Shown here: positions 1-34,216 of the stretch, in pieces
Layout of the letters: every line of letters starts with the position of its first letter
Position numbering within the stretch: the stretch's first letter is position 1
IMG/VR virus record: IMGVR_UViG_3300029181_000137
Reading direction: 5' to 3' (one strand)
Length of the DNA: 34,216 nt
DNA from: a virus
Taxonomy: Duplodnaviria > Heunggongvirae > Uroviricota > Caudoviricetes
Translations under genes and position numbers: made by a program
The notes under the pieces: model-generated
Told to the model about the DNA's origin: nothing
Database searches by the model: none
What the model saw: the letters and a program-made list of their open reading frames with translations, nothing else

Positions 1-585
1 TTACTCCGGATATTTAAAAATTACGTAGGTATGCGAAGGGCAGAGTTTGTTAAGCACGCACTCGACAACGGTGTCGCCCCAGATACGCAGTGCGGAATCA
101 CAGGGATCGCCACATGTCATCCAGGTGGTGTTGGTGGCGGCTGGCATGTTGACCTGCCAGTAATACCGCCATTCCGGCGCATTCACTGCGTCAGTACAGG
201 CCGATGAGCAGGTGAACGTGCTTTTATCGTATCGCGTGATAGTGGCGTCTGGTCTGCCCAGGGCAGCAAGCTGTGCAAGGTAAAAATCCTCATTGATGCC
301 GCCCGCCAGATTAACCTTCGCATCCAGCCGTTGCTGACGCTGGCGAAGGGTCTGTGTCCCTGCGGGAATACATTCATCCGGCAGACCGCACAGACGCTCC
401 CAGCGGTTTATCAGTTCAGTGGTGGTGCGCGGATCCAGCTCCCGCATCAGGGCATCCGCACGCTGATGAACGCGGGTTAATGAAGGTGCCGCACCGGCAA
501 TCGCCGGATCGCTGGCTGACCATGCAGGACCGGGCGGCAACAGTGCCGATAACAGGCGGATGTAATCATCGTTTGTCACGTCCAT
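1..585 (-). CDS. Tail protein, Mu gp48-like (DUF2313/YmfQ-like)
   Basis: 194-aa ORF whose stop codon is the first 3 bases of the window; sits directly downstream of the baseplate J-like gene as in Mu-type tail modules; family assigned from memory. Confidence 0.6.
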
Positions 586-1634
586 GAAATCGTCCCCAGA
601 ACCGCCAGTTCATTTTTTGCAATGGAGATATTGTCCGCCGGGGCAAGCAACTGATGGCTGTATTCCCCGTTCGCACCGGAAATCGCCTCACTGATACGCG
701 ATACCTTCAGTTCTCCCTGAGGATAACCATCACGCAGCAGGAACGAACGCAACTCTGCGGTGATGGCAGCCCGTATTTCCGGTGTGTCCGGCGTCACGCG
801 GATATGAAAATCCACTTTATGCGCCACCGGCCTGAATACATACAAATCAGAGCCTGCCACCGGGGCCAGTGGCTCAATGTGTTGTCTTGCCGCCGTTTCC
901 GTTGATTCTTCCGGAATGGGATTAATCAGGTCACTGCTGGCAATCATCACACCGACAGTTCCCGTTCCCATCCAGTGACGGTATGTCCATGCGCGGGTAA
1001 TGCCGGGCACTTCTTTAGCCCAGACGACATAGTCCACGTCAGCCCCGCCCTGCGGCGTCCAGTAATACCGCTCAATGATGCGGGCGCGCCACGTTTCCAG
1101 CTCTTCAGTATCAAATCCGCCTGTCAGGGTGTCAGCCACACCGGAAGACGGCAGACCATTCACCGGCGTGACCAGGATTAATGCCGTACCGTCGTCAGCG
1201 TTACCGACCGCACCTGCACTTGAGCAGGCGATCGGCACGCGCAGGACACCACCGGAGCTGGTTGCATCGTCAGTTGTCGTGTACTGCACCAGGTCATCGC
1301 GCTGAATAACACTCCCGGCGGTCACCTTCAGGCCATCGCTGACACCTTCCCAGCGCATATACCCACTGGCAGCCGTGGCTCCCTTGCGCGGACACCGTTT
1401 CATCGCAGCATGTCGCGCCAGCCAGGACTCATCGCACAGGTCAGGCAGCATGTTCATTGCCAGATAATCGATGTAACCGTAAACCGTATGCAGCGCCGCC
1501 GCATACACCTTTGCCCGCACGTCTTCATCCATGCGCCGGAGCGTGTCGCTGACGTCCAGCCTGGCGAATAAATCGTTACGGAGCATACTGATATTTTCTG
1601 CCAGCGTCGGGCGCTGAAATTCACTGTCCGCCAT
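576..1634 (-). CDS. Baseplate J-like protein (Mu gp47-like)
   Basis: 352-aa ORF, size and position typical of baseplate J family, overlapping its neighbours as in an operon. Confidence 0.75.
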
Positions 1635-2049
1635 GCGTTATCGCACTCCACAGATCATCAAAAGAAATCATTACCGGTCCGTCACGACGCCAGAGAGTGA
1701 TACTGTTACCCAGTTCATTAATCCCGGTGCGGCGGATATCCAGATCAATACGGGACACCACGCCGTCATCAATCATCCATTGCAGGCATTCGCGGATATA
1801 CCCCCTTACCGTCTGCACCAGCTGATTGGTCAGTTTGCTGCGCTGAAGCAGCCACAGTCGGGAGCCGTAACGGTCATTCTGTACCGCAGGCCAGGTATCC
1901 CCCCACCATCCCATCGGGACGTCAGCATTGTCATCAGGTTCAGCCCGCCGCCAGGTGAACAGGGAAATCACCACGGCACGGGTCAGCGGATCCAGCGGTG
2001 CGCTGGCGCAGGTGCGTTTACCGTTCACCGTCAGCCACAGTTCCATCAT
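1621..2049 (-). CDS. Baseplate protein, Mu gp46-like
   Basis: 142-aa ORF between baseplate V-like and J-like genes; size and synteny match the GP46 family. Confidence 0.65.
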   Translation of the reverse strand: MMELWLTVNGKRTCASAPLDPLTRAVVISLFTWRRAEPDDNADVPMGWWGDTWPAVQNDRYGSRLWLLQRSKLTNQLVQTVRGYIRECLQWMIDDGVVSRIDLDIRRTGINELGNSITLWRRDGPVMISFDDLWSAITHGGQ

Positions 2050-2594
2050 GCCTCCATCGCTTTATCAGGTTTGTCGGTGTTACTGCCCTGACCGTTCTCT
2101 CTGTGACGATGCCCGTTATAGGCAAGCCGCATCGCTGACATGGTGGTGCCGCTGGAGTCGCACAGGTCTTTCACCTGTCCGGTCACTTCCAGGTCCATTT
2201 CAAAACGAGCCTTAGGCGCATTGCGAAACTTGATCGTTTTACCTGCACCGTCCACCACGATCCCCGCCCGGGTCAGCGTCACGGACTGCCCCTGATCGTC
2301 ATAGACAGCAACCTCACCCGTCTGCAGCCCTTTCAGGCGGTAGCGCCGGTCCGACACCGTAACAACCACCGCATGAGAACGGTCACCATCCGGAAACAAC
2401 ACCACCGCTTCCGCACCGCTGTTTGCCCTTGCGGTAAAACCGTAGGGTTCAAGATGTTCAACCCCGGCTTTGGGTTCACCGGCAATCAGGGACACATCCA
2501 CGGTCTGACATTTCGTGGCGGCACTGATGCTTTTCACCACCGCCCGCCCAATCAGGCCGAGGAGTTGTCGCTGTATGGTTTCAATCGCCTTCAT
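2046..2594 (-). CDS. Baseplate assembly protein V / spike (Mu gp45-like)
   Basis: 182-aa ORF, 4-bp overlap with downstream gene, in the conserved position between gpD-like and gp46-like genes. Confidence 0.7.
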   Translation of the reverse strand: MKAIETIQRQLLGLIGRAVVKSISAATKCQTVDVSLIAGEPKAGVEHLEPYGFTARANSGAEAVVLFPDGDRSHAVVVTVSDRRYRLKGLQTGEVAVYDDQGQSVTLTRAGIVVDGAGKTIKFRNAPKARFEMDLEVTGQVKDLCDSSGTTMSAMRLAYNGHRHRENGQGSNTDKPDKAMEA

Positions 2595-3673
2595 CAGAAC
2601 GGGTCCTCCTGTACTCTGGCTTTTTTCTTTTTCCGCGCGCCGGGGGCTTCGGGTTCAGGCAGATAAGCATCAGGTGGGCCGACACGGATTTCCGTCAGGG
2701 TGCCATTCTGGTCCTGAGTAAACGTGACTTCCGAGACAAGCAGTTCGGTATTGTCGAAACCACAGACCGGATCGAAGACAATCACCCGCTGGTTGGGCTG
2801 CCACAGCGTACCGTTACCCTGTCGCCAGCCCTGCACCACATAGGTGGTTTCATCCGTCCGCGCCGCCCGTTGTCGGGCTTCAAAGTCAGCACGCGCAATA
2901 CAGCCTGCCCCCGTAGCCTGCCCTGTCTGCCTGATATACATCGGACGGTAACGGGCAATAAATGCATCCTCTGTGCGGGCCCGCAGCGCGGTGGTGGTGG
3001 CCTCACCGAAATCATCGTCGTTTCCGGCACGCTGCCCCGCCACCTGGTAAACTGAAAACCGCTCCCGGATACTCTTCTCCGTATCACAGGAAAGGATGTT
3101 TTCCCCGAGTACCAACGCGGTATGTGCCCGCGTTGAGCCAATACCGCCAATCACCAGCCTGCCGTGCGGGTCGTCATAAGCCAGCGCCTGCTGCTGACCG
3201 AGTATTTTGTTGATCACCTCAATCACCGTTTCACCGTGATCAGGCTGGACATCAGGAATAACACCCGACGGCGCACCGCTGTTCACCACCTCAATGCCGA
3301 AAGGCGCAGCAAGCGCCTGCGCAATCTGTACCAGCGATCGTCCGTTAAACTGTGTCGGTTCGGCTGCACAGTCAATCAGGTCAGCGGTCAGACTACGTCC
3401 GGCAATACCGGTGCTGACCGAACGAGCATCGTAACGAACGGGCGTCGCCTCCACCCAGCCGGTGATCACCAGCTCATCACCAATCAGCACTTCCACTTTT
3501 GAACCGTTTTTAATGCGCGGCTGAAGCGTGGTAATACCCTCATCTCCCGGCCACTGGCGGGTGATCTCCACACTGAAATCCCGCGCCAATCGTTCAACAC
3601 CGGCACCGATGCGCACCGATGTCCAGCCATTCCACTCCCGGCCATTTACCCGTAGCGTGACGTTATCGTTCAT
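2594..3673 (-). CDS. Baseplate hub, late control D family (Mu gp44/P-like)
   Basis: 359-aa ORF downstream of the DNA circulation N-like gene; size and synteny of gpD/Mu P family. Confidence 0.7.
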   Translation of the reverse strand: MNDNVTLRVNGREWNGWTSVRIGAGVERLARDFSVEITRQWPGDEGITTLQPRIKNGSKVEVLIGDELVITGWVEATPVRYDARSVSTGIAGRSLTADLIDCAAEPTQFNGRSLVQIAQALAAPFGIEVVNSGAPSGVIPDVQPDHGETVIEVINKILGQQQALAYDDPHGRLVIGGIGSTRAHTALVLGENILSCDTEKSIRERFSVYQVAGQRAGNDDDFGEATTTALRARTEDAFIARYRPMYIRQTGQATGAGCIARADFEARQRAARTDETTYVVQGWRQGNGTLWQPNQRVIVFDPVCGFDNTELLVSEVTFTQDQNGTLTEIRVGPPDAYLPEPEAPGARKKKKARVQEDPF

Positions 3674-4998
3674 TGCACTGGCACCTTCAGAGGGATCACC
3701 GGCACAAAGCCGGGATGCGTAATGGCATTACGCCGGATAATGTCCGCGTCACGCGCCGCGTTATCAAACCAGGTCGCCGCCAGCACCAGCGCGGGTAAAA
3801 CCTCATCCGGCGTGCGCTGAATGATCCGTGCAGACTGTTTAAGGCGCGTGTTGATATCCGCATTCAGATCTGCTTTCACCCGGCGCAGCGCCAGAAACAG
3901 CGCATCACTGGTTGTACGGGACAACTCCTTATCAATTGCCGTATTCAGTGTGTAGCGAATGTCAGTCAGTTCTTCCCACGTCGGCAGGTCAACCGTGCTT
4001 TTCACCGCCGGTGCATTGTTCAGTGCCGGATGCGTGACGGAAGGCCAGCCAGTGCTCTGCGCGGGTGTTGTTGCCTGCCCCACTGCGGCATTCTGCATCA
4101 CCGCGGAAGTTGTTGGCGCAGGTAATCGGGTGACGGCATACGCCGCTTCGCTGATTGCGGTCGTACGAAGGATGCTGGCAACCACGTTACGCTGCTGCGT
4201 CGCCGTGGCGGTGGTTTTACTGTCCGTTTTCCAGACGCCGCGCGGTTGCAGATCACTGCCGAGGCTGACACCGGAAAGCGTTTTGATCATGGTGACCAGG
4301 TCGCTGGCGTTACCATAAAGGCGTTTCCCGGTACGCCACATTTTCTGCACCTGCTCAACGAAATTTTTGCCTGACGATGGCGGCGGCAGAAGTACCGAGA
4401 TATCCCCCTGCAACAGCCTGGCGGCATCCGATACGGCAGAATCCACCACTTTCATCGCATCAGAAACATACCCAAGCATTGTGCTGGCATTACCGACGAC
4501 ATCGTTCTGCACAAAATCTGCCACGCCATCGATACTGAAACTACTGAAACTGTCACTGATGCAGTCATCCAGTGCAGAACAGGATGACATCAGCGTCTGC
4601 GCCGTCGCCGCACCTGATGTGGGGTAAGAGAGTTCTCCCGCTTCGACAAACTTCAGGTCAAAGCGGACAATACGCCCTTCACTCTTCGATGTGCTGACCC
4701 GAACTTCTCCGTCAACACAGACTTTCAGTTCACCGTAAGTCGGATGGACAAGCGTGCCGGGACCGGGTTTATTCAGCGCGTCAATCAGGCGATCGCGCTG
4801 GTCAAAGCAATCATCTCCCACCACATAAGCCGTGATGGACGGGCGGAAAGTGATTTTCCCCAGGTCTTCGGTATAGGGTTTGTCGCGGTTCGGGTATTCG
4901 TGCGTTTCCACACGACGTCCAGTTCCCGCACTTTCTTCTTCAACCTTAAACGGCACACCTCGAAATGACGCATCCTGAAGCCTGTCTTTCCACGTCAT
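3670..4998 (-). CDS. DNA circulation protein N-like (Mu gp43)
   Basis: 442-aa ORF; N-terminus (WKDRLQDASFRGVPF...HEYPNRDKPYTEDLGK) matches the remembered DNA_circ_N signature; SD GGAG upstream. Confidence 0.75.
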   Translation of the reverse strand: MTWKDRLQDASFRGVPFKVEEESAGTGRRVETHEYPNRDKPYTEDLGKITFRPSITAYVVGDDCFDQRDRLIDALNKPGPGTLVHPTYGELKVCVDGEVRVSTSKSEGRIVRFDLKFVEAGELSYPTSGAATAQTLMSSCSALDDCISDSFSSFSIDGVADFVQNDVVGNASTMLGYVSDAMKVVDSAVSDAARLLQGDISVLLPPPSSGKNFVEQVQKMWRTGKRLYGNASDLVTMIKTLSGVSLGSDLQPRGVWKTDSKTTATATQQRNVVASILRTTAISEAAYAVTRLPAPTTSAVMQNAAVGQATTPAQSTGWPSVTHPALNNAPAVKSTVDLPTWEELTDIRYTLNTAIDKELSRTTSDALFLALRRVKADLNADINTRLKQSARIIQRTPDEVLPALVLAATWFDNAARDADIIRRNAITHPGFVPVIPLKVPVQ

Positions 4999-5010
4999 AT
5001 ATACTCCGAA

Positions 5011-5040
5011 AATTAAAAAGCCACCTATTAGAAGGTGGCC
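5011..5040 (-). terminator. Intrinsic terminator downstream of the tail-module moron
   Basis: Minus-strand hairpin GCCACC-TTCTAAT-AGGTGGC followed by TTTTTAATTTT, 20 bp after the moron stop codon. Confidence 0.55.
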
Positions 5041-5059
5041 TTGTAATGAATTTTATTAA

Positions 5060-5590
5060 TTAGCGAGTCAGAAACAACGAATCTTTATACTTTTGCTGTT
5101 GTTCATTTAAATACTTAGCTGTTTCATCGCTGGCAAATGGAAATATTACCGTATTTTTAGGCATGGTAATTTCTTTTTTGTCCAGCGTCAGAGTAAACAT
5201 AGGAACATACTGAGCAGAGTAACGCACCGCAGAAACGAGCTCTAGTTTAGACTCTTCAACAACACTTAAATTATCCAGGCTAACTTTCTCTTCATCTTTT
5301 TTCTTTGACGCATTTAAAGTTTTTATTACTTTATTTAATTCCTCCTGAAAATCCTCCTTAAAGTTTTCAGGATTGCCGTCGACAACAAGAATCTGTTCAC
5401 CCTGATTATCTGGAAAAATAATCTTTGCACTTATCAATTTATTTTCTTTATAAACATCACCAAGTTTTATGGCTCCTCCAGATAACTGAATAATATGTTC
5501 ATCTTTAAAGGAGATGTTGCCAGAGATTATGAGAGATGAAAAAATAGCCGCTGCTCCAAGAATTACACTTGCTGTGATATAGCCTTTCAT
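5060..5590 (-). CDS. AT-rich moron: hypothetical secreted/membrane-anchored protein
   Basis: 176-aa ORF with hydrophobic N-terminus (MKGYITASVILGAAAIFSSLIISG) and Lys/Glu-rich body; about 25-30% GC by eye versus about 55% in flanking tail genes; own promoter-like and terminator elements. Confidence 0.7.
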   Translation of the reverse strand: MKGYITASVILGAAAIFSSLIISGNISFKDEHIIQLSGGAIKLGDVYKENKLISAKIIFPDNQGEQILVVDGNPENFKEDFQEELNKVIKTLNASKKKDEEKVSLDNLSVVEESKLELVSAVRYSAQYVPMFTLTLDKKEITMPKNTVIFPFASDETAKYLNEQQQKYKDSLFLTR

Positions 5591-5625
5591 TTTTCGCCTA
5601 TTAACATTTTTCTAAATGTGCATTA

Positions 5626-5653
5626 ATTCTATCACTCTATTTATGACTTACAA
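5626..5653 (-). promoter_or_regulatory. Candidate sigma70 promoter of the tail-module moron
   Basis: Minus strand reads TTGTAA-16 nt-TAGAAT about 35 nt upstream of the moron ATG. Confidence 0.35.
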
Positions 5654-5681
5654 CCAGCAATACCTGTGAGGGGAATCCTAG

Positions 5682-7514
5682 CTACCAAAATCGGGTATAG
5701 CCAACATCGTGATTTATATCAATGCCACTGGAGCGTGTTTCCGTAACCCGCATACCTGGTGGCATATTTATAAATGATACCTTGATCTCACCATCAACTT
5801 TTGGCGCAGAAGCTTTGTTAATCATGAAGGGATTCGAGCCTGTGGCACCGGAGGCGTTGTTTGACTGAGCCAGATCCACCGCCGGATAAGGTGTGTATCC
5901 CCGCGCCGGTATTCCCGTCCCATAAGCATCATAAGCACCCGCGCCCCACTGCGCAGAGTTAATGGCATCGACCGTGTCACCAGAACTGTCGGTAAACCAC
6001 TCAATAATTGGCTTCAGCTTGTCCCACATATCCTGAAACCACTTAACAACCGGCCCCCAGTTATTGATCACCATCCCCAGCGGCGACCAGGCAAAAACTT
6101 TCTTAAGGAGTTCCCAGCCAGCCTCAAAATAAGGACCAATGGTTTCCCAGAGTTTCTTAAAATAAGGTCCGACAACATCCCAGTTAGTGATAATTAATCC
6201 CGCAGCCAGGGCTATCGCCGTCGCAATCATGCCAATCGGCGTCATCGACATGATCCTGCTGACAATGCTGATGGCACTGCCCACGCCCATCAATCCCAGT
6301 TTCAGAATCGCAAGACCGGCAGCAAGCCCGACGACGCCGCGAATAACCCGGGGATTTTCATCCGCAAACTTCGTGAATTTCTCCCCCAACTCCCCCAGCC
6401 ACTGCGTGATGTTCTTAGCGTCACCAGAAAATGCGCCGCCAATAGCCGCAAGGCCGTTGGTTGCGGTCCCCGTCATTGCCTCCCACAGGTTGGACAGCGT
6501 ACCAAGCTGTGCCTGAACACGTTTATTCAGGCTGGCCTGTTTATTCATCTTCTGCTGGATCTGATCGTAGCCATCCTTTCCTTTATCGATCAGCGCATTG
6601 ACCACCTGAAGGGTTTCGGCGTCATCACCAAATATTGCCTTAAGTACACCAGTTCGTTTAACGTCGGTCAGTTGTCGCAGCTTTGCCAGTTGCCTGAACA
6701 TGTTATCAAGACCGCCAAAACTCCCTTTGCCGTCAGTAAAATCGAGCTGTACCCCGAGTTTCTGGCGGGCCATGATTTTATTGACGTCCCTGATTTTCTT
6801 AACGCTTAATCCGGACTGGATAACTTTTCGCAGGGCGTTACCTGCCGACTCCCCGTTCATCCCCATCTGATCCATCATGACGCTGATGGGGGCAAGGCTC
6901 TGTGCAGCCTGAAGACCGTCCTTGTTCACCATCTTCAGAACAGAGCTGGTTTTAGTGAAGAAGGACAACATGTTGGTATCGTCAACGCCCAGATAAAACG
7001 CCTTCTGGATAGTGTCGAACAGCCCCATCATGTCTTCTGACGCCGTTCCGGTAGCATCCTGCATCTTTGCGGAAAACTCAGCAGCCGCTTCCGGTGTTTT
7101 TTTCAGTTGTACCGCAAGATAAGCTGTCGCTTTACCCACACCACCCAGAATGTTTTCTGCCGGGATCCCCTGACGCACCAGCATCTGCATCATGTTCTGG
7201 AAATCAGCCGTTGTACCGGGTAGCTGGTTACCCAGGCCAATAGCCAGTTTATTGATGTCCTGAAAGCTCTTTCCGACCTCGCCGTTCGCATCCATCATGG
7301 CGACTTTCAGCCCGGTGGCGGCGTTTTCCTGATCGGCATAAGATTTCAGGGAAAGCGTCAGACCCGCTGCCAGTCCGCCACCAAGCGCCAGCCCACCCTG
7401 TGACGCTTCTTCCGCCTGGCGTTTAAATCCCCGGATTTTCTTTTGCATTTTCGACAGCGCGGGAGAAAGCCTGTCGACACCGGTGATCAACGCCTTAAGC
7501 TCAAATTCAGCCAT
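5682..7514 (-). CDS. Tail tape measure protein
   Basis: 610-aa ORF, Ala/Gly/Leu-rich with hydrophobic C-terminal stretch, immediately downstream of the chaperone frameshift pair. Confidence 0.85.
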   Translation of the reverse strand: MAEFELKALITGVDRLSPALSKMQKKIRGFKRQAEEASQGGLALGGGLAAGLTLSLKSYADQENAATGLKVAMMDANGEVGKSFQDINKLAIGLGNQLPGTTADFQNMMQMLVRQGIPAENILGGVGKATAYLAVQLKKTPEAAAEFSAKMQDATGTASEDMMGLFDTIQKAFYLGVDDTNMLSFFTKTSSVLKMVNKDGLQAAQSLAPISVMMDQMGMNGESAGNALRKVIQSGLSVKKIRDVNKIMARQKLGVQLDFTDGKGSFGGLDNMFRQLAKLRQLTDVKRTGVLKAIFGDDAETLQVVNALIDKGKDGYDQIQQKMNKQASLNKRVQAQLGTLSNLWEAMTGTATNGLAAIGGAFSGDAKNITQWLGELGEKFTKFADENPRVIRGVVGLAAGLAILKLGLMGVGSAISIVSRIMSMTPIGMIATAIALAAGLIITNWDVVGPYFKKLWETIGPYFEAGWELLKKVFAWSPLGMVINNWGPVVKWFQDMWDKLKPIIEWFTDSSGDTVDAINSAQWGAGAYDAYGTGIPARGYTPYPAVDLAQSNNASGATGSNPFMINKASAPKVDGEIKVSFINMPPGMRVTETRSSGIDINHDVGYTRFW

Positions 7515-7689
7515 GTGTGCGTTTCTCCTGCTCTATCCTGTTTGCCTGACTGACCAGTAAGGGAATTTCACTGATCGGCATATTCAGCAATTCGAAAGGA
7601 TTAATGCGCCAGTAGCTGGCGCAGTCAAAGAAGCGATCAGTGAGGTATTCAGCCGTCAGGCCTGGAGGAAAAAACCAGCCACAAGCCAC
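7507..7689 (-). other. -1 frame extension of the tail chaperone (programmed frameshift product C-terminus)
   Basis: Overlapping -1 frame ORF with no ATG (GTG-initiated in the ORF track); slippery heptamer T-TTT-TTC on the minus strand at 7668..7674, just before the frame-0 stop; extension ends overlapping the tape-measure start. Confidence 0.6.
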
Positions 7690-7925
7690 GCCGCTGCATT
7701 CAGGTCTGCCGGAGACATCTGGTCGACAGAGCTTTGCGGCACTTTCGCCAGCCGCACAATGTATTTCGACACCACATGCGCCAGAAGTCTGACGGACTCA
7801 TCCTGATTCATCTGGTAGGGATACCCCAGCTCGCGGACATCCTTCCCGGTGGGTTCATCAAACTCCAGTACGGAGAGTGTCTCACCATGAGCGATAATCG
7901 GTTTCTTTAACTCAAGCTCTTTCAT
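7656..7925 (-). CDS. Tail assembly chaperone (Mu gp41-like), frame-0 product
   Basis: 89-aa ORF between tail tube and tape measure genes. Confidence 0.7.
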   Translation of the reverse strand: MKELELKKPIIAHGETLSVLEFDEPTGKDVRELGYPYQMNQDESVRLLAHVVSKYIVRLAKVPQSSVDQMSPADLNAAAWLVAGFFLQA

Positions 7926-8281
7926 TACTGGTAATCCCCTTCTTCACCGTGGAACTCAAGATCAACCGTGCCTTCTTCGGCATTATGGTTCGCTTCGCCG
8001 TGCAGCCAGGCGGACGACAATACATAGACCTGACCGTTCGCCAGCTCGGCAGTGATGGTCATCTCATCAGACGAGGTGATTTTGCTCACCGGAAAATTCT
8101 TCGGCACCTTGAAGGTCCCTTTGACATAAGGCGCACGGTGAGTTTCCTTGCGGTCCACTGAACCGTCCAGGCCGATGATGTCATCATTGACCGTCCTGTT
8201 CATGGGCACCTCAATGCCGCCGGTCAGCGATAGCTGCTGACCGTCAATTTTGAAATAACAGGTTCCCCCGATACGGGCCAT
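7925..8281 (-). CDS. Tail tube protein (Mu M/gp40-like)
   Basis: 118-aa ORF directly downstream of the sheath gene, stop/start overlap. Confidence 0.75.
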   Translation of the reverse strand: MARIGGTCYFKIDGQQLSLTGGIEVPMNRTVNDDIIGLDGSVDRKETHRAPYVKGTFKVPKNFPVSKITSSDEMTITAELANGQVYVLSSAWLHGEANHNAEEGTVDLEFHGEEGDYQ

Positions 8282-9777
8282 TATGCAGACTCCTCTGAAT
8301 ACTGAAGACGGAACTGGTTAACCACGGCAAAAACACGCAACTGGTTAACATAGTCAGGCGGGAACAGCGTGTTCAGGCGGTTCGGATCGCTGGCATCACG
8401 CTCAACAACCAGGTACTGCTTAAACAGTTCGTAGTTTTCCACGATCCCCGCACGCTCAAGCTGACGGTAGGTTGCCAGCAGTTCCCCTTTGATTACCGCC
8501 GGGGTGACAATCGCCTGACCGGGACCAAAGCGGGTACCGTCGCTGGCAAGCTTGTGACGCCCGTACTTACTGGTAATGACGGATTTCAGTTTGCGCAGTA
8601 CATACGCACTGGTATGCAGCGTCTCGCTGTCGAGGTAGCTGTTATCCGCAACCCCGTAAGCATTTTTCCTGTACGTGGTGACATCACGCTGAATGCGCAG
8701 CCCCCCGCTTTCGACATACGCCGTTGCCACGCCATGAGACAGCAGGGTCTGCTGCTCGGTCATCGTGAACCGTTTCCCCTTCGGCGCAGGCAGCATACCC
8801 ACCAGCTCACCGGTCTGCGTGGGACGTGCCGGATCGTTGCGGATAAACACCGCTGCGCGGGCGGTACGGCTTGCCGCCAGCTCGTCGGCAGGCGTCTGGG
8901 TCTCTTTTTCGTACCCCGCCAGGGTGATGTGCTGCTGGTTAAACTGGTCACCTGCGTTCACCAGTTCTGACAGTGTGCCGGTCTTTGCCGTATACACATG
9001 ACCATACAGCTGACGCGCATAGCTCCAGCGACCGCTGGTATCGTTCATCTCGGTCACCAGCGTGTTAACGGAGGCCGTGTCGTTGAACGGCAGACCGATA
9101 TAATCAAACGGCTCATCCGCCATTGCAGCCACCGCGCCGGTGAGAACCGGAGCGCCCGTTCCGGCGGTCCCCGTCGCCACGGCAATCTGTACGCCCGCTG
9201 GCAGCACTTCGCCCCCACCGAAGCCGTAGTAATTGAGGCTGACAGGAATTTCATTCCCGCAAAGCCCCTTATGGCGAGCGGTCAATGTAACCACACCAGC
9301 CGAAGATGAGGCCGTAAACGGCAGGGCCGGAACGGCATTGATGGCATCTTTGATACTGCTGGCAATCGTCGCGACGTTATCGCCGTTGGTCACCGGTGCC
9401 TGCACGCGGGTACGTCCCACATAAACATTCACCGTGCCGGTTTCGGTTGCTGCCCCGGTCACCGTCAGCGTAACTGTTGCCGCCGCGCCTGTGGATTCAG
9501 GAACGGCAATCACATACAGCTCGCCAAACGGATCGGTCTGGCGATAAGCCTCGACCATACGCGCCAGCTGACTTCCCGCACCACAAATCTGGCGTGCATA
9601 GTCTGCCGACGGCATCAGTACCAGACTGTTGGCAACAATCTCTGCACCGTTATTGGCATGACCAATCAGCAGCGATGCTCCGCTGTCCTGTGCAGTATTC
9701 GCCGCCTGGTTATCCATTTCCGCATAAAACAACGGAACCAGCGTATTCGACGGAATGGTGTTAAAGCTTATCGTCAT
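8281..9777 (-). CDS. Contractile tail sheath protein (Mu L/gp39-like)
   Basis: 498-aa ORF, size and position of a myovirus sheath protein. Confidence 0.85.
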   Translation of the reverse strand: MTISFNTIPSNTLVPLFYAEMDNQAANTAQDSGASLLIGHANNGAEIVANSLVLMPSADYARQICGAGSQLARMVEAYRQTDPFGELYVIAVPESTGAAATVTLTVTGAATETGTVNVYVGRTRVQAPVTNGDNVATIASSIKDAINAVPALPFTASSSAGVVTLTARHKGLCGNEIPVSLNYYGFGGGEVLPAGVQIAVATGTAGTGAPVLTGAVAAMADEPFDYIGLPFNDTASVNTLVTEMNDTSGRWSYARQLYGHVYTAKTGTLSELVNAGDQFNQQHITLAGYEKETQTPADELAASRTARAAVFIRNDPARPTQTGELVGMLPAPKGKRFTMTEQQTLLSHGVATAYVESGGLRIQRDVTTYRKNAYGVADNSYLDSETLHTSAYVLRKLKSVITSKYGRHKLASDGTRFGPGQAIVTPAVIKGELLATYRQLERAGIVENYELFKQYLVVERDASDPNRLNTLFPPDYVNQLRVFAVVNQFRLQYSEESA

Positions 9778-9931
9778 CGGTATTCACCTTTTTATTCACG
9801 CGCCGGATATCACCCGCTGCTTCACGGCGCAGCCAGTAGTTGTTCTCGTCAACATTTCGCCCTTCGGCGGGCAAAAGGTCGCCGCGGGCAGGGTCAGGCA
9901 CTGACCGCCCTTTAACAGGTTTGACAAACAT
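9761..9931 (-). CDS. Small protein upstream of sheath (Mu gp38/DUF2635-like)
   Basis: 56-aa ORF I translated by hand (MFVKPVKGRSVPDPARGDLLPAEGRNVDENNYWLRREAAGDIRRVNKKVNTDDDKL); below the ORF-track size cutoff; fills the sheath-gp37 gap. Confidence 0.45.
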   Translation of the reverse strand: MFVKPVKGRSVPDPARGDLLPAEGRNVDENNYWLRREAAGDIRRVNKKVNTDDDKL

Positions 9932-9939
9932 GAGGATCC

Positions 9940-10500
9940 TCAGGAAGGAAGGGTTATTTCGGTGTGATGTTCGATATCGCCGTCAGGCCCGTTACCGGGC
10001 TCGAGATAATCAACATCAATCGCCAGCGTTTGCAGTTCATCCAGACTGTTCAGATCATCCTGCTGGCGGGTATCGTCTTCAGTCAGCTCGCTGATGACCG
10101 AAAAATCGAACTGATAAATCAGCTCATGACGATTCAGATCCAGCAGCGTGCCGCCGTCATAGGTAATCGGGTTACCGCACGCTTCCGGATTCCAGCCCAG
10201 CAGGGCCTTAAAGAGCATCTGCCGGACATCGTCCACCACATCATACGAGGCAAACTGACCGCGCTCATCACGCCCGTTACTCAGTATGACAACCACGGAG
10301 AAGCCCTCTTTCAGCTCCTGCCAGTAGTCGGTCTGGCTTTTGTTTTCTCCCGGAGAGTCATCACCCGGTACCACATACGCCGCCGGGAGTCTCAGCTTTC
10401 CGACCTCCGGCAGATTTTTGAACTGTGCCGCGCCTGCCACCCGGTTTTCAAAATACGGGCAGCGGGCACGCAGCGCAGCAATAACAGGCGTCAGTTTCAT
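9940..10500 (-). CDS. Mu gp37-like protein (DUF1834-like)
   Basis: 186-aa ORF in conserved position upstream of the sheath gene; 4-bp overlap with the upstream gene. Confidence 0.6.
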   Translation of the reverse strand: MKLTPVIAALRARCPYFENRVAGAAQFKNLPEVGKLRLPAAYVVPGDDSPGENKSQTDYWQELKEGFSVVVILSNGRDERGQFASYDVVDDVRQMLFKALLGWNPEACGNPITYDGGTLLDLNRHELIYQFDFSVISELTEDDTRQQDDLNSLDELQTLAIDVDYLEPGNGPDGDIEHHTEITLPS

Positions 10501-11003
10501 CTGTGTCGTCGCTCCGGCTTCAGTGATTTACGCAATTCCCGCGCCAGAAAATAGCGTGTCCAGCTGCGGTTCTTTTCAAGCGCTTCCACCATGAAGTTAT
10601 TACGTGGAGCCAGTCGCCAGCCGCTGCCACCGGATGCACCACGATGATGACTACGACGACGTTTTGCTCCTCCCCGGACACCAAAAAACAGAAACGCCGG
10701 ATAGAAGTCACCAGAGATCATCCGGTTCCCCTTCCCGTTGCGCTGGTTAGGGGCAATGCGTGTCATAAAACCGGCTCGCTTTTTACTGGCTCTCGGCACC
10801 ATATAACCAATCGAACGAGCCAGGCGTCCGGTCTGATAACCGGGGTTTTCACCCGGTGCCGACCGCGCACGGCGCATCACCAGCCGACGGGCATCACGCA
10901 TATGACGCTGCCCAATCGTGACAAACGCCCGCCGGACACGGGCGCGGTTAAAGCGCATCTCGGCGGGCTGCTGAACATCAACGTGAAAAAAGGGAGTCGC
11001 CAT
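10497..11003 (-). CDS. HK97 gp10-family virion protein
   Basis: 168-aa basic protein with TGRLARSIGY motif reminiscent of the HK97 gp10 family. Confidence 0.55.
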   Translation of the reverse strand: MATPFFHVDVQQPAEMRFNRARVRRAFVTIGQRHMRDARRLVMRRARSAPGENPGYQTGRLARSIGYMVPRASKKRAGFMTRIAPNQRNGKGNRMISGDFYPAFLFFGVRGGAKRRRSHHRGASGGSGWRLAPRNNFMVEALEKNRSWTRYFLARELRKSLKPERRHR

Positions 11004-11388
11004 TGCTGCCTCCGTGACTCTGCCTACATTCGCCCAGCTCCGTACACTCCAGCAGCAGAAAGCGCCGCGCCCCGTTCAGATCGCGCTGACGTTTCACCCG
11101 GTACACACTGTCACCGCAGACCACCTCATAATCAGCGGTGATCCCCCGGCGGTAACGAATGGTGATGTAATGGGTGATGGCGTCCCCGGTCTGCGCGGTT
11201 TCCTGCCAGGTGGTGGCACTGGTCTGGATAACCTTCGCCCATGTCCGGAACGTAACCGGGTATTGAGGCTCCACGCCAAAGTTATCCGCGGGCATATCCA
11301 CCCGCAGGCGGATCAGGACGCGTTTATTCAGTTCACCGGGGTCCGGCAGAATGTAGGTTGCGCTGGTCTGCGCCTGACGAATTTTCAT
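10978..11388 (-). CDS. Head closure / head-tail adaptor protein
   Basis: 136-aa ORF downstream of the connector-like gene; pattern consistent with head-tail joining family. Confidence 0.6.
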   Translation of the reverse strand: MKIRQAQTSATYILPDPGELNKRVLIRLRVDMPADNFGVEPQYPVTFRTWAKVIQTSATTWQETAQTGDAITHYITIRYRRGITADYEVVCGDSVYRVKRQRDLNGARRFLLLECTELGECRQSHGGSNGDSLFSR

Positions 11389-11708
11389 TGCGGAAAGTAC
11401 CTGTACGGGCCGACAAGCCAGCCAAAACTCTGCGGCATGTCGAGTTTCTCCACTTCCGTAACCGACGAGCGGTTTTCGTAAAAATGGCTGATAAGCATCA
11501 GCATCCCCAGACGAATATCATCCGGCAGGTGCAGCCCGTCCGGATCGCTCTCCGGAATGGTTTCATCCGGTGCATAGAGCTTCCGGTTCAGATACGTTTC
11601 CGTCCGCTTTTGCGCCGCACAGGCCAGCAGTTGCAGATGGCGGTCATCAGCATCGAAATCCTCATCCAGCCGGAGTTGGGCTTTAATCTCTTCCATTGTC
11701 AGAAGCAT
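11385..11708 (-). CDS. Head-tail connector protein (gp6-like)
   Basis: 107-aa acidic protein (EEIKAQLRLDEDFDADD...) typical of gp6-like connector/DNA-packaging proteins. Confidence 0.7.
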   Translation of the reverse strand: MLLTMEEIKAQLRLDEDFDADDRHLQLLACAAQKRTETYLNRKLYAPDETIPESDPDGLHLPDDIRLGMLMLISHFYENRSSVTEVEKLDMPQSFGWLVGPYRYFPQ

Positions 11709-11710
11709 AC

Positions 11711-11911
11711 TCAGCCCTCTTTACTGGTCGTGGCTTTTTTCTCTTTTGCCGCTTTACTGCTTTTTGCACTGGTTCCGCGCTCTGCTAACCCGGCCTGAAG
11801 TGCAATCTCCTGCACCCGGGCAGGAAGCGCCCCGTCGTCATACTCACCGGCCCGAATGACCTCAACACGCATACCGTCCGGTGACCATTTCAGATCTTGT
11901 TTCAGGATCAT
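11711..11911 (-). CDS. Small hypothetical protein downstream of capsid gene
   Basis: 66-aa ORF with Lys/Ser-rich tail, tightly packed in the head module. Confidence 0.45.
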   Translation of the reverse strand: MILKQDLKWSPDGMRVEVIRAGEYDDGALPARVQEIALQAGLAERGTSAKSSKAAKEKKATTSKEG

Positions 11912-11960
11912 GATTCTTCACCCGTCAGAACAGGGGGCGCGGTTCCGCGCCCCTGAGTGA

Positions 11961-13166
11961 TTACGCCGCTGCAATCTTCAGCAGTTTGATGGCCTGCGAA
12001 TCGACCAGCATCCCGCCGGTGCGCTTGGTGGTATAAAAACCGACAAACGGTTTATTGGTGTACGGGTCACGCAGAATGCGGGTGCCGATACGGTCAACGA
12101 TGGTGTAACCCCGTTTGAAGTTACCAAATGCAATGGCTTTCGCATCAGCGGCGATATCCGGCATCTGTTCGTTTTCAGCGATACCGTAACCCGCCAGAGA
12201 GGACGGCTGCCCCAGTTCCAGCCCCGGACGCCACAGATAGTTACCCTCGGTGTCTTTCAGCAGACGGATGGCAAACAGGCTGTTGTTGTTCATCATGAAC
12301 TTCGCGCCAGTGCGGTGTGCCTTACGCAGCGTGTAAATCAGTTTGATAATGGCGTCTGCGGTCACCGCGGTCGCTTCGCCGGATACAATATGCTGAAGTT
12401 TGCCGAACGCCCGGACCTTGTCGGTTTCATCAGTGGATTCATACGCCAGGAACCCTTTCGGCTTCTTGGTGCCATCGCCTGAGGTAAAGGCAATTTCTTC
12501 CTGTTCAGCAAATTCGGTTGCCAGCTCGCTGTTGATCCAGGCCTCCACGTTGAAGAAGGCATCGTCCAGCATTTTCTGGGTAGCCTGCGGGTTGCCGTAG
12601 ATTTCCCCCATGAGAGGTTCAATCAGCTCCAGTCTGGAGGTGGCAGTCTGGGATCGCGTATCCGTTTCCCCCACCCACCCGGAAGCCGTACCGCCCAGAT
12701 TCACCAGTTTTTTGTAGTCGGAACCGCCAACGGTGATCACCGTGGCTTCCTGACGCATCACCACTTCATCTTTCAGCAGGTTAAGAATGTTGCGATCCAG
12801 TTCTTCCGGCACGGCGTAGCCACCGTCTTCATCGGTACCCACCTGCAATGCCTTACGCTCCAGATCGCGCAGACCGTCTTCACGGCCTTTACGTAGAAAG
12901 CCCACAAACGCCTCTTTATGCTCGGTGGCCAGTTTATTTTGCGCTCCACCTGCCGGACGTTTCAGCTCAAGCAGCTCTTTTTCAAGGTCGCTTTTGAGAT
13001 TTTCCAGCTCGCTGAGTTTCCCGTTCAGGGTTTCCACCTGCCCGGCAAGCTTGCCTTTTTCCTGCTCAATCGCATCCACGCGCTTGTCGTTCTTTGCTTT
13101 GAAGTCGTCAAACTTCTGCTGCAGCTCCTGCGCGACCTGTTCGACATCTTTAATATCAACCGCCAT
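11961..13166 (-). CDS. Major capsid protein, HK97 family (with N-terminal delta/scaffold domain)
   Basis: 401-aa ORF; N-terminal 100 aa predicted coiled coil (QELQQKFDDFKAKNDKRVDAIEQEKGKLAGQVETLNGKLSELENLK), then capsid-like body; follows the prohead protease. Confidence 0.9.
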   Translation of the reverse strand: MAVDIKDVEQVAQELQQKFDDFKAKNDKRVDAIEQEKGKLAGQVETLNGKLSELENLKSDLEKELLELKRPAGGAQNKLATEHKEAFVGFLRKGREDGLRDLERKALQVGTDEDGGYAVPEELDRNILNLLKDEVVMRQEATVITVGGSDYKKLVNLGGTASGWVGETDTRSQTATSRLELIEPLMGEIYGNPQATQKMLDDAFFNVEAWINSELATEFAEQEEIAFTSGDGTKKPKGFLAYESTDETDKVRAFGKLQHIVSGEATAVTADAIIKLIYTLRKAHRTGAKFMMNNNSLFAIRLLKDTEGNYLWRPGLELGQPSSLAGYGIAENEQMPDIAADAKAIAFGNFKRGYTIVDRIGTRILRDPYTNKPFVGFYTTKRTGGMLVDSQAIKLLKIAAA

Positions 13167-13180
13167 CGTATTTCTCCTGA

Positions 13181-13867
13181 TTAGAAGTTCAGATTTTTCA
13201 GTGCATTCAGTGCAGAGCCCACATCCTCAGCGTCGCGCAGGGACAGTGCGCCATAGCCCCCGGCCATGAATGCTTTGGCCTGGGTACGGGAGAGTCCGAC
13301 ATCACGCAGGACTCTTTCGATTTTTTTCTGTTCGGGGATTTCCCCGCGGGCCAGCGCGTTCTTGACGTCGCTGATCCGCGCCTCGTCGTTAGACGGAAAC
13401 GTCACCAGACTGACTTCCCAGAGGTCGATTTCTTTCAGCAGAAAGGCTTCTTTGCTCCGGTCGTATTCCCAGTCTTTCAGGACGTACCCAATAGAAAGGC
13501 CGGTTAACGAACCGGCCTTCATGTGTGCATGTGCGCGTTTTGCGAGGGGATCATCATCAATAAGCAACCGCCCCCTGACGTAAAGCCCGACATCGTCTTC
13601 CTTCATTTCGGTGTAAACACCGATGGGTTCATCCATGCGGTGCTGCCAGAGCAGCGCAGGTAACGCTTTTCTGTCACTCCACGCCCGCAGGGAAGCAGCA
13701 AATGCCCCGGACATCACCACATCATCGTGGCTGTCCTTTACACCAAAGACGGAGCCATACCCTTCAAACTCACCGGAGTCACTGACAGATTTCAGACTCA
13801 GCGGTACATCAAGACGTTGTTTCGTCTGCATTGGCGTTATCCTTCTGCTTACCGGCTTTACTGCCAT
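13181..13867 (-). CDS. Prohead protease, HK97 family
   Basis: 228-aa ORF between portal and capsid genes; size and sequence character of the prohead protease family. Confidence 0.85.
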   Translation of the reverse strand: MAVKPVSRRITPMQTKQRLDVPLSLKSVSDSGEFEGYGSVFGVKDSHDDVVMSGAFAASLRAWSDRKALPALLWQHRMDEPIGVYTEMKEDDVGLYVRGRLLIDDDPLAKRAHAHMKAGSLTGLSIGYVLKDWEYDRSKEAFLLKEIDLWEVSLVTFPSNDEARISDVKNALARGEIPEQKKIERVLRDVGLSRTQAKAFMAGGYGALSLRDAEDVGSALNALKNLNF

Positions 13868-14771
13868 CGGAGGGTTTCGTGGTCATGTTCATCGGTGTGA
13901 GATAGACATCCCCACCGGGACGCGGATTCATATCTTCCAGGTCGCGGCAGTCATTGGGAGAGTAAATTCCCCAGTTAATCCCGGTGGCGTAGGCTTCAAA
14001 ACGGGACTTCATATCCCCGCGCAGTAACGCCCCGGCGTTAAATTTGGCGTAATAAACGCCCTGCTTACTTTTTCGTACCAGTCCGGTGTTGATCCGCTGC
14101 TCAATGCGGGTCAGATACGGCACCAGTGAATAGTTGATAAATCCGAGCCCCAGCTCTTCGATATTGTTGAAGGTGGCGCGATCGGTGTTCTGCACCATGT
14201 GCAATGGCACACGGAACAGACGACAAATTTCTTCAAGCTGAAACTTGCGGGTTTCCAGGAACTGGCTGTCCTCTGCGTTCAACGCCATCGACTTCCAGTC
14301 CAGCCCCATCTCAAGGATCATCGGGCGGTGAGCATTGCCAAGCCCGGTGTGACGCTCCTCAAAATCTTTCTTCAGGCGCTCATAAGCCTGATCCGACAGC
14401 GTCTGCTCTGTACGCAAAACACCCGACGTCACCGCGCCATTGCTGAACAGTCTGGCCCCGTGCTCTTCGGTCGCTGCCGCCAGCGATATTGCCTCGCGGG
14501 CATAGGCGATGGGATTCAGCCCCACCAGTCCGTCCAGCGTCAGCGTACGCACATGCCAGATATCCTCCTGGCTCAGTACATCCGTGGAGCCATCCGGGAA
14601 TGTGACCTGATAGACCGGTTCCCAGCTACTGTTAAGCTTCGGTACCACACAGCCGGGATCGACGGGCAGCAGTTCAGCCACTTCGCCAAATGCTTTCACT
14701 TTGTAGGCGTAAAAGTTTCCCCTCAGGCACAGACAGGTGACCACCAGCTCCCAGAACTCCTGCGGCGTCAT
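13809..14771 (-). CDS. Portal protein, HK97 family, N-terminally truncated
   Basis: 320-aa ORF (intact portals are about 400+ aa); begins at the conserved ...HPNGY-MTPQEFWELVV...LRGNFYAY... portal segment; the frame stays open upstream to 14945 without a start codon. Confidence 0.7.
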   Translation of the reverse strand: MTPQEFWELVVTCLCLRGNFYAYKVKAFGEVAELLPVDPGCVVPKLNSSWEPVYQVTFPDGSTDVLSQEDIWHVRTLTLDGLVGLNPIAYAREAISLAAATEEHGARLFSNGAVTSGVLRTEQTLSDQAYERLKKDFEERHTGLGNAHRPMILEMGLDWKSMALNAEDSQFLETRKFQLEEICRLFRVPLHMVQNTDRATFNNIEELGLGFINYSLVPYLTRIEQRINTGLVRKSKQGVYYAKFNAGALLRGDMKSRFEAYATGINWGIYSPNDCRDLEDMNPRPGGDVYLTPMNMTTKPSDGSKAGKQKDNANADETTS

Positions 14772-14842
14772 ATAGCCATTGGGATGCGTGGAGATCAGTT
14801 TATGCAGACGTTCGCCGGTGGCTCTCTGCTTCAGGCTGCCGT

Positions 14843-14923
14843 TCAGGTGATACAGATTCCGGCCAGCGCCTTGCGCGCCGTTGGCTTGGGGCGACGCCCG
14901 GAACGCCCCGCCGTTCCAGCCAT
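14843..14923 (-). pseudogene. Small terminase (P27-family-like) remnant, 26 codons
   Basis: Hand translation MAGTAGRSGRRPKPTARKALAGICIT*; the GR(R/P)PKPT..K.L.G start matches my memory of P27-family small terminase N-termini, then premature stop. Confidence 0.55.
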
Positions 14924-15048
14924 ATGCGGCACTCCTGGTTAAATTTCATTTTTCGCGGGTATAAAAAAACGATGGGGCGGGCAGTCCGGAAGACGTCAGG
15001 CCGCAGGGATTTGACCCGCCCCTCCCCTCAGGAAGTTGAGAATTATTA

Positions 15049-15399
15049 TCACTTCAACCGTTCACGGGCCGTCTTCGCCTTATGACATGGCCAGCACAGG
15101 CTCTGCAGATTACTGTCAGCGTCAGTGCCGCCATGCGCCTTAGGGATAATGTGGTCAACGGTTTTCGCCTCACGCACCACACCGGCACGCAGACATAACT
15201 GACACAGGCCTTTGTCACGCTTCAGCACACGTTCACGGATGGTATCCCACTTCGAACCGTAACCGCGCTGATGACGTGACAGGCCTGGTTTGTATTGCTT
15301 CCAGCCTTCGCTTTTGTGGCTTTCGCAATAGCCTGACGGGTCAGTAGTGGTATTGCGGCAACCGCGAACGCGGCAGGCTTTTGGTGTACGTGGTGGCAT
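15049..15399 (-). CDS. HNH endonuclease (terminase-associated type)
   Basis: Cys/His motifs CRVRGC...CESH...VDHIIPKAHGG...NLQSLCWPCH; start chosen at internal Met (MPPRTPKACRV) with AAGGAA SD; ORF track start is 15486. Confidence 0.8.
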   Translation of the reverse strand: MPPRTPKACRVRGCRNTTTDPSGYCESHKSEGWKQYKPGLSRHQRGYGSKWDTIRERVLKRDKGLCQLCLRAGVVREAKTVDHIIPKAHGGTDADSNLQSLCWPCHKAKTARERLK

Positions 15400-15472
15400 T
15401 AATTGTTTCCTTAAGCCATTACGATGCGTCTGAAAATGAGTTAATCTGAAAATTCCTTCACTATGCGAGAGC

Positions 15473-15778
15473 ATGACAATGGTCATAGGACAAGAAGATC
15501 AGAAATGCTGCCCGGCTTGCAATTCAGATGCGACCTGGCAGAACCGTGATACCGCTTGGTTAATTAGATGCCCGATGTGTGAAACATTTCTCATCAGGAA
15601 TTCCACCATTGAAATTTTGCGAAGTGACGTTGTGTATCGGACATTAGCTGGTGACCTTCTCAAACAAGAAGGTGGGTGTGACTACATGCTTACAAGAGGA
15701 AGGCTTGCGAACTTCGCGAAAACCCAGCTCCCAAAATCAAAGTTTCAGGAATACTTCCCTGGTGACAACTACGAATAA
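15473..15778 (+). CDS. Small zinc-ribbon protein, opposite-strand ORF inside the late region
   Basis: 101-aa ORF with CPAC-x17-CPMC spacing; antisense to late transcription; weak RBS, so uncertain. Confidence 0.4.
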   Translation: MTMVIGQEDQKCCPACNSDATWQNRDTAWLIRCPMCETFLIRNSTIEILRSDVVYRTLAGDLLKQEGGCDYMLTRGRLANFAKTQLPKSKFQEYFPGDNYE

Positions 15779-15819
15779 GCCATTACAAAGCCCACCCGCA
15801 GATGAGCTTTGTAATGGCT
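15778..15819. terminator. Perfect 14-bp inverted repeat between convergent genes
   Basis: AGCCATTACAAAGC-14 nt-GCTTTGTAATGGCT; no U-tract; lies between the zinc-ribbon ORF stop and the Rz1 stop. Confidence 0.4.
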
Positions 15820-16075
15820 ACTGTGAGTTGCGTGACGTTTCTATCTTCCTGATACTGGCCTTGTCGATGTTGCACTGGCCCAGCGCCGAAAGCAGGCTCA
15901 CATTCAGATCCAGACTGGCCCCATAGGTCAGCGGGTCGGGAATGACTGGCTGGGGCGTTTCAGTGGTCAGGCTTGTTGGCAGCGGTACCGCCGGAGCCGG
16001 CACGTAAACTGTTCGCGTACTTCCGCAACCTGTCAGCAGCGGCAGCAGGCACAGGACGTACAGCACAATCATCAT
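15818..16075 (-). CDS. Rz1: o-spanin Rz1 (outer-membrane lipoprotein)
   Basis: Internal start MMIVLYVLCLLPLLTGCGS with lipobox LLTGC and Pro-rich mature part; overlaps the 3' end of Rz in another frame. Confidence 0.7.
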   Translation of the reverse strand: MMIVLYVLCLLPLLTGCGSTRTVYVPAPAVPLPTSLTTETPQPVIPDPLTYGASLDLNVSLLSALGQCNIDKASIRKIETSRNSQ

Positions 16076-16352
16076 CCGCAACAGCCCCTTTGATATCTTC
16101 CTGGGTTCTCTGTGACTCCAGTACGATCTGCTGTTTTGCATACTGGTTAGCCTCCAGAACTGTATTGACGATTTGCAGTGATTGCAGGACGTTATTGGTA
16201 ATGGCAGTTGCTGATTCAGCATTTCGTACAGCCTCATTAGCACGTTTCTTTTCGTGCTGATATTTGCTGTAGTAGTGGCTGGCAGACCAAGTGAAAGAAC
16301 CGATGACAGTCACGAAGAAAGCAGCGATAACCAGCTTATAGCTCAACTTCAT
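15960..16352 (-). CDS. Rz: i-spanin Rz
   Basis: 130-aa ORF with N-terminal TM helix (LVIAAFFVTVIGSFTW) and coiled-coil body, directly after the endolysin. Confidence 0.75.
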   Translation of the reverse strand: MKLSYKLVIAAFFVTVIGSFTWSASHYYSKYQHEKKRANEAVRNAESATAITNNVLQSLQIVNTVLEANQYAKQQIVLESQRTQEDIKGAVADDDCAVRPVPAAAADRLRKYANSLRAGSGGTAANKPDH

Positions 16353-16812
16353 TTACCACCCCGCCAGCCTCTTTAAACCGGGCAATCAGGTCACCGATTT
16401 TATGTTCATACTGACCGTAACCTGCACCGGGTAATGAAGCCCAGATATTGCTGCAACGATCGATAGCCTGACGGATATCGCCACGATCAATCATCGGTAA
16501 AGCGCCACGCTCTTTAATCTGCTGCAGTGCAACAGCGTCCTGGCTTTTCGGAGAGAAGTCTTTCAGGCCAAGCTGCTTGCGGTAGGCATCCCACCAACGG
16601 GAAAGAAGCTGGTAACGTCCGGCGGCTGTTGATTTAAGTTTCTGGTTCAGCGTGACAAGTTTGCGAGGATGATCGGAGTAATCAGTGAAGAGTTTGCCAC
16701 CAACAATAACATCATAACCGTGGTTTCGTGTTGGTTGTCGCCCGTTATCCGTTCCTTCTGACCACGCCACCATATCGAGGAAAGCTTTACGCTGAGAATT
16801 TAGTGTCTGCAT
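16336..16812 (-). CDS. R: Endolysin, lambda R-like lytic transglycosylase
   Basis: 158 aa, near-identical by memory to lambda R (NSQRKAFLDMVAWSEGTDNGRQ...HGYDVIVGG...RYQLLSRWWDAYRKQLGLKDFSP...). Confidence 0.9.
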   Translation of the reverse strand: MQTLNSQRKAFLDMVAWSEGTDNGRQPTRNHGYDVIVGGKLFTDYSDHPRKLVTLNQKLKSTAAGRYQLLSRWWDAYRKQLGLKDFSPKSQDAVALQQIKERGALPMIDRGDIRQAIDRCSNIWASLPGAGYGQYEHKIGDLIARFKEAGGVVNEVEL

Positions 16813-16815
16813 AAA

Positions 16816-17151
16816 TTACTCCTTAGAGCCACCAAACTTGTTACCGATTACTCTCATTGCAGCCCCGCGAATTGCATCGACCCCGATCAGCCCCACCCCA
16901 CCACCAATGGCAACAGAAAGCGATTTAGGCCATCCGACATACTCAAGAGCGGATGCAAAAGTCAGCGTCAGAGCGCCACAAAGCAGAATTTCGAGTGTTT
17001 TTCGTTTCCAGCCGCCACCACCACCAAAATAGGCAATACGCAAACCAGCCATAACAATCGACATAATCACTGCGCCAAGAGGCGTATCTCCACGCCACCA
17101 GCTCTGGAACAACTCCAACCAGTCCGGCCAGGTATTTGGGTTATGAGGCAT
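16816..17151 (-). CDS. S: Holin, lambda S-like (three TM segments)
   Basis: Three hydrophobic segments and GGGG turn resembling lambda S; start set at MPHNPN with GAGGTGA SD; ORF track gives an upstream start at 17223. Confidence 0.7.
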   Translation of the reverse strand: MPHNPNTWPDWLELFQSWWRGDTPLGAVIMSIVMAGLRIAYFGGGGGWKRKTLEILLCGALTLTFASALEYVGWPKSLSVAIGGGVGLIGVDAIRGAAMRVIGNKFGGSKE

Positions 17152-17228
17152 TTCGTCATCTCTCACCTCGCGATTATTTGCGGGTGCTGTGTTGGAAATA
17201 AAAAGGCCACGCAACGTGACCACCAGAA

Positions 17229-18281
17229 TTATTTCCCCACCAGTTCACTTACCTCTTTCGCCGTCTGGTTAAACCGTTCTGACTCAAGCTCAACACCTAA
17301 CGCCCGACGCCCCAGCGCCATTGCTGCTTTTATTGTGGAACCGGATCCCATAAAGAAATCAGCAACCAGATCGCCTGGCCGACTACTGGCATTGATTATT
17401 TGTCGGAGCATATCCGCTGGTTTCTCACACGGATGTTTACCCGGGTAGAACTGAACGGGGTTATGCATCCAGACATCGGTATAAGGCACGGAGACTGATA
17501 CGGAGAAATAGCGCCGGAGAGATTTAAACTCATCCAGCAATTCAGAATATTTGCGATTCAGTGAATCATAAGATGCCACCAGCTGGTGGTGTGGTTGTTC
17601 CAGTTGTTGTTTCTGAAACTTCTCTGCCGCTATACGGGAAAAAAGTGCCTGCAACTTCCGGTAGTCAGCCTCATTCGGCAACTGCCACTGACTGGCACCA
17701 AACCAGTGGGAAACCATATTTTTCTTACCTGTGGCTTCGGCAATCTGTTTTGCCGTTATACCCAGTTCGGCACGAGCATCCCTGAAATACGATATCAGCG
17801 GTGCCATTATGTGCTGTTTGAGTTCCCTTTCTTTTGCCGCATAGCCGTCACTTTTGCCGCGATATGGCCCCTGGTAATGTTCAGCAAACAGAACGCGCTC
17901 TGTGGCAGGAAAATATGCGCGCAAACTTTCTTTATTACACCCATTCCATCGTCCGGACGGCTTCGCCCAGATGATATGGTTAAGCACATTGAAACGTTCA
18001 CGCATCATGATCTCGATATCAGATGCCAGGCGATGTCCACAGAACAGGTAAAGGCTTCCGGCAGGTTTCAACACCCGCCAGAACTGGGCCAGACAGTGGT
18101 CCAGCCACTTAAGGTAATCTTCGTCCCCTTTCCACTGATTGTCCCAGCCGTTGGGCTTCACTTTGAAGTACGGTGGATCGGTAACAATCAGATCAATGGA
18201 GTCATCAGGCAGGGACTGAATAAAATGCAGGCAATCAGCGTTGATTAAATCAACACTGTTTATTTTTACAGTATTTTTCAT
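17229..18281 (-). CDS. Orphan DNA methyltransferase, beta-class (N6-adenine or N4-cytosine)
   Basis: 350-aa ORF with DPPY catalytic motif near the N-terminus (LIVTDPPYF) and AdoMet motif FxGxG near the C-terminus (DFFMGSGST); no adjacent restriction gene. Confidence 0.85.
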   Translation of the reverse strand: MKNTVKINSVDLINADCLHFIQSLPDDSIDLIVTDPPYFKVKPNGWDNQWKGDEDYLKWLDHCLAQFWRVLKPAGSLYLFCGHRLASDIEIMMRERFNVLNHIIWAKPSGRWNGCNKESLRAYFPATERVLFAEHYQGPYRGKSDGYAAKERELKQHIMAPLISYFRDARAELGITAKQIAEATGKKNMVSHWFGASQWQLPNEADYRKLQALFSRIAAEKFQKQQLEQPHHQLVASYDSLNRKYSELLDEFKSLRRYFSVSVSVPYTDVWMHNPVQFYPGKHPCEKPADMLRQIINASSRPGDLVADFFMGSGSTIKAAMALGRRALGVELESERFNQTAKEVSELVGK

Positions 18282-18416
18282 GGATCAGTAAGCGTAACTC
18301 TGGTAGGCTCACTCTGCTTTTGCGCTAAAGCAGTGGGCCATGGTTCGCTTGTGACCAGTAAGCATGAGCGAATGGCTGGCAGGTGCTACCAACACCCACC
18401 AGCCGCCCATTTTCAC

Positions 18417-18443
18417 AAATTAAAAGCCCTTCATTGCTGAAGG
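18417..18443 (-). terminator. Intrinsic terminator-like hairpin at the end of the small ORF
   Basis: Minus strand CCTTCA-GCAA-TGAAGG followed by GCTTTTAATTT; overlaps the stop codon of ORF 18431..18649. Confidence 0.4.
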
Positions 18444-18649
18444 CGTCTGTAACAGCCGAACTGGTAATCTACCAGCCCCGCCATAACCAGCTGGGTCAGT
18501 ATTAACTGACAGCGTTCGCGTGAAAGGTATGTGTTTTGTGCAATCTCCCCGACTGTTGCCGGTTCGATGCTTAATTCATTAAAAACAACTTTTGCCGTTT
18601 CTGTCATATCTTGCTGTTTTAGCATGTCTTTTTCCCTTCTGGTTAACAT
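18431..18649 (-). CDS. Small hypothetical protein
   Basis: 72-aa ORF in late-operon orientation between the cargo cassette and the methyltransferase; no recognisable family. Confidence 0.45.
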   Translation of the reverse strand: MLTRREKDMLKQQDMTETAKVVFNELSIEPATVGEIAQNTYLSRERCQLILTQLVMAGLVDYQFGCYRRLQQ

Positions 18650-18747
18650 GACATACCAATAACTCTTGTCTAAAAAGCCAGCAAGATAAAAAGTCAGTAT
18701 TCACGACCACCAGCGTGTTTACCGTACTGCTCTTGGTTTACAGGTAC

Positions 18748-18768
18748 AAAAAAACCGCTCGACGGCGG
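18748..18768. terminator. Short GC hairpin flanked by A7/T7 runs
   Basis: AAAAAAA-CCGC-TCGACG-GCGG; reads as stem plus T7 on the minus strand; weak 4-bp stem. Confidence 0.3.
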
Positions 18769-18870
18769 GTTTAAGCTGTGTGGCGAAGTAACCACTCTTA
18801 ACAGATTATGATAGTTTTTGCGTACGCGTTAGTAATTTATTATGCTCTTTACAATTGTTAGCTTAACCGC

Positions 18871-20037
18871 ATGGAATTGACCAAAAAAATGAGCAAAGCA
18901 AGCATACGCCACGTAATCGTTCATGAGCTCTTAAAAGAATCTAATAAAGACTTCGATCACTCCAAACCATACAATCTTCGTGATACAGAACTAGATAAAA
19001 CAAATGATATAGTAAAAAAATTAGTAGACGGTGTTATTGATTTGTATGGTTCAAAAGGGAACTCAGCGCATTATGGTGTTTTTATTAAAAATAAAACAAA
19101 GCAAGGCCCTATACCAGAACTATTTCATAAATACTCTTTAGTTCAACAATCTGTTTCAAGTGATTTCATTGAATTATCGAAGGAAGTTATGAAACAAATG
19201 TATAAATCTGCTCAAGAGCAGATTTGGGCTTCTGGAGGATATGTTGTTTTTACTGATTATATTTTATCTGGTTTCCGTTATCTATTGGTTACAATGATCA
19301 AAAAAACTAATGGCGTAACTATTAGTGAAAATTTAGAGCCAGAGGAAATGATTCACTTAGAACTTGGTAATATTAACCAAGCAGCAAAAATAAATTTCAG
19401 ATATTATGAAGAATACCAAAAAGCAGATGACTTAAAAAAAACAGAGTTAAGTTATCTAAGCTTTATAAGCAAAACTACGGGACAGTCAGCGGCAGCATAT
19501 TTTATAGCAGCATTAGGATGTGACAAGGGGATTGCTTCAGCAGGTGCAACCCGTAAGTTACCAGATGAAATAAGGCGTTTCTTTAAGAAAGAACCTCTTT
19601 TAAAAAATCAAGCAGAGTCATTTAGAAATGATGTTATCAAATACTTAGAAAAGCAATTTGACAACGAGCACTCTGCAAGGCTTTCTGATATCGAATCGCT
19701 TGCTTCAGGCCATATGTCCTATTTAAAAGAGGAAGAAAAAACAGAACTTGTTGATAAATTAATGAAACACCTCAATAGTGAGGAAGTCAGAATCCCATCA
19801 GAGTTCGTAATCAATAAAAACTCCTTAGATAAAATCCGCAATGTGATATATAAAACTCCATCATTGAGCTTTCACTTCGACAAGGATTTACTCGGTGTCA
19901 CAACTGATGCTAAAATATATTATGATGACGAAAACCAAAGCCTAACATTTAATAATTTGCCTGTTGAAGCATTAACTAAGATAAGAAGAGCGTTGAAAGA
20001 AACTGATAACCCGAGTAACGAAGAAGATAAAGAATGA
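18871..20037 (+). CDS. NdpA/YejK-family (NA37) nucleoid-associated-like protein, cargo gene A
   Basis: 388-aa ORF; blocks alignable by eye to E. coli YejK (GGYVVFTDY..RYLLV...ISENLE; YLSFISKTTGQSAAAYFIAALG; FHFDKDLLG); about 30-35% GC by eye; opposite strand to phage genes. Confidence 0.8.
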   Translation: MELTKKMSKASIRHVIVHELLKESNKDFDHSKPYNLRDTELDKTNDIVKKLVDGVIDLYGSKGNSAHYGVFIKNKTKQGPIPELFHKYSLVQQSVSSDFIELSKEVMKQMYKSAQEQIWASGGYVVFTDYILSGFRYLLVTMIKKTNGVTISENLEPEEMIHLELGNINQAAKINFRYYEEYQKADDLKKTELSYLSFISKTTGQSAAAYFIAALGCDKGIASAGATRKLPDEIRRFFKKEPLLKNQAESFRNDVIKYLEKQFDNEHSARLSDIESLASGHMSYLKEEEKTELVDKLMKHLNSEEVRIPSEFVINKNSLDKIRNVIYKTPSLSFHFDKDLLGVTTDAKIYYDDENQSLTFNNLPVEALTKIRRALKETDNPSNEEDKE

Positions 20038-21260
20038 ATGATTTTAGTATAATAGTTAATCTGTATAGATTATCAAGCTATCCTCATTTTGACGGGGCTA
20101 AGTTTTCTGCGCGTATAGCTTATAATGCAGACGTAAAATCATTGTTCAAAAGAATTTTGAACCCTACTTTTCAAGCTGGTACAGCTGACGAAATAGAGGT
20201 GGATGGTCATTTAATTTATGATTATGAAGACTTTCCTGAAAAGGGAAATTTTCTTACATACTCGTTTAAAATTTCACAAGGAAGTGCGAATCGTTTTTAT
20301 AAAAATAAAAACGAGTTTGTAAAAATAAACACGCTCAAGAAAGGCATAATGCCAGAGTATTTCTATATTATAGAGGATGATTTCTATTCATTAGAAACAC
20401 CAAAACCTTCTTATATCCAAAAAATTGAGGACATTTGTGAGCTAATCAATGCTCTTTCCATGCTTGCTCATTTCCATGATATAAAAAAAGATAGCAAAGG
20501 TACATTTTATCGTTTAGTCTTTATTTTAAACTCAGAGTCTAAATCTTCTTCTGCTGTAATTGAAACAAATATTACAGAAGAAATTTTTAATGATAAAACA
20601 GTAAATACTCAGTTAGTTAAAACATTAGTAAGTAGTGAAGCTACTACTGATGCCCATCATATTGAAAAGATTAACACTTTCAGAAACACAGTTATTGAGT
20701 ATGTTAATAAAAATGGAAATTCCTTTGTCGAGTTAATTAACAAGTGGGATTTCATATGCGAACTTTATACGAACAACTTAGCTGCTTATATGTCGGCATT
20801 TTCTTTTCATAAAGCAAGGAAAGAAGTTGTTGATGCTGAACTCGATTACTCAGAAAAACTGTCAAAAATAATTTCAGAAATTTCTAACAAAGCTCTTGCC
20901 ATACCTATTTCACTAGCTGGTTCAATTGCTATTTTTAAATTAACAACAAAAGCTGATTGGATTATTGCTTTAATTGGATTGATTATCACAGCAATAATAA
21001 CATCTGCAATGATTGTGTCACAAAAAAAACAACTTGCTCGTATTTCACACTCTAAAGAAATACTTTTTGGACAATTAAGATATAGAATAAAGGATGACAC
21101 CAGCGATCTTAAAGAGAGCTTAGAAGAGGCTATTAAAAAATTAAATGACAATGAGGATTTTTGTCATAAGGTGCTTGACAGTTTATTATCACTAGCATGG
21201 ATGCCTACATTCATAGGCATCATCGGTATTTTATTTAAATTAATGCCAAATATTACTTGA
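20034..21260 (+). CDS. Membrane protein with three C-terminal TM helices, cargo gene B
   Basis: 408-aa ORF, ATGA start/stop overlap with gene A; hydrophobic segments LAIPISLAGSIAIFKL, WIIALIGLIITAIITSAMIVS, LLSLAWMPTFIGIIGILFKLM; AT-rich. Confidence 0.8.
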   Translation: MNDFSIIVNLYRLSSYPHFDGAKFSARIAYNADVKSLFKRILNPTFQAGTADEIEVDGHLIYDYEDFPEKGNFLTYSFKISQGSANRFYKNKNEFVKINTLKKGIMPEYFYIIEDDFYSLETPKPSYIQKIEDICELINALSMLAHFHDIKKDSKGTFYRLVFILNSESKSSSAVIETNITEEIFNDKTVNTQLVKTLVSSEATTDAHHIEKINTFRNTVIEYVNKNGNSFVELINKWDFICELYTNNLAAYMSAFSFHKARKEVVDAELDYSEKLSKIISEISNKALAIPISLAGSIAIFKLTTKADWIIALIGLIITAIITSAMIVSQKKQLARISHSKEILFGQLRYRIKDDTSDLKESLEEAIKKLNDNEDFCHKVLDSLLSLAWMPTFIGIIGILFKLMPNIT

Positions 21261-21612
21261 GCATGTACATAACCCCATTAATGAAACCTAACGCAGTCTG
21301 CAATTGCTTCCGGATTGTTCCATCTGAGCATCTGCGTCTCTTCGCAATAGAACGCAGTGAAATACCTATAACGAAGTGAGCAATGATCAGCTCATATTCG
21401 TCTGGTTTATACTTACACAGGCGGGCAACACAGCCGTCTATCATGATGCCTTCATCATCATCACACTGAAGGCGTATTTTTTTACCATGAGGTAAAAGCC
21501 CCTTAAAGCCTGCTGCTATCGGCTGCCAGTCCACACCACTGTTATCTGCTGCAGCCCACGCTCCCCAGCGGTCTAAAACTTCATACATATCACGCATCAA
21601 CTTTCTCCACAA
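21253..21612 (-). CDS. Q: Late antiterminator Q (QuuD / Phage_antitermQ type)
   Basis: 119 aa with LDRWGAWAA...IAAGFKGL...C..C...CSDG pattern matching my memory of DLP12 QuuD. Confidence 0.8.
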   Translation of the reverse strand: MWRKLMRDMYEVLDRWGAWAAADNSGVDWQPIAAGFKGLLPHGKKIRLQCDDDEGIMIDGCVARLCKYKPDEYELIIAHFVIGISLRSIAKRRRCSDGTIRKQLQTALGFINGVMYMLK

Positions 21613-21614
21613 AA

Positions 21615-22610
21615 TCAGGCCAGCACACCAATTGCCAGCGCGCGATCGATAAAACGAAATATCAGCTCCAGCTGGGAGCCATACTTCTCTTCAAATGCCA
21701 CGGTATCCGCGTGCAGCTCGTCGTGATGCTTTCTGCACAAAGGCAACACAAAGAGATCATGCGCTTTTGTACCCATTCCACCCTGACCGTGGCCTATCAA
21801 GTGGTGGGGATCATCAGCTGGCTTTCCACAACATGCGCACGGCTGCGTCTTAACCCAGCGCGTGTACTTTTCATTAACCCAGCGGCGACGTTTGGGGCGT
21901 AACATAAAAGACTCCGGCGACTCCGGATCCACTTTCAGCACCAGCACCTTTTTCGCTTTATCCTGGATAATGCTGGTGGCAGGAACCGAAGGCACAAGGT
22001 CACTTTCCCGGGTGACAGATGGCACAACAGGCTTCGGTAATCTCAGTGCCTTACGGGCGGCACTTTCCGGTAAGGCATCCGCCAAATCATTACGAACCAG
22101 CCACCAGCACAGTTCCGGCATTGTCACAACGTGACTGTCATCAAAACCGAGATCCAGACGCACGACAGACAACACCCAGCGGGCACAGTTATCCGTTGCC
22201 ATTGATTCCAGCCGTTCCGTGAACTGATCGCGCAGCTGGTTATCGCAGTGCCAGCACAGACGAATTGCTCCCGGAGCGTGCCGCATTGTGGTCATGTTCT
22301 CGCTGTGCCAGTCGGAATGAGGCCACTGACAGTCCTTTTCACGAAGTAACCAGCTTTCAAGACATTCCACGCCACCAGCACGACGGATCACTGCCTCATT
22401 GCGGAACACGGCCCGAACGGCAGGATCATCCGCCAGCGGTTGTGATGCCGCCGGAACGGCACCACTGGCGAAAGATGAATAACGTTCCGGCTCAGGCTCC
22501 AGCAGGACACGCCCCTGCATAAACAGGGGCATCAGCTCTGAACCTGGCCTGAACAATACGATCCCCATACGCGGGGCAATTTCAGGGGTCAGTAGTGCTC
22601 TCACGGTCAC
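21615..22610 (-). CDS. DUF968-like prophage protein with C-terminal HNH-like Cys/His motif
   Basis: 331-aa ORF; C-terminus CACCGKPADDPHHLIGHG...CRKHHDELH; nin-region position upstream of Q; family from memory. Confidence 0.55.
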   Translation of the reverse strand: MTVRALLTPEIAPRMGIVLFRPGSELMPLFMQGRVLLEPEPERYSSFASGAVPAASQPLADDPAVRAVFRNEAVIRRAGGVECLESWLLREKDCQWPHSDWHSENMTTMRHAPGAIRLCWHCDNQLRDQFTERLESMATDNCARWVLSVVRLDLGFDDSHVVTMPELCWWLVRNDLADALPESAARKALRLPKPVVPSVTRESDLVPSVPATSIIQDKAKKVLVLKVDPESPESFMLRPKRRRWVNEKYTRWVKTQPCACCGKPADDPHHLIGHGQGGMGTKAHDLFVLPLCRKHHDELHADTVAFEEKYGSQLELIFRFIDRALAIGVLA

Positions 22611-22611
22611 C

Positions 22612-23442
22612 TCAATGAACGGTATCGAGCAGCTTTAACAGCTCAGGGAATCGGGATTCGAAGAAATGCGGCTGCGTCTCGCGCGGATTTGCGGGACTGG
22701 TGATGTTCTTGCCGAACATGCAGCCTTTCGCTGTCAGCGACCAGAATTTTTTGATGTTATTAATCGCGGTACGGCTGTATCGTTCACGTTGCTCAACGAT
22801 CCCCAGCTTCGCCATCTGGTGATATGCCTGATTAGCCGTCAGGCGGATACCATACTGTTTCAGCAGTGCACTCAGTGACAGTGTCGGGCGACTTGAGCCA
22901 TCGTGTGCATCAGCAGGAGCATCAATGGCATAGCGCGGTGCCAGATTAGGTAAGCCAACAGCCTCCTGGAGTTTCTGGCAGGCACCAAGCACTGATGAGT
23001 TAGACAGGTTTAACTCCCGACGCATAAAGTCCAGCAGAATCACACCAGCCTGCATCTTGTCAGCAGCCTGTCCTGATAATTTTTCCGGTGCGCTGGTTAC
23101 CATATCGAAAGTACGGATCACCTTCAGATGGAATGACGGGCTTATCCACATTGCATAGGCATACACCAGTTCTTTGCAGACATACGTCCCCTGGTTATTT
23201 CCGCCACGAATAACGTTAACTGACTCTATATTGACCGAGTTGCAAATCTGCAACTCGCTTATTAAACGTTCAGTTTGCTCATTGCGGAGCCAGAATGCAG
23301 GCTTATGCTTATCCAGAGAACCGGCAGCCCTGTGCAGATCGTTCAGGCTGTAACGCCCATAAGCATCACGACGAACTTCAATACCATCAATGACCATCAG
23401 ATTATTCATACTTCGTTTCTCCTCTTGATCAGGCGGCTGCAC
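22612..23442 (-). CDS. KilA-N domain protein (putative antirepressor-like)
   Basis: 276-aa ORF; N-terminal segment IDGIEVRRDAYGRYSLNDLHRAAG...KPAFWLRNEQTERLISEL resembles KilA-N. Confidence 0.65.
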   Translation of the reverse strand: MQPPDQEEKRSMNNLMVIDGIEVRRDAYGRYSLNDLHRAAGSLDKHKPAFWLRNEQTERLISELQICNSVNIESVNVIRGGNNQGTYVCKELVYAYAMWISPSFHLKVIRTFDMVTSAPEKLSGQAADKMQAGVILLDFMRRELNLSNSSVLGACQKLQEAVGLPNLAPRYAIDAPADAHDGSSRPTLSLSALLKQYGIRLTANQAYHQMAKLGIVEQRERYSRTAINNIKKFWSLTAKGCMFGKNITSPANPRETQPHFFESRFPELLKLLDTVH

Positions 23443-23818
23443 CCGCCGTTTTCTCGTACTTACTGATAGTGATCTCGACCTTCCCTTCCGGGATAACCGG
23501 TCCCCACTCCACCAGCATTCTTTTCACCTGGCTGTCGTCTTCCCACACACCCGCGTGGGTCAGGGCGTCAAACAGCGCCTTGTTATAGTTGTCCAGATCG
23601 CGGATCCGGTTATCCGGAGGAAACAACACGATCTCCACTGAAGCAGGTGCCGACGTTGGTTTCGGCAGACGACGTAACTGCTCAATGATGGCGGCACACG
23701 CCGCGCCCTGGAATTTGCGCCCCGCCGCGCTTATCAGGCTCTTACCTGCAAACGCCCCTTTGTTGGGGTGTCGCCAGTACGTATTCACGCTGGGCGGAAA
23801 AGGCAGAATCAGCTTCAT
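23429..23818 (-). CDS. rusA: Holliday junction resolvase RusA
   Basis: 129 aa; PPSVNTYWRH...DLDNYNKALFDALTHAGVWEDDSQV matches RusA signature with catalytic Asp residues. Confidence 0.85.
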   Translation of the reverse strand: MKLILPFPPSVNTYWRHPNKGAFAGKSLISAAGRKFQGAACAAIIEQLRRLPKPTSAPASVEIVLFPPDNRIRDLDNYNKALFDALTHAGVWEDDSQVKRMLVEWGPVIPEGKVEITISKYEKTAGAAA

Positions 23819-24141
23819 ACTTTCAGGCCCCTCTCATGTAACCAGTAGGCTGCACGCAGCCTGGCGTTTTCCTCACCGGCAAGCAGTGAGCGGATAATCC
23901 CGACCGCCTCGCTGTCGTCATCCTTCACCGCGGTATGAAGAGTTATCCCCCGGGCCACGCCACGCTTTATCGTGATGACGCCTTTTTTCTCCAGTGCGCG
24001 AAGATGCTCTACCGCTGCATTCACTGAATGGTATCCCAGCATGGTTGCCACCTCCTGATTGGTTGGCGGAAAGCCACGCTCTTTCTGATAAGAAATCAGC
24101 ATATCCAGCACCTGCTGCTGGCATTGAGTTAACGTCGTCAT
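23815..24141 (-). CDS. LexA-type DNA-binding-domain protein lacking peptidase domain
   Basis: TQCQQQVLDMLISYQKERGFPPTNQEVATMLGYHSVNAAVEHLRALEKKGVI parallels LexA N-terminal winged helix; start set at MTTLTQ, where TAATG overlaps the upstream stop; ORF track start 24174. Confidence 0.6.
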   Translation of the reverse strand: MTTLTQCQQQVLDMLISYQKERGFPPTNQEVATMLGYHSVNAAVEHLRALEKKGVITIKRGVARGITLHTAVKDDDSEAVGIIRSLLAGEENARLRAAYWLHERGLKV

Positions 24142-24635
24142 TACGCCCCCACGTAATTCCCTGACAGATACCACTCATCACTCGATACAGCGCGCTTGCT
24201 GCTTTTCCGTAAACACTGCTCACGACGCGCCAGAAAATTGTTTCGTTCTGGCTGGGAGTGGCTTTCACGGAATGCCGCCATCCACACGGTTGCAGCACGA
24301 CGGTATAAGCCCCTTGACTCCAGTTCTTCAGCCTGGCGGGTCAGGCACAAAATCACCCGGGGATCGTTAGTGCCGACATAGAAATTGCGCACAGGTCTGG
24401 TTTCACGAACTGGTTGTGGTTCCGGCTCCTGCGCTCTCTCAGTCAGGCGCGGGAAATGTCTGCGTGTATCCCCTTCACAACGGTGAGCCACACGCCCACT
24501 CTGACGTAACTTGCTTGCTGACTGCAGAACGCGCTGCCGTGAGTAACCTGCAAAAGCATCCGCAATGTCTCCGGAAGTACACCCCGGATGGGCTTCAATG
24601 AATTTCTGAACGTCATTCAAAAGACTCATAATCAC
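24141..24635 (-). CDS. PerC-like (Pch-like) regulator domain protein
   Basis: 164-aa ORF; C-terminal AEELESRGLYRRAATVWMAAF...ARREQCL resembles the PerC family pattern as I remember it. Confidence 0.5.
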   Translation of the reverse strand: MIMSLLNDVQKFIEAHPGCTSGDIADAFAGYSRQRVLQSASKLRQSGRVAHRCEGDTRRHFPRLTERAQEPEPQPVRETRPVRNFYVGTNDPRVILCLTRQAEELESRGLYRRAATVWMAAFRESHSQPERNNFLARREQCLRKSSKRAVSSDEWYLSGNYVGA

Positions 24636-25573
24636 CCCCTGAATCCTGCCGGGATCTGGCTGTAGTCCACGTTGTCGTAACTGGCTTTAAAGTACGGGTC
24701 TTCGCGTTTTTCTGTGTACGTGCTGACGGACGGTGATAAGCGCAGGGAAAGTTCATCCCATTTTTCCCGCAATTTCGATGGGCTGAGGACGTTACGGCAC
24801 CAGAACGGGTCACGACTGACGCGGCTGTACATCTCGCAGATTTGTTTGTGAGTGCGACCATCCTGAACACACATCAGGCGAATTTCGTTTGCCCAGGCTG
24901 TCCAGTTTGGTTCTTTGGGACGAACCACCTCGCCGTCACATTCGGCGGCCTGCTCGTACAGGGCAATGATTTTTTTCCAGATCCACTGTGCGCAGGTCAA
25001 ATCATCCTGCGTTCCCCACTGGCGCTTTTTAGGGCTGAATACAACCGCATCAGGATGGCGAGTTAAAAAATCCTGTTCATCCTTCTTCATGTCCGGTTGC
25101 GAAGCGTCCGGACGAGAGGTTTTTTTATCTGACGGATCATGTTTTGATTTTACTGACGGATCCCCGCCAGATTCTGACGGGTGAAAACCCGCTTTTTTGC
25201 CAGATTTCGACGCATCATATTTTGACGGGTCAGATTTTAATGCGTCAGATTTTGACGGGTCAGAATCTGACAGTTGAGAAAATGCCGCGGCCTGAAGCTT
25301 CGCAACGTTAAGCTGATAAACATTCGACGCATTGCGGTTACCCTGGCGACGCGCCTTACGCGTTAACCAGCCTTCTGCTTCCAGCCGTGCGATAGCCGTC
25401 CTGACGGTACTCATCCCCGCGCCAATCTGGCGGGCAATGGTTTCAATTGATGGCCAGCACACACCTTCGTCATTACTGAAATCAGCCAGGCGGGCCATAA
25501 TTGCCACGCTGGATAATTTCATGCCTGACGCTGCGCAACCATCCCATACATAGCCGGTTAATTTAGTGCTCAT
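24632..25573 (-). CDS. Replication initiator, lambda O-like (HTH N-domain, low-complexity linker)
   Basis: 313-aa ORF; N-terminal HTH typical of phage replication proteins; DPSK-rich linker encoded by the iteron repeats; first large gene after the cro module. Confidence 0.75.
   Translation of the reverse strand: MSTKLTGYVWDGCAASGMKLSSVAIMARLADFSNDEGVCWPSIETIARQIGAGMSTVRTAIARLEAEGWLTRKARRQGNRNASNVYQLNVAKLQAAAFSQLSDSDPSKSDALKSDPSKYDASKSGKKAGFHPSESGGDPSVKSKHDPSDKKTSRPDASQPDMKKDEQDFLTRHPDAVVFSPKKRQWGTQDDLTCAQWIWKKIIALYEQAAECDGEVVRPKEPNWTAWANEIRLMCVQDGRTHKQICEMYSRVSRDPFWCRNVLSPSKLREKWDELSLRLSPSVSTYTEKREDPYFKASYDNVDYSQIPAGFRG
25121..25270. repeat. Iteron-like direct repeats inside the O-like gene (candidate ori)
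   Basis: At least five copies of (T)CTGACGG(G) at 25128, 25153, 25174, 25221, 25251, including two identical 14-mers TTTGACGGGTCAGA 30 bp apart, plus inverted copies. Confidence 0.55.
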
Positions 25574-25582
25574 GACCGACCT

Positions 25583-25921
25583 CTATTTCCCTGAATTTAC
25601 GACGAAACTGTTCGAGCGGGCTGAAGCACTCATGCTCATAGCCTTCACGGAGGTAGATAACCCGTTGTGTTTCCGGCTCCCAACGAATGACTCTGACGGG
25701 CACTCCGTAGTGATCTTTGAACCAGCGGTTAACTTGTCGCAAAGGACTGTCTCCTTCTGCCGGTTGAAATCCCCCACAGCCCACTCTGCAAAGCTGTGGG
25801 TTACAATTTCCCTGTCACCTGGTACATTCACTGCATAGCAATACTCCACCTTCGCTTTTCCACCCGGTACAGGAAGCGCAATCAGTTGCGAGCGACGGTA
25901 GTGTGTTGTTAAACTGTTCAT
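25583..25921 (-). CDS. Hypothetical protein between cII-position gene and O (frame uncertain)
   Basis: 112-aa ORF with ATGA coupling to the upstream gene and a stop 9 nt before the O start; a competing 73-aa ORF (25563..25784) overlaps in another frame. Confidence 0.35.
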
Positions 25922-26481
25922 GCGTTAGTTTCTCCACAGTCACGACACGCCACGGCGCCCGGAGCTGCACACTCGCGGGCGTCATTACTTTCTGAAATGC
26001 AAAAAATTTTGTAGACCAGTGCTGCATGCTCCTGCAGCTTCGAAATTGAGAGGTACAGCTCGTCGTTAATTGCTGTCTTCTCATGCGGTTCCACTACACC
26101 GTCTTCAATTGCTGAACGAATCTGTTTTGAATAACTGCCGATCTGTTCAATGACCTCCAGCAGGCGCTGGTTAATATCGGCGTTGTCCACATCCTCGACG
26201 TCAGGAAGAGACACAAAGACGCCATTTGCAGACTGCGCCACAGCATCAGCAATGAAGTGAGTGCCACCAGCACGCTGTAAAACCATTGCCCATCCCAGCG
26301 GGAAAATCTGATCGCCATCTGCACGAAGGCGGTTGAATAAAGCGTTTTCTGTTACATCGAGCCAGTCAGCCGCTTCAGCGTAACCACCCGGCAACGCCGC
26401 GATAGTTTTTCTGACAGCTTTCACGTACCACTCAGGCTGTTTTTCTATTTTCCAGTGATGCTTACCCACGATTAGCCTCAT
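25918..26481 (-). CDS. Hypothetical early protein in cII position
   Basis: 187-aa ORF immediately downstream of cro; no family recognised. Confidence 0.55.
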
Positions 26482-26512
26482 CGTTCTGTGGTTAAAAATT
26501 GAAAGTGTTCTG

Positions 26513-26713
26513 CTAATCTTTCGGATAGATATCCGGTCTTAAGTCAGATTTCGTAATTGCACCTGACGTGCATTGCTCAAGTTTTTTAGCCAGCACAAAA
26601 CTGGCTTTTTTATAGCCATTGAAAACCAGCCGTAAGTAGCCAGGTGTTGAGCCAACTTTTCCGGCCAACTCGCCCTGCTGTTCTTTGGTTAAAGAGTCCC
26701 AATACACTTTCAT
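26513..26713 (-). CDS. cro: Cro-like HTH regulator
   Basis: 66-aa product from internal Met (MKVYWDSLTKEQQGELAGKVGSTPGYLRLVFNG...) with GGAGG SD; divergent from cI; the longer ORF-track version would run through the operators and into cI. Confidence 0.7.
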   Translation of the reverse strand: MKVYWDSLTKEQQGELAGKVGSTPGYLRLVFNGYKKASFVLAKKLEQCTSGAITKSDLRPDIYPKD

Positions 26714-26803
26714 ACAATATGTACCTCCGGTATACATATTACATGATTGAAATGAACCTTCAAGATACTTGTACCTTAACGGTACAAGGGTTTTAATTTT
26801 GTT
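26714..26803. promoter_or_regulatory. cI/cro intergenic region: OR-like operators and candidate pR
   Basis: Perfect 21-bp palindrome CTTGTACC-TTAAC-GGTACAAG at 26768..26788; imperfect ATATGTACC...GGTATACAT at 26717..26737; minus-strand TTGAAG-16-TAATAT (26736..26763). Confidence 0.65.
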
Positions 26804-27478
26804 ATGAAAACAATCCATGACATCCGGCGGTCTAACGCCAGAAAACTGAGAGATGGTGTTGGCGGGAATTCTTCCTTTGCCACTATGATTGATCGCGAGC
26901 CAACCCAGACCAGCAGGTTTATGGGAGATGGTGCTACTAAAAATATCGGTGACAGCATGGCACGACACATCGAAAAATGTTTCGACCTGCCTGTCGGATG
27001 GCTCGATCAAGAACACCAGACAACGAACATCACAAAAAAACCTGATGTTTCAATCACTAATAAACAAATCACATTAGTCCCTGTCATATCATGGGTACAG
27101 GCCGGAGCATGGAAAGAAGTTGGATATTCTGAGGTTGATTTGAGCACAGCAGAAACGTATCCCTGCCCTGTCCCCTGTGGGGAAATGACTTATATCTTGC
27201 GGGTGATAGGTGATTCAATGATTGATGAGTACCGCCCGGGAGACATGATTTTTGTCGATCCTGAAGTACCTGCCTGCCACGGTGACGACGTTATTGCATT
27301 GATGCACGATACAGGTGAAACCACCTTCAAAAGGTTGATAGAAGATGGGACACAGCGTTATCTCAAAGCGTTAAACCCAAACTGGCCTGAGCCTTACATT
27401 AAGATCAACGGTAATTGCTCTATAATTGGTACAGTGATTTTCTCAGGAAAACCAAGAAGATACAAAATCAAAGCCTAA
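26804..27478 (+). CDS. cI: CI-type repressor (HTH plus S24 LexA-like autopeptidase domain)
   Basis: 224 aa; C-terminal domain with GDSM motif (VIGDSMIDEYRPGDMIFVD) and downstream Lys (TFKRL); divergent from cro. Confidence 0.9.
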   Translation: MKTIHDIRRSNARKLRDGVGGNSSFATMIDREPTQTSRFMGDGATKNIGDSMARHIEKCFDLPVGWLDQEHQTTNITKKPDVSITNKQITLVPVISWVQAGAWKEVGYSEVDLSTAETYPCPVPCGEMTYILRVIGDSMIDEYRPGDMIFVDPEVPACHGDDVIALMHDTGETTFKRLIEDGTQRYLKALNPNWPEPYIKINGNCSIIGTVIFSGKPRRYKIKA

Positions 27479-27491
27479 TCAATGTTTATGA

Positions 27492-27513
27492 ACCTGCTTC
27501 GGCAGGTTTTTTT
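27492..27513 (+). terminator. Intrinsic terminator after cI
   Basis: ACCTGC-TTCG-GCAGGT followed by TTTTTTT, 14 nt after the cI stop. Confidence 0.65.
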
Positions 27514-27517
27514 ATAC

Positions 27518-27549
27518 TTGACAATGTACCTTTGAGATACATAATGTAC
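27518..27549 (+). promoter_or_regulatory. Candidate pL with OL-like operator half-sites
   Basis: TTGACA (27518..27523)-16 nt-CATAAT; two ATGTACC half-sites (27523..27529, 27543..27549) sharing the TGTACC motif of the OR palindromes. Confidence 0.5.
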
Positions 27550-27636
27550 CCAAGCGAAACAACAAACAGGCAGGTCGTCCACGAAGTAGCCGCCTGGGGC
27601 ATATGAAGTCCAGGATGATTCGTTAGCAACAAAAAA

Positions 27637-27667
27637 GCGCCCTACAGGACGCTTAGCTCTTTAACAA
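27637..27667 (+). promoter_or_regulatory. nut-like element: hairpin plus boxA-like GCTCTTTAACAA
   Basis: GCTCTTTAACAA at 27656..27667 matches the remembered boxA core of rrn operons; preceded by imperfect hairpin GCGCCC-TACA-GGACGC. Confidence 0.4.
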
Positions 27668-27712
27668 TCTGGTCCCCTTCAACAAGTAACTGATAACTTG
27701 AGGAGGTGTGAA

Positions 27713-27919
27713 ATGCACAAAACAGAACCCAAAATCGTCGCGCCTGGCTACACAGATGAGGAAATTTATGAGTGGATGACAAAGAAGCTGGCAGCTATAA
27801 ACCAGCTTCGTGAAGTGCTGTCTTATCGACAGGAAACAATAGACTCCTTAAAAAAACTGGATCAGGAAATCACGGTTTTATCACAGGATGTTACTTTAGA
27901 TATTGTGCAGACAAATTAG
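27713..27919 (+). CDS. First pL-operon ORF, small acidic hypothetical protein
   Basis: 68-aa product from MHKTEPK with strong SD GAGGAGGTG; no Arg-rich motif, so not a recognisable N. Confidence 0.5.
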   Translation: MHKTEPKIVAPGYTDEEIYEWMTKKLAAINQLREVLSYRQETIDSLKKLDQEITVLSQDVTLDIVQTN

Positions 27920-28325
27920 GATCCCATTCATTTTCGTCAAAATCATCAAAGTGATGAATTTGTGATCTCCAGTCTCGATAATCTAAAAATTTCTGGGCGG
28001 TTACGCTTATTTTATCAAGCGTGAGTTCATCCTGAATTGAAAGAAGAAGTTCATCAAATTTCATCTCATTAATCTGCTTTGGCATCCAGTGATGCTTCAT
28101 CAGAATAAGGTGAACCAGAGCCTTTTTCCCATTCAACTGATTATAGGGAGTGCCGAATTTCTTCCGGTGCTCATGTAAGACAAGGTCCAGAAGAGTAAGT
28201 AATGTTGCCCTTGATTCAACTTTACTTATTTCGACTGATGACACTACCCCACTGATTTCAATGCCCCGATACTTTCCAACATTTTCACAGTGGGATTTGT
28301 ACAACGTGTAGATATTACCGGACAT
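27891..28325 (-). CDS. AT-rich hypothetical protein in the immunity region
   Basis: 144-aa ORF, about 35% GC by eye, good SD (AAAGGAAAAG), convergent with and overlapping the 3' end of the pL-proximal ORF. Confidence 0.6.
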   Translation of the reverse strand: MSGNIYTLYKSHCENVGKYRGIEISGVVSSVEISKVESRATLLTLLDLVLHEHRKKFGTPYNQLNGKKALVHLILMKHHWMPKQINEMKFDELLLSIQDELTLDKISVTAQKFLDYRDWRSQIHHFDDFDENEWDPNLSAQYLK

Positions 28326-28340
28326 TTCTTTTCCTTTTGC

Positions 28341-28392
28341 GTTGTTGGGGATAACCAGATTAACCGAATCCTTGTTGTTGGGGAATAACCAG
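28341..28392. repeat. Two direct repeats upstream of the 144-aa gene
   Basis: GTTGTTGGGGATAACCAG (28341..28358) and GTTGTTGGGGAATAACCAG (28374..28392), 15-bp spacer. Confidence 0.5.
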
Positions 28393-28655
28393 GTCCACCT
28401 CGCCTGATGTGGCTAAAAGCAGGCACATAACAGCTAAGTATTTTCAACCAGAGAGAATTCTTAGCGTTGTGGTGAATGCGGCTCAGCGCACGCGGGTTAA
28501 GGTTGAGGCTGACAGTCGACCTTCTGTAGATACCCACCCGCCTGGTGTGCAACCTTCGCCAGGCACCGGGAGGCACCCGGCACCACAACTTTATGCTGTG
28601 TGTAGTCCTGGCGGTACCAGCTTGTACTCTTGCTTCCGGCTGGTACCGTCCTTTT

Positions 28656-28745
28656 TACAAAACAGAGAAGAGCATCACCGGACGACGGGCTCATAACCCA
28701 ATCCATCCGGGCGGCTGCCACCGCAGGTGTTCTTCTCTGTTTTGT
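28656..28745 (+). ncRNA. Long structured RNA element in the early-left leader (function unknown)
   Basis: 18-bp stem ACAAAACAGAGAAGAGCA (28657..28674) with TGTTCTTCTCTGTTTTGT (28728..28745); the single non-Watson-Crick position is a G-U pair only on the + strand transcript; 53-nt GC-rich interior with sub-hairpins. Confidence 0.4.
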
Positions 28746-28793
28746 GGAGAAACTAATCGGCCTTGCAGGGTCGATATGATGAGGAGCAGCAAA

Positions 28794-29156
28794 ATGGCTA
28801 GCGAACGCAGTACTGATGTGCAGGCATTTATCGGGGAGCTGGACGGCGGCGTATTTGAAACCAAAATCGGCGCAGTTCTCAGTGAAGTCGCTTCCGGTGT
28901 GATGAACACGAAAACCAAAGGTAAGGTCTCACTCAACCTGGAAATCGAACCATTTGATGAGAACCGTGTGAAAATCAAACACAAACTCTCATATGTTCGC
29001 CCGACTAACCGCGGGAAAATTTCCGAAGAAGACACCACCGAAACGCCGATGTATGTCAATCGCGGTGGTCGCCTGACTATTCTGCAGGAAGACCAGGGAC
29101 AGTTACTGACTCTTGCCGGTGAACCTGACGGAAAACTCCGCGCAGCAGGTCGTTAA
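28794..29156 (+). CDS. yfdP: YfdP-like prophage protein
   Basis: 120-aa product from MASERSTDVQ with GAGGAG SD; first of five consecutive genes whose lengths (120/274/178/120/101 aa) match the CPS-53 yfdPQRST set as I remember it. Confidence 0.6.
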   Translation: MASERSTDVQAFIGELDGGVFETKIGAVLSEVASGVMNTKTKGKVSLNLEIEPFDENRVKIKHKLSYVRPTNRGKISEEDTTETPMYVNRGGRLTILQEDQGQLLTLAGEPDGKLRAAGR

Positions 29157-29221
29157 TATCGTTTTTAATTAACTGATTATTTATCTCATCACTGAATATC
29201 TTTATATAGTGAGGACTTATT

Positions 29222-30046
29222 ATGTCTCAGAACTTAGACGCAACCGCAATTAATCAAATCCATGCCCTTATTTCTGCTCAGGGTGTTAATGAAATTATCA
29301 GTAAGATTGGTGCCGATGCTGTGGCATTGCCTGAGAATTTCCGCATTCATGATCTGGAAAAATTTAATTTAAATCGCTTCCGTTTCCGTGGTGCGCTTTC
29401 CACTGCCAGCATCGATGACTTTACCCGTTATTCTAAAGATCTTGCAGATGAAGGCACCCGCTGCTTTATCGATGCTGATAATATGCGTGCCGTCAGTGTG
29501 CTTAACCTGGGTACTATTGATGAACCAGGTCACGCAGATAACACCGCCACACTCAAACTGAAAAAGACAGCACCGTTCTCTGCTCTGTTGTCTGTTAACG
29601 GCGAGCGTAACTCCCAGAAGTCACTGGCAGAATGGATTGAAGACTGGGCCGACTATCTTGTGGGCTTTGATGCTAATGGTGACGCTATTCAGGCAACAAA
29701 AGCGGCTGCGGCTGTCCGTAAAATCACGATTGAAGCAAACCAGACCGCTGATTTTGAAGATAATGACTTCAGCGGCAAACGCTCCCTGATGGAGTCTGTC
29801 GAAGCGAAGACCAAAGACATTATGCCAGTGGCATTTGAATTTAAATGCGTTCCGTTTGAAGGTCTGAAAGAACGTCCGTTTAAATTACGCCTCAGTATTA
29901 TCACTGGCGATCGTCCTGTACTGGTTCTGCGCATTATTCAGCTGGAGGCGGTGCAGGAAGAAATGGCTAACGAATTTCGTGATCTGCTTGTTGAGAAATT
30001 CAAGGACAGCAAAGTAGAAACCTTTATTGGTACTTTCACCGCCTGA
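29222..30046 (+). CDS. yfdQ: YfdQ-like protein (DUF2303-like)
   Basis: 274-aa ORF following yfdP-like gene; size and synteny. Confidence 0.65.
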
Positions 30047-30058
30047 TTTCATTACTGC

Positions 30059-30082
30059 AAATGCCCCTGCGGGGGCATTTAT
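30059..30082 (+). terminator. Hairpin between yfdQ-like and yfdR-like genes
   Basis: AAATGCCCC-TGC-GGGGCATTT perfect 9-bp stem followed by ATGG; weak U-tract. Confidence 0.35.
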
Positions 30083-30173
30083 GGAAACGTAATTTACTCA
30101 ATAATCGCCGGATGGTGAGGGATTCTTTTTACCAGAATTCAGCGCGGTGCAGCGCATATACGTGGAGAACAAA

Positions 30174-30710
30174 ATGTCATTTATTAAAACTTTTTCCGGG
30201 AAGCATTTTTATTATGACAGGATAAATAAAGACGACATCGATATTAACGATATCGCGGTTTCCCTTTCAAATATCTGTCGCTTTGCCGGTCATCTTTCGC
30301 ACTTCTACAGCGTCGCCCAACATGCGGTTCTTTGCAGCCAGCTGGTGCCGCAGGAATTTGCTTTTGAAGCGTTAATGCATGATGCAACAGAAGCGTATTG
30401 CCAGGACATTCCCGCACCACTGAAACGCCTTCTTCCTGACTATAAACAAATGGAAGAAAAAATAGACGCCGTAATCCGTGAGAAATACGGGTTACCCCCG
30501 GTTATGAGTACGCCCGTGAAATATGCCGATCTCATCATGCTGGCAACCGAACGCCGCGATCTCGGGCTTGATGATGGCTCTTTCTGGCCTGTACTGGAAG
30601 GTATCCCGGCAACAGAGATGTTCAACGTGATTCCACTGGCACCGGGCCATGCCTACGGGATGTTTATGGAACGCTTTAACGAGTTATCGGAGTTACGCAA
30701 ATGCGCATGA
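30174..30710 (+). CDS. yfdR: HD-domain 5'-deoxynucleotidase, YfdR-like
   Basis: 178-aa product from MSFIKTF with GGAGAA SD; HD motif context (CRFAGHLSHFYSVAQHAVLCS...LMHDATEAY). Confidence 0.75.
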   Translation: MSFIKTFSGKHFYYDRINKDDIDINDIAVSLSNICRFAGHLSHFYSVAQHAVLCSQLVPQEFAFEALMHDATEAYCQDIPAPLKRLLPDYKQMEEKIDAVIREKYGLPPVMSTPVKYADLIMLATERRDLGLDDGSFWPVLEGIPATEMFNVIPLAPGHAYGMFMERFNELSELRKCA

Positions 30711-31063
30711 ATGTTTTCGAAATGGAAGGGTTTCTTCGTGGGAGATGTGTACCGCGAGATCTGAAAGTAAATGAAACAGATGCTGAATACCTGGTGCGTA
30801 AATTCGATGCGCTTGAAGCTAAATGTGCAGCACAGGAAAACAAAGTAATACCAGTGTCAACTGAACTGCCACCAGCAAATGAAAGTGTTTTGTTATTCGA
30901 TGCTAACGGAGAAGGCTGGCTAATTGGCTGGCGTTCTCTCTGGTACACCTGGGGACAAAAAGAAACCGGAGAATGGCAGTGGACATTTCAGGTCGGGGAC
31001 CTTGAAAACGTCAATATCACTCACTGGGCAGTAATGCCAAAAGCACCGGAGGCTGGAGCATAA
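30701..31063 (+). CDS. yfdS: YfdS-like protein
   Basis: 120-aa ORF overlapping the yfdR-like stop; size and synteny. Confidence 0.55.
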   Translation: MRMNVFEMEGFLRGRCVPRDLKVNETDAEYLVRKFDALEAKCAAQENKVIPVSTELPPANESVLLFDANGEGWLIGWRSLWYTWGQKETGEWQWTFQVGDLENVNITHWAVMPKAPEAGA

Positions 31064-31368
31064 TGACCACTTTTACCGACAAAGAACTGATTAAAGAAAT
31101 TAAAGAGCGTATCAGCAGCCTTGACGTGCGAGACGATATTGAGCGCCGTGCTTATGAAATCGCACTCCTATCTCTGGAAGTAGAACCAGATGAACGCGAA
31201 GCTTATGAATTATTCATGGAAAAGCGTTTCGGTGACTTAGTAGATCGTCGGAGAGCAAAAAACGGCGATAACGAATACATGGCATGGGATATGACTCTCG
31301 GTTGGATCGTCTGGCAGCAACGAGCTGGTATCCATTTTTCAACAATGTCACAGCAAGAGGTGAAATAA
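31063..31368 (+). CDS. yfdT: YfdT-like protein
   Basis: 101-aa ORF, ATGA-type overlap with yfdS-like; size and synteny. Confidence 0.55.
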   Translation: MTTFTDKELIKEIKERISSLDVRDDIERRAYEIALLSLEVEPDEREAYELFMEKRFGDLVDRRRAKNGDNEYMAWDMTLGWIVWQQRAGIHFSTMSQQEVK

Positions 31369-31718
31369 TGGAGCCATACAGCCTCACACTCGATGAGGCC
31401 TGTCATTTTCTCAAGATATCCAGACCGACTGCCATTAACTGGATACGCACAGGGCGTCTTCAGGCAACACGCAAAGATCCCACTAAGAATAAATCTCCTT
31501 ACCTCACAACACGACAAGCCTGCATTGCGGCGCTTCAGTCTCCGCTGCATACTGTCCAGGTGAGCGCGGGTGATGGCATAACAGAGGAAAGAAAATGTCA
31601 CTCTTCCGCAGAGGTGAAATATGGTACGCCAGTTTCACATTGCCGAACGGTAAAAGATTTAAACAGTCTCTTGGAACAAAGGACAAAAGGCAGGCGACAG
31701 AACTCCATGACAAGCTAA
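31368..31718 (+). CDS. xis: Excisionase (HTH_17/Xis family)
   Basis: 116-aa product from [33 protein letters not shown] with TAATG coupling and AAGAGG SD; overlaps the int start by about 120 nt. Confidence 0.65.
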
Positions 31719-32758
31719 AGGCTGAAGCATGGCGGGTCAGCAAACTTGGTGAAATACCTGATATAACGTTCGAGGAAGCGTGTGTCAGGTGGCTTGAAGA
31801 GAAAGCACATAAAAAATCACTGGACGATGACAAAAGCCGGATCGGATTCTGGCTTCAACATTTCGCAGGAATGCAACTAAGAGACATTACTGAATCAAAA
31901 ATTTATTCAGCAATGCAGAAAATGACGAACCGGCGTCATGAGGAAAACTGGAAACTCAGGGCAGAAGCATGCAGAAAAAAAGGGAAACCTGTTCCAGAAT
32001 ACACGCCAAAACCAGCGTCCGTTGCAACGAAGGCTACGCATCTTTCATTTATAAAGGCCCTACTAAGAGCCGCAGAGCGTGAATGGAAAATGCTGGATAA
32101 GGCACCAATTATTAAAGTGCCTCAACCAAAGAATAAACGGATCCGCTGGCTGGAGCCCCATGAAGCACAAAGGCTGATTGATGAATGTCCGGAGCCATTA
32201 AAGTCTGTTGTTGAATTTGCACTGGCAACAGGCTTAAGACGCTCGAACATCATCAACCTTGAATGGCAACAAATAGATATGCAGCGCCGGGTGGCATGGA
32301 TAAACCCGGAAGAGAGTAAATCAAACCGCGCAATTGGCGTTGCGCTGAATGATACTGCATGTCGCGTATTGAAAAAACAAATCGGGAATCATCACCGTTG
32401 GGTATTTGTGTACAAGGAAAGCTGTACCAAACCAGACGGAACGAAAGCGCCAACAGTAAGGAAGATGCGGTATGACGCAAACACAGCCTGGAAAGCGGCG
32501 CTGAGACGGGCTGGTATTGATGATTTCAGATTTCACGACTTGAGACACACCTGGGCAAGTTGGCTGGTTCAAGCCGGAGTCCCGTTGTCAGTTTTACAGG
32601 AAATGGGAGGCTGGGAGTCTATCGAAATGGTTCGTCGATATGCTCACCTTGCACCTAATCACCTTACCGAACACGCACGGCAAATAGACTCGATCCTGAA
32701 CCCATCGGTCCCAAATTTGTCCCAGTCAAAAAATAAGGAAGGTACTAATGATGTGTAA
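31595..32758 (+). CDS. int: Tyrosine integrase, P22-type
   Basis: 387 aa; C-terminal catalytic region with HDLRHTWAS and RRYAHLA (catalytic Tyr); ends 15 bp from the tRNA-Thr 3' end. Confidence 0.95.
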
Positions 32759-32772
32759 CTTATTGATTTTAA

Positions 32773-32848
32773 TGGTGCCGATAATAGGAGTCGAACCTAC
32801 GACCTTCGCATTACGAATGCGCTGCTCTACCAACTGAGCTATATCGGC
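32773..32848 (-). tRNA. thrW: tRNA-Thr (anticodon CGT), integration target
   Basis: Minus strand reads GCCGATATAGCTCAGTTGGTAGAGCAGCGCATTCGTAATGCGAAGGTCGTAGGTTCGACTCCTATTATCGGCACCA; anticodon loop ATTCGTAAT; encoded CCA end. Confidence 0.9.
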
Positions 32849-32962
32849 CCTGAAAGGACATGTTCACGAACGTGAATCACGGTGGACAAGGTTAAAACTA
32901 ACCGGGCGATGCGTCAATGGCCTTGTGAATCAAATGGCTACTTTTGCATCACCCGGTTTTAT

Positions 32963-34216
32963 TTACGCACGAATGGTGTAATCACCAATGCCGATCCACT
33001 TGTAAGTGGTCAGTGCTTCCAGCCCCATTGGGCCACGCGCGTGGAGTTTTTGTGTGCTTACCGCCACTTCCGCACCCAGACCAAACTGGCCGCCGTCGGT
33101 AAAACGCGTAGAGGCGTTAACGTAAACAGCGGACGAATCCACTTCGTTAACAAAACGCTGGGCGTTGCGCATATCGCGGGTCAGGATCGCATCGGAGTGT
33201 TGTGTGCCGTGTTCACGAATATGGGCGATGGCATCGTCAAGATCGCTGACGATTTTGACGTTCAAATCTAATGACAGAAACTCATCGTCATACTCTTCGG
33301 CTTTAACAGCAACCACCTTCGCAGGGCCTGCCTGCAACTGCGCCAGTGCAGCTGCATCTGCGTGTAATGTCACGCCGCTTTCCGCCATTTGTTTGCTTAA
33401 TGCGGGCAGGAAGCTATCGGCGATGTTTTTATTCACCAGCAACGTTTCAACCGTATTACATGTGCTCGGACGCTGAGTTTTCGCGTTGACGATCACTTTT
33501 AATGCTTCAGCGATCTCTACACTTTCATCAACGTAAATATGGCATACGCCTATACCACCTGTGATCACCGGGATTGTCGACTGTTCACGGCACAGTTTAT
33601 GCAAACCAGCGCCACCACGCGGGATCAGCATGTCGATGTATTTATCCATACGCAGCATTTCACTGACCAGCGCACGGTCAGGATTATCAATCGCCTGCAC
33701 GGCACCCGCCGGTAAGCCGCAGGATTTCAGGGCGTCCTGAATCACCGCCACCGTTGCAGCGTTAGTGCGACACGTTTCTTTGCCACCGCGCAGGATCACC
33801 GCATTACCGGTTTTCAGGCACAGCGAAGCGACATCAACCGTCACGTTCGGGCGCGCTTCATAAATCACGCCAATAACCCCCAGCGGTACGCGACGACGCT
33901 CAAGACGCAGGCCGCTGTCCAGTACGCCGCCATCGATTACCTGCCCCACCGGATCGGCGAGGTTGCACACCTGACGTACATCGTCGGCAATGCCTTTCAG
34001 CCGTGCGGGCGTCAGTGCCAGACGGTCAAGCATCGCTTCGCTAAGGCCATTGGCTCGCGCGTCAGCAACATCCTGGGCGTTAGCGTTGAGGATGATTTCG
34101 CTTTGTGCTTCCAGTTCATCGGCGATTTTTTCCAGCACGCGATTTTTTTCGCGGCTGGAGAGTTGCGCTAATTTATACGAGGCTTGCTTCGCGGCAATGC
34201 CCATTTGTTCCAGCAT
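32963..34216 (-). CDS. proA: Gamma-glutamyl phosphate reductase (host gene)
   Basis: 417-aa ORF whose start codon is the last 3 bases of the window; recognised as E. coli ProA ([36 protein letters not shown]...). Confidence 0.95.

What the first reader, a model, noticed from the sequence alone, without database searches (positions are those of the whole stretch)
27518..27919. pL region has a boxA-like sequence but the first gene is not an N-like antiterminator
Downstream of the candidate pL there is an exact match to the boxA core I remember from rrn operons (GCTCTTTAACAA), preceded by a hairpin. The first ORF (68 aa, strong SD) is acidic with no Arg-rich motif, and no N-like protein was found anywhere in the operon, although terminator-like hairpins (for example 30059..30082) lie within it. 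This suggests a non-N antitermination mechanism or an unrecognised small antiterminator.
Basis: partly seen in the sequence, partly recalled or inferred. Interest (0 to 1): 0.45.

Follow-up and report, generated by a model that had tools for sequence, protein, structure and literature searches.

The report
N-less prophage pL leader with boxA
An E. coli prophage that lacks the lambda N protein carries, just after its early-left promoter, an exact and widely conserved copy of the ribosomal-RNA "boxA" signal fused to the terminator of an opposing gene, plus an undescribed conserved folded RNA, so it probably borrows host Nus factors rather than a phage protein to keep early transcription going.

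Summary
The window is an SfIV/e14/CPS-53-type lambdoid prophage of E. coli integrated at tRNA-Thr. A repressor-controlled pL (27518-27545) is followed by a hairpin (27635-27654), an exact 13-nt rrn boxA (27656-27668) and a real 68-aa acidic gene. HMM and Arg-rich-motif scans find no N homologue in either early operon.

The hairpin is mainly the intrinsic terminator of a convergent minus-strand gene (ORF144). It has a G.U pair and a U6 tract on the minus strand, but a C.A mismatch and a poor U tract in pL sense. The hairpin stem and boxA are nucleotide-identical across Enterobacterales, with at least ten different downstream cargoes, a freely varying loop and no boxB. ORF68 and boxA each occur without the other, so ORF68 is not boxA's partner.

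An undescribed, covariation-supported 68-nt RNA (27559-27626) sits at the 5' end of pL transcripts in about 1200 of 5426 E. coli genomes, including K-12 e14. It is not a put homologue.

Best reading, inferred only: a stand-alone, N-independent NusB/NusE loading site, as in rrn operons and CRISPR arrays. It would protect pL transcription from Rho across about 870 untranslated nucleotides. A strong intrinsic terminator at 28610-28655 remains unexplained.

The parts
26804..27478 (+). cI-type (YmfK/CohE-like, LexA-family) repressor gene
   Evidence: Peptidase_S24 hit at 1.5e-26 and phrog_4 transcriptional repressor. Annotated as cI in SfIV and SfV, and as ymfK in RefSeq.
27490..27516 (+). intrinsic terminator of the cI transcript (8-bp stem plus T7)
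   Evidence: Terminator scan. Annotated as a terminator in SfV and Ayreon.
27518..27545 (+). pL promoter (TTGACA-16-CATAAT) overlapping operator-like site 27524-27543
   Evidence: Matches 11 of 12 consensus positions. The operator repeat is shared with the cro-cI intergenic region.
27559..27626 (+). conserved 68-nt structured leader RNA at the 5' end of the pL transcript: closing helix P1, conserved arm GGCAGG...CCGCC, and covarying stem-loop SLb
   Evidence: Model R1 scores 85.4 bits, E 2e-25, and this is the only copy in the window. Of 14 modelled pairs, 8 show compensatory changes, 90.5% of cells are paired, and 0 of 500 shuffles reach this. Not in Rfam. Present in E. coli K-12 e14 upstream of ymfJ and in 1200 of 5426 E. 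coli genomes.
27629..27654 (-). intrinsic terminator for leftward (minus-strand) transcripts of the convergent moron: hairpin 27635-27654 plus U-run
   Evidence: Terminator scan. The minus-strand RNA gives -11.5/-12.1 kcal/mol with a G.U pair; the pL-sense RNA gives -7.5 kcal/mol with a C.A mismatch. In PhiR29, L010, L066, L074 and L103 it lies 20-40 nt beyond the stop codon of a convergent gene.
27656..27668 (+). rrn-consensus boxA, GCUCUUUAACAAU
   Evidence: Exact and unique in the window, with 0 of 100 shuffles matching. Identical to the rrnB leader boxA. The 12-nt core is identical in 21 of 25 distinct family contexts, while the loop and flanks vary. The 3'-arm-plus-boxA 20-mer is exact in 16 species representatives across Enterobacterales.
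27713..27919 (+). ORF68, a small acidic protein of unknown function (SD GAGGAGG at 27700-27706)
   Evidence: phrog_1744 over its full length, 6e-35. Homologues in L125 (35%) and L151 (51%). No N-like features.
27891..28325 (-). ORF144, ECs1072-family phage-associated protein; a convergent moron gene overlapping the ORF68 3' end by 29 nt
   Evidence: NF033230 at 1.7e-46 and phrog_5286 at 1.5e-90. Annotated as SfIV_36.
28436..28659 (+). STnc100-like structured non-coding RNA, ending in a strong pL-sense intrinsic terminator (stem 28610-28647 plus UCCUUUUU)
   Evidence: RF02076 scores 41.5 bits (gathering score 47), E 9e-8. Terminal hairpin -26.3 kcal/mol, z -4.99.
28794..32758 (+). rest of the pL operon: yfdP, yfdQ (DUF2303), yfdR (HD phosphohydrolase), DUF551 protein, an unknown ORF, xis and int; attachment at tRNA-Thr 32773-32848
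   Evidence: Pfam and PHROGs; SfIV and RefSeq annotation; tRNA.
30059..30082 (+). GC-rich hairpin between yfdQ and yfdR without a good U tract; a weak or doubtful terminator
   Evidence: Sequence; -14.8/-16.5 kcal/mol. The equivalent site is annotated as a terminator in phage Ayreon.

Best explanation
The boxA at 27656-27668 is a functional, N-independent loading site for the host NusB/NusE(S10) complex on pL transcripts.

Proposed mechanism (inferred). After repressor cleavage, RNA polymerase starts at pL and transcribes the 68-nt leader RNA. It then passes the hairpin, which in pL sense is weakened by a C.A mismatch and lacks a proper U tract. Next it extrudes boxA. NusB/NusE, with NusA, NusG and SuhB, assemble an rrn-type termination-resistant complex. 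This complex carries the polymerase through ORF68 and then through about 870 nt that cannot be translated in pL sense: the antisense of the convergent gene ORF144 plus the STnc100-like RNA. There Rho would otherwise terminate an untranslated antisense RNA before yfdP-yfdQ-yfdR-xis-int.

The hairpin has a separate job. It terminates leftward transcripts of the convergent moron so that they do not run antisense into pL and cI.

Shown here: the anatomy, the exact rrn consensus, the strand asymmetry, conservation across diverged relatives, the absence of boxB and N, and the association with convergent genes.

Inferred: Nus-factor binding, the Rho sensitivity of the stretch, and the antitermination effect.
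For: 1. The 13-nt match to the rrnB boxA is exact, unique in the window and never seen in shuffles.

2. It is on the pL-sense strand about 105 nt after a repressor-controlled promoter.

3. Purifying selection acts on the nucleotides. In L066, L103 and L125 the YfdP/Q/R proteins are only 57-67% identical, yet the hairpin stem and GCTCTTTAACAAT are identical while the 3-4-nt loop differs (TACA, CGTA, CGAA, ATC, CGAT, GGTA and others). The 20-mer is exact in Escherichia, Shigella, Atlantibacter, Buttiauxella, Kosakonia, Raoultella, Citrobacter, Mangrovibacter, Sodalis and Symbiopectobacterium. It is present in 804 of 5426 E. coli genomes, with several different right-hand junctions just after boxA.

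4. boxA survives without the hairpin in L012, L053 and L077, so boxA itself is a conserved unit.

5. No boxB-like hairpin is conserved 3' of boxA. No N-family hit was found in 20 early-operon ORFs, and no ORF of at least 40 aa in the window has an N-terminal Arg-rich motif.

6. Of 25 distinct boxA-bearing contexts, 22 have a convergent ORF of at least 137 aa ending 40-270 nt after the leader. Among 42 boxA-less contexts about 7 have a convergent ORF of at least 120 aa, and in just over half a + strand ORF starts within about 45 nt of the leader.

7. The pL-sense RNA is untranslated from 27920 to 28793 and has a C>G bubble at 28200-28320, with C/G up to 2.6.

8. Precedents exist for stand-alone boxA protecting untranslated RNA from Rho: rrn operons and CRISPR arrays (PMC7665894; review PMC12360218). 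In IMG/VR phage contigs the same 14-mer follows a consensus promoter ahead of long tRNA arrays (L071, L055).
Against: There is no experimental evidence for Nus binding or Rho sensitivity here.

boxA is not obligatory. SfV, Ayreon, cdtI and K-12 e14 lack it, and some boxA-less relatives also have convergent genes. The same ORF68/ORF144 cassette occurs without it in L151.

rrn-type complexes are known to work poorly on intrinsic terminators (established knowledge), yet a strong one lies at 28610-28655.

The hairpin stem is conserved in sequence rather than by covariation. A plain terminator plus boxA does not explain this.

The counts are not phylogenetically independent.

boxA-NusB/E can also promote Rho termination, as at suhB and hisG (PMC12360218).
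Confidence: 0.5

Rival explanations
1. The real non-N antiterminator is the conserved 68-nt leader RNA (27559-27626). It would act in cis on RNA polymerase in the manner of HK022/HK639 put RNA, and boxA would be only an accessory. This reading is compatible with the best explanation.
For: It sits at the very 5' end of pL transcripts behind many different promoters and repressors. Covariation supports the structure. It is self-contained, with no conserved expression platform downstream. Of 59 distinct family members among 62 candidate sequences, 58 are in operons without an N/nut system. It could account for readthrough of the intrinsic terminator at 28610-28655, which boxA alone would not. A 2025 paper speculates that N-less lambdoids carrying the yfdP/yfdQ gene cluster use put-like RNA (PMC12315714).
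Against: The covariance model does not hit HK022 or HK639 put sites. The fold differs: a closed three-way junction rather than two tandem stems. The shared CAGGAUGA is an apical loop in put but a junction here. There is no second copy in the pR operon. In L176 it coexists with a classical boxA-boxB-N system.
Confidence: 0.25
2. The module is only the moron's terminator plus a conserved recombination joint. On this reading the boxA match has no Nus-related function.
For: The module sits at mosaic junctions, with homology breaking at 27669-27680 in different genomes and at 27624 in SfV. The hairpin is clearly a minus-strand terminator. boxA is dispensable in many relatives.
Against: An exact 13-mer identical to the rrn consensus, in the right orientation, is very unlikely by chance. 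boxA is conserved while the adjacent loop and flanks vary. boxA persists where the hairpin is absent (L012, L053, L077).
Confidence: 0.15
3. A suhB-type attenuator. NusB/NusE bound at boxA, about 45 nt upstream of the ORF68 start, would repress ORF68 translation and so promote Rho termination, damping pL-operon expression.
For: The spacing to the ORF68 start codon is kept in L125. The mechanism is documented for suhB (PMC12360218).
Against: Most boxA-bearing contexts have no + strand ORF after boxA and run straight into a convergent gene.
Confidence: 0.1
4. boxA works with an unrecognised phage-encoded N analogue, either ORF68 or a protein encoded elsewhere.
For: Small early proteins of unknown function are present: ORF68 and others in the pL operon.
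Against: ORF68 and boxA occur independently of each other. The hairpin loop is unconstrained, and no boxB is conserved 3' of boxA. No Arg-rich N-terminus was found anywhere. No structural or family similarity to antiterminators was found.
Confidence: 0.06
5. boxA is a decaying relic of an ancestral nutL, left behind after N was replaced by morons.
For: L176 shows the same leader RNA followed by boxA, boxB and an N-like gene.
Against: This boxA is closer to the consensus than that of L176. It lies at a different distance from the leader and is perfectly maintained across genera. Relics decay.
Confidence: 0.04

Closest known systems
rrn operon antitermination (boxB-boxA-boxC leader; NusA/B/E/G, S4, SuhB)
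   Same: The 13-nt boxA is identical. The order is the same, a hairpin immediately 5' of boxA (rrnB: GCCGC..GCGGC-AC-UGCUCUUUAACAAU). No phage protein is involved. A long untranslated RNA lies downstream.
   Different: The element lies in a phage early-left mRNA leader. There is no boxC (UGUGUGGG). The hairpin is the terminator of a convergent gene, not a boxB. A translated ORF follows in this window.
[quoted passage not shown]
   Same: A stand-alone boxA downstream of a promoter, placed ahead of a non-coding Rho-sensitive transcript, in horizontally acquired DNA.
   Different: Here the untranslated stretch is the antisense of a moron plus an sRNA-like element inside a protein-coding operon. 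Function has not been tested.
Lambda/P22/phi21 N-nut system
   Same: A lambdoid prophage with boxA in the pL leader, and Q for late genes.
   Different: There is no boxB 3' of boxA and no N protein. boxA has the full rrn consensus rather than the weaker lambda CGCUCUUA.
HK022/HK639 put RNA
   Same: An N-less lambdoid with a conserved structured RNA directly after the pL start (27559-27626).
   Different: There is no detectable sequence or structure homology. The fold is a three-way junction. There is a single copy. It coexists with N in L176.
suhB 5'UTR boxA (Nus-factor autoregulation)
   Same: boxA lies a few tens of nucleotides upstream of a start codon.
   Different: It is not tied to a particular ORF in relatives, and the expected effect is the opposite.

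Membership tests
Lambda-type N/nut antitermination | boxA on the early transcript | tested here: met
   Exact GCUCUUUAACAAU at 27656-27668.
Lambda-type N/nut antitermination | boxB hairpin a few nt 3' of boxA with a conserved GNRA-like pentaloop | tested here: not met
   No hairpin is conserved 3' of boxA across 25 contexts. The only hairpin is 5' of boxA and its loop varies freely. A true boxB is seen only in L176.
Lambda-type N/nut antitermination | N protein with an N-terminal arginine-rich motif encoded in the operon | tested here: not met
   No N family among 20 early ORFs in Pfam or PHROGs. No N-terminal Arg-rich motif in 235 ORFs of at least 40 aa.
Stand-alone (rrn/CRISPR-type) boxA antitermination | Consensus boxA in sense orientation downstream of a promoter | tested here: met
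   Identical to rrnB boxA. pL matches 11 of 12 consensus positions and has operators.
Stand-alone (rrn/CRISPR-type) boxA antitermination | Conservation of boxA in diverged relatives | tested here: met
Stand-alone (rrn/CRISPR-type) boxA antitermination | Long untranslated, Rho-susceptible RNA downstream | tested here: inconclusive
   There are 874 nt without a credible + strand ORF (27920-28793) and a C>G bubble. However, ORF68 is translated first, and Rho dependence cannot be computed.
Stand-alone (rrn/CRISPR-type) boxA antitermination | NusB/NusE binding and Nus-dependent readthrough | not testable with these tools
   Needs gel-shift, ChIP or reporter assays.
put-type antiterminator RNA (HK022, HK639) | Sequence/structure homology to putL or putR (two tandem stem-loops) | tested here: not met
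   Model R1 finds nothing in HK022 (L005) or HK639 (L240). The fold is P1 plus two hairpins.
put-type antiterminator RNA (HK022, HK639) | Location immediately downstream of pL in a phage without N | tested here: met
   Position 27559-27626, about 10 nt after the predicted start.
put-type antiterminator RNA (HK022, HK639) | Binding to the RNA polymerase beta' zinc-binding domain and terminator readthrough | not testable with these tools
   Experimental only.
Intrinsic (Rho-independent) terminator | GC-rich hairpin followed by a U run, downstream of a gene on that strand | tested here: met
   Minus strand: 8-bp stem plus U6, -12 kcal/mol, downstream of ORF144 and, in relatives, 20-40 nt after other convergent genes.

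The most novel reading that the evidence does not exclude
N-less e14/SfIV/CPS-53-type lambdoid prophages run their early-left operon with a processivity system that needs no phage protein and has two cis-acting RNA parts. The first is a new class of 68-nt three-way-junction leader RNA that modifies RNA polymerase, put-like in function but unrelated in fold. The second is an rrn-consensus boxA that recruits the host Nus complex exactly where transcription enters the antisense of a convergent moron. On this reading the sequence-invariant hairpin-boxA unit is a composite site: a one-way terminator plus a Nus loading site.
Probability: 0.2. Interest if true: 0.8.

Novelty: new variant of a known kind. 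Interest (0 to 1): 0.55.

Why it matters
Lambda N and HK022 put are the two textbook answers to how lambdoid phages get early transcription past terminators. A large class of E. coli and Shigella prophages has neither. This class includes the serotype-converting phages SfIV, SfV and SfII, K-12 e14 and CPS-53 relatives, and the literature offers only speculation about it (PMC12315714).

A host-factor-only boxA in pL would be a third answer. It would extend the rrn/CRISPR logic (protect untranslated RNA from Rho) to phage operons interrupted by convergent morons. It would also explain how phages tolerate cargo genes inserted head-on into essential operons.

The conserved leader RNA is present in E. 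coli K-12, so it can be tested directly with standard genetics.

Tried and rejected
- Rfam, at gathering score and at E up to 10, gave nothing for the leader or boxA region. The only near-hit is STnc100 further downstream.
- put homology was rejected. A shared CGAAC..GGC and CAGGAUGA first suggested it. After I numbered putL against the cryo-EM paper (PMC9378689), the shared motif turned out to lie in non-equivalent structural positions. Model R1 does not hit HK022 or HK639.
- No second (pR-operon) copy of the leader RNA or of boxA was found. The only near-boxA on the pR strand (26688) lies inside the cro coding sequence.
- ORF68 as an antiterminator was rejected. It has no family, structure or defence-system similarity, and it is uncoupled from boxA in relatives.
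- The hairpin as a boxB was rejected because its loop is variable.
- King et al. 2011 (J Bacteriol; PMC3187212) could not be read. I used the HK639 GenBank annotation of its putL-like RNA instead.
- Literature searches for STnc100, ECs1072 and ymfJ/e14 antitermination gave nothing on this leader.
- Stem-loop SLa of the leader RNA could not be settled. Both GGC/GCC and GGCAGG/CCGCC pairings are nearly invariant, so covariation cannot choose between them.

Full report
**What the window is.** The region is 97% identical to Shigella phage SfIV and shares modules with SfV, PhiR29, Kati, Ayreon and cdtI. It is 100% identical to a prophage of E. coli L725 and is integrated at tRNA-Thr(CGU), 32773-32848.

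The layout is lambdoid:
- The repressor gene cI (YmfK/CohE type) lies at 26804-27478 (+).
- The pR operon runs on the minus strand: cro, a cII-like gene (ymfL), ymfM, an O-like gene, RusA, a KilA-N gene and a Q-like gene (21253-21612).
- The pL operon runs on the + strand: ORF68, then yfdP, yfdQ (DUF2303), yfdR (HD), a DUF551 gene, an unknown ORF, xis and int.

**Checking the observation.** The promoter TTGACA-16-CATAAT (27518-27545) matches 11 of 12 consensus positions. It overlaps a 20-nt operator-like repeat also present twice between cro and cI, so it is a repressor-controlled pL placed right after the cI terminator. GCTCTTTAACAAT at 27656-27668 is the only copy in the window. No shuffle produces it, and it is identical to the boxA of the E. 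coli rrnB leader. With one mismatch allowed the 12-mer would not be significant.

ORF68 (27713-27919) has a strong SD, is acidic with two Arg, belongs to phrog_1744, and has homologues at 35% and 51% identity in the same position in L125 and L151. It is a real gene and is not N-like. None of 20 early ORFs hits an N family. No ORF of at least 40 aa has an N-terminal Arg-rich motif.

**The hairpin.** AAGCGCCCTACAGGACGCTT (27635-27654) reads as a canonical intrinsic terminator on the minus strand: an 8-bp stem including a G.U pair, then U6, at -11.5 to -12.1 kcal/mol. In pL sense the same position is a C.A mismatch, the energy is -7.5 kcal/mol, and the following 'U tract' is UUAGCUCUUU, which is boxA itself.

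In PhiR29, L010, L066, L074, L103, L246 and L257 the hairpin lies 20-40 nt beyond the stop codon of various convergent genes. In the window the convergent gene is ORF144 (ECs1072 family, 27891-28325 on the minus strand), with ORF68 lying between.

The hairpin is therefore a one-way terminator. It stops moron transcripts from running antisense into pL and cI, and it lets pL transcripts pass. Its loop is unconstrained (TACA, CGTA, CGAA, ATC, CGAT, GGTA, TATA, TAAA and others). That argues against a boxB-type protein site.

- The hairpin-plus-boxA block is in 804 of 5426 complete E. coli genomes. Homology breaks at several different points just after boxA.
- In IMG/VR contigs whose YfdP/Q/R proteins are only 57-67% identical to the window's, the stem and the 13-mer are nucleotide-identical.
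- An exact 20-mer (3' arm plus boxA) is found in species representatives of Escherichia, Shigella, Atlantibacter, Buttiauxella, Kosakonia, Raoultella, Citrobacter, Mangrovibacter, Sodalis and Symbiopectobacterium. These carry several unrelated upstream leaders and downstream cargoes.
- Across 25 distinct contexts the boxA core is almost invariant while neighbouring positions vary.
- boxA persists where the hairpin is missing or half-deleted (L012, L053, L077).
- Relatives without the module also exist: SfV, Ayreon, cdtI, K-12 e14 and L151. It is an accessory, not a universal part.

**Partner proteins.** boxA occurs with at least ten different cargoes that lack ORF68. The ORF68/ORF144 cassette occurs without boxA in L151. 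ORF68 shows no similarity to any antiterminator. The 'small unrecognised antiterminator' idea is therefore not supported.

**What boxA is associated with.** Of 25 distinct boxA contexts, 22 have a long convergent ORF ending 40-270 nt after the leader. In just over half of the 42 boxA-less contexts a + strand ORF starts within about 45 nt of the leader, and about 7 have a convergent ORF of at least 120 aa (these counts are not phylogenetically independent).

In the window, pL-sense RNA has no credible ORF from 27920 to 28793. That is 874 nt: the antisense of ORF144, then an STnc100-like RNA. It contains a C>G bubble at 28200-28320. Untranslated antisense RNA is the classic Rho substrate. Stand-alone boxA protects rRNA and CRISPR transcripts from Rho (PMC7665894, PMC12360218). 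In IMG/VR phage contigs the same boxA 14-mer follows consensus promoters ahead of tRNA arrays of at least 20 and at least 10 genes (L071, L055). T7-like early regions upstream of an Ocr-like gene carry three copies (L014). Phages do use boxA without N.

**Best explanation.** boxA is an N-independent NusB/NusE loading site. It would make pL transcription Rho-resistant across the convergent moron and the non-coding stretch. It is physically fused to the moron's one-way terminator. Confidence is 0.5, and all the functional steps are inferred.

**What this does not explain.**
- A strong pL-sense intrinsic terminator ends the STnc100-like RNA (28610-28655; 13-bp stem, -26 kcal/mol, z = -5). By established knowledge, rrn-type complexes read intrinsic terminators poorly.
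- The hairpin stem is conserved in sequence rather than by compensatory change.
- A semi-conserved CUGGAUAUCC follows boxA in many relatives.

**A second element inside the finding's coordinates.** Positions 27559-27626 are a conserved 68-nt RNA at the very 5' end of pL transcripts. It sits behind many different promoters and repressors.
- The alignment of 39 distinct sequences supports a closing helix P1 (GCGAA/UUCGC, covarying with ACGAA/UUCGU).
- It also supports a stem-loop SLb with many compensatory variants: CCUGG/CCAGG, CCGGU/ACCGG, CCCGG/CCGGG, CCCGA/UCGGG, CCCCA/UGGGG and CCAGC/GCUGG.
- Overall, 8 of 14 pairs show double changes and 0 of 500 shuffles reach the observed values.
- In L068, P1 appears by eye to be replaced by GUCAUC/GAUGAC. 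That row is out of register in the alignment, so this is not counted.

The RNA is absent from Rfam. It is found in 1200 of 5426 E. coli genomes and in K-12 e14 between ymfK/pL and ymfJ. It is single-copy in the window. It does not match HK022 or HK639 put sites.

Its position and self-contained nature suggest a put-like cis-acting role. That would account for intrinsic-terminator readthrough. However, L176 combines it with a classical boxA-boxB-N system, so I give that role only 0.25.

**Novelty.** boxA-dependent, N-independent antitermination is known for rrn operons and CRISPR arrays. I did not find it described for a lambdoid pL operon, nor fused to a convergent terminator, in the literature searched. 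I rate it a new variant of a known kind. The leader RNA appears undescribed.

Noticed in passing
window 27559-27626 (+); also L241 6111-6179 (-) = E. coli K-12 e14, ymfJ 5' UTR: An undescribed conserved 68-nt structured RNA at the 5' end of pL transcripts. P1 and SLb are supported by covariation. It is present in 1200 of 5426 E. coli genomes, is not in Rfam, and is not a put homologue.
   Followed up: yes
window 28436-28659 (+): An STnc100-like RNA (RF02076, 41.5 bits, below the gathering score of 47) inside the pL operon upstream of yfdP. It ends in a strong pL-sense intrinsic terminator (13-bp stem, -26 kcal/mol, UCCUUUUU). PGAP calls this stretch a frameshifted pseudogene, and SfIV annotates it as an N-terminal extension of yfdP.
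   Followed up: partly
window 27635-27654: A strand-asymmetric terminator. The conserved internal position is a G.U pair in the minus-strand RNA and a C.A mismatch in the pL-sense RNA. The stem is conserved in sequence across genera, while the loop is free.
   Followed up: yes
L071 7969-7982 (-) with tRNAs 7955..1314; L055 3612-3625 (+) with tRNAs 3820..5876: IMG/VR phage contigs in which a consensus sigma70 promoter plus AGCTCTTTAACAAT directly precedes a long tRNA array. This is stand-alone boxA ahead of untranslated phage RNA.
   Followed up: partly
L014 3764-3775, 3976-3987, 4521-4532 (-); L110 likewise: A T7-like early region (the first ORF downstream is Ocr-like) with three exact rrn boxA copies within about 770 nt. 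One follows a TTGACA-17-TACATT promoter. Each is followed by UUUGGAU or a similar sequence, as in the prophage module.
   Followed up: no
L176 ~775-990 (IMG/VR 2518285522_000006): The same leader RNA is followed by CGCTCTTTAACAG, a boxB-like hairpin (GCACUGAAAAGUGC) and an ORF starting MKCYAYNNAAKRRRDSRQALTEAY (Arg-rich motif). This is a classical nutL/N system downstream of the leader RNA.
   Followed up: partly
L033 ~1270-1440; L098 ~3100-3280: A promoter, then GGTGGGAGATC, then boxA, then a structured RNA starting CACCGGGAGG that resembles the STnc100/PasD core. This suggests boxA also precedes this sRNA-like family in other phages.
   Followed up: no
relatives: e.g. L003 5269-5280, L231, L190, L248, L253, L255, L256: A semi-conserved CTGGATATCC(A/C), part of a 10-bp palindrome TGGATATCCA, follows boxA immediately in many contexts with different cargo. 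The window has CTGGTCCCC instead. No explanation.
   Followed up: no
L012 2490-2525 (E. coli strain 1500): A natural deletion between the 8-nt repeat CAGGACGC of the leader RNA and of the hairpin 3' arm. It removes most of the leader and the hairpin 5' arm but keeps boxA and ORF68. The leader's AGGACGC could in principle pair with the hairpin 5' arm as an anti-terminator.
   Followed up: partly
window 27713-28325: ORF68 (+) and ORF144 (-, ECs1072 family) are a convergent pair overlapping by 29 nt. The pair is conserved at 35-51% and 36-39% identity in L125 and L151. Function is unknown, and there is no PADLOC hit.
   Followed up: partly
window 18871-21260 (+): Two + strand ORFs lie next to the Q-like gene (which is on the minus strand), roughly where SfIV carries an IS1-associated moron. 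One is a 388-aa NA37/YejK-like nucleoid-associated protein (PF04245, 2e-50). The other is a 408-aa protein with no Pfam hit.
   Followed up: no
L246 (assembly labelled Chryseobacterium sp. 18061): An enterobacterial-type leader RNA plus hairpin-boxA module in a Bacteroidota-labelled assembly. This is probably contamination or mislabelling.
   Followed up: no

What the first reader, a model, noticed from the sequence alone, without database searches (positions are those of the whole stretch)
27891..28392. AT-rich 144-aa gene antisense in the immunity region, with two 18-19 bp direct repeats upstream and a convergent overlap with the pL-proximal ORF
The gene occupies the position where lambdoid phages keep rexAB/sieB-type exclusion genes, has a strong SD, and is preceded by GTTGTTGGGGATAACCAG and GTTGTTGGGGAATAACCAG, which look like a regulator-binding site or promoter element. 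Its 3' end overlaps by 29 bp the 3' end of the 68-aa ORF transcribed from pL, so pL transcription would run antisense through it. That could couple its expression to the lysogenic state.
Basis: partly seen in the sequence, partly recalled or inferred. Interest (0 to 1): 0.55.

Follow-up and report, generated by a model that had tools for sequence, protein, structure and literature searches.

The report
Backwards two-gene prophage cassette beside pL
This is a real, conserved prophage gene of unknown function (ECs1072 family) that sits backwards just downstream of the early-left promoter of an SfIV-like Shigella/E. coli phage and moves as a unit with a small convergent partner gene, a conserved repeat block and its own terminators, so it is probably on in the dormant phage and off when the phage is induced.

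Summary
The 144-aa ORF (27891-28325, minus strand) has 38% GC against 50% for the window. It is preceded by two 18/19-bp direct repeats and overlaps the pL-proximal 68-aa ORF by 29 bp. The window is about 98.6% identical to Shigella phage SfIV.

The ORF is a genuine gene: NCBIfam NF033230 "ECs1072 family", phrog_5286, dN/dS 0.1-0.2, and an AlphaFold model at pLDDT 94. It has no Pfam, PADLOC or PDB match, so its fold is an orphan.

Three new points emerged:
- **Conserved pair.** The 144-aa and 68-aa genes form a convergent, 3'-overlapping pair that persists down to about 29% identity. This includes ST64B and Klebsiella phages, where the pair lies between Q and the holin.
- **Exchangeable cargo.** The pair occupies a hypervariable slot bounded by a shared minus-strand terminator and the repeat block.
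- **Phylogenetic footprint.** The repeat block stays 73-85% identical where the coding DNA is only 48-64% identical. It holds an invariant TA.TCT, a candidate -10.

The best reading is an autonomous, lysogen-expressed "moron" that convergent pL transcription shuts off, with the partner made only in lytic growth. An exclusion or defence role is plausible but untested.

The parts
27518..27545 (+). pL-like promoter (TTGACA-16-CATAAT), flanked by ATGTAC-type repeats that are presumed CI operators. It drives the 68-aa ORF and runs antisense through the 144-aa gene.
   Evidence: 11 of 12 consensus positions. D2 (repeats at 27523-27541 and 27543-27561). The cI gene (S24 peptidase) lies at 26804-27478.
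27625..27672 (-). Shared left module holding the distal minus-strand intrinsic terminator (hairpin 27654-27635 followed by a T-run). It would stop the 144-aa gene's transcript before it reaches pL and cI.
   Evidence: -12 kcal/mol. The module is retained in phages with a different cargo (L009, L010) but absent from SfV. A near-identical hairpin occupies the same place in L178.
27713..27919 (+). 68-aa partner gene. It has a GAGGAGG Shine-Dalgarno sequence, belongs to phrog_1744, and is predicted as a short beta hairpin plus one long helix.
   Evidence: (pLDDT 90). (dN/dS about 0.05-0.22). Homologous partners sit convergent to family genes in other phages.
27784..27809 (-). Proximal minus-strand terminator-like hairpin, located inside the partner ORF on the antisense strand.
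   Evidence: (-15.6 kcal/mol, z -4.6). Analogous hairpins occur in L178 at 3535-3561 and in ST64B at 3760-3780.
27891..28325 (-). 144-aa ECs1072-family gene. The protein is all-helical and its fold is an orphan.
   Evidence: NF033230, 157.8 bits against a cutoff of 70. (phrog_5286, 1.5e-90). for family size, alignment, model and selection. No fold match.
27891..27919 (.). 29-bp convergent 3' overlap of the two ORFs. It contains a remnant (TGGGATCCTA) of the palindrome TGGGATCCCA.
28341..28394 (-). Conserved repeat block. The proximal repeat is 28358-28341 and the distal repeat is 28392-28374. It holds a candidate -35 (TTCCCC, 28385-28380) and a candidate -10 (TAATCT, 28362-28357), giving an inferred transcription start near 28350.
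   Evidence: invariant TA.TCT and TATTCC. (the block is far better conserved than its flanks or the coding sequence). Mosaic junctions lie exactly at 28340|28341 and 28394|28395. The promoter assignment is inference.
27673..28340 (.). Exchangeable two-gene cargo (the 68-aa and 144-aa genes). L009 and L010 carry a phrog_1244 gene here instead.
28436..28659 (+). Neighbouring STnc100/PasD-like sRNA, divergent from the 144-aa gene. This is context and not part of the cassette.
   Evidence: 41.5 bits, E 3e-7, full model length, but below the gathering score of 47. (z -6.8)..

Best explanation
The 144-aa ORF encodes a real ECs1072-family protein. Together with the convergent 68-aa gene it forms a mobile two-gene accessory cassette (a 'moron'). 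The cassette sits in a hypervariable slot between pL and an STnc100-like sRNA in an SfIV-like lambdoid prophage.

**Shown**
- Both genes are under purifying selection.
- They co-occur, convergent and 3'-overlapping, in phages whose family proteins are only about 29-38% identical to this one.
- The pair is swapped as one block between otherwise collinear phages.
- The 52-bp repeat block upstream and the terminator hairpins downstream are conserved. Both are shared with a different cargo gene.

**Inferred**
- The repeat block is the gene's own weak promoter and operator: -35 TTCCCC in the distal repeat, -10 TAATCT between the repeats, and the transcription start inside the proximal repeat.
- In a lysogen CI keeps pL off. 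The minus-strand unit is then transcribed, crosses the partner ORF as antisense RNA, and stops at its terminators before reaching pL and cI.
- On induction the strong pL fires into it. This silences the 144-aa gene by transcriptional interference and RNA pairing, and expresses the partner.

**Guessed**
- The 144-aa protein has a lysogen-phase function harmful to phage growth, such as superinfection exclusion or abortive infection.
- The small coiled-coil partner is its lytic-phase antagonist.

Confidence by step: real two-gene cassette 0.9; state-coupled antisense unit 0.6; exclusion function with partner as antidote 0.3.
For: **The gene is real**
- NF033230 at 157.8 bits against a cutoff of 70, and phrog_5286.
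- 65 representative clusters.
- dN/dS of 0.10-0.21.
- AlphaFold model at pLDDT 94.4.

**The pair is conserved**
- E. albertii L006, L008, L095, L178, Serratia L014, ST64B and Klebsiella phages all carry a convergent overlapping partner.
- The partner families phrog_1744 and phrog_3501 are linked by the Serratia protein, which hits both.
- hhalign of the two partner groups gives E 4.5e-5.

**The family gene is always antisense to the flanking lytic operon, and the partner is sense**
-.

**Cassette behaviour**
- Junctions with SfV lie at 27624|27625 and 28394|28395. Junctions with PhiR29_1 and OW848980 lie at 27672|27673 and 28340|28341.
- The cassette is found with at least two cI types.
- It is present in 416-422 of 5426 complete E. 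coli genomes.

**The repeat block is a footprint**
- Identity to the window against coding-DNA identity: 81% vs 48% (L178), 85% vs 59% (L008), 73% vs 64% (L007).
- An invariant TA.TCT lies about 34 nt from the ATG.
- ST64B and Klebsiella relatives have an extended -10 (TGnTAAAAT or TGnTATTGT) at the equivalent distance in 16 of 17 upstream variants.

**Terminators on the gene's strand**
-.

**Expression**
- ECs1072 itself appears in a microarray list from uninduced O157 Sakai, which suggests a detectable transcript of a family member.
Against: - No sigma-70 consensus promoter reaches the scan threshold on the minus strand. The proposed promoter matches only 6 of 12 positions.
- No transcript, transcription-start or protein data exist for this locus.
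- There is no similarity to any known defence, exclusion or toxin-antitoxin family, and no structural neighbour. The function is therefore pure inference from position and architecture.
- Two lineages (L007, L179) lack the partner, so the partner is not obligatory.
- In ST64B-type phages the partner appears to sit just downstream of a promoter-like site following Q. If that is a constitutive late promoter, the partner is not strictly lytic-only there.
- The block's conservation could partly reflect its use as a recombination linker.
Confidence: 0.45

Rival explanations
1. Reversed roles, in the manner of a toxin-antitoxin pair. The promoter-proximal small partner is a lytic-phase host-takeover or toxic protein, in the way Kil is in lambda's pL operon. 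The 144-aa protein and its antisense 3' UTR are made in the lysogen to neutralise leaky partner expression.
For: - The partner is the first ORF after pL, or the first after a promoter-like site following Q in ST64B.
- The 144-aa transcript would be fully complementary to the partner mRNA, including its Shine-Dalgarno sequence.
- The pair is tightly linked.
Against: - Family genes exist without any partner (L007, L179), so the 144-aa protein has a function of its own.
- The partner's C-terminus is variable, truncated or frameshifted. This is unexpected for the key effector.
- No toxin-antitoxin domain is detected.
Confidence: 0.12
2. Phage-development regulator. The unit mainly acts in cis or on the phage itself. 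Its antisense transcription, or its protein, damps pL (or late-operon) expression to stabilise lysogeny or time the lytic programme, in the way lambda paQ and oop RNAs do.
For: - The unit is always inserted antisense immediately downstream of strong antiterminated promoters (pL here, the Q-holin interval in ST64B and Klebsiella phages).
- The convergent overlap is conserved.
Against: - The cassette is dispensable. Collinear phages such as SfV and Ayreon lack it.
- Strong purifying selection on a 144-aa protein with a confident globular fold argues that the protein matters, not only the RNA.
- No DNA-binding domain was recognised.
Confidence: 0.15
3. Host-directed lysogenic-conversion factor. 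The 144-aa protein changes host physiology or virulence, and the overlap with the partner is only a by-product of tight packing.
For: - The unit has the typical anatomy of a lysogenic-conversion moron: low GC and its own terminators.
- The family is restricted to Enterobacterales prophages.
Against: - The partner is conserved, with the overlap retained, down to about 29% identity of the family protein and in a different genomic slot. That is hard to explain as packing.
- From the sequence by eye there is no signal peptide or secretion motif. This was not formally tested.
Confidence: 0.15
4. The repeats are not regulatory. They are a short conserved 'linker' that only serves homologous recombination between phages (a mosaic boundary sequence), or they are an upstream element of the divergent STnc100-like sRNA promoter.
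For: - Two independent mosaic junctions fall exactly at the two edges of the block.
- An sRNA gene starts 44 bp away on the other strand.
Against: - The block travels with the 5' end of family genes even where no STnc100-like match was found, in L007 and in L008 (only about 540 nt of upstream sequence is available for L008).
- SfV keeps the sRNA without the block.
- Within-block conservation is patterned (TATTCC, AAGGA, TA.TCT, TATCC), not uniform.
- Both repeats changed AAC to AGT together in L178.
Confidence: 0.15
5. The 144-aa ORF is a chance ORF.
For: Its sequence is AT-rich. SfIV annotators also called an overlapping, doubtful ORF (SfIV_35).
Against:: family membership, 65 clusters, pLDDT 94 and dN/dS of 0.1-0.2.
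Confidence: 0.01

Closest known systems
NCBIfam NF033230 'ECs1072 family phage-associated protein' / PHROG phrog_5286 (function unknown)
   Same: Full-length match well above the cutoff, at 157.8 bits against 70, and phrog_5286 at E 1.5e-90. RefSeq annotates identical copies with this name.
   Different: Nothing differs; this is the family. The family has no assigned function, Pfam domain or solved structure.
'Morons' of lambdoid phages: autonomous promoter-gene-terminator units inserted between conserved genes and expressed from the prophage (concept from HK97/HK022 comparative genomics; own knowledge)
   Same: - Presence/absence polymorphism between collinear phages.
- Deviant GC content.
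- Its own terminators.
- Orientation independent of the surrounding operon.

   Different: - The cargo is a convergent two-gene pair in which one member belongs to the host operon's strand.
- The promoter is only inferred.
- The promoter block and terminator act as a reusable frame for different cargo.
P22/lambda sieB-esc-sas (own knowledge: Ranade & Poteete 1993). This is an exclusion gene in the pL region whose lethal effect on the phage's own lytic growth is cancelled by an inhibitor polypeptide and an antisense RNA.
   Same: A lysogen-phase gene in the early-left region, with antisense RNA and an inhibitor proposed to switch it off when the resident phage grows. This is the nearest functional analogy for the proposed mechanism.
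   Different: - No sequence similarity; Pfam gives no hit of any kind.
- Esc is an internal in-frame product of sieB, whereas the partner here is a separate convergent ORF.
- The exclusion activity of the 144-aa protein is untested.
Lambda rexAB
   Same: An accessory function in the immunity region that is expressed in lysogens. This applies by analogy only.
   Different: - rexAB lies between cI and pL and is co-transcribed with cI. This gene is beyond pL, on the opposite strand, as its own unit.
- No homology.
BstA-type prophage abortive-infection genes with built-in self-immunity, encoded next to the repressor (own knowledge: Owen et al. 2021)
   Same: Location next to the repressor in lambdoid or P22-like prophages, and the idea of a defence with a cognate self-immunity element.
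   Different: - No homology, and the protein is far smaller.
- Self-immunity in BstA is a DNA element, whereas here a protein and antisense transcription are proposed.

Membership tests
ECs1072 family (NCBIfam NF033230) | HMM score for the whole protein above the curated cutoff (70 bits), over the full profile length | tested here: met
   157.8 bits; residues 4-144 match profile positions 2-142 of 142.
PHROG phrog_5286 | Profile match over the full length | tested here: met
   E 1.5e-90, positions 1-144 of 144. The ST64B homolog also matches, at 2e-17.
Lambdoid-phage moron | Present or absent between otherwise collinear phage genomes | tested here: met
   SfV, Ayreon, PhiR29_1 and OW848980 carry other sequence between the same flanks.
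Lambdoid-phage moron | Base composition differs from the surrounding genome | tested here: met
   38.4-39.7% GC against 50.5%.
Lambdoid-phage moron | Own intrinsic terminator downstream | tested here: met
   Predicted hairpins with T-runs at 27809-27784 and 27654-27635 on the gene's strand. The arrangement is conserved in L178 and ST64B. These are predictions only.
Lambdoid-phage moron | Own promoter | tested here: inconclusive
   No hit of 9 or more of 12 consensus positions. There is a conserved block with an invariant TA.TCT and a TT-containing -35. Relatives carry an extended -10 at the same distance.
Lambdoid-phage moron | Transcribed from the repressed prophage | not testable with these tools
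   The only hint is that ECs1072 is listed as differentially expressed in uninduced O157 Sakai.
Known anti-phage defence systems (PADLOC-DB 2.0.0) | Match to any defence-protein HMM | tested here: not met
   No families at E up to 1 for either the 144-aa or the 68-aa protein.
rexAB / sieB exclusion genes | Sequence homology, or lambda-like position and orientation | tested here: not met
   No Pfam or PADLOC hit of any kind. The gene is downstream of pL and antisense, not co-transcribed with cI.
Type II toxin-antitoxin module | Two adjacent co-directional genes in one operon, with recognisable toxin or antitoxin domains | tested here: not met
   The genes are convergent, and no toxin-antitoxin domain was found.
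HEPN-domain RNases | Invariant Rx4-6H motif and a HEPN fold | tested here: not met
   H72 is invariant, but the position 5 residues upstream is variable (K/R/I/E/L). The Foldseek hit to a HEPN toxin has probability 0.08 and TM-score 0.23.
HD / HDOD phosphohydrolase superfamily | H...HD...D metal-binding residues and a significant fold match | tested here: not met
STnc100 sRNA (Rfam RF02076), for the neighbouring element | Covariance-model score at or above the gathering score of 47 bits | tested here: inconclusive
   41.5 bits, E 3e-7, covering the full model length. The copy in L006 scores 46.2 bits.

The most novel reading that the evidence does not exclude
The ECs1072-family protein and its small convergent partner are a previously unrecognised anti-phage (exclusion or abortive-infection) system gated by prophage state. 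The orphan-fold 144-aa protein acts in lysogens against incoming phages. The promoter-proximal coiled-coil partner is made only when pL (or the late promoter) fires, and neutralises it so that the resident phage can grow. The conserved convergent overlap and the repeat-block promoter form the switch.
Probability: 0.25. Interest if true: 0.7.

Novelty: new member of a known kind. Interest (0 to 1): 0.42.

Why it matters
About 8% of complete E. coli genomes, many Shigella and Salmonella genomes, and phages of Klebsiella, Serratia, Proteus and Providencia carry this family, yet nothing is known about it. This analysis turns an anonymous "hypothetical protein" into a defined, testable unit. The unit has two genes, a 52-bp conserved control block, two terminators and a clear prediction: on in the lysogen, off after induction, with the partner as antagonist.

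If the protein proves to be an exclusion or defence factor, it would add a small system with a new fold and a self-immunity switch based on convergent transcription. The slot itself is also of interest. Its reusable promoter block and terminator frame different cargo, which makes it a candidate hunting ground for further accessory or defence genes in SfV/SfIV-like prophages.

Tried and rejected
**Function from sequence**
- Pfam, PADLOC, NCBIfam, PHROGs and PDB sequence searches gave only "unknown function" families.
- A profile search of 5.8 billion proteins gave no informative names or Pfam domains.

**Function from structure**
- The afdb50 library was unavailable.
- HEPN and HD readings were rejected on motif grounds.

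**What binds the repeats**
- CI binding is rejected. The pL operators are ATGTAC-type and unrelated.
- No second copy of the motif exists elsewhere in the window.
- By eye, each repeat holds a DnaA-box-like 9-mer: TTATCCCCA here, ATATCCACA in L007 and TTATCCACG in L176, each one mismatch from TTATCCACA. The most conserved variant breaks position 7, so this is kept only as a lead.
- A CsrA-like ACAAGGA motif lies between the repeats and at the Shine-Dalgarno sequence (window, L007). This is noted but not testable here.
- RNA hairpins in the block showed no consistent covariation (by inspection).
- Sigma-54 and sigma-E consensus sequences do not fit.

**Other**
- The annotated SfIV_35 ORF (window 28244-28588, minus strand) was considered as a reason for the block's conservation and rejected. 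Similarity ends upstream of the block in L007, L008 and L178, and L008 has a 1-nt indel inside it.
- The search for related loci with the broad family alignment failed because no stretch was conserved enough. The narrower runs mostly returned identical copies.
- Literature searches for ECs1072, SfIV immunity-region genes and lambdoid defence hotspots found no functional study.
Full report
**Setting**

The window is an SfIV-like lambdoid prophage. Positions 26500-29200 are 98.6% identical over their full length to Shigella phage SfIV (KC814930). The local order, is:
- replication and cII-like genes (minus strand);
- cro (26513-26713, minus strand);
- cI with an S24 peptidase domain (26804-27478, plus strand) and its terminator (27490-27509);
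- a near-consensus pL (TTGACA-16-CATAAT, 27518-27545, plus strand) embedded in ATGTAC-type repeats;
- the 68-aa ORF (27713-27919, plus strand);
- the 144-aa ORF (27891-28325, minus strand);
- the repeats;
- a GC-rich 400-bp stretch;
- yfdP-, yfdQ- (DUF2303) and yfdR-like genes (plus strand).

**Observation check**

- The gene has 38.4% GC against 50.5% for the window.
- The repeats are at 28341-28358 and 28374-28392 (18 and 19 nt, with a one-base insertion). They are unique in the window and far beyond chance.
- The two ORFs overlap by 29 bp, at 27891-27919.
- The Shine-Dalgarno sequence is AAGGA, 6 nt from the ATG. It is adequate rather than strong.
- One correction of position: the gene is beyond pL and antisense to the pL operon. 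It is not in lambda's rexAB position between cI and pL.

**The ORF is a genuine gene of a catalogued but uncharacterised family**
- It scores 157.8 bits on NCBIfam NF033230, "ECs1072 family phage-associated protein" (cutoff 70), and 1.5e-90 on phrog_5286.
- An exhaustive HMMER scan found 65 clusters at 50% identity. All are about 145-155 aa.
- In the family alignment H72 and W134 are invariant. R39, L46, L50, R54, L64, G66, A69 and W80 are nearly so.
- Pairwise dN/dS is 0.10-0.21, with synonymous sites otherwise saturated.
- AlphaFold2 with this alignment gives a confident all-helical model (pLDDT 94.4, pTM 0.88).

Function cannot be read from any of this.
- There is no Pfam, PADLOC or PDB sequence match.
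- A profile search of 5.8 billion proteins returned only "ECs1072 family" or "hypothetical". All hits come from Enterobacterales: Escherichia, Shigella, Salmonella, Proteus, Providencia, Morganella, Xenorhabdus and Arsenophonus. Serratia and Klebsiella came from other searches.

**The gene has a conserved convergent partner**

The 68-aa ORF (phrog_1744) is also under purifying selection. dN/dS is about 0.22 against L008 and about 0.05 over the shared part against L006. It is predicted as a short beta hairpin followed by one long helix.

A convergent, 3'-overlapping small ORF with the same N-terminal motif (EPxxxxPGxTxEExxxW) accompanies family genes in these loci:
- an E. albertii prophage (72% identity of the family protein);
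- a metagenomic contig (52%);
- L095 (38%);
- L178 (33%);
- Serratia L014.

The same holds in Salmonella phage ST64B and many Klebsiella phages. There an unannotated 144-aa homolog (29% identity, pairwise E 5e-16) converges on Sb50 or GP45.

The two partner families, phrog_1744 and phrog_3501, are connected. The Serratia protein hits both, and a profile-profile match of the N-terminal motif gives E 4.5e-5.

By lineage, eight have a clear partner and two a probable one (L176/L177 and P0045). Two lack it (L007, L179).

In ST64B and Klebsiella phages the pair lies between the Q antiterminator and the holin, not at pL. In every context the small gene runs with the flanking lytic operon and the ECs1072-family gene runs against it. 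The overlap is old. In the ST64B type a palindrome, TGGGATCCCA, encodes W-D-P in both proteins, including the family's invariant Trp. In the window a silent CCC-to-CCT change in the 144-aa gene is what converts the partner's TGG into its TAG stop.

**The pair is exchangeable cargo in a hypervariable slot**
- Against SfV, homology breaks at 27624|27625 and 28394|28395.
- Against PhiR29_1 and E. coli OW848980, it breaks at 27672|27673 and 28340|28341.
- Against Ayreon, it breaks at 27572|27573 and 28608|28609.

PhiR29_1 and OW848980 carry a single unrelated minus-strand gene instead (171 aa, phrog_1244). They keep the repeat block upstream of it and the minus-strand terminator downstream of it. 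SfV carries a third content, again a convergent overlapping pair: orf33 plus an unannotated 81-aa minus-strand ORF. None of these alternative cargo proteins matches PADLOC.

The window-type cassette occurs in 416-422 of 5426 complete E. coli genomes, almost always at 95% identity or more. It occurs with at least two different cI alleles. This matches the description of a moron: low GC, present or absent between collinear phages, and flanked by its own control signals.

**The repeats are part of a phylogenetic footprint**

I aligned the upstream regions of diverged family genes and measured identity to the window for the 52-bp block 28341-28392, for the whole coding DNA and for the 48 nt further upstream:

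| Locus | Repeat block | Whole coding DNA | 48 nt further upstream |
|---|---|---|---|
| L178 | 81% | 48% (35% at protein level) | 44% |
| L008 | 85% | 59% | not compared |
| L007 | 73% | 64% | not compared |

Invariant positions form the pattern TATTCC.C.AC...AAGGA.T.G..TA.TCT.G.TA.CC.CA.C. Both repeat cores and the spacer are therefore constrained. In L178 both repeats changed AAC to AGT together.

The invariant TA.TCT (TAATCT, 28362-28357) fits the TAnnnT core of a -10 element. A TT-containing hexamer (TTCCCC, 28385-28380) lies 17 nt upstream, inside the distal repeat. This would place the transcription start near 28350, inside the proximal repeat, and give a leader of 21-27 nt. That is only 6 of 12 consensus positions and falls below the scan threshold, so it remains an inference. 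However, the ST64B and Klebsiella relatives carry a good extended -10 (TGnTAAAAT or TGnTATTGT) at the equivalent distance from the ATG in 16 of 17 distinct upstream variants. The family gene thus has its own promoter there.

Identical sequences over the -35 region and the start site, three helical turns apart, look more like operators for a repressor than activator sites. The binder is unknown. CI is excluded by sequence. A DnaA-box-like 9-mer and CsrA-like GGA motifs are leads only.

Both edges of the block coincide with mosaic junctions, so it probably also serves as a homology patch for cargo swapping.

**Terminators complete the unit**

On the gene's strand there are two terminator-like hairpins.
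- One lies inside the partner ORF (27809-27784, -15.6 kcal/mol, z -4.6).
- The other lies just beyond the partner's start (27654-27635).

L178 has the same two, the second nearly identical in sequence. ST64B has one 45 nt after the stop codon. The minus-strand transcript would therefore be complementary to most or all of the partner mRNA. It would stop about 90 nt before reaching pL and the 3' end of cI, which protects the repressor gene from antisense transcription.

**Mechanism**

The shown elements are a conserved two-gene convergent cassette with a conserved upstream block and downstream terminators, always oriented against a strong lytic promoter.

The inferred steps are these. With CI bound at pL, the weak minus-strand promoter is free. 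The 144-aa protein is made, and its 3' UTR masks any leaky partner mRNA. On induction the 11-of-12 pL fires head-on into the unit. Collisions and RNA duplexes then shut the 144-aa gene down, and the partner is translated from its strong Shine-Dalgarno sequence.

The biological role is a guess from architecture and location. I propose a lysogen-phase activity that the phage must cancel for its own growth, meaning exclusion or abortive infection, with the partner as antidote. The closest precedent is P22/lambda sieB-esc-sas. Several points weigh against over-reading this. There is no homology to any known defence protein. Lineages without a partner exist. In ST64B the partner seems to follow a promoter-like site right after Q (TTGAAA-16-TATGAT), which may not be lysogen-silent. 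Rival readings are listed separately: reversed toxin-antitoxin-like roles, a cis-regulatory role, and host-directed conversion.

**Novelty and verdict**

The gene is a member of a known, named, function-unknown family. The kind of element, a prophage moron in an immunity-region hot spot, is well known. As far as my searches show, three things are new:
- the obligate-looking convergent partner;
- the reusable promoter-block and terminator frame;
- the strong footprint over the repeats.

Interest is moderate: a well-defined candidate for a state-gated accessory or defence module, but with no functional evidence.

Noticed in passing
window 28436-28659 (+), within the conserved 28395-28794 stretch: This is an STnc100/PasD-like prophage sRNA, divergent from the 144-aa gene. 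The Rfam RF02076 match scores 41.5 bits (gathering score 47) at E 3e-7 and spans the whole model. The 400-nt region folds far better than shuffled sequence (z -6.8), with a terminator-like hairpin at 28612-28648 followed by a U-run and a 25-bp-arm hairpin at 28657-28745. The same element is 89% identical in K-12 e14, where it is annotated 'ymfH'. STnc100 copies are expressed in uninduced EHEC and Salmonella according to PMC5331693 and PMC10794520, and are related to PasD according to bioRxiv 10.64898/2026.05.13.724894.
   Followed up: partly
L004 (ST64B) 3683-3692; window 27917-27926: In ST64B-type modules the palindrome TGGGATCCCA in the convergent overlap encodes Trp-Asp-Pro in both proteins at once. 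In the window the sequence is TGGGATCCTA. The change is silent in the 144-aa gene but creates the TAG stop of the 68-aa ORF, so the window's partner is a truncated form.
   Followed up: yes
L004 (ST64B, AY055382) 3281-3715 (+); L005 (Klebsiella KPP5665-2) 3345-3791 (+): Full-length ECs1072-family genes are unannotated in the deposited records of ST64B and several Klebsiella phages. They lie antisense between the Q antiterminator and the holin, overlapping sb50 or GP45.
   Followed up: yes
L002 (SfV, U82619) 2652-2948 (+) and 2866-3111 (-): SfV fills the same slot with a different convergent, overlapping pair: orf33 plus an unannotated 81-aa minus-strand ORF, with an 83-bp overlap. Convergent pairs may therefore be a general feature of this slot.
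   Followed up: partly
L009 (PhiR29_1) 1694-2422 and L010 (E. coli OW848980) 1634-2149, both on the minus strand: This is an alternative cargo in the same frame: a 171-aa coiled-coil protein (phrog_1244, with no PADLOC hit). It uses the same repeat block and the same downstream terminator. The 242-aa CDS annotated in PhiR29_1 runs through the repeats and is probably over-extended.
   Followed up: partly
window 28244-28588 (-): The ORF annotated in SfIV as SfIV_35 (114 aa, TTG start) overlaps the repeat block, the 5' end of the 144-aa gene and the sRNA region. It is not conserved as a reading frame in diverged loci and is probably spurious.
   Followed up: partly
L095 2-169 (-): A phage-encoded CsrA homolog (PF02599) lies directly next to the ECs1072-family gene in one prophage. 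The leaders of the window-type and L007 genes carry ACAAGGA motifs resembling CsrA sites.
   Followed up: no
window 32776-32848 (-), 31284-31718 (+): A tRNA gene (71.8 bits) lies near a TorI-like excisionase ORF. This likely marks the attachment-site end of the prophage.
   Followed up: no
L006 3464-3652 (+): The E. albertii relative carries isrK and C4 antisense-RNA matches (Rfam, above the gathering score) inside its early-right region. No such match was found in the window.
   Followed up: no
window 27523-27561 (+): Two ATGTAC-containing repeats overlap and follow pL. One is the palindrome ATGTA-N9-TACAT. They are presumably the OL operators of this CI and are unrelated to the repeats in the finding.
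   Followed up: no

What the first reader, a model, noticed from the sequence alone, without database searches (positions are those of the whole stretch)
28656..28745. Long RNA stem in the early-left leader, with strand-specific G-U compensation
Two 18-nt arms pair perfectly on the + strand RNA; the one non-Watson-Crick position is G-U, which pairs only in the + (pL-direction) transcript, arguing for selection on RNA structure rather than a DNA palindrome. The 53-nt interior is GC-rich with further short helices. It lies about 50 nt upstream of the yfdP-like start in an operon with no recognisable N protein, so it could be a processing site, an RNA-based (put-like) antitermination element or a translational regulator.
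Basis: partly seen in the sequence, partly recalled or inferred. Interest (0 to 1): 0.5.

Follow-up and report, generated by a model that had tools for sequence, protein, structure and literature searches.

The report
Phage leader RNA mimicking initiator tRNA
The long stem is real and is the closing helix of a widespread, uncatalogued phage RNA structure whose invariant tip copies the anticodon arm of the bacterial initiator tRNA; it sits in the untranslated leader between a small-RNA terminator and the first early-left gene, and what it does there is not yet known.

Summary
Observation confirmed and extended. Window 28652-28750 (+) folds into a 25-bp helix (P1) that encloses a three-way junction: P2 at 28678-28710 and P3 at 28711-24 (-50.3 kcal/mol, z = -7). 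In 42 distinct homologues, 96.8% of pair cells are paired, against about 50% for slid controls. Ten pairs change on both sides. P1 has 71 G·U cells and 0 A·C cells, so selection acts on the + strand RNA. The 21-nt tip GACGGGCUCAUAACCCAAUCC is the conserved core. Fourteen of its nucleotides, including three G:C pairs and the CUCAUAA loop, equal the E. coli tRNA-fMet anticodon arm. P1 starts in the U-tract of the terminator of an STnc100-like sRNA and ends 43 nt before the yfdP ATG. The element is in 46% of complete E. coli genomes. It also occurs in Salmonella, Klebsiella and Enterobacter phages, where short-P1 forms follow tRNA genes ahead of lysis genes, and in an Acidobacteria prophage. In K-12 e14 a decayed copy is annotated as protein YmfH. 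It has no Rfam family, is not a tRNA, and has no HK022 put homology. Best guess (about 0.35): a tRNA-derived leader module whose long helix is an RNase III-type processing site or clamp. The rival is that the initiator-tRNA mimic engages the translation machinery. Function is untested.

The parts
28436..28659 (+). STnc100-like small RNA immediately upstream (context, not the element itself)
   Evidence: Rfam RF02076 gives 41.5 bits, E = 3e-7, below the gathering score of 47, with a full-length match to the model. The family is known as a prophage sRNA (bioRxiv 10.64898/2026.05.13.724894; PMC5331693).
28610..28656 (+). Intrinsic terminator of that sRNA: stem 28610-28620 with 28640-28651, and U-tract 28652-28656
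   Evidence: Read from the sequence and seen in the fold in context. The simple scan missed it because its loop exceeds 8 nt. It aligns to the terminator of the STnc100 model.
28652..28676 (+). P1, 5' strand (25 nt). The first 5 nt are the terminator U-tract.
   Evidence: Folds. Covariation on alignment A2.
28726..28750 (+). P1, 3' strand (25 nt), ending in the conserved GUGGAGA
   Evidence: P1 has 0 A·C cells against 71 + 122 G·U cells.
28678..28710 (+). P2 arm. Lower stem CCGGA/UCCGG, then G-C and A-U pairs, an AC/AAUC-type internal loop, and GGG/CCC (28687-89 with 28697-99) closing the 7-nt loop CUCAUAA (28690-28696).
   Evidence: The lower stem occurs in at least 10 fully compensated versions across the family. 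The tip is the conserved core.
28684..28704 (+). Conserved 21-nt core GACGGGCUCAUAACCCAAUCC. The 14 nt CGGGCUCAUAACCC are identical to the tRNA-fMet anticodon arm.
   Evidence: Pattern scans. The tRNA-fMet sequence was verified at 100% in all 5426 E. coli genomes, median 4 copies, annotated tRNA-Met.
28711..28724 (+). P3 hairpin GCGG-CUGCCA-CCGC. In the family it varies in length and sequence and is sometimes absent.
28756..28775 (+). P4 hairpin (8 bp, loop UGCA) between the element and the ribosome-binding site. A hairpin is kept at this place in relatives, with other sequences.
28781..28796 (+). Shine-Dalgarno GAGGAG (28781-86) and the yfdP start codon (28794-96)
   Evidence: (annotated yfdP in identical genomes)

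Best explanation
The stem is the closing helix (P1) of a conserved, cis-encoded structured RNA module found in the untranslated leaders of temperate-phage operons. The module is a tRNA-derived three-way junction. P1 plus P3 stand in for the acceptor/T limb. P2 stands in for the anticodon/D limb, and its tip is an exact copy of the initiator-tRNA anticodon stem-loop. In this window the module is made only on transcripts that read through the terminator of the upstream STnc100-like sRNA.

My most likely mechanism is that the 25-bp P1 helix, which swallows the terminator's U-tract, is a substrate or clamp for the host double-strand RNase III. Cleavage would separate the sRNA part from the yfdP-xis-int mRNA. 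It would fix the 5' end of that mRNA, and hence its stability and translation, and would release or isolate the tRNA-like core. This would parallel what RNase III does in the lambda N leader and in the metY(tRNA-fMet)-rimP-nusA-infB leader.

Shown: the structure, its selection on the + strand RNA, its family, its position and its tRNA-fMet-like tip. Inferred: RNase III cleavage, the direction of any effect on expression, and what reads the invariant tip.
For: Structure and selection:
- z = -7.
- 96.8% of cells paired against about 50% for slid controls; 10 pairs changed on both sides; 0 of 500 shuffles reach the observed values.
- RNAalifold gives the same architecture.
- G·U against A·C is 71:0 and 122:0 in P1.

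Helix length:
- In every early-left-type relative, P1 is kept at 20-25 bp by compensatory change, although its sequence differs. This is the size class of RNase III substrates.
- One subfamily has a fixed single C·C mismatch about 10 bp from the junction.

Coupling to the terminator:
- 91 of 130 distinct contexts have a T5+ run just 5' of the element.
- The smallest block shared by all BLAST classes is 28609-28756, which is the terminator plus the element.

Precedents:
- The E. coli metY-rimP leader has a long hairpin directly after tRNA-fMet. It is a documented RNase III site that releases the tRNA and starts decay of the downstream mRNA (PMC5371410, its ref. 46).
- From my own knowledge: lambda N-leader and cIII control by RNase III, and DicF release from the Qin early-left operon by RNase III and RNase E.

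tRNA derivation:
- In Klebsiella phages the same core closes a tRNA-Asn, tRNA-Arg cluster downstream of Q. There it has a 6-bp P1 followed by ACCA or GCCA.
Against: - No cleavage data exist. The RNase III RNA-seq study in K-12 lists nothing for the e14 copy in the part of its table that is held. That copy is decayed, and I expect the e14 operon to be little expressed in K-12.
- Family members with short P1 (5-12 bp) cannot be RNase III substrates, so cleavage cannot be the function of the family as a whole.
- RNase III does not read anticodon-type loops. The conserved 21-nt tip, kept from Enterobacteriaceae to an Acidobacteria prophage, is therefore left unexplained by this mechanism.
- A plain 'folding clamp' would explain the long helix equally well.
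Confidence: 0.35

Rival explanations
1. Initiator-tRNA mimicry is the function. The P2 tip (three G:C pairs plus the CUCAUAA loop) is read by something that reads the initiator tRNA anticodon arm: the 30S P site with IF3, or MetRS. This would set translation initiation of the first cistron, through a pseudo-initiation or standby complex or through start-site choice at dual-start holins. P1 would only hold the mimic in shape.
For: - 14 of 14 nt are identical to the tRNA-fMet anticodon arm, including the three consecutive G:C pairs that mark initiator tRNAs.
- The tip is the conserved core while every flanking helix covaries. It is kept in a prophage of another phylum (L213), as expected if the partner is universal.
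- Most types sit shortly upstream of the first start codon of an operon: 30-46 nt in the early-left forms measured apart from e14 (about 70 nt), about 50 nt before holin genes, and 15 nt in L213. A hairpin lies in between.
- Summed helix lengths in the short-P1 forms resemble the two limbs of a tRNA.
Against: - In the Klebsiella GZ7 type an sRNA-like terminator and about 200 nt separate the element from the holin start.
- In the Enterobacter/Pseudocitrobacter type the element precedes another sRNA, not a coding gene.
- ST64B has loop CUCAUUA, with U at position 37.
- No conserved complementarity to the translation start region beyond AUG itself (read by eye).
- No precedent in bacteria.
Confidence: 0.2
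2. Decoy or sensor for an initiator-tRNA-specific anticodon nuclease or another tRNA-targeting defence (for example VapC/MvpT-type PIN toxins, which cut tRNA-fMet between A38 and C39). The phage RNA either soaks up the enzyme or is cut by it, which changes expression of the operon.
For: - The exact copy of the nuclease's substrate hairpin.
- The hosts of the best-known members (Shigella, Salmonella) carry such VapC toxins (my own knowledge: Winther and Gerdes 2011).
- Phage tRNAs and tRNA-like RNAs are known counter-defences (my own knowledge).
- The e14 'ymfH' clone, which is this RNA region, triggered the retron-Sen2 toxin when overexpressed (bioRxiv 10.1101/2020.06.22.160242).
Against: - A decoy would have to compete with abundant tRNA-fMet from a leader transcript.
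- It is unclear why a decoy would be kept next to terminators and start codons.
- No link to any defence gene was found.
- The retron result may come from the sRNA part or from a peptide.
Confidence: 0.1
3. Decaying tRNA pseudogene or module-boundary 'linker' kept by recombination among mosaic phages, with no function of its own.
For: - Mosaic breakpoints fall at its edges (28609, 28756, 28770, 28783).
- It looks tRNA-derived.
- The e14 copy is visibly decaying.
Against: - Compensatory changes keep three helices intact in many lineages.
- The strand-specific G·U pattern.
- The same 21-nt core recurs with unrelated flanking stems in distant taxa.
Confidence: 0.1
4. put-like cis-acting RNA that makes RNA polymerase resistant to termination in an operon without N.
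For: - It occurs in the two operons where lambdoid phages use processive antitermination (early-left and late).
- No N-like protein was recognised.
- In GZ7 it precedes a terminator.
Against: - Here it lies after the leader's strong terminator, and no convincing + strand terminator follows.
- Late-operon copies coexist with Q.
- No similarity to HK022 put regions (best hit 16.8 bits, an AT-rich hairpin).
- A three-way junction, not the two-hairpin put architecture (the latter from my own knowledge).
Confidence: 0.05
5. DNA-level palindrome (protein or recombination site), or part of a protein-coding gene (YmfH, or an N-terminal extension of YfdP).
For: The minus strand also folds well. RefSeq annotates 'hypothetical protein' or YmfH over it.
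Against: - 0 A·C against 193 G·U cells in P1.
- The interior arms are not palindromic.
- YmfH-like segments fall into 2-3 different frames in the window and in ST64B.
- Element lengths differ by amounts that are not multiples of 3 (103 to 130 nt).
Confidence: 0.02

Closest known systems
metY (tRNA-fMet)-rimP-nusA-infB operon leader of E. coli
   Same: An initiator-tRNA structure, a long double-stranded hairpin and intrinsic terminators packed into the untranslated leader of an operon. There, RNase III cuts the hairpin, frees the tRNA and starts decay of the mRNA (PMC5371410 citing Regnier and Grunberg-Manago 1989; locus L290).
   Different: metY is a real, complete tRNA followed by a separate hairpin. 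Here only the anticodon arm is tRNA-fMet-like and the long helix encloses it. There is no sequence homology beyond the anticodon arm (10 bits).
RNase III sites of phage early operons (lambda N leader, cIII, sib; T7 R sites; DicF release in the Qin dicB operon)
   Same: A long helix in an early-left leader between a regulatory RNA element and the first gene. A host RNase is used to process or tune expression (my own knowledge).
   Different: Those sites are plain or internally looped hairpins without a conserved tRNA-like junction. Cleavage has not been shown here.
tRNA genes and tRNA-like RNase P substrates in phage operons (tRNA clusters downstream of Q in Stx and Klebsiella phages; P1/P7 C4 RNA)
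   Same: Same places in the genome. The GZ7-type member closes a tRNA-Asn, tRNA-Arg cluster and ends in ACCA or GCCA.
   Different: Not a tRNA. ARAGORN (standard and mitochondrial modes) and the Rfam tRNA model reject it. It has no D arm and no T-loop. The window's member has a 25-bp P1 and no CCA.
HK022 putL/putR antiterminator RNAs
   Different: Different architecture and position. The covariance model finds no match in HK022.
tRNA-mimicking regulatory RNAs (thrS operator, plant-virus tRNA-like structures, IRES anticodon-codon mimics)
   Same: An mRNA-embedded copy of a tRNA anticodon arm near a translation start (my own knowledge).
   Different: No partner is identified here, and none of these mimics the bacterial initiator tRNA.
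STnc100 / PasD prophage sRNAs (Rfam RF02076)
   Same: Physically adjacent. They share the terminator's U-tract and travel together in many phages.
   Different: This is a separate structure. The STnc100 model ends at 28659, where P1 begins, and the element also occurs without the sRNA (L170).

Membership tests
tRNA | Cloverleaf recognised by tRNA detectors or the covariance model | tested here: not met
   ARAGORN finds only tRNA-Thr at 32773-32848 in the window. It finds nothing at the element in 6 loci. Isolated elements give no credible call even with relaxed or mitochondrial settings. The Rfam tRNA model does not hit it.
tRNA | Anticodon arm: 7-nt loop with U33 and a purine at 37, closed by a stem | tested here: met
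   Loop CUCAUAA closed by GGG/CCC. The 14 nt are identical to E. coli tRNA-fMet.
tRNA | Acceptor end with 3' NCCA, a T arm with a T-loop, and a D arm | tested here: not met
   In the window, P1 is 25 bp and is followed by AACUAA. The P3 loop CUGCCA is not a T-loop. There is no D arm. Only the Klebsiella-type relatives end in ACCA or GCCA.
HK022 put antiterminator RNA | Sequence and structure similarity to putL/putR | tested here: not met
   Model R1 searched with filters off on HK022 20000-40578. Best hit 16.8 bits, an AT-rich hairpin at 6441-6494, next to the annotated IS903.
HK022 put antiterminator RNA | Lies promoter-proximal, upstream of the terminators it suppresses | tested here: not met
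   It lies directly after the leader terminator 28610-28656. Only weak terminator-like sites follow on the + strand.
HK022 put antiterminator RNA | Increases readthrough in cis | not testable with these tools
   Needs transcription assays.
RNase III substrate | About two turns (20 bp or more) of mostly regular double helix | tested here: met
   25 bp with 0 mismatches in the window. 20-25 bp kept in all 42 early-left-type relatives.
RNase III substrate | Cleavage by RNase III in vitro or in vivo | not testable with these tools
   No data. The K-12 RNase III RNA-seq tables held have no ymfH or xisE entry.
Intrinsic terminator | GC-rich hairpin followed directly by a U-run | tested here: not met
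   The P1 3' strand is followed by AACUAAUCGG and is not listed by the scan. The real terminator is the hairpin before it (28610-28656).
lambda-type nut site (boxA + boxB + N) | boxA, a boxB hairpin, and an N protein in the operon | tested here: not met
   No N-like protein (Pfam). In most relatives the P1 3' strand carries a boxA-like UGCUCUU (UGUUCUU in the window), but it is locked in the helix. The P4 loop UGCA is not boxB-like.
STnc100 (RF02076) | Reaches the Rfam gathering score | tested here: inconclusive
   The neighbouring region 28436-28659 scores 41.5 against 47 bits, E = 3e-7. The element itself is outside the match.
Protein-coding gene (YmfH) | Reading frame conserved among homologues | tested here: not met
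   tblastn of e14 YmfH gives pieces in 2 frames in the window and 3 frames in ST64B. Every + frame of the homologous block in the window contains stops.

The most novel reading that the evidence does not exclude
Temperate phages of several bacterial phyla carry, in the leaders of their early-left and lysis operons, an RNA that impersonates the initiator tRNA: an exact anticodon arm with the three G:C pairs, on a tRNA-shaped three-way junction. It acts through an initiator-tRNA reader. It either docks in the 30S P site (with IF3) to govern start-codon use of the first cistron, or it titrates or reports on an initiator-tRNA-specific enzyme such as a VapC-type nuclease or MetRS. That would be the first initiator-tRNA mimic in a bacterial or phage mRNA.
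Probability: 0.25. Interest if true: 0.9.

Novelty: new variant of a known kind. Interest (0 to 1): 0.62.

Why it matters
The element is not a curiosity of one prophage. A near-identical copy is present in 2488 of 5426 complete E. coli genomes, with up to 5 copies per genome. Relatives occur across Enterobacteriaceae phages, in human-gut phage contigs and in an Acidobacteria prophage. Despite this it has no Rfam family. In RefSeq it is left blank or called 'hypothetical protein', and 'YmfH' in K-12.

If the helix is an RNase III site, it adds a further host-RNase checkpoint to the lysis/lysogeny circuitry of N-less lambdoid phages. It would also explain how an sRNA gene and the xis/int operon share one transcript.

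If the conserved tip is read as an initiator tRNA, it opens a directly testable question: whether phages manipulate or sense translation initiation through tRNA-fMet mimicry. It would also mean re-reading results attributed to the 'YmfH protein', such as triggering of a retron toxin.

Tried and rejected
- **Rfam, whole window at gathering score and three local E-value searches.** There is no family for the element. The only hits are chance miRNA or hairpin matches.
- **P1/P7 c4-type antisense RNA.** I suspected this from the BLAST hit to P1. The hit lies in the ban operon between upl and tciA, not in immI, and it concerns the sRNA part only.
- **Complement of the loop elsewhere in the window.** GGGTTATGAGCCC with up to 3 mismatches gives 10 matches against 7.4 expected, including the element's own minus strand. 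There is no partner.
- **Loop pairing with the upstream sRNA or with the yfdP start region.** The UUAUG in the window's sRNA is not kept in phiNP or ST64B. In ST64B the loop change A37U has no compensating change. Pairing to start regions reduces to AUG itself (read by eye).
- **Relaxed 18-nt pattern in one genome per species.** Outside Enterobacterales almost all hits are chance matches, many apparently inside coding sequence, and none lies in a tRNA gene. They do not show breadth. The exceptions are real members with compensated stems (L213, L218, L223).
- **Anti-Shine-Dalgarno switch.** The P1 3' strand CUUCUC could pair with GAGGAG. This is generic pyrimidine/purine complementarity, and the 25-bp helix would have to open. 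I kept it only as a possible consequence of cleavage.
- **Leader peptide starting at the GUG or AUG of GUGGAGAA.** There is no ribosome-binding site, and the frame and length are not kept.
- **boxA reading of UGCUCUU.** See the membership table.
- **Literature.** I searched for STnc100, ymfH, yfdP, tRNA-like, initiator-tRNA mimics, xisE plus RNase III, and the core sequence itself. Nothing describes this element.

Full report
**1. The observation**

The sequence at 28656-28745 is as described. ACAAAACAGAGAAGAGCA (28657-74) pairs with TGTTCTTCTCTGTTTTGT (28728-45) over 18 positions, with one G·U (G28672·U28730).

- **Fold.** Folding 28650-28750 gives -50.3 kcal/mol. Dinucleotide shuffles give -26.3 ± 3.5 (z = -6.97; none of 200 as stable). 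The complementary strand gives -46.2 kcal/mol (z = -5.5).
- **Helix length.** The helix is 25 bp: 28652-28676 with 28726-28750. Its lowest five pairs are the U-run 28652-56 against GGAGA.
- **Interior.** The interior is an ordered three-way junction:
  - A28677 is unpaired.
  - P2 is 28678-28710: CCGGA/UCCGG, then G-C and A-U pairs, a small internal loop, and GGG/CCC closing the loop CUCAUAA.
  - P3 is 28711-24: GCGG-CUGCCA-CCGC.
  - A28725 is unpaired.
- **Context.** The same structure is kept when 205 nt of context are folded.

**2. Surroundings**

All of these lie on the + strand:

- a cI-type S24 repressor (26804-27478; Pfam);
- its terminator and a near-consensus promoter (27490-27545);
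- a region that matches the prophage sRNA family STnc100 over the full model at 28436-28659 (41.5 bits, just below the gathering score of 47; E = 3e-7);
- that sRNA's terminator (stem 28610-20 with 28640-51, U-run 28652-56);
- the element;
- a small hairpin P4 (28756-75);
- GAGGAG (28781-86);
- the yfdP ATG (28794), followed by yfdQ (DUF2303), an HD phosphatase, DUF551, xis and int. The int gene abuts tRNA-Thr.

P1 therefore begins inside the terminator's U-tract, and the element exists only on readthrough transcripts. No N-like protein is recognisable. No convincing + strand terminator follows within the operon.

**3. Relatives**

- **Spread in E. coli.** The 103-nt element is present at 80% coverage or more in 2488 of 5426 complete E. 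coli genomes, with up to 5 copies. It is annotated 'hypothetical protein' or not at all.
- **Phages with the region.** It occurs in SfV, SfIV, SfII, ST64B, phiNP, F1055, mEp460, cdtI, many Stx2 and Stx2c phages, and in the e14 element of K-12. There the ORF 'ymfH' is drawn over the sRNA plus the element.
- **Shared block.** BLAST coverage classes break at 28609, 28756, 28770 and 28783. The block common to all classes is the terminator plus the element.
- **Wider scans.** Exact-pattern scans for the core GACGGGCTCATAAYCCAATCC found the following:
  - more than 120 viral contigs;
  - Citrobacter, Enterobacter, Kosakonia, Leclercia, Mixta, Buttiauxella, Raoultella, Serratia and Pseudocitrobacter genomes;
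  - human-gut phage contigs;
  - an Acidobacteriaceae bog MAG prophage next to a glucosaminidase (L213).
- **Chance hits.** Hits of the relaxed pattern in other phyla were chance matches, many apparently inside coding sequence, and are discounted.

**4. Structure under selection**

- **Pair counts.** On 42 distinct early-left-type sequences (A2), 96.8% of pair cells are standard pairs. Versions with partners slid by 1-3 columns give 47-55%. Ten pairs show changes on both sides. No shuffle out of 500 reaches the observed pairing or covariation.
- **Independent prediction.** RNAalifold predicts the same three helices without being given the structure.
- **Strand asymmetry.** P1 has 71 G·U and 0 A·C cells in its core. 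The U-tract extension has 122 and 0. Model R1 scores 123.8 bits on + and 43.3 on -.
- **Not coding.** YmfH-like segments fall in two frames in the window and three in ST64B. Element lengths run from 103 to 130 nt in steps that are not multiples of three.
- **What varies across family types:**
  - P1 varies in length: 5-6 bp, 12 bp, or 20-25 bp.
  - The lower stem of P2 occurs in at least ten fully compensated versions, for example CCGGA/UCCGG, CCUGAUG/CAUCAGG, CUGUCUG/CGGGCAG, CUCCAAUCG/CGAUUGGAG and GCGUG/CACGC.
  - P3 varies or is absent.
- **What stays fixed.** G-AC-GGG-CUCAUAA-CCC-AAUC-C stays fixed.
- **Caveat.** Because I found relatives by exact patterns, the invariance of the core is partly built in. 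Two members found by BLAST rather than by pattern differ in it. ST64B and F1055 differ at one loop position (CUCAUUA). The defective e14 copy differs at four.

**5. What the core is**

- **Match to tRNA-fMet.** CGGGCUCAUAACCC is identical to positions 28-41 of E. coli initiator tRNA. I checked that sequence: it is 100% identical in all 5426 genomes, with a median of 4 copies, annotated tRNA-Met. The three consecutive G:C pairs next to the loop are the hallmark of initiator tRNAs (established knowledge).
- **tRNA-like context.** In Klebsiella phage GZ7 and relatives the same core closes a tRNA-Asn, tRNA-Arg cluster downstream of Q. There P1 is 6 bp (GGCCUG/CAGGCC) followed by ACCA or GCCA. P1 plus P3 and P2 have roughly the lengths of the two limbs of a tRNA.
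- **Other types.** These sit after a terminator and about 50 nt before a holin-lysozyme cassette (L009).
- **Not a tRNA.** ARAGORN and the Rfam tRNA model reject it. No Rfam family matches it.
- **Conclusion.** The element is best described as a tRNA-derived three-way junction that has kept an initiator-type anticodon arm.

**6. How it may work**

Three facts constrain the mechanism.

- The long P1 is specific to some contexts. There it is kept at 20-25 bp by compensation, the size of RNase III substrates. One subfamily has a fixed C·C mismatch about 10 bp from the junction.
- The element is coupled to a preceding terminator in 91 of 130 distinct contexts, and to tRNA genes in 9 more.
- In most types it lies a short, fairly constant distance upstream of the first start codon of an operon. 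In the early-left forms I measured by eye from the printed flanks, that distance is 30-46 nt whether the gene is yfdP or rdgC. The e14 copy is the exception, at about 70 nt before xisE. A hairpin lies in between.

My preferred reading (about 0.35) is an RNase III-type processing helix or clamp. It would separate the sRNA from the early-left mRNA and define that mRNA's 5' end. The closest precedent is the metY(tRNA-fMet)-rimP-nusA-infB leader, where RNase III cuts a long hairpin next to the initiator tRNA, frees the tRNA and starts mRNA decay. The lambda N leader, cIII and DicF are further precedents from established knowledge.

This reading does not explain the conserved tip, and it cannot apply to short-P1 members. 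The main rival (about 0.2) is that the tip is read as an initiator tRNA, by the 30S P site with IF3 or by MetRS, to control initiation. A decoy or sensor for tRNA-fMet-specific nucleases (about 0.1) and a functionless tRNA relic or recombination linker (about 0.1) follow.

The put-like antiterminator reading is unlikely (about 0.05). The position is wrong, there is no HK022 similarity and the architecture differs. The DNA-palindrome and protein-coding readings are refuted as far as sequence allows.

**7. Novelty**

I found no description of the element. Literature searches on the flanking names, on tRNA-like and initiator-tRNA mimics, and on the core sequence itself returned nothing relevant. 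The recent survey of STnc100/PasD sRNAs treats only Rfam-known structures in the flanks.

It is a new RNA motif of a known general kind: a structured phage leader element, tRNA-like. Its initiator-tRNA anticodon arm is the unusual feature. Function remains to be tested, and the experiments are simple and listed above.

Noticed in passing
window 28436-28659 (+): An STnc100-like sRNA with its own terminator lies just upstream. It scores just under the Rfam gathering score (41.5 against 47 bits). Its 5' part resembles an unannotated stretch of the phage P1 ban operon (AF234172 70071-70206), and similar stretches in P7 and SJ46.
   Followed up: partly
window 28341-28358 and 28374-28392: Two direct repeats, GTTGTTGGGGATAACCAG and GTTGTTGGGGAATAACCAG, sit upstream of the sRNA and downstream of a minus-strand ORF. 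They could be a regulator binding site or part of the sRNA promoter region. Unexplained.
   Followed up: no
L001 3576-3887 (E. coli K-12 e14, 'ymfH'): The annotated protein YmfH overlies the sRNA plus the element. Its reading frame is not conserved in homologues (pieces fall in 2-3 frames), so it is probably not a gene. The e14 copy of the element carries 4 substitutions in the otherwise conserved core (GACGGGUUAAUAACCCGACCC). A 'ymfH' overexpression clone was reported as a trigger of the retron-Sen2 toxin RcaT, so that effect may be due to RNA.
   Followed up: partly
window 27490-27545 (+): The terminator after the cI-like gene is followed at once by a near-consensus promoter, TTGACA-16-CATAAT (11 of 12). 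This is likely the early-left promoter. Between it and the element lie a 73-aa + strand ORF (27698-27919) and a 144-aa minus-strand ORF (27891-28325) with its own minus-strand terminators. Neither ORF has a Pfam match.
   Followed up: no
window 28756-28775; L167, L140, L017: A hairpin P4 lies between the element and the ribosome-binding site (loop UGCA, GGCA or GUGCAG). In Citrobacter-type relatives P3 and P4 are nearly the same hairpin (GGCGGUUGCAGUCGCC and GGCGGUUGCAGCCGCC). This hints at a repeated protein-binding site or a duplication.
   Followed up: no
L138, L158, L196 (Pseudocitrobacter, Enterobacter): In a variant the element lies upstream of an STnc100-like RNA rather than downstream. 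Its P1 3' strand runs into GUUGUGGUGAAUG, the start of that sRNA. The window's GUGGAGAA after P1 resembles GUGGUGAA at the start of its own sRNA, which suggests a repeated module.
   Followed up: no
L213 2531-2707 (-) (Acidobacteriaceae MAG) and L275/L284 (bog metagenomes): The same 21-nt core, with unrelated, fully paired P2 (9 bp) and P1 (12 bp) and no P3, sits 15 nt upstream of a start codon in a prophage-like region next to a glucosaminidase. The family therefore reaches far beyond enterobacteria.
   Followed up: partly
window 28777-28796: Two in-frame ATG codons (28777 and 28780) precede the annotated yfdP start, giving M-M-R-S-S-K-M. The frame is open back to 28545, so the true start of yfdP is not certain.
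   Followed up: no
L255, L263, L278, L252: In several late-operon members the gene after the element begins with a Met-Lys-Met dual-start motif typical of lambda S-type holins. A hairpin that sequesters the Shine-Dalgarno sequence lies just before it.
   Followed up: no
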